In this document: one piece after another, positions 1 through 33,061 of the stretch
How the letters are laid out: every line of letters starts with the position of its first letter
Numbering within the stretch: position 1 is the first letter of the stretch
Origin: Candidatus Thorarchaeota archaeon
GTDB taxonomy: Archaea > Asgardarchaeota > Thorarchaeia > Thorarchaeales > Thorarchaeaceae
DNA: 33,061 nucleotides
Assembly: GCA_048882325.1 (NCBI GenBank)
Contig: JBHLRS010000032.1
Span: 1 to 33,061, forward strand
Reading direction: 5' to 3'
Made by a program: the position numbers and the translations under genes
The notes under the pieces: generated by a model
Databases searched by the model: none
What the model was told of the DNA's origin: nothing
The model's input: only the letters and a program-made list of their open reading frames with translations

Positions 1-8103: not shown

Positions 8104-8210
8104 GTTGTTACTAAATCCGAGCAATTCATATAGACCTTTAACCAGAAAGCCATTCCGGGTTTCAATACTTAATCATACGAATGTGGTAACTATAATGGAG
8201 TGAAACTAAT

Positions 8211-8825
8211 TTGGATGATGTTGATAAAAAACTGGTATCGCTTCTACAGAAGAACGGAAGAACAAGTCTTTCGGAGATTGGTAAGGAGTTGGGGATGTCC
8301 CACGTAGCAGTGAGCAAGAGACTTGACAAACTGGTTCAGTCTGACCTTGTAAAAGTCACTGCAGGGATTAATACAGAGTATCTCGATGCCAAGCTTCTCT
8401 TCATGGCACTTGAAACAGAGGACATGGATGTTGCAGAGAAGATTCAGCAGAAGTATATGGTCTGCCCGAGACTTGTAATGTTTGCTCCAGTAACAGGAAG
8501 ATACAATGTGTTTGCAGTCATGGTTGCAGAGGACACGTGGAGCCTGGAATCAATCATTGGAACCTGTAGCATGAGAACAGAGCCAGGTGTAAGGAGATCA
8601 GAGAGCTGGTTTGGTAATGCTCCAGTGGCACCAAAATATCTGCCTGTAGATTTAGCTCCTGGCACCTTAGGTGGCTCAGTATCACCATGCGGCAGAGACT
8701 GTGCTTTGTGCAAACGCTACAAGGCCGACAAGTGCGTGGGATGTCCTCCAACGCAAGTCTATCGCGGGAGTCTATGGGCCAGTCCAACCAGACCCAAGAA
8801 GAAAACTAGAAAGAGCAAAGGTTAA
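8211..8825 (+). CDS. Lrp/AsnC-family transcription regulator with C-terminal Cys-rich extension
   Basis: MDDVDKKLVSLLQKNGRTSLSEIGKELGMSHVAVSKRLDKL HTH; RAM-like VTGRYNVF; C-terminal CGRDCALC...CVGC. Confidence 0.9.
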   Translation: MDDVDKKLVSLLQKNGRTSLSEIGKELGMSHVAVSKRLDKLVQSDLVKVTAGINTEYLDAKLLFMALETEDMDVAEKIQQKYMVCPRLVMFAPVTGRYNVFAVMVAEDTWSLESIIGTCSMRTEPGVRRSESWFGNAPVAPKYLPVDLAPGTLGGSVSPCGRDCALCKRYKADKCVGCPPTQVYRGSLWASPTRPKKKTRKSKG

Positions 8826-8850
8826 CTCGTAGTAGACCCTCGATAATTCA

Positions 8851-9429
8851 GTGAACCAAATGAATGGTGTCTTCATTCACCCACTTGCGGTTGTCGATGA
8901 TGGAGCAAAGATTGGCGAAGGAACACGAATCTGGCACTTCGCACACGTCAGAGGAACTGCCACAATTGGCAAAGACTGTAACATCGGGAAGGATGTCTAC
9001 ATCGATGCAAATGTTGTGATAGGCAATAATGTGAAGATTCAGAACGGGGTTTCAGTATATAATGGAGTCACCATAGAGGATGATGTGTTCTGTGGACCAC
9101 ATATGACCTTCACAAATGATCTCTACCCCAGGGCGTTTGGAGAGTCCTGGGAGATTATCAAGACCCATGTCAAGAAGGGAGCCTCAATCGGAGCACACGC
9201 TACTATCGTTTGCAATACAACTCTAGGGGAGTATTGTATGATTGGTAGTGGAGCTGTTGTAACCAGAGATGTACCAGCCCATGGACTAGTTGTTGGCAAT
9301 CCAGCAAGACTTGTTGGATACGTTTGTGTGTGTGGAAAACCACTAACAGAGGTTATCGAGAGAAACGAAAAGTCCGTAACAATGCGATGTTCTAAATGCA
9401 ACTCAGAGATTGAAATACCTGAAGACTAA
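8851..9429 (+). CDS. Hexapeptide-repeat N-acetyltransferase (WbpD/WlbB-like) with C-terminal zinc ribbon
   Basis: [52 protein letters not shown]...CSKC. Start may be ATG 8860. Confidence 0.9.
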
Positions 9430-9452
9430 GTGAAAGGAGTGACTCGCCTCCG

Positions 9453-11564
9453 TTGTCTCATCTATACAAGAAGTTCGTAAAGGAGAGTGTGACAGACCTA
9501 GTTAGTCAGCAAAAGAACATTCGTAACGTGACAATCATCGCTCACATTGATCACGGGAAAACAACGCTTAGTGATTCCTTGATTGCTGCTTCGGGTCTTC
9601 TCTCAAAAGAGGTGGCGGCATCAGCTAGACTTCTTGACTACGACCTAATTGAACAAGAGCGGGGTATCACCATCAAGGCCTCAGGGATTTCGTTAGTACA
9701 TACATTTAGTGAAGAAGACTACTTGATCAATCTTGTAGACACTCCTGGTCACATTGATTTCTCAAGTCATGTAACTCGAGGGCTTAGACTAACTGATGGT
9801 GCTGTGATTGTGGTAGATGCAATTGAAGGAATTATGGTCCAAACAGAAACAGTGACAAGACAAGCAATGCAGGAACTTGTTAGGCCGGTTCTATTTGTAA
9901 ACAAAGTTGACAGACTAATTCGAGAGCGAAGATTGAGTGGTCGAAAGACTGCAGAGGAGATCAACCGGGTAGTGCGAGAATTCAACGCCATGCTTGGAAA
10001 ATACCTAGACGATGAGAGGCTGGAGGATTGGGAGGTTTCACTTAGCAATGGATCTCTCAGTGTCGGTTCTGCGATTGACAAATGGGGAATTGACATAAAA
10101 ACTCTCAAAGAACGAACAAACGGAAAAACAGAACCAACAGACTTAGCGAATGCGTTTCTTGAAATCCTTGAGGAGATAGAACTAATCTATAAAGAAGAGA
10201 AACGAAAGGATTTGGCTTCAAAGTATCCTGTAGCTCGAGTTGTGTTGGATTCCATAGTAAGAATTGTTCCTAATCCAAAGGTGGCACAATCTTACAGAAT
10301 CCCTCTATTTTGGGAAGGCAATACTGAGTCAAAGATCGGAAAGAACCTGATAGAATGCAATGCAGATGGACCATGCATTTGTATGGTTGGCGAAGTTCAA
10401 CCAGACCGGCACGCGTCAACTGTCACTGCAGTTAGGATATTCTCAGGAACACTTGAACGAGCTAAACCTCTGATGAATCTACGTACAAGAGAACAGCGTA
10501 AATCACTGCAGATTGGTATGCAGATGTCAAAGACAAGGGTGGACCTACCTAAAGTTCCTGCTGGAAATTTAGCTTTCATAACAGGACTTAGAGATGTAGC
10601 AGTCGGAGATACTCTTGTCGATGTTGCAGCATTTAAGCGATCACAGGAACCAATCAATCCAATCAGTGCCCTCCAATATCCTACAGAACCTGTGGTGACT
10701 TACACAATAGAACCAAAGAGCCTAGCAAACTTGGGCACAATTCAAGAACCCATCGAAGCTTATGTTAGTACTGACCCAGCGCTCGAATTCGAAGTCAACT
10801 CTGAAACCGGTGAGATGTTAATCTCAGGCGCAGGAGAGTTACACATTGAGATTACCGTCGAGAAACTGACTCGTCTAGGAATTGATGTCACCCTAGGAAA
10901 GCCAATGGTACTGTTGAAAGAACAGCTCACCTCCGATGGAAACTCATGTTCAAGTGAAAGTGACAAAATAAGCTCATTCACCATTCGTGCAATAATTACA
11001 TCAGACGATAATCCGCCCGAGTCAATTGGAACAGTGATTGACCAAGATCATGGATCAGCTAGTTGGATTGTGGATACTTCAAACAAAGTCAACCCATATG
11101 GCGATGAAGCAGAGTGGATTAAAGAAGCATTTCAGATAATCATTCATAATGGACCATCAAGTGGAGAGAGGATGCGAAGAGTTGGTCTAGTGATTGAGGG
11201 AGCGACTCTGAGGTCAGAAACGCCTGAAACGTCATGGAGAGATATCACTCAACCTCTTGTAGAAGCAGCAAGAGAGAGCGTAAAGTCAGGGAAGCCAGTC
11301 GTTCTTGAGCCTTGGATTCATCTCGAAATTAGTACTCCAGAGGAATACGTAGGGACTTTGAGTGCAATTTTATCTAAGCGAAAGGGACAGGTGTTTGAGA
11401 TCAACTCAGATCGAACACTCTACAGAATAGATGCTGAGATACCTGTGAGAGAGTCATTCGGACTTGCCAATGAAATAAGAACCTCTACATCAGGCTGGGC
11501 AACCTGGGGAGCTCGAGCAGGAGGTTATCGGGACGTGAAGAATTCCGAAGTTCGCTATGACTGA
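9453..11564 (+). CDS. Translation elongation factor 2 paralogue (aEF-2p-like GTPase)
   Basis: AHIDHGKTT, ERGITI, DTPGH, NKVD, GAGELH, PVVLEP, ESFG; domain IV is shortened and the diphthamide-loop HRG is absent (LRSETPETSWRD at that position). Confidence 0.9.
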   Translation: MSHLYKKFVKESVTDLVSQQKNIRNVTIIAHIDHGKTTLSDSLIAASGLLSKEVAASARLLDYDLIEQERGITIKASGISLVHTFSEEDYLINLVDTPGHIDFSSHVTRGLRLTDGAVIVVDAIEGIMVQTETVTRQAMQELVRPVLFVNKVDRLIRERRLSGRKTAEEINRVVREFNAMLGKYLDDERLEDWEVSLSNGSLSVGSAIDKWGIDIKTLKERTNGKTEPTDLANAFLEILEEIELIYKEEKRKDLASKYPVARVVLDSIVRIVPNPKVAQSYRIPLFWEGNTESKIGKNLIECNADGPCICMVGEVQPDRHASTVTAVRIFSGTLERAKPLMNLRTREQRKSLQIGMQMSKTRVDLPKVPAGNLAFITGLRDVAVGDTLVDVAAFKRSQEPINPISALQYPTEPVVTYTIEPKSLANLGTIQEPIEAYVSTDPALEFEVNSETGEMLISGAGELHIEITVEKLTRLGIDVTLGKPMVLLKEQLTSDGNSCSSESDKISSFTIRAIITSDDNPPESIGTVIDQDHGSASWIVDTSNKVNPYGDEAEWIKEAFQIIIHNGPSSGERMRRVGLVIEGATLRSETPETSWRDITQPLVEAARESVKSGKPVVLEPWIHLEISTPEEYVGTLSAILSKRKGQVFEINSDRTLYRIDAEIPVRESFGLANEIRTSTSGWATWGARAGGYRDVKNSEVRYD

Positions 11565-11569
11565 GAGAG

Positions 11570-13888
11570 CTAGCGGCGAAGATAGAAACGTCTATTCATC
11601 AAATTTCCTAACAGTGAGAGGACCCGTCGATCCACAAGAGAGATACCATCGATCATTCTCAAGGCACGGGTTAGGTTTGAAAAGACTGCATTCAGGTATG
11701 GTTGTGCCTCCACAATCTCGGATTGCTCAACCATCTGAAGATATGCATTAGCTATCTTAATCAGTCCAAGCCAATCCTCAGCTAGAAGATAGTTATACTG
11801 TGATCCATCTATGGATACAGGACTGCCCTCGAATCTTCCTCTGTCAATGTATGCGGCATACTGATTCTCCAAAGCAAATGCAAAGCGCCGGAGAACTTGT
11901 GACAATGAAGAGGAGGTTGCTTTAATGAACTCTGCAGACTCTTGAAATGCTGGTTCAATTGAGGTGACTTCTCCGAATGCGATAGCGGCCCCATAAAAAC
12001 CAGTGGCTAACTCGGAGTAGTCCTTGTTGTCATAGAATGCTTTGATTGTCTGGACGAGGTAAGTCTGACCCAGCCAATATTGTGCAAGTAATGGATCGTT
12101 CTCTTGAACCGCATCATCAACTGGTGGCTGAATTCGCACGCCAAACTCCTGATTCAATGCATTCAGGTTTATTTTGGCTGTTGAAAGTGCTGCAATAAGA
12201 CCAGCGACTCCAGCAAGAGGAGAAGTACTTTGACTCATTGCCTTTGATCGTTCAAGAAGTGAGTTCCATGAACATTCGAGGAATGGGACTACCAGACCCA
12301 CACCGTGAATGAACATAGACTCTGCGTCTACCCTAACATCACTAAGCATTCTATCAATGTCATCAAGAAGCCTCCTGAGTCTGGGAGGAATATCTCCACT
12401 GTGACGAGTTAGTAACCAGACTACATTGTATGTTGCAATAGCAACCTCCACGAAGGCACGTTTATCTGTGGGAAACAAAGGCACATACTGCACGAGTATC
12501 TCCCGGAGCGGATCTTGGATATCTACATTGGTTCTCTCAGTGGTTCGTAAATCTGACAGCGCAAGTCCCATTCGACTGCCTATTAGATCCAGCTCAGCAA
12601 TACGACCTGCTGCAAATTGCTCCTCTCGCAAGGAAACTGCTCTCTCAAAGGACGCCTGTCCGATAGGCCAAAATTCGTCACATTCTGTGCTTAGACAAAG
12701 CCAACCAATTGCATTCTCAGTTCTGGTGAGTTCAAGGTCTATATCCGGATAGAGATTTTCTAACTCGTGAAGGATTTCCTTTGCACCATTGAAATAGTCT
12801 ATTGCCTTTGTCATGTTTTCATGGTCGCCAAGGAGACCATGAGCGAATCCAAGACATGCTAATGTTTTGAACACATGTACATTCTGTTCGGGTGTCTTGT
12901 CATTGATGTTGTCGAATATCCGGAGTCCAACTTCAAGTCTATCAATAGCTTGTGGAACACCTTCTCGCCACCCATTCGCCAAGATACTCGAACCAATCAC
13001 AACATGAGCCAATCCAACTTCTTCTACACTAACCTCGCCAGCTTTCAAGGCGATGTCATAGAGTTCTGCCGCTTTATCAGAAATACTACGGGCTACTGTG
13101 TGTGGTACAGAGTCATCCCGTGTTTCATTCACTCCAAGTTGAAGATTTACTGCAGCAAGCCCCGCGCTATCATTATTAGCTCGTGCAACCTTTTCAAGAT
13201 CATTCAGATACTCTCGGGCATCACTGAAAAGATAAAGTTCGGTCAAGACACAAGCATAATCATATGTTACTTCAAATTCGAAGTCCTGCATTCCAACTTC
13301 CTTGCTTATCTCGATCAGTCTGTTGAGAAGGAGTTCTGCGCCTTCAAAGAATCCTTCCTCTATGAGAATCCAAGCGAGGCTATGAACCTCAAACAGTGCA
13401 AGATGTGTTGTTCCATCATGCCGCCTGTCATATATTGCGTTCAATGTCATTAGGACCTCGTCGGCCAAGAAGGGGAGAAGGGGTCTAAGGTTAAGACGAA
13501 TGGAGGAGTTTAGAGCTTGAGACAGTTCACCCAATATATCAAGTAATTTAGGAATGGCTTCAATATCCGGATCTATCTCACATTCAGATCGTCGATGACT
13601 ATTCGTGTACCTTGTATCCAGAAGCATGAGCAGCTCAGGGATAGATTGATTCTTGTGGAAGGACAGCCGAATTGACAGTTCAGTAAGTTTAGCACTAGCA
13701 AGTCCAGGTCGTCTTAGAATTATCTCCTCAATCGCACGAGCAATATCGAACAAGGTATTGGATTCATCAGAATTATTGAATGGGATATTTTGGACAGCGG
13801 ATAAGCCATCATCTAGAGACATGTTTGCACAAAGTATGTCTCTCAATGTTGCTATCAACTGTGCCTGCAATGGAGCCTCTCCTATCAA
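11570..13888 (-). CDS. Large alpha-helical (TPR-like) hypothetical protein
   Basis: 772-aa Leu/Ala/Glu-rich ORF with TPR-like segments (LACLGFAHGLLGDHENMTKAIDYFNGA; NAIGWL...FERAVSL). Last gene of the minus-strand kaiC-like run. Start approximate. Confidence 0.75.
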   Translation of the reverse strand: MIGEAPLQAQLIATLRDILCANMSLDDGLSAVQNIPFNNSDESNTLFDIARAIEEIILRRPGLASAKLTELSIRLSFHKNQSIPELLMLLDTRYTNSHRRSECEIDPDIEAIPKLLDILGELSQALNSSIRLNLRPLLPFLADEVLMTLNAIYDRRHDGTTHLALFEVHSLAWILIEEGFFEGAELLLNRLIEISKEVGMQDFEFEVTYDYACVLTELYLFSDAREYLNDLEKVARANNDSAGLAAVNLQLGVNETRDDSVPHTVARSISDKAAELYDIALKAGEVSVEEVGLAHVVIGSSILANGWREGVPQAIDRLEVGLRIFDNINDKTPEQNVHVFKTLACLGFAHGLLGDHENMTKAIDYFNGAKEILHELENLYPDIDLELTRTENAIGWLCLSTECDEFWPIGQASFERAVSLREEQFAAGRIAELDLIGSRMGLALSDLRTTERTNVDIQDPLREILVQYVPLFPTDKRAFVEVAIATYNVVWLLTRHSGDIPPRLRRLLDDIDRMLSDVRVDAESMFIHGVGLVVPFLECSWNSLLERSKAMSQSTSPLAGVAGLIAALSTAKINLNALNQEFGVRIQPPVDDAVQENDPLLAQYWLGQTYLVQTIKAFYDNKDYSELATGFYGAAIAFGEVTSIEPAFQESAEFIKATSSSLSQVLRRFAFALENQYAAYIDRGRFEGSPVSIDGSQYNYLLAEDWLGLIKIANAYLQMVEQSEIVEAQPYLNAVFSNLTRALRMIDGISLVDRRVLSLLGNLMNRRFYLRR

Positions 13889-13932
13889 AGGATGGCCCTG
13901 AATCCGGCTTTAAAGGTTTCACAGTAAAACAA

Positions 13933-14646
13933 TCATCTTTCAATTACGAATTCATGCCACTCACGAGAGGTGTCTGTGCCCCTCATACGTTCCATCCGAA
14001 GCTGATGAGTTGGTATGGGACCACTATCATCGATCCTGAAACGAAGAACTGCATCAGCCAGGTATGAAAATGTAGCATAGGTCTTTTCCTCATGAACACC
14101 TTCTTCAAGAATGTACATGATGCTATGTGAGCCCTGCTTTATTCGACCACTCAGCCGCTGAACTGCTCTGGGCATCGTAGTAGGGCTCGAGTGTAAAATC
14201 AAAGTGGAGAGACTGTCTATTACAACCCTAGCTACAACAAGCTCCTCTAAAACCTCCGATAGGACTATCCCAAGTTCACTGATGTCATCTACTTTTGCCA
14301 GAGACCTCGCACCCCCGGAACTTGGAGCTCCCATCCGTTCGGAATAGCCATCAATGAAGACAAACTGACCGGATGCCTCCTGCTCTTCGATGGTCCATCC
14401 GTACCGACTCATATCATTACGAATGACCCTCGGAGAAACATCAGTAGTTACAAAGACTGCGGGGAATCCTAAGGCGACTCCTTCAGCAAGAAACGCTTCA
14501 GCATAAGTTGTCTTTCCAGATCCAAGTGGACCGACCAGCATATACGATACTTGAGTAAGCTGACCAAACTTCACAAGATCGCTGATCATTGGAGATGCTT
14601 TTGCTGCGGGCGGTACCACCCTTTGCGCGTCCTGATTCTCGACCAC
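13933..14646 (-). CDS. Single-domain KaiC/RAD55-family ATPase (divergent)
   Basis: Walker A GPLGSGKTT, Walker B RVVIDSLS, FSYLADAV, RMRGT; catalytic EE replaced by TDV. Confidence 0.88.
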   Translation of the reverse strand: MVENQDAQRVVPPAAKASPMISDLVKFGQLTQVSYMLVGPLGSGKTTYAEAFLAEGVALGFPAVFVTTDVSPRVIRNDMSRYGWTIEEQEASGQFVFIDGYSERMGAPSSGGARSLAKVDDISELGIVLSEVLEELVVARVVIDSLSTLILHSSPTTMPRAVQRLSGRIKQGSHSIMYILEEGVHEEKTYATFSYLADAVLRFRIDDSGPIPTHQLRMERMRGTDTSREWHEFVIER

Positions 14647-14670
14647 TTTATGGGCCCCACAATTTTCTGA

Positions 14671-15417
14671 TTAAACGCCGGGACTTATCTCTCCGGGCCA
14701 GACTCGGATTCCTTCTTCTGTGATTCTCATTGAGTGAATTCTTGAACTATGTTTTGAGCCTCTCAGTTTGAGAACCTCAATTGAACGAGACCGTGAAGTG
14801 TCACTAATTTTCTCGTTATAGAGTACAATTACACCCGACGCTAAGAAGGCTTCGATATCAAAAACGCCCAATCCCTGATCTTGAGCGGGTATCTCGCTTG
14901 TCAAGAGAAGTGTGCATCCAGTTCTTGTGATATTTGCAGTGAGCTTGAAGAACTCCTCTCGAAGAATGTCTCTACTCCTAAACTTGTATGCCATAATCGA
15001 GAGTGTGTCAAGAACGACTCGTTTCGCCTTCAGTTTCTTCACGTGATTTAGAATAATTGCTTCAAGTCCTGAGAGGTCAAAACTGGGATATTCTCCAATT
15101 GTTACAGGAGTGACTTCTTTTGAAGGCGAAAGATCTACTATCGTGATCTTCTTCTCCTTCTCCAACTTCTCTAGGTCCATACCAAACCGGAGCATGTTTC
15201 TCTTAATCAAATGTGGTGGTTCTTCAAGAGTAACAAACACTCCAGGTTCATTATATTCAGTGGCACCCTTGTAGATGAACTGGGTAGCAAGTATGCTTTT
15301 TCCCGTTCCAGCCTTTCCAGCAATGAGAATAGTATCACCTCTAGGAAAGCCGCCCTCGATGAGTTCATCGAGACCAGGAATACCAGTCTTTACTCGGTCT
15401 ATTATAAGGTCGCTCAT
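14671..15417 (-). CDS. Single-domain KaiC-family ATPase (KaiC CI-like)
   Basis: TGIPGLDELIEGG, Walker A GKAGTGKS, EPGVFVTLEE, FDLSGL, RVVLDT, EVLKLRGSKH. Confidence 0.93.
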   Translation of the reverse strand: MSDLIIDRVKTGIPGLDELIEGGFPRGDTILIAGKAGTGKSILATQFIYKGATEYNEPGVFVTLEEPPHLIKRNMLRFGMDLEKLEKEKKITIVDLSPSKEVTPVTIGEYPSFDLSGLEAIILNHVKKLKAKRVVLDTLSIMAYKFRSRDILREEFFKLTANITRTGCTLLLTSEIPAQDQGLGVFDIEAFLASGVIVLYNEKISDTSRSRSIEVLKLRGSKHSSRIHSMRITEEGIRVWPGEISPGV

Positions 15418-15746
15418 TTTGACCCATCCTTCTTTTTCGTCATCACTTTGGCACCGAGAACCATTTTCATCAGCATGTCTGGTTCAGGGATACCAGTCAC
15501 TGATACACCTCCGATCATCACAGTTGGCAGCGCAAAGATACCAAATTGTTCAGCAGCCTCGGGGTTCTCACTGACATTGATCACTTTGAGAGTGAACACT
15601 TCAGAGCCAAAGTCTTCAATCGTTTCTCGAATAACCTCTTCCGCACGTGGACAGAACGCACAAGTGTCAGACTTGAAGAAGACAACCTCTATCTTCTCTG
15701 CATCGCTCTTCTTTGTCGATGCTTTGCGTTTTTTCTTGTCCGCCAA
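15414..15746 (-). CDS. Thioredoxin-fold protein (CAFC), overlapping the KaiC-like gene
   Basis: FFKSDTCAFCPRA CxxC, INVSENPEAAEQFGIFALPT; Lys-rich termini; 4-bp overlap with the downstream ATPase. Confidence 0.9.
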   Translation of the reverse strand: MADKKKRKASTKKSDAEKIEVVFFKSDTCAFCPRAEEVIRETIEDFGSEVFTLKVINVSENPEAAEQFGIFALPTVMIGGVSVTGIPEPDMLMKMVLGAKVMTKKKDGSK

Positions 15747-15852
15747 ATGGTAGCACTCCTAGGTTTGAGAAACGGCAAGGTTTCAATCCATGTTTGTCAC
15801 TTGAATGTTTTGAGGGTGTCAGCTGAGGTCATTGGCTATTACAGGGATAATA

Positions 15853-16236
15853 TCAATACTTCAACAGACGCTTAATCTTTGTCGCGGCCTTGCCCACGGG
15901 TCGTGAGTGATACCGGACATTACGGGGCATCACAGCTGCTAAAATGAGTGATTGCTTTCCACTTGTTCCAATCTTTTTGAAGACTGCCTTACCCTGAGTG
16001 CATCGGATACTGATATCACGAATGTCACCGAGCTTCAATTCCTTCCGAACTCGTTCTGCGGAGTCCGAGATAAAACCAGAAACTGCAGCTACAACATCTC
16101 TGTCTGTCCCAGGGGCAATTGCAGAGGCAATAGAGAATCCGTCATCTCTGACCAGTGAGGAGATTGTGAATCCACCCTCCTTGTTCATTTGCTCTAGGAT
16201 CTTCGGAAGTACTCCATAGTCAGGACGACTCATCAT
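15853..16236 (-). CDS. Roadblock/LC7 (MglB-like) domain protein
   Basis: SSLVRDDGFSIAS, DVVAAVSG, ELKLGDIRDISIRCTQGK pattern. Start moved to ATG 16236 (or 16233) behind GGAGAG; the longer ORF overlaps the divergent Rab gene. Confidence 0.88.
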   Translation of the reverse strand: MMSRPDYGVLPKILEQMNKEGGFTISSLVRDDGFSIASAIAPGTDRDVVAAVSGFISDSAERVRKELKLGDIRDISIRCTQGKAVFKKIGTSGKQSLILAAVMPRNVRYHSRPVGKAATKIKRLLKY

Positions 16237-16357
16237 TACTCTCTCCATTTTCCAAGGGTCTACACTCGAGTTGGTCGTTTCCCTAATAAACAATGTGAGA
16301 TTGAAGTGGCTACAGTAGAGATTTAAATGGCCTAACACTTTGTTGAGGAGTACGAGT

Positions 16358-16924
16358 ATGAGCGACATGTCAGCTGAATATCGGTACAAGATCGTCATGT
16401 TAGGGGACGGTGCCGTAGGAAAGACTGCCATGACTACTCGTTTCACTCAGAATTTCTTTGATTCAGATTATAAGCGAACAATCGGGTCAGATTTCGCCAT
16501 CAAGAGACTCAAACTCAAAGATGAGGACACAGAAGTCCAAGTGACGCTCCAAGTATGGGATCTCGCCGGGCAACCAAGGTTTGAGTCTGTCCGTCAGGGT
16601 TTCTATAGGGGAGCCAGAGGAGGACTACTTCTGTATGATGTGACTCGTCGAAGAACTTTCATAAATGTTGAGAACTGGAAGAATGAGGCCTTCAAGAACC
16701 TACAGAATGAGATTCCGCTAGTCCTTGTCGCGAACAAGGTTGACCTCAAAGAAAGCCGTGTTGTTACAACAGAAGAGGGTGAGGATTTCGCGAAGAAAAA
16801 TCAGTTCTTCTATGTCGAGTCTAGTGCTTTGACAGGGGAGAATGTCGAGGAAGCATATGCTAATCTATGCAAGAAGATGATTAAGGATTCCAAAAATTCC
16901 ACTCAGACAAGAGTCATGGGATAA
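16358..16924 (+). CDS. Rab-like small GTPase
   Basis: GDGAVGKT, TIGSDF, WDLAGQ, FYRGARG, NKVD, ESSA; no C-terminal prenylation Cys. ATG 16358 follows GAGGAG. Confidence 0.95.
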   Translation: MSDMSAEYRYKIVMLGDGAVGKTAMTTRFTQNFFDSDYKRTIGSDFAIKRLKLKDEDTEVQVTLQVWDLAGQPRFESVRQGFYRGARGGLLLYDVTRRRTFINVENWKNEAFKNLQNEIPLVLVANKVDLKESRVVTTEEGEDFAKKNQFFYVESSALTGENVEEAYANLCKKMIKDSKNSTQTRVMG

Positions 16925-16930
16925 TGTCTC

Positions 16931-18061
16931 TTACTTCCGAGTAGTTCCTTTTAGTAGACCTAGTTCACGCTTACATTGCCACACTAGATAGAAGATCTTC
17001 TTGGTCGCTAAGGTTTCCTCATCATAGTTGCTGCACAGGTCTTCGAACTTCTGAACCAAGCCATCACGTGTTTCTGGACTGATCGTGGATTTGATTTCAC
17101 TAAGTAGTGCCTCAAATGGTGCCATTGTAGCCGCCAAGTCGGTCACTTCCCAACGAATGATAGCACCAGTACCATCGGAGGTGAGGAAGGATTGGGTCTT
17201 TGGATACCACTCGATACCATCAATTTCACCCATTGTTGATGCTTCACCGTTAATCGCTAGTTTCTCAGTATCCCACAGATAAACAGTCTTGTCACTAGAA
17301 CCAGAAGCTAAATACTTGCCATCCTCACTGAAAGACAGTGCACGAACCTCAGTGCTGTGACCCTGAAGAATGTGTTCCACCTTCATTGGGGTACTTGATG
17401 AATCCCAGAGTATCATATGGAGATCAGATGATCCAGAAGCTAGTCTTGATCCATCTGATGTGAACCGAACCTGATGGACTGCTGCACGGTGCTCATTATG
17501 ACGCTGAATCATCTCACCTGAGTTTGAGTCCCACTCGCAAATGTTAGCATCAACAGAACCAGAAACAATTCTATTCCCATTAGGGTCCCAGTCACAGGTA
17601 ACAACGTAAAAGCCGTGTCCTTTCAAGTGATGGACAGGTTCACGAGCATTATTATCAATGTCCCAGATCATCAAGGTTGTGTCACCACTTCCAGAAACGA
17701 GTTTGTCACCATCAGGTGAGAAGGCAAGTGAAAGTATTGGATACTCATGGCCGGTCAATGTTGCTAGGAGTTCACCACTTTTGATGTCCCAAAGCTTCAC
17801 AACACGTTCAACACTACCTGATGCTAAAATATCACCTCGCGGACTGAAAGCAATTGAAGTACACAAGAAATCATCTTGCATCCGTTGTATCTCTTCTCCG
17901 GTGTCTGCGAAATATAATCGAATACTACGGTCCTGTAATGCTGCTGCGAACATGCGACCAACTTTGTTCATGGCAAACCTTCGAGTAATTTCGGAACCAT
18001 GCTCAGCTTGGTCTTTCAGAATCACTGGTTTGAGGAAAATTGAGGTCTCTTGACGCTCCAT
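16931..18061 (-). CDS. WD40-repeat beta-propeller protein with helical C-terminal tail
   Basis: Repeated GH...FSPDG..L.SGS.D.....WD units (about 7 blades). Start moved to ATG 18061 (MERQETSIF); the ORF-track extension overlaps the divergent gene. Confidence 0.93.
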   Translation of the reverse strand: MERQETSIFLKPVILKDQAEHGSEITRRFAMNKVGRMFAAALQDRSIRLYFADTGEEIQRMQDDFLCTSIAFSPRGDILASGSVERVVKLWDIKSGELLATLTGHEYPILSLAFSPDGDKLVSGSGDTTLMIWDIDNNAREPVHHLKGHGFYVVTCDWDPNGNRIVSGSVDANICEWDSNSGEMIQRHNEHRAAVHQVRFTSDGSRLASGSSDLHMILWDSSSTPMKVEHILQGHSTEVRALSFSEDGKYLASGSSDKTVYLWDTEKLAINGEASTMGEIDGIEWYPKTQSFLTSDGTGAIIRWEVTDLAATMAPFEALLSEIKSTISPETRDGLVQKFEDLCSNYDEETLATKKIFYLVWQCKRELGLLKGTTRK

Positions 18062-18243
18062 TGATGTCACACACAGAACCGTTCTAAGAGCCCGAGGCCG
18101 GAGATAGCGTAAAAGTCTTGTTGATACGTCATTCCATGCTTTGTGAATTGGACTGATGTGCACCGAGTAACACCAGTGAATTAATGTCACATCACAGCAA
18201 CCATTATCTACTCTGAAGCAGGCCATCAACAGGAGGGTGACCC

Positions 18244-19467
18244 TTGGCCGAGAAAGACGAGCGACGAATCCTTTCAGCATTGGGTGGAGGAGAATCAGTC
18301 GGTCGGCTTAAGAAGGCAGTGAAGGGAATAATCAGGAAACCCAATGATTTTGTTGGGAAGATGCTGGAGAATCTAACAAGTATTCAAGCTTGCAAGGATG
18401 CTGCTCTTACTGGAGATGATGACCTTCGTCTTCTTGCTGTGTGTCGACTAGGGGAGTTTGGTGCTTCAGCCTTTGAAGCTCTTGATATCTCACTTAACGA
18501 TGAGAGTCCACTCGTTCGAACTGTTGCAGCAGGAATGCTGGCATACACCGAGGATGAAGAAGCAGTAGAGATATTGAAACCATATCTCAGTGACAATAAC
18601 GAAACTGTGAGAGATGCAGTCGAGTTCGCTCTTGGGTGGCTTGAAGAGTTCGCCTGTGAAAAAGAACATGGTACACGAATTCCTGACAAGTGGGAAAATC
18701 CTGCTGAGATTCTTCTTGACACAGATGCCATCCCACTAAAAACCTCAGAAGAGGTGGAGGTTGTTAGTACGTACACAGCACTGCCAGAGAGTCTCGAGTT
18801 TGGGATGACTGTGGAAAACAAGACACTCGAGCCAATTCATGAGGTTTCAATCAAAGTCTTGATGTATCCAAAAGAGAGTCTCAAGCCACTAGATCCACTG
18901 AGTCAGCTCATTGTAACAATCGAGCCGGGAGGAGTTGAGGCACTAATCTTCGGATTCAAGGTTACGAAGGAAGTTGTCGAAGGCGAGTTTGTCACATCAG
19001 TTCAGTTTATTGACGAAAAGGGTGAAGATATAGCTGCAATATCTGGGAACATATTTGTGAGGTCTCTATTTGAACAGGTCATTCCTCTTGAATCAACTCC
19101 AGAAGAACTTCTCAGTCTTAAATCCGAGATGAAAGAGTGGAACAGAGAGCACTCCCTGGCTGTGGAGGGAAAAGAACTCTTCAAGATTGTCAACGAGCTC
19201 TTTCAGACATGGAATCTCCACGTAGTACAATCAGAGCAGACCGAACGAGAAGATGTGTTCATGGGTGTTGTTTCGGGAATGGCCAAAGGAAGAATCCATG
19301 GAGAAAAGCTTGCAGTCACCCTGACAGTAGTTGGAAGACTCAACGATGACCTCTCAAAATTACGAATTGATGTGCTGTCTGAAGATTCAGAGGTTCTACA
19401 CACTGTTGCTAGTGTACTTTTTGAAACAATCCAGAGAGAGCTTGGTGTAATCGAGATGGATTTCTAG
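18244..19467 (+). CDS. HEAT-repeat protein with putative adaptin/coatomer appendage-like C-terminus (Ig sandwich plus platform)
   Basis: HEAT repeats (LNDESPLVRTVAAGMLA, LSDNNETVRDAVEFALG); beta-rich middle (FGMTVENKT...TIEPGG...FGFKV); alpha/beta C-terminus ending LRIDVLSEDSEVLHTVASVL. HEAT part is secure; appendage call is pattern-based. Confidence 0.72.
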   Translation: MAEKDERRILSALGGGESVGRLKKAVKGIIRKPNDFVGKMLENLTSIQACKDAALTGDDDLRLLAVCRLGEFGASAFEALDISLNDESPLVRTVAAGMLAYTEDEEAVEILKPYLSDNNETVRDAVEFALGWLEEFACEKEHGTRIPDKWENPAEILLDTDAIPLKTSEEVEVVSTYTALPESLEFGMTVENKTLEPIHEVSIKVLMYPKESLKPLDPLSQLIVTIEPGGVEALIFGFKVTKEVVEGEFVTSVQFIDEKGEDIAAISGNIFVRSLFEQVIPLESTPEELLSLKSEMKEWNREHSLAVEGKELFKIVNELFQTWNLHVVQSEQTEREDVFMGVVSGMAKGRIHGEKLAVTLTVVGRLNDDLSKLRIDVLSEDSEVLHTVASVLFETIQRELGVIEMDF

Positions 19468-19469
19468 AT

Positions 19470-20036
19470 CTATGCTAGTCCTCCAGCCTCGAGAATCTTG
19501 ATGGCTAATTCCAGAAAAGCCGCTTCGACATTAAGTCCTGTTTTTGCAGAGGTTTCCAAAAATGAAGTGATGACACCGTGTCCAGCTATTTTGTTTGCAA
19601 GTGCCTGTCCTTCTTCAGTTGTGACTAATGTCTGAGCCATCACAGGGTTATCCTTGAACTGGTCACGTAGGTCGGTTTTGTTAGCAATTAGAACGATGGG
19701 GATTTTCTTCCCAGCATTGGTCCAACACTCATCCACCCAGTTCATGAGGTTGTCAAAGGACTTTCTCTCCACAGTGGAGTAGACAGCCAGTGCACCCTGA
19801 GCTCCCTTGTAGAAGGTAGAACGCACGCTCTTGAAGTGCTCTTGTCCAGCTAGATCCCAAATTTGTATACTCACATCATGACCGCCCTCAAGGGCCATCT
19901 TTTTGACAGCAAAGTCTGCGCCGATGGTGATCATATAGTTAGCTCTAAAGCCTTCTCCCATGTAGGTCCTTCGGAGACTGGTCTTTCCGACACTTCCATC
20001 TCCCATCAATACAACCTTAAACAGTGCAGTGACCAT
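19470..20036 (-). CDS. Rab-like small GTPase
   Basis: GDGSVGKT, TIGADF, WDLAGQE, FYKGAQG, NKTD, ETSAKTG; no prenylation Cys. Confidence 0.95.
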   Translation of the reverse strand: MVTALFKVVLMGDGSVGKTSLRRTYMGEGFRANYMITIGADFAVKKMALEGGHDVSIQIWDLAGQEHFKSVRSTFYKGAQGALAVYSTVERKSFDNLMNWVDECWTNAGKKIPIVLIANKTDLRDQFKDNPVMAQTLVTTEEGQALANKIAGHGVITSFLETSAKTGLNVEAAFLELAIKILEAGGLA

Positions 20037-20189
20037 TTTCTGTCACCTGTATGGCAGAGTGTCTTGTGGACACTAGGGCGTTATTTGATTTTTCCGCTAT
20101 TTGAGTCTATGTGGATTGAATTAACTGGACATTTGGAGAAACGAAAGATATCTATCGAAGGAAATTCAATGAGCATATGAGGTTACGGT

Positions 20190-21371
20190 GTGAGTGGAGG
20201 AACTAGAAGTGGATATGTGATAGTTGCCACGATAATAGTGATTGGAATAGTGTTGATTGGTACTGGTGTCTATCTCTTTGTGTACCCGCCCGGACCAGGG
20301 CAGACTACCACTCCAACAACATCAACAACACCAACAACAACAAGTCCGACAACGACAGCACCAGTCGACGTTCCAAATCCATATCAGGTGGCGATCGTGT
20401 TTGCAACAGGGGGGTTAGGAGATCATAGTTTCAACGATGCAACATATAGTGGAGCACTCGAATCGAAATTTGATTACAATATTAATTTCACATATAGAGA
20501 ACCAATGCAAATCTCTGAGTATGAAACATATCTCAGATATTTCGCAGTTCACGACGGATACATCGATCAATATGAGCTCATTATTTCGGTGGGATTTGAC
20601 CAAACTGATGCTCTGATGACTGTTGCTGAAGATTATCCAAACCAAAGGTTCGCGATCATCGATATGATCATCGACCCTACGACATATCCCAACGTAGCTT
20701 CTGTTTTGTTTGAGGAGCATGAAGGATCAGCATTGGTCGGTGCTATTGCAGGTCTGACGACCACATCCGACAAAATCGGTTTCATCGGTGGTATAGATAT
20801 TCCTTTGGTAAACAAATATTGTGCAGGATACTTTTTCGGAGCAAACTACACTAACCCGATGATAGGCGTGGGTAACATCAGCTATGCATACACTAACGAT
20901 TGGGTTGACAGTATTGCAGGCAAAGCACTAGCTGATGGAATGTACGACACAGGAACTGATGTTATCTATGCATTTGCAGGTCGCGCAGGTCTAGGTGTGT
21001 TTGAAAGTGTCAAAGACAAGAACCTCACATCCGATATACCTCTCTGGTGCATCGGGTCAGGTTCACCTCAGATGTACCTCGGCACATTATATCCGGAAAA
21101 CCCTGTTGCACCAACATTTTGTCTTACTTCAATGGTGAAACGTGTTGATGTCGCAGTGTACGCGATTATCCAGGAGTGGGTTGTTGATGGAATTTGGAAA
21201 ACTGATCTCGACCTTCTTCATTTCTTTAACCTTGCAAATGGCGGACTTGACTATGAGGTCAATACAGACCTACTAACGCTGGATCCGGCAATCATAACCG
21301 AGATAGAAGCCCTCAAGGCACTGATTATAGCCGGAACTATCGTGGTTCCAGACGCAATCTACTGGACTTGA
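20190..21371 (+). CDS. BMP/PnrA-family solute-binding protein, membrane-anchored via a Thr/Pro linker
   Basis: N-terminal TM helix, TTTPTTSTTPTTTSPTTT linker, GGLGDHSFND, FEEHEGSALVG, KIGFIGG, TSMVKRVD. Confidence 0.93.
   Translation: MSGGTRSGYVIVATIIVIGIVLIGTGVYLFVYPPGPGQTTTPTTSTTPTTTSPTTTAPVDVPNPYQVAIVFATGGLGDHSFNDATYSGALESKFDYNINFTYREPMQISEYETYLRYFAVHDGYIDQYELIISVGFDQTDALMTVAEDYPNQRFAIIDMIIDPTTYPNVASVLFEEHEGSALVGAIAGLTTTSDKIGFIGGIDIPLVNKYCAGYFFGANYTNPMIGVGNISYAYTNDWVDSIAGKALADGMYDTGTDVIYAFAGRAGLGVFESVKDKNLTSDIPLWCIGSGSPQMYLGTLYPENPVAPTFCLTSMVKRVDVAVYAIIQEWVVDGIWKTDLDLLHFFNLANGGLDYEVNTDLLTLDPAIITEIEALKALIIAGTIVVPDAIYWT
20304..20363 (+). repeat. Low-complexity ACA/CCA-rich tract encoding the Thr/Pro linker
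   Basis: actaccactccaacaacatcaacaacaccaacaacaacaagtccgacaacgacagcacca. Confidence 0.7.
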
Positions 21372-21535
21372 GGCGCAGTTTACTTTCGGGAGACTGTCCC
21401 CCTCAGAGTCATACATTAGGACGGACTGAAGAGCCCCATAAAACCCACAATCAGCGAGGACATAGTATACTGGCCCAACAGTCTGGAGACCGCCCTCTAG
21501 TACTGTGGGTAGCGCCAATAAGAGGATGAAGACCT

Positions 21536-21811
21536 GTGGGACGAACAGTCCGCACCTATAGAGATGCGGTTAGGATTGAGGAAGCAAGATGGAAAGACTT
21601 CAGACGAACTCTAAGACCGTCCCAGAGAGACCGTTTTGATCGGATTTTTGACTATGCAAGGGGCTTTGCGGATGCAGGCACTATGATGGTGACACCTCGC
21701 ATCATTGAGGTCATCCTGCTTTCTGCAATCCTAGAGATGCTAGGAGAGATTGATGACATCAAGGGGAGGGTTCAGGTCTTGGAGAAGAAAATCGAGGAGA
21801 ACACCCCCTGA
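21536..21811 (+). CDS. Small helical protein typically encoded with PolB2 (arCOG07300-like)
   Basis: MGRTVRTYR...WKDFRRTLRPSQRDRFDRIFDYAR pattern; stop overlaps the polB start (TGATG). Confidence 0.82.
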   Translation: MGRTVRTYRDAVRIEEARWKDFRRTLRPSQRDRFDRIFDYARGFADAGTMMVTPRIIEVILLSAILEMLGEIDDIKGRVQVLEKKIEENTP

Positions 21812-24087
21812 TGAAGAAGACTGGATGGTTGTTGGACTGTAGTGTGAACAGAGAGGAACAGGCACTGACCTTATGGATAAAGAGCGAGGGAAAGACCAAA
21901 GGCTACACCTATCGAGGATTTCAGCCATCTGTGTATGTCAGTACAAACCTGATGAGAAGTATGGACTGGAGCGAAAGTGACATCTTACGTGCAGTCTTGG
22001 AACACCCCAGAGTGACTCGGACTGAAATTGAACAGAAATTCGCTAGTGTATATGATACTGAGAAGTCTCCAGTCCTGCGGGTGTTCACCACTCCGGATGC
22101 CCTGCGGGAGGTTGCCAAGGACCTTGAGAAATTGCCCGGAGCCACTGTGTACCACGCAGACATTGATCCGGTCCAACAGTTCTTCATTGCAAAGACCATG
22201 TTCGCCTTTGGACGCGTCGAGTTTGAGTTGAAAGGGAACGAGGTCGTCAGTGTCAAGCGCCTTGACGAACGAGAGGACCCGAAGTACGAGATTCCTGAGC
22301 TTGAAGAACTGGGCTTCGAGGTCTTCGTTGACACCGAACAGATTTTCCCAAGGATGGAAGACAGAATTCACCACATCGAGGTCTACTATAATGAGGAAAT
22401 CATCCGCATTGAGGACTATGATGAGAGAAACATCCTCTACAGGTTTCAGAGCGTCATCGACAAGATTGACCCAGATGTGATAACCACGAGAAGGGGAGAT
22501 GAGAGTCTCTTCAGATATCTCAGCCTACGATCGAAGGTCAATGGAGTGGAGCTACGACTCTCACGGGATGATACACCACTGCATGTCACCTATAGAGAGC
22601 CACAGTCATTTTGGCAGTACAACAGGATTGTGTACAGATCAGGAACGCAGGTCACGTTGAACGGGAGAATCCACATTGACCGGGGAAAGACTGGCATGCA
22701 TTTCTTCTCACCCATAGGGTTAGAGGGCGTTGTGGAGAGTTGCAGGCTCGCACTAGGCAGACCGCAGAGGGTTTCACGGATGACCATTGGTGGGGTGAAC
22801 GCTGCCGTGCAGTTCTACAATGCCTTCGAGATGGACATCCTCATCCCACCGGTCAAACGGAACCCTGAGTTTCTCAAGTCGCTCAACGAGCTGGCGGCTA
22901 TTGACAGGGGTGGACTAATTCTTCAACCACGTCCGGACATCTATGAGAATGTCGCAGAATGTGACTTCTCATCAATGTACCCCACCCTCATGGTAGACAA
23001 GAACATCAGTCCTGAAACTATCTGCACACGGACTGACTGTCCATACGGTGAGGCGTTCTGTCTACCAGTTCCCGAGCTGAGCTTCAAGATCTGTACCCGA
23101 AAGCGGGGAATTGTGTCAGAGTCGTTGAAACTGCTTGTCAACAGAAGGATGAAGTTCAAAGACCTGATAGAAGAGGGCGAGGATGCAAAGAAGTACGAGT
23201 TTGTTCAGAATACACTGAAGGGAGTGCTTGTTTCGTGTTTTGGCTACCTTGGCTTCAAGAATGCGAAATTCGGACGAGTGGAGGCGCATACTGCTGTCAC
23301 TGCATTTGCGAGAGATGTCATGCTCAGGACCCAAGAGATTGGAGAGGAGATGGGCCTCCAGATGATTCATGGCATTGTGGATTCTGTCTGGCTACAGGCC
23401 GATGGAGAGATTGAGTATGACAATGTGGCAAAGTTCTGTGAACTTGTGACAAAGGAAACAAAGATTCAGATGTCACCCAAGGGCGTCTATAGATGGATGG
23501 TGATTCCATCCTCCCGATTGCATCCTTCAGTAGCGCCCTTGAATCGATACTATGGGGTATACAAGCATGGTGGAATCAAGACACGAGGGATTGAAATCCG
23601 CCGGCGTGACACATGTCTCTATGTCGGGGACTGCCAGAAAGAGATGATCAAGACCCTTGCCCAGGGTCGTGATAAGGCAGGGTTTATCGAGCAGATATCT
23701 AGTGCACGGGCAGTGTGTCAGGAGTTCATCAACAGACTTCATGATGATGATGTTGACATCAGAGACCTTGTTCTAAACTCCACGCTCACGCGAAACCCCC
23801 ACGAGTATCGAGCCACTTCAAGGGCTGCAGTGGTGGCTCAGCAGTTGGTCAAGGCAGGTCGCGAGCTCAACGCTGGTCAAAAGGTCCGGTATGTGATGAC
23901 ATCAGCAGATTCACAGAATCCACTGCGCAGGGTTTGTGCATTGGAGTTGTTCGATGAGTCGACGAGGTACGACCCTGAAGCGTACGCAAAACTCTGTAAA
24001 CGTGCGTTCGAGAACCTCATTCCTGTGCAGTATCTCAGTTCAAGAATAGAAATGGATCAAGGACAGGAACTCCTTATTACAAATTGA
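21811..24087 (+). CDS. polB2: Family B DNA polymerase, PolB2 subfamily
   Basis: Motif A DFSSMYP, NISPET, motif B KGVLVSCFGYLG, motif C HGIVDS instead of YGDTDS, KTRGIEIRRRD; degenerate exonuclease motifs. Confidence 0.92.
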   Translation: MKKTGWLLDCSVNREEQALTLWIKSEGKTKGYTYRGFQPSVYVSTNLMRSMDWSESDILRAVLEHPRVTRTEIEQKFASVYDTEKSPVLRVFTTPDALREVAKDLEKLPGATVYHADIDPVQQFFIAKTMFAFGRVEFELKGNEVVSVKRLDEREDPKYEIPELEELGFEVFVDTEQIFPRMEDRIHHIEVYYNEEIIRIEDYDERNILYRFQSVIDKIDPDVITTRRGDESLFRYLSLRSKVNGVELRLSRDDTPLHVTYREPQSFWQYNRIVYRSGTQVTLNGRIHIDRGKTGMHFFSPIGLEGVVESCRLALGRPQRVSRMTIGGVNAAVQFYNAFEMDILIPPVKRNPEFLKSLNELAAIDRGGLILQPRPDIYENVAECDFSSMYPTLMVDKNISPETICTRTDCPYGEAFCLPVPELSFKICTRKRGIVSESLKLLVNRRMKFKDLIEEGEDAKKYEFVQNTLKGVLVSCFGYLGFKNAKFGRVEAHTAVTAFARDVMLRTQEIGEEMGLQMIHGIVDSVWLQADGEIEYDNVAKFCELVTKETKIQMSPKGVYRWMVIPSSRLHPSVAPLNRYYGVYKHGGIKTRGIEIRRRDTCLYVGDCQKEMIKTLAQGRDKAGFIEQISSARAVCQEFINRLHDDDVDIRDLVLNSTLTRNPHEYRATSRAAVVAQQLVKAGRELNAGQKVRYVMTSADSQNPLRRVCALELFDESTRYDPEAYAKLCKRAFENLIPVQYLSSRIEMDQGQELLITN

Positions 24088-24094
24088 TGATTGG

Positions 24095-25435
24095 TTATTC
24101 TGTCACAGCATGAGCTTGCATTGTAATCCGTGGTTTGAGTTCTCGCACAGGAATTCCAGTTTCTTTTGACACACGGAGAACATCATCAGCCTCTGGTTTG
24201 ATGTTCAAGATACTTCCATCCACAGTTCGTGAAACCTTCACCCGAATCATGTATTCCTTACCATCAATCTCGAAACTGCAGACAATGGTTTCACGTGTGG
24301 CCTTGAGTCGTTGCCAATTCGTATAACGAATCCCAATTGTACCAAGATTCTTGACCATCACATCAGCGATACTCTTTAGACCAGCTTTGGCTGCAATCAC
24401 CTTGACGACGTAACAAGGTCGATTCTTCTTGCCTATGGCAGGTATAATTGTCACATCATATGCGAGACCCTCCTCCAGAAGAGTGTCAAACAATGTGGCA
24501 AGAGTTTCACCATCAACATCATCAACATTGGTTTCGATGACTATAACTTCATCTTCATTCCAACTATCAATCACTTTGGGCTTCTCCTCAGGTTTAGGTT
24601 TAGTCTCTTTTGGAGGTTTGGTCTCTTTCTTCTTCGGTGCTTCTTTGACTGGTTTGCTTTCCTCTTCTTCAGAAATAACTGTCTCACCAATAACAATCGA
24701 CAACATGTTGGGTGTCTTTCCGAGGTCTCGAATACCAAAACCAAATCCCTGACTCTGGGCAACGAAATCCTCGTGGGATTCAACAAACTTGTCTGTGATC
24801 GCAATAAGGATAGCAGCTCCTGTTGGAGTCAATACTTCGGTCTTAGCTTTTCCATTGTGATATGGAACATCATTGGCAACCAACATCTCAGCTACAGCTG
24901 GAACAGGAACCTCAAGGAGGCCATGTTCGGTCTCTATTGTCCCACTACCAACTGCTACACGAGTTGATAGAAACTCAGCCTCACCTAGAAGGCCAGTCTT
25001 CTCAAGAAGATAAGCAGTCCCTACAATATCTAGGATTGTATCAACAGTCCCTGTTTCGTGGAGATGAAGTTCATCGATAGGTTTGTCATGAGCCCTGCTT
25101 TCAGCTTCGAGAATTTCGTTTAGAGCTTTCACTGCAATTTTCTTTCCAGCATCTGAAAGTTCAACCTCTTCTGCAACTGAATGAAGAACTTCCATGATTG
25201 AGATGGGAGTGAAACGAATACCGGAATTTTGGGTCACTTGAATCTGGCGTCCAGTTATACCAGAATGCGTGTGGGTAACCATGTTTATACGAAAAGAGGG
25301 GTCGTAGATTAACAAACTCGCTGCTACTGGAAGTAGAGCATTATCCTCTCCAATCAAGTCCATCAATGCTGAGAGGAACATGTCACCTGAGGCTCCAGCA
25401 GTTGACACATCAATGAGTACTGTCTTCTTAACCAA
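24095..25435 (-). CDS. larC: Nickel-pincer cofactor nickel insertase, LarC family
   Basis: GASGDMFLSAL, AESRAH...LHLHETG..DTILD, HGLLEVPVPA, LTPTGAA, ETNVDD, KKNRP, TIGIR, KPEADD. Confidence 0.92.
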   Translation of the reverse strand: MVKKTVLIDVSTAGASGDMFLSALMDLIGEDNALLPVAASLLIYDPSFRINMVTHTHSGITGRQIQVTQNSGIRFTPISIMEVLHSVAEEVELSDAGKKIAVKALNEILEAESRAHDKPIDELHLHETGTVDTILDIVGTAYLLEKTGLLGEAEFLSTRVAVGSGTIETEHGLLEVPVPAVAEMLVANDVPYHNGKAKTEVLTPTGAAILIAITDKFVESHEDFVAQSQGFGFGIRDLGKTPNMLSIVIGETVISEEEESKPVKEAPKKKETKPPKETKPKPEEKPKVIDSWNEDEVIVIETNVDDVDGETLATLFDTLLEEGLAYDVTIIPAIGKKNRPCYVVKVIAAKAGLKSIADVMVKNLGTIGIRYTNWQRLKATRETIVCSFEIDGKEYMIRVKVSRTVDGSILNIKPEADDVLRVSKETGIPVRELKPRITMQAHAVTE

Positions 25436-25558
25436 ACAGCATTCCTCCGCCTGATTCGCTATTAGTTGAATGCGAAATTTTCATTATTCCGACAATGGAC
25501 CTGTAATCTGATACTAAACTCTCTTTCGGACCAACCTAAATAAGATTGTCAGCTTGTA

Positions 25559-26353
25559 TCAATCAACTGTTATATCACTAGGAATGCTTGCTCTCCATTG
25601 TTCGAATATTGCCATGTACATACATTCGGCGGGTGGAATCCACATTTCTGCTGAGTCAAATGATTGATCAACAAACTCAACGGGAGCATTTCGAATAATC
25701 GATGCAGGAATCGACTCATTAGATTCCCCCATAACAGCAGTGCATGCGGATGCAAGATTATCTGCGATGGCACGTCGTGTTATTCTCAATTCATTCCCAA
25801 ATAGATCCTTTCGTCCCCTGTCATCAGCCACAGGGTAAAATCCTGCTACTCCAAGTGCCATTCCAATATTGCCTAGCCTTAGAGGTTGTGTGCGACTATC
25901 GATAACAAGCACACCAATTGCGATTCCAAGTCTGTCTTTAATCTCATTTCGAAGCCTGGTAGCACTGGCACGAGGATCCTTGGGTAACAATGAAGCATAA
26001 CCCGGAGGCACATTTGATTTGTCAACACCTGCATTTGCCATCAGCGTGTTGCTCTTGATTGTAAGTACGACATGGGGAATCCCACCTAGGATTTCGTCAG
26101 CTTCTTGGATGATAAGCTCAGCCACCTCAGGTAGCAATTCATATTTATCAGCTAAGACTCTAGCGTCATCTGATGGTTCAACTTCAGACAGATCAACGAC
26201 TTGACCTTCAGTTGTACCAAGAGGGGTTTCAGCTACACCCAAAATGTCATTCTCTCTCAGTTCTACACTCGCATCCCTCATTCCTCTGAAAAGTACATCA
26301 ACGAAGGAATCCTCAGATGTTATGATTCGCGTATTAATAGGAATAATCTGCAT
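25559..26353 (-). CDS. cofE: Coenzyme F420-0:L-glutamate ligase (CofE family)
   Basis: ANAGVDKSN, LLPKDPRASA, DSRTQPLRLG, GRKDLFGNEL, ADNLAS, MGESNE. Confidence 0.9.
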   Translation of the reverse strand: MQIIPINTRIITSEDSFVDVLFRGMRDASVELRENDILGVAETPLGTTEGQVVDLSEVEPSDDARVLADKYELLPEVAELIIQEADEILGGIPHVVLTIKSNTLMANAGVDKSNVPPGYASLLPKDPRASATRLRNEIKDRLGIAIGVLVIDSRTQPLRLGNIGMALGVAGFYPVADDRGRKDLFGNELRITRRAIADNLASACTAVMGESNESIPASIIRNAPVEFVDQSFDSAEMWIPPAECMYMAIFEQWRASIPSDITVD

Positions 26354-26395
26354 TCTGTTGACCCAGAGTGGGTTGTCAACGGTTGATAGATAAAG

Positions 26396-27808
26396 TCATC
26401 CACGTCCCTTGTGCTGAAGTTTCATTCTCTCATCCATGATGCATTTGTCGCCTTTTCGACCCCCCATGGGATTTCGGATTGTACCCATTGAGTTCATGCA
26501 TCTTGCAGCAACTGCAGCTCCCATTGCTAGTCCATCCTCAACGAAGAGAATGTCATGCGAATCCACCCATAATTCACCATTGGTCTGTCTAAGGTTTCCA
26601 ACAATCAGGTTGGGTTTCTGACCAGTTATGATTGACCGCCCTGTTAGACCCAATGATGTATTGTCCAATATGAGACCTTCAATCTCAACAATTTTGAGTA
26701 GACTTTGTACAATTTCAGCCATTACATGGTCAATAACACCAAGAAGCATATTTGCTCCTAGTTCATCAACGGTATCTTTGCCCAGTTGCTCTAATTCCTT
26801 AAGCCGTGACCCGTTTGAACCGACGTCTACTCCTACCAAGACTATCCCAGACTCTTTTGCAGCTTTGCCATTTACTGGAACAGTGCCAAAGCGCTTGTCG
26901 GTTTCTTGAACTCTTTCTATACGAATTAGATCATCGAACCACTCATTCACAATCTTGGTTTTACTTGGTCGTATTGATTGAGGTATGTCCAAGACTGATC
27001 CATTTTCCTCGGGAACCAATCCAGTTTTTCGCACTAATGCGTCAGGAATTGCTCCAGCCAATCCTACAAAAGACCCAATTGTCTTTGCATATGGAAACCC
27101 ATCGTCTGTGATTCTTCCCGCTAGAGTAGTGCCAAAATCAAGTGTCAATACTGGATTCCTAAAGTCGATAGTGGTGCTCTTGGCAGCACCCTTGATACCT
27201 GCTGTTACGAGCTCGCCCTCCATTTCATTGGCCACAATCGAGGTGTCTGATGGTGGAAGAGAACTTGCCACTGCACCATCGAAATAGACCTTTTTGAGCC
27301 AAGTGAAGTCTTGCAGTCCAGGAGGAAGATTTTCTGGGACAAGCGATGCTGTCATCTTTCTTGGCGGAACCCCAGCGTTCAGACAACCATCCGCAAGTGC
27401 TTGTACAATCATTCCAACCTCTTCTGGTTTACTGAATCCTGCGGAGACTCCGGTTGACCTAACAACAAAATGCAGATCTTTGTCAATGTCAAGTCTCGCA
27501 CGCGTCATGACAGTTGTAAGCACATTGGTGATCATTTCAGACACAGATTCTCGAGTTAAACCAACACCAAAGATGGTTCTCCCAAACACATACTCGTTAG
27601 GCTTTGGAGGTCGGACATTCCTCGTCATCCGAACATCCTTTTCTATCTCATAGATTTCTGCTGTTTCAAGATTCGTTGTAGTTAGAATGCACTTCGTGGT
27701 AGTATTCCCGAGCTCTATTGATGCAACAGTGTAGAAGGGACCTTTACGGATTGATGACACCCCAATTGAACGAGGTTTAACAACCCGGTCTTTCTTCAAT
27801 AACACCAA
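26396..27808 (-). CDS. Methanogenesis marker protein 14 (DUF2114-like)
   Basis: FYTVASIELGNTTTKCIL, FVVRSTGV, ANEMEGELVTAGIK, DFRNP...DFGTTLAGRI, DGLAMGAAV.ARCMNS.G...NP.GG; adjacent to mtrH. Confidence 0.88.
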   Translation of the reverse strand: MVLLKKDRVVKPRSIGVSSIRKGPFYTVASIELGNTTTKCILTTTNLETAEIYEIEKDVRMTRNVRPPKPNEYVFGRTIFGVGLTRESVSEMITNVLTTVMTRARLDIDKDLHFVVRSTGVSAGFSKPEEVGMIVQALADGCLNAGVPPRKMTASLVPENLPPGLQDFTWLKKVYFDGAVASSLPPSDTSIVANEMEGELVTAGIKGAAKSTTIDFRNPVLTLDFGTTLAGRITDDGFPYAKTIGSFVGLAGAIPDALVRKTGLVPEENGSVLDIPQSIRPSKTKIVNEWFDDLIRIERVQETDKRFGTVPVNGKAAKESGIVLVGVDVGSNGSRLKELEQLGKDTVDELGANMLLGVIDHVMAEIVQSLLKIVEIEGLILDNTSLGLTGRSIITGQKPNLIVGNLRQTNGELWVDSHDILFVEDGLAMGAAVAARCMNSMGTIRNPMGGRKGDKCIMDERMKLQHKGRG

Positions 27809-27815
27809 CTCCGTT

Positions 27816-28751
27816 TTAGACTAGCTTTTTGAATGGATGACCATCAGGGGGACTTACACCAAACTCACGCTCTGATGACTCAGCTATGAAAACATCTCCC
27901 AGTGCAATGACAGGAAAGACTCGTTCTGCGTTCTCAATTGGGCCATAGAGAACAAAATCAGCACCCATCATCTGTACAATGAGATTTGAAGCGGCGTCCA
28001 CAGTTAGGAATCCGTCCCGATTGGACTTCTTGTACTTGCGGAGCCAAGACCATGACGATGGTGCATTATGAACACCTGACCCAGTAGGATGGCCGTATAC
28101 TGTTTTTGAAACGAAAGTGAAAGCAGCAGCAGACCCAGCTCCAGCCCCAATTGCAGTCACTGCAGTATCAATCAAAGGCTTGGTTACACCCAGCTCTCTA
28201 GCGATTTCGAGAAGTCCCTTATCCAGGGTTAATACACCATCTTCCAAGACCGCTCTCCTTCCAGCAATAGAGGGGTCCTGAGGGTTGAAGGCAAGAAGCA
28301 GTGCACAGTCATGTTGTATCTCTCGAAGTGCTTCGATCTCTTCAGCTGTTGCAGATACATTAAGTGAGTTGTATATTGCACGATCGAGAAGTCCAACCTC
28401 TTCAGCGTGTTGCAAACCAGCAATTCGGACCATTGGCTCTGTAGAGTCAACAAGAAAAGGTGCGTCGGTCAAGTCGGTGACAAAATCAATGTAGGTCCTT
28501 AAGGCTACTTCCGACTCAGAGAATATTTGAACTAGTGCGGGATTCCCGGTAATCTCAGACATCTCATCCTGCCTATGAATAAGCTGAGAGGCATTCTTCT
28601 TGTCAAAAAGACCTTTTTTTGGATCAGTAACTAATTTATGACCACTGTAAAAGATTGTCCCGGCAAGGACCGTCGGAGTTTCTCCAGGGTTCCCTCCGAT
28701 TCTGACACCTCCAATGTTGTGTATCAACTGCTCTTTTTCAAATACAAACAT
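27816..28751 (-). CDS. mtrH: Methyl-tetrahydromethanopterin methyltransferase subunit H
   Basis: MFVFEKEQ, GGNPGETPTVLAGTIFY.GH, PFLVDST, IYNSLN, GSGVHNAPSSW, GADFVLYGPIENA. Confidence 0.93.
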   Translation of the reverse strand: MFVFEKEQLIHNIGGVRIGGNPGETPTVLAGTIFYSGHKLVTDPKKGLFDKKNASQLIHRQDEMSEITGNPALVQIFSESEVALRTYIDFVTDLTDAPFLVDSTEPMVRIAGLQHAEEVGLLDRAIYNSLNVSATAEEIEALREIQHDCALLLAFNPQDPSIAGRRAVLEDGVLTLDKGLLEIARELGVTKPLIDTAVTAIGAGAGSAAAFTFVSKTVYGHPTGSGVHNAPSSWSWLRKYKKSNRDGFLTVDAASNLIVQMMGADFVLYGPIENAERVFPVIALGDVFIAESSEREFGVSPPDGHPFKKLV

Positions 28752-28756
28752 GTATC

Positions 28757-29443
28757 CTAAACCTCCCTTCCAAAGAGAACTGTACCAGCCTCGTCAACTA
28801 GCACCTCGATGACTGTTTTCGAGGGGGTCTCGGACACCATAGCATTTGCTCGCTGGTGCATCACTAGAAAACTGAAGGCATCTAGTATAACTCCATATTC
28901 TGGAAGGATTATCACATCAGCTCCCATAGATCGCCTTGACGATTTCTTTGTGGTTACCTTAAACTCAACCCACATTGCGCCTTCAGAGAATTCACCAGGA
29001 TTTTTGAAACTCAACTCATGCGCTTTGGCTCCGATTTTCGTAGAATCATTTGTGTTAATCATATCAATTAACTCAACCTGCTTTCTGAACTGTTCTATTC
29101 CTTCAAGTGGGATGTTCTCGATGTATGGAATAGCACCTTCGGCATCGAGTATCTTCCTTGTTTCAGGATCTACTCCATTTTGATAGAGTGCTTTCAATGA
29201 TCGACCTGTAAGGTGACCAGGAACTTCTGGTCCTGACAGAATTAGATATCGAATGTATGGATTAGAAATGACATTGATAATGATACGTTCGATTCCGATG
29301 TTCTCAGTCTTGCAAGTTCCAATGATGGCATACTCTGTGTCGACGTGAATCTTCTTTCCAAGAGTACAAATCGCAACGCAATGAGAAGGATTACCGACCT
29401 CGAAGTCTCCTGAGATTGGGGGCCATTCGCGATTTCCACTCAT
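28757..29443 (-). CDS. mtrA: Corrinoid protein MtrA/MtxA-like, without membrane anchor
   Basis: WPPISGDF.VG.P, GTCKTENIGIE, SNPYIR, EVPGHLTG (His ligand), GAIPYIEN. Start moved to ATG 29443; the longer ORF overlaps the upstream mtrH. Confidence 0.92.
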   Translation of the reverse strand: MSGNREWPPISGDFEVGNPSHCVAICTLGKKIHVDTEYAIIGTCKTENIGIERIIINVISNPYIRYLILSGPEVPGHLTGRSLKALYQNGVDPETRKILDAEGAIPYIENIPLEGIEQFRKQVELIDMINTNDSTKIGAKAHELSFKNPGEFSEGAMWVEFKVTTKKSSRRSMGADVIILPEYGVILDAFSFLVMHQRANAMVSETPSKTVIEVLVDEAGTVLFGREV

Positions 29444-29459
29444 ATTCTCTTTCACACCC

Positions 29460-30377
29460 CTATTCGTGAGTTGGAGGATCAAATAGCCTTCTGTCAATAT
29501 CCAGAGCACTATTTGCCTCAGCTATGGCTGTAGCCATAGCATTTGCTGTCAGAGCTACAGCTGTAAATACTTCCTTCGTATGAATCATGGATCCATACAT
29601 TACAGAGTCTGCAGCGAAAAGCTGAGCTGCAACTATGGAGGCAACAAGAGCAGCAACCTTGGTGGATTCATCGTCTAAACCAGGGCGCTTTATGAATTTC
29701 CAAGCGGAGGGAGCATTGTGGGGTCCTAGACATGTTGGTAGGCCCAGCTCAGATTTAATGGCCATTGTCGTCCTGTATTCAAGACCGTGACCAGCTCCGA
29801 CTGGCATTGTTGCGGGATCGATTAGAATCTTGTTAATCTTTAATGACTCAGCAAATGTGAGCGAATCACGTATTGTTTCCATTCTATCAGGTAGTGAAGT
29901 TGCTCGAGGCGACCATCCCAAAATAACTGCCATGTTTATTGAGCTATCCTTCAGGACTCGTTTCTCTTCCTCTTTCATAGAGAGATTGATAGAATTATAT
30001 ATCACTCTCTCAACGAGTCCGGTTTCTTCACAATACTCAATGGCTCTGATTCGCGCTTTGGCATTTGTTGACTCGAACATGAAAGGACCCTCGAAATTGT
30101 CAGCTAACCAAGAGAGATGCTTTACCATCGCAGCTGGGGTTCTGCCATAGGCTTGTATGACAAGAGGATGACCAGTCTTCTCCACCATGGATATGCCTGT
30201 GTCTATCCACATCTTCGTGGTCTTCTTATCAAATACACCCTCTCTAGTATCCTTCATTATTGGTTGACCTTTGAAGAATAGGCCACCAATTAGAACGGTA
30301 GGGTTCTCTCCAGGATGTCCACCGATTGTCACTCCTCCGAAATCAAATGCTTGTTGTTCTCTCTTGAATACAAACAT
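29460..30377 (-). CDS. mtrH: Second, divergent MtrH-family methyltransferase
   Basis: MFVFKREQ, GGHPGENPTVL, IYNSIN, GPHNAPSAW, YG; divergent at PFMFEST (versus PFLVDST in the other copy). Confidence 0.85.
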   Translation of the reverse strand: MFVFKREQQAFDFGGVTIGGHPGENPTVLIGGLFFKGQPIMKDTREGVFDKKTTKMWIDTGISMVEKTGHPLVIQAYGRTPAAMVKHLSWLADNFEGPFMFESTNAKARIRAIEYCEETGLVERVIYNSINLSMKEEEKRVLKDSSINMAVILGWSPRATSLPDRMETIRDSLTFAESLKINKILIDPATMPVGAGHGLEYRTTMAIKSELGLPTCLGPHNAPSAWKFIKRPGLDDESTKVAALVASIVAAQLFAADSVMYGSMIHTKEVFTAVALTANAMATAIAEANSALDIDRRLFDPPTHE

Positions 30378-30388
30378 GATACTTCACC

Positions 30389-31315
30389 TCATTTAGGTCT
30401 TGGAAACAGCTTGGCACCCCTAACAAGTTCGACGATACTTTCAGTCCATCCAACACCCATCAAATGAACACCATTGATTCCATTGATTTTTCTGACATTT
30501 TCTATTGTTTCCAATGCGATTCTAATCCCTTCACGTTGCATTGATGCTAGACTCTCCTCCTCATCAAGACCCTTCCCAGCATTTTCAATCCTTTTTATTA
30601 TCTCGCTAGGGATTGAGATCTCTGGAATCTGAGTGTGCATGAAGTTCGCCATTTCGGAATCTTTCAGTGGAATTATTCCAGCTAGTACTTTTAAGTCCAA
30701 ATCAGAGGTTTGCCTCATAAAATCCTTCAAGTTCTCAGTTTCAAAGATAGCTTGGGTCTGAAAGAACTGAGCTCCAGCATTTAGCTTCTTTTCTGTTAGT
30801 TGTATTTGTTCATCAAAAGAACTGGCACTAGGATTGAAAGTAGCCCCAATGAAAAACTCTGGAACTCCTTGAAGCTCCTCGCCTGCAAAATCAAATCCTT
30901 CTCGAAGATTGGCAGTAAGCTGAAGCGCACTTATTGTATCTAGATCATAGACGACCTTAGCGTCAGGGTGTGTTCCAAATTGAGCGTGATCACCTGCAAT
31001 GAACAAGACGTTTCTGATACCAAGTGCAAATGCTCCATAGAGTTCACTTTGGATTGAGAGTCGATTTCTGTCTCTTGTTGTCAGATGCATTATAGGTTCT
31101 GCACCAGTTTGCAAGACGTAGTGTGCACATACGGTACTACTCATTGTTGGCACACCACGAGCATTATCGGGTACATTGATTGCATCACAGTAATCTCTCA
31201 CCATCTCGGTTCGTTCTACTAAGAGAGTAGAGTCTGCTCCATGTGGAGCTCCTATTTCAGCAGTGACGACAAACTCTCCATTGTTGAGCAGACGTTTGAG
31301 CCGGGTTTCAGTCAG
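30389..31315 (-). CDS. metF: Methylenetetrahydrofolate reductase (MetF family); probable CTG start
   Basis: DAINVPDN, EPIMHLTTRDRNR, GIRNVL.IAGD, GAQFFQTQ, GVHLM. Conserved N-terminus EFVVTAEIGAP lies upstream of the ORF-track start, in frame back to CTG 31315. Confidence 0.9.
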   Translation of the reverse strand: MTETRLKRLLNNGEFVVTAEIGAPHGADSTLLVERTEMVRDYCDAINVPDNARGVPTMSSTVCAHYVLQTGAEPIMHLTTRDRNRLSIQSELYGAFALGIRNVLFIAGDHAQFGTHPDAKVVYDLDTISALQLTANLREGFDFAGEELQGVPEFFIGATFNPSASSFDEQIQLTEKKLNAGAQFFQTQAIFETENLKDFMRQTSDLDLKVLAGIIPLKDSEMANFMHTQIPEISIPSEIIKRIENAGKGLDEEESLASMQREGIRIALETIENVRKINGINGVHLMGVGWTESIVELVRGAKLFPRPK

Positions 31316-31380
31316 TTTTCAGATCTCCCAATGTTCTTATCGTGTGTGACAGTTGCTACCCTAAATTGGTTTTGCTGAAA

Positions 31381-32667
31381 TCAGATATCTATCCTTGACA
31401 TCTCACCATCAGGATGAGTTCGGATGAATTTCTCAGCTACCTCGGTGCTAAGACTTGCGGTAATTTCGATATTTGTGCCAACGTACTCCTCAGATTCTAC
31501 ATCACCGTTATTATATAACCAAGAGAGCGCTGACATTCCCTCATTCCCGTATGAGAGAACAATACGAAATCTTTGCAATCGAGGTAGTTTTTCCTCAACT
31601 GCAGACATCAACTGGTCCAGATTAGTCCGTTTTTCTGCAGAAATTGGAATAACTACTGAACATACACCAGACAGATGTTCCATTCGCTCTGCAATTTCTG
31701 CCTCTTGCAAGAGGTCAATCTTGTTGAGAGCTGTGATCATGGTAATCCCATTTGCTTCAATCTCATTGAAAGTTTCAAGGCATGCGGTTACTTTACGTTC
31801 CATCTCGGTAGTTTCATCAGAAGCATCAACAACCAGAATAATGACGTCAGCATCAGCCACTTCCATAAGAGTAGTGTTAAATGCTTGAAGAAGAGGATCA
31901 GGGAGATCACTGATAAATCCCACAGAGTCTGTGAGGACAACCCGACGGCCAGGCATCTTCAGGTCGCTTGCTTTAGTAGCAAGGGTTGTGAATAGTTCAT
32001 CTGCAACCTCAACTGTAGAGCCGGTGAGAGCTCTATGTAGAGTGCTCTTTCCGGCATTTGTATATCCGGCCAGGGTGAGCTCTATGAATCCCTCATGAAC
32101 ACGCTTCTTCTTCTTGAGTTCTTGCTCGTGTTTGATTTTCTTTAGCTTGTCATTGATGGTCGCAAGGCGACGCCGAATCTGCTGCATTCGTAGATTGAGT
32201 AGATCTTCGCCGGCACCAATCTGTTCAGCAATGGGTCGATCTCCAGTGTGTTCCTTCTGCAGGCGCATTCGGATTTGATGCCGTTCAAAAGGAAGCTCAT
32301 ATCTTAGACGTGCCTGCTCGATCTGCAAACGGGCTTGTGGTGTCCTTGCATGTCTGTCGAAAATCTCAAGTATGACTTGTGTCCTGTCCCGGACTTCGAT
32401 TTCCCAGAGTTCCATCAGTCTGTATACCTGACCAGAGGAGAGATGAGGTGAAAACAACACAAACTCTGGTTCATTTACCTCTATCCAAGTCTTAATCTCA
32501 TCAGCTTTCCCGGTTCGAATTCCATACTTAGCCGCAGGAGCGCTTACTATGTCAAAAGATCCTATCACATCATAGTCAGCTGTTGTTGCAAGAGCCTGAA
32601 ACTCACTAAGAAGGTCAGGGTCTCGAAATGACCTTCGTTGCACGAGTAAGGCTGTAGCTTCGACCAT
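31381..32667 (-). CDS. hflX: Ribosome-associated GTPase HflX
   Basis: DRTQVILEIF..HA.T..A.LQIE.A.L.YELP, GYTNAGKST, LFTTL, DSVGFI.DLP, AF.TTL.E, NKID. Confidence 0.95.
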   Translation of the reverse strand: MVEATALLVQRRSFRDPDLLSEFQALATTADYDVIGSFDIVSAPAAKYGIRTGKADEIKTWIEVNEPEFVLFSPHLSSGQVYRLMELWEIEVRDRTQVILEIFDRHARTPQARLQIEQARLRYELPFERHQIRMRLQKEHTGDRPIAEQIGAGEDLLNLRMQQIRRRLATINDKLKKIKHEQELKKKKRVHEGFIELTLAGYTNAGKSTLHRALTGSTVEVADELFTTLATKASDLKMPGRRVVLTDSVGFISDLPDPLLQAFNTTLMEVADADVIILVVDASDETTEMERKVTACLETFNEIEANGITMITALNKIDLLQEAEIAERMEHLSGVCSVVIPISAEKRTNLDQLMSAVEEKLPRLQRFRIVLSYGNEGMSALSWLYNNGDVESEEYVGTNIEITASLSTEVAEKFIRTHPDGEMSRIDI

Positions 32668-32763
32668 CGATAGTTTCAGGAAGTGGTCTAGTCTTAAACG
32701 ATTTGATTTTAATCAGAAGGAAAGATTCTTGGCTGATTGTATATGACACCGAGTTGAACACAG

Positions 32764-33061
32764 ATGGCACAGTTTGAGATTCGAGCAAAGGATGGTTTGG
32801 CACGTGTAGGTCGGTTCACAACCAAACATGGCACCGTCAAGACGCCTTTGCTCATGCCGGTTGTTCATCCTGGTAAATCAGTCATCCCATCACAAGCACT
32901 TGTTGATGTGTTTGGGTATCAGATGGTAATCACGAATTCCTACATCATCAATTCCCATGAACGGTTCAGAACCAAAGCGTTGTCAGAGGGAATTCATGCT
33001 CTGTTAGATTTTGATGGACCCATTATGACTGATTCGGGAACATTCCAGATGTATTTTCATA
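32764..33061 (+). CDS. tgtA: Archaeosine tRNA-guanine(15) transglycosylase; runs off the right edge of the window
   Basis: Translated by hand: MAQFEIRAKDGLARVGRFTTKHGTVKTPLLMPVVHP...ITNSYII...GIHALLDFDGPIMTDSGTFQM. Confidence 0.92.
   Translation, partial: MAQFEIRAKDGLARVGRFTTKHGTVKTPLLMPVVHPGKSVIPSQALVDVFGYQMVITNSYIINSHERFRTKALSEGIHALLDFDGPIMTDSGTFQMYFH

Follow-up and report, generated by a model that had tools for sequence, protein, structure and literature searches.

Our analysis of a 33,061-nucleotide stretch of DNA from a Candidatus Thorarchaeota archaeon (contig JBHLRS010000032.1, hereafter the window) revealed a 407-residue protein which, as suggested by structural models, is a real soluble 'mini-adaptin' composed of a HEAT stalk, a predicted hinge and a bilobal ear of the adaptin/COPI type. 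The best explanation of the data, to which we give a probability of about 60%, is a soluble mini-adaptin with a genuine ear that is optional in a Thorarchaeal GTPase-switch neighbourhood and is not an obligatory coat subunit. Membrane traffic in eukaryotes is defined by adaptor and COPI coats, whose origin is debated. Ear, trunk and small-subunit domains appear only as separate pieces in the consulted portions of the published Asgard surveys; as modelled, the HEAT-ear protein unites helical stalk, predicted hinge and ear in adaptin order, and its gene lies close to that of a Rab-like GTPase for which purification and crystal structures, under the name Thor-Rab, are on record. The features of the locus and of the HEAT-ear protein are given below by position in the window.

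13933..14646, minus strand: KaiC-like ATPase, second copy, constant backbone (Pfam PF06745, E 1.1e-30)
14671..15417, minus strand: KaiC-like ATPase, first copy, constant backbone (Pfam PF06745, E 4e-71)
15414..15746, minus strand: thioredoxin-fold / KaiB-like small protein (Pfam Thioredoxin_3, E 1.3e-8)
15853..16224, minus strand: Roadblock/LC7-like gene, divergent to RabA (Pfam PF03259, E 4.9e-4)
16358..16924, plus strand: RabA, Rab-like small GTPase (Ras family, E 9.2e-53)
16931..18061 (open reading frame to 18280), minus strand: WD40 beta-propeller protein, 376 residues (WD40, E 1e-51)
18244..19467, plus strand: HEAT-hinge-ear protein ('mini-adaptin'), 407 residues (Pfam HEAT_2, E 6.3e-8)
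18295..18339, plus strand: N-terminal basic amphipathic helix, about residues 18-32 (hydrophobic-moment calculation)
18349..18651, plus strand: HEAT stalk, about three repeats, residues 36-136 (HEAT_2 at residues 57-130; model helices)
18670..18738, plus strand: predicted disordered acidic hinge, residues 143-165 (pLDDT <50, AlphaFold2)
18739..19086, plus strand: ear, beta-sandwich (Ig-like) lobe, residues 166-281 (models; fold matches)
19099..19440, plus strand: ear, platform (alpha/beta, helix-grip) lobe, residues 286-399 (models; fold matches)
19470..20036, minus strand: RabB, second Rab-like GTPase (Ras family, E 1.6e-46)

Open reading frames and Pfam matches confirmed the four-gene mirror order RabA(+), WD40(-), HEAT protein(+), RabB(-) that the original prediction had placed at 16358-20036, together with its convergent gene ends 6 bp and 2 bp apart (gaps 16925-16930 and 19468-19469). 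The true start of the WD40 protein was set to M74 at 18061 because every orthologue alignment begins at this residue. The Roadblock/LC7-like gene at 15853-16224 was not named in the original prediction.

The proposed layout of the HEAT protein, in which HEAT repeats are followed by a beta-sandwich and an alpha/beta region, was borne out by AlphaFold2 models with these parts at residues 36-136, 166-281 and 286-399 (pLDDT of the full-length model 79.3). The stalk found its best PDB sequence matches among alphaRep/PBS-type HEAT proteins. In 13 sampled orthologues, the N-terminal helix at about residues 18-32 has a hydrophobic moment of 0.70-0.72, the maximum of the protein, and a net charge of +3 to +7; AlphaFold2 confidence is low over this helix, which may be regarded as a candidate element for binding a membrane or a partner. 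The alignment of 34 orthologues, including that of the window, displayed the hinge motif ENPxEILLDTDxIPL in the nearer clade, and the platform residues W299-N300-R301-x-H303 are invariant across the subfamily.

The C-terminal region claimed to resemble an appendage (residues about 165-407) was modelled as ear only (243 residues), which resulted in a bilobal structure with pLDDT 95.6 and pTM 0.84. Two independent fold searches, both run with this predicted model of the ear, ranked AP-2 alpha/beta2 and COPI appendages highest. Among 48,161 chains searched by VIA-align, the top match was the alpha-adaptin ear (1w80_A, Z 15.9, 211 residues aligned), followed by beta2 (3h1z_A, Z 13.7), gamma-COP (1r4x_A, Z 13.4), the AP-4 beta platform (Z 13.2, 120 residues), COPI (5a1u_E, Z 12.2) and BBS9 (Z 11.7); the remaining matches listed had Z <=11.7 and were nearly all confined to a single lobe of about 84-109 residues. 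AP-2 or COPI ears likewise filled the first 14 rows of the Foldseek search (best 9qpq_H, E 5.5e-11, TM 0.66). The likeness to BBSome subunits noted earlier was also recovered, at a rank after the AP-2 and beta/gamma-COP appendages.

As far as the models indicate, the sandwich and platform are arranged in the same way as in the ears of AP-2 alpha/beta2 and beta/gamma-COP (Z 12.2-15.9 over 206-214 residues, TM <=0.66; structures compared were 1w80, 2vj0, 1b9k, 1e42, 3h1z, 2iv9, 1pzd, 1r4x, 5a1u_E and 9qpq_H), and, as in adaptins, the ear would follow a flexible hinge, here a predicted one, and HEAT repeats. The adaptin trunk, however, is an Adaptin_N domain of 500-600 residues, whereas the stalk described here comprises about 100 residues of PBS/alphaRep-type HEAT_2; in the HEAT-ear protein, Pfam matched only HEAT_2, with no match to PF01602 (Adaptin_N). 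In contrast to AP and COPI complexes, the HEAT-ear protein has no known medium or small subunit. The Pfam search of the locus found neither nearby, PF01217 had no match in this genome or in the control genomes, and PF00928 gave a single sub-threshold match on another contig. AP and COPI are recruited by Arf-family GTPases, whereas the GTPases adjoining the HEAT-ear gene are Rab-like; a further difference is that the family of organisms to which this genome belongs can do without the HEAT-ear gene. Protocoatomer proteins carry a propeller followed by a solenoid in one chain, whereas here WD40 and HEAT repeats lie on separate proteins. The GAE-plus-platform unit of the BBSome (BBS9, 6vbu_9) aligns with both modelled lobes (Z 11.7, 187 residues), lower than the AP/COPI ears, and in BBS proteins this unit comes after a beta-propeller within a large Arl6-recruited complex.

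Conservation of the neighbourhood was assessed with the HEAT protein as seed, in 34 loci at the species level and with the assessable loci as denominators. All four genes occur together in 18 of the 34 loci, and the arrangement is therefore no chance layout of a single contig. Where the HEAT-ear gene exists, it adjoins WD40 or RabA in every assessable locus (33/33, down to 39% identity), and this constant position is compatible with a functional link. The claim of linkage across relatives is borne out only in part: the HEAT-ear gene is missing in 5/5 genomes from five other genera of the same family, in which the locus is otherwise intact, with the order KaiC-KaiC-Trx-Robl, RabA, WD40, RabB, PolB; in all five, Roadblock is kept and RabB lies directly upstream of WD40. 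Matches of the A1 profile in these genomes were confined to ear regions. WD40 is missing from 7/33 HEAT-bearing loci; its orthologue was not found in the four WD40-less genomes searched (best 37% in three, no match in G303). RabB is not at the locus in 8 of 29 assessable loci, and a RabB orthologue (86-87%) was found elsewhere in 5/5 genomes lacking it at the locus. Roadblock (28/28) and RabA (30/31 assessable loci) are nearly always present, the thioredoxin/KaiB-like gene was found in every locus whose flank extends to it, HEAT-less loci included, and the first KaiC-like copy shares 83-96% identity over the 28 loci reaching that far and 76-86% over the five HEAT-less loci. The constant core consists of Roadblock, the thioredoxin/KaiB-like gene, two KaiC-like genes and RabA, joined in many genomes by the RabB-WD40 pair. 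Within this conserved Thorarchaeal GTPase-switch neighbourhood, the HEAT-ear gene is facultative.

RabA matched Thor-Rab (7EZB) with E 1.7e-97, and the RabA orthologue of SMTZ1-45 (L011) is identical to 7EZB over 178/178 residues; by sequence, RabA is orthologous to Thor-Rab, the GTPase of Candidatus Thorarchaeota SMTZ1-45 that has been crystallised. According to the paper on the structures 7EZB, 7EZD and 7EZE (PMC10933270), Thor-Rab folds like a Rab, hydrolyses GTP slowly on its own and has no C-terminal cysteines; the portion consulted leaves gene neighbours unmentioned, and the paper lacks the term 'WD40' and uses 'HEAT' only for temperature. The nearest solved relatives after Thor-Rab were Rab11/14/2 for RabA and Rab1/2/8 for RabB, the GTPase motifs GxxxxGKT, DxxGQ and NKxD are visible in both sequences, and the Pfam Ras matches (E 9.2e-53 and 1.6e-46, respectively) are far above those of Arf (1e-10 and 5e-9). 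Both GTPases lack lipidation motifs, as predicted: their C-termini (...TQTRVMG and ...LEAGGLA) are cysteine-free and the N-terminal Gly2 is absent in both. RabB evolves very slowly, with 93-100% identity among close loci and 85% in L039.

The search for relatives of the HEAT-ear protein yielded 178 homologues, whose names, where given, were Thorarchaeota or Promethearchaeota with one Odinarchaeota label, and the ear alone retrieved 161 representative proteins at E <= 1e-3. Judged by sequence features, a putative membrane-spanning segment precedes the ear in most other members of the ear family, and a zinc ribbon usually comes after it: in a sample of 60, a hydrophobic segment lies N-terminal to the ear in 46 and at least two CxxC motifs follow it in 39. 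Four ear paralogues are present in the same genome, three in tandem on contig C2 and one on C8. In the tree, all 14 HEAT-fused members (classed by N-terminal motif) and seven others form a 21-row clade (branch length 1.64, SH-aLRT 100), and the HEAT-ear protein is accordingly placed by phylogeny in a distinct subfamily of the archaeal ear-domain family. Archaeal adaptin-ear (Ig + TBP/helix-grip) domains have already been published (10.1101/2024.02.06.579148; PMC10307638; PMC12962969), and, compared by description, they have the same two-domain module as the HEAT-ear protein. As far as the consulted portions of these sources go, the published proteins often consist of a transmembrane segment, the module and a Zn ribbon, resembling the C2/C8 paralogues, whereas the HEAT-ear protein is soluble, without a Zn ribbon, fused to HEAT repeats via a hinge and placed in a separate deep clade. 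In the part of the 2023 Nature Asgard paper covered here (PMC10307638), Table S3 has 33 PF02883 rows, all Loki/Hel/Sif and none Thor, and a legend describes the adaptor domains as 'not fused to each other'; two 15-residue strings of the HEAT-ear protein had no match in the part of Table S3 searched. The 2026 Nature Microbiology survey (PMC12962969), also seen in part, has archaeal rows matched to COPB1 in its Data S3. The Thorarchaeal rows seen among these published data span residues 464-737 and 100-340, a length that would suit the C2/C8 paralogues. No description of a HEAT-hinge-ear fusion was found in the literature searched.

It is unlikely that the likeness of the ear is convergent, i.e., that an Ig-like sandwich and a helix-grip, both common folds, were joined without shared descent. 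Such an origin would be in line with the identity of only 10-13% to the solved eukaryotic ears, with the many unrelated Ig-like or helix-grip proteins matched by single lobes (Z 9-11) and with the result that none of the Pfam ear families scored above its curated cut-off for the ear. Both lobes, however, align in register (187-214 residues) only with ears and BBSome GAE-platform units among the matches listed, and the named matches listed by the language-model search are all eukaryotic adaptin/COPI ear clusters (scores 0.92-0.86). Furthermore, Coatomer_b_Cpla weakly matched the platform, below threshold, in 9/60 family members (best E 2.7e-4), and Pfam-based screens, in the part of PMC10307638 consulted, give Alpha_adaptinC2 in Loki/Hel proteins, many with a transmembrane segment, the module and a Zn-ribbon. 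The protein might instead work with ear-bearing membrane proteins or ESCRT-type sorting, a role that has been proposed for adaptin-ear domains of archaea, its Rab adjacency being inherited synteny only; we regard this reading as unlikely. The spread of the module over 161 representative proteins, the common membrane-type layout (46/60 and 39/60) with ectodomains of the surface type (beta-helix, SBBP, LVIVD, PKD, solute-binding), the synteny of the entire neighbourhood and the link drawn between archaeal ears, ESCRT loci and protein sorting in the consulted part of a 2024 preprint on ESCRT evolution (10.1101/2024.02.06.579148) speak for it; the absence of any ESCRT gene found within the window, of ESCRT or GTPase genes among the neighbours of the C8 paralogue, and the long branch dividing the HEAT-fused clade from the membrane-tail clade speak against it.

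The original prediction of a compact coat/adaptor module is supported for the structure of the ear, as modelled, and is not supported for the four genes as a unit. A single GTPase-driven coat or cargo-adaptor module of RabA, WD40, HEAT-ear, RabB and Roadblock, a forerunner of COPI/AP in which a Rab would recruit the HEAT-ear protein and the propeller would form the outer layer, is quite unlikely. Its parts list is coat-like (propeller, solenoid, ear, small GTPases), the four genes stand together in 18/34 loci, the HEAT-ear gene occupies the same place wherever it exists, and the propeller of the WD40 protein is followed by a helical tail (C-terminal, about 65 residues) that is strongly conserved, the last 16 residues with a mean conservation of 0.87 (19 sequences). 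We also counted in its favour the acidic-hydrophobic hinge motif ILLDTD, which has a loose resemblance to a clathrin-box pattern; the motif does not, however, follow the presence of WD40. The parts are separately dispensable (HEAT-ear missing in 5/5, WD40 in 7/33, RabB away from the locus in 8/29), the GTPases are of the Rab rather than the Arf/Sar type, the stalk has only about 100 residues, and solenoid and propeller are on different chains. Unrelated genes, those for family B DNA polymerase and for KaiC-like ATPases, are equally syntenic in the family, and adjacency therefore lends little weight to a coat module; the locus is a patchwork of neighbours that can be dispensed with, and gene order alone is therefore no proof of a proto-coat. 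Very doubtful, as a whole, is the scenario that would make the HEAT-hinge-ear protein a remaining relative of the adaptin/COPI large-subunit ancestor and a primitive Rab-controlled cargo adaptor; there, GTP-loaded RabA (Thor-Rab) or RabB and the basic amphipathic N-terminus would carry it to the membrane, where it would use its ear and hinge to bind the WD40 propeller and those surface proteins whose cytoplasmic tails bear an ear. In the preferred reading, that of an optional mini-adaptin, short motifs may dock on the ear, which might be tethered to a partner or membrane by either the stalk or the N-terminal helix, and the protein could act as a scaffold or effector, possibly for one neighbouring Rab-like switch.

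The Roadblock/LC7-like protein is a candidate regulator of RabA. Its PF03259 match (20.2 bits) is below the 23-bit cut-off, and its PDB sequence matches are the Roadblock proteins 7f8m (1.2e-4) and 7yh1 (1.9e-3). As in MglA-MglB-type pairs of small GTPase and Roadblock, the Roadblock-like gene is divergent from a small GTPase gene, an arrangement kept in 28/28 loci, but the GTPase here is Rab-like, not MglA-like, and the Roadblock assignment is sub-threshold. In many loci, a weak second KaiC match is found next to the first copy. The thioredoxin-fold protein matches KaiB with 27.4 bits (cut-off 27), and its gene and the first KaiC-like gene overlap by 4 bp.

Modelling of the 407-residue HEAT_2 protein (the HEAT-ear protein) with AlphaFold2, from an alignment of 37 sequences, predicted the following order of parts along the chain.

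N-terminus: basic, low confidence in the model
residues 36-136: HEAT helices
residues 143-165: disordered stretch, the hinge
residues 166-281: beta-sandwich
residues 286-399: alpha/beta domain

The original prediction had likened the C-terminal region to the appendage of coat and adaptor subunits, and fold searches of the modelled residues 165-407 bear this out, with AP-2 and COPI ears returned first by both VIA-align and Foldseek. The ear alone, modelled from an alignment of 60 diverse family members, reached a pLDDT of 95.6 and a pTM of 0.84, and its best matches among 48,161 representative chains were bilobal ears.

Best VIA-align matches of the modelled ear (chain, protein, Z score, residues aligned)
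1w80_A, alpha-adaptin ear, Z 15.9, 211
3h1z_A, beta2 ear, Z 13.7, 206
1r4x_A, gamma-COP ear, Z 13.4, 214
2mj7, AP-4 beta platform, Z 13.2, 120
5a1u_E, COPI coat, Z 12.2, 209
6vbu_9, BBS9, Z 11.7, 187

Matches below these six had Z <= 11.7 and were nearly all one-lobe alignments of about 84-109 residues. The top 14 rows of the Foldseek search with the ear-only model were all AP-2 or COPI ears (best 9qpq_H, E 5.5e-11, TM 0.66/0.66), and the whole protein matched 5a1u_E of COPI first, across stalk and ear (E 2.4e-12, 425 columns), with a poor global superposition. In a language-model feature search, the named matches listed were exclusively eukaryotic adaptin/COPI ear clusters, with scores of 0.92-0.86. 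Sequence comparison gives a weak signal: the Coatomer_b_Cpla model reached E 0.076 with the HEAT-ear protein and matched 9 of the 60 members of the family (best 2.7e-4), all below the curated cut-off. A whole-protein profile searched against PDB sequences found alphaRep/PBS-type HEAT proteins only and no ear; hence the stalk is regarded as ordinary prokaryotic HEAT_2 and not Adaptin_N. On the strength of the models, the HEAT-ear protein is described as a real mini-adaptin. Sequence comparison and structure prediction establish the order of its domains, the relationships within its family and the pattern of gene presence, and give the ear fold as a prediction.

Search of the 3.6 Mb Thorarchaeota genome that carries the window as its contig C32 (93% complete) for mu, sigma and Adaptin_N families gave nothing usable. 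The Adaptin_N model also matched Bacillus and methanogen controls and therefore reports generic HEAT repeats. A weak Adaptin_N-like HEAT protein was seen on contig C73:2384-3076 (457-residue frame; L051/L052) and a sub-threshold match to the mu-homology domain on contig C6:12233-12475 (594-residue frame; L053).

Homologues of the HEAT-ear protein numbered 178 at E <= 1e-3, and the named ones belong to Thorarchaeota/Promethearchaeota, save one labelled Odinarchaeota. With the ear alone as query, 161 representatives were found among 1.84 billion proteins at the same threshold, and 60 of the 150 listed were sampled for architecture. A hydrophobic segment precedes the ear in 46 of these 60 (within 160 residues in 40) and is absent in 12, and at least two CxxC motifs follow it in 39. 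In the 30 members scanned with Pfam, the N-terminal parts were of surface type (beta-helix/NosD, SBBP and LVIVD propellers, PKD/Ig, solute-binding protein, LanC-like); a single LRR fusion and a single WD40 fusion were also seen. Across the database the ear mostly stands behind the transmembrane stretch of a large surface protein, which suggests that it forms a cytoplasmic tail. Four further ear copies occur in the same genome:

contig C2, 5096-10711 of locus L006: three tandem genes with N-terminal TM, ear and C-terminal zinc ribbon
contig C8, 1372-3648 of locus L002: protein of 758 residues in which about seven zinc-ribbon repeats precede the ear

No GTPase or ESCRT genes were found in the neighbourhood of the C8 paralogue. 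In a tree of 60 proteins over 243 ear columns, all 14 HEAT-fused members, a class assigned by N-terminal motif, fell inside a 21-row clade separated from the other 39 by a branch of length 1.64 (SH-aLRT 100). Residues W299, N300, R301 and H303 are invariant across the HEAT-fused alignment and variable in the wider ear family. With one query sequence, ear matches were detected in 87 of the phylum's 301 genomes, among them 71/76 in the family of the window, 1/1 in f2, 9/68 in f9 and 5/5 in f16.

Ear regions in archaea have been described in a preprint by Makarova and colleagues. Its accessible sections (10.1101/2024.02.06.579148) report adaptin appendage (Ig + TBP) regions both from ESCRT loci of archaea and from multidomain proteins of Asgard archaea that carry Vps28-C and longin, assign the appendage domain to the archaeal ancestor, and name HEAT for eukaryotic adaptins only. 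Fusions of Vps28/Vps23 to C-terminal domains of adaptin/COPI subunits appear in the available part of 10.1101/2020.10.19.343400. In the portion of Table S3 of Eme et al. 2023 (PMC10307638) that was covered, 33 PF02883 rows belong to Lokiarchaeales, Helarchaeales or Sifarchaeia and none to Thorarchaeia; many have a TM-ear-Zn-ribbon layout, and two 15-residue strings of the HEAT-ear protein had no match there. The accessible entries of Data S3 of PMC12962969 (2026) include COPB1 matches for two models from Thorarchaeota, one covering residues 464-737 and the other 100-340; compared by length alone, these ranges would suit the ear paralogues rather than residues 165-400 of the HEAT-ear protein. 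Adaptin-like HEAT/ARM clusters are mentioned in 10.64898/2026.10.28.762692, in whose available text the word "appendage" is absent. The HEAT-hinge-ear fusion and its locus were not found in the searched portions of the literature, these Asgard and ESCRT papers included, and a search for a Thorarchaeota WD40/HEAT/Rab gene cluster yielded no relevant publication.

The ORF listing and Pfam agree on the four genes that had been proposed as a coat-like locus, together with the convergent gaps of 6 bp and 2 bp between them; the Roadblock gene was unlisted in that proposal.

15853-16224, minus strand: Roadblock/LC7-like gene, divergent to RabA
16358-16924, plus strand: RabA (Rab-like GTPase), Pfam Ras family, E 9.2e-53
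16931-18061, minus strand: WD40, Pfam WD40, E 1e-51
18244-19467, plus strand: HEAT-ear protein, 407 residues, Pfam HEAT_2, E 6.3e-8
19470-20036, minus strand: RabB (second Rab-like GTPase), Pfam Ras family, E 1.6e-46

The WD40 ORF extends to 18280, and the alignment of every orthologue begins at Met74. Synteny was followed by tblastn from the HEAT-ear gene through 34 species-level loci (39-83% identity), 18 of which hold the complete four-gene set.

Presence of neighbouring genes in assessable HEAT-seeded loci (L-numbers denote loci)
Roadblock: 28/28
RabA: 30/31, lost in L025
WD40: 26/33, absent in L028, L029, L030, L032, L036, L040, L041
RabB: 21/29, missing from L028, L029, L030, L033, L036, L037, L038, L040 (each with over 1 kb of flank)

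The WD40 orthologue was not found in four WD40-less genomes searched, one of them a complete chromosome; the best match was 37% identical, and one genome had none. A RabB of 86-87% identity sits elsewhere in all five genomes searched of the eight lacking it at the locus. RabB evolves very slowly: among the closer loci it keeps 93-100% identity, including those in which the HEAT protein is down to about 50%. It carries the insert LRDQFKDNPVMAQTLV after its NKTD motif. The hinge motif ENPxEILLDTDxIPL occurs in the nearer clade only, and no co-variation with WD40 presence was found: the hinge of L036, which lacks WD40, is near-identical to that of WD40-bearing L035.

Several genera of the family have longer ear paralogues only, as judged by E-values and ORF lengths. 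Five genomes of five such other genera (86-98% complete) were entered through their RabA orthologue (67-74% identical), and all five show the order KaiC-KaiC-Trx-Robl, RabA, WD40, RabB, PolB without a HEAT-ear gene; the HEAT-ear profile met only ear regions there (profile positions 132-397). The interval between RabB and WD40 can thus be with or without the HEAT-ear gene, whose presence there is optional. In these genomes WD40 has RabB immediately upstream on its own strand, at a distance of about 90-110 bp in four loci and 457 bp in one, which suggests a RabB-WD40 transcription unit (L054, L056, L057, L058) that was split by the HEAT-ear gene in the lineage of the window. Since unrelated genes, PolB and the KaiC-like ones among them, share the synteny to the same degree, a neighbouring position counts as weak evidence for joint function within the family. 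Of the compact coat/adaptor module originally proposed, the appendage fold is supported, as a modelled ear, and the linked module is not supported: the HEAT-ear gene is missing in 5/5 of these loci and WD40 in 7/33. The four or five genes form a mosaic of neighbours, and a coat is not demonstrated.

RabA is the orthologue of the crystallised Thor-Rab: it matches 7EZB at E 1.7e-97, and over 178 residues the copy from SMTZ1-45 (L011) is identical to 7EZB. According to the parts of PMC10933270 consulted, Thor-Rab hydrolyses GTP slowly on its own, like Rab11B, lacks C-terminal cysteines and may require a GAP or GEF; the term "WD40" is absent from that article, and "HEAT" refers only to temperature. 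The closest solved relatives of RabB, next to Thor-Rab, are Rab1, Rab2 and Rab8. As originally predicted, neither GTPase has a lipidation motif, a C-terminal cysteine being absent from both. Complex prediction of the HEAT-ear protein with RabA, GTP and Mg scored 0.00 in both runs, which, made without controls, is evidence neither for nor against binding.

By analogy with adaptin ears, the ear might dock short motifs. The best-kept segment of the WD40 tail is its C-terminal end, FYxxWQCKRxLGLLKG (16931-16990, minus strand; mean conservation 0.87 in 19 sequences), and being aromatic and basic it is a candidate docking motif. The helix at residues 18-32 of the HEAT-ear protein has the highest hydrophobic moment of the protein (0.70-0.72) and a net charge of +3 to +7 in 13 orthologues sampled; together with the stalk, this basic amphipathic helix could tie the protein to a partner or membrane. 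RabA may be regulated by Roadblock, and RabB and WD40 might act together.

Downstream of Roadblock, on the same strand, Pfam identifies one thioredoxin/KaiB-like and two KaiC-like genes; with Roadblock they form an operon-like run (13933-16224, minus strand) in which the thioredoxin-fold protein also attains the KaiB cut-off (27.4 vs 27 bits). The run is kept in all loci with enough flank, HEAT-less genomes included, and suggests a KaiBC-like unit coupled to a Rab/Roadblock switch. A 772-residue ORF (11570-13888, minus strand) has no Pfam match at E <= 1e-5. Elsewhere in the window, a C1-metabolism run (24095-32667, minus strand) comprises two MtrH-like genes, MtrA, MTHFR, DUF2114, F420-glutamyl ligase and a nickel-insertion protein, and an HflX-like GTPase is encoded at 31381-32667 (minus strand).
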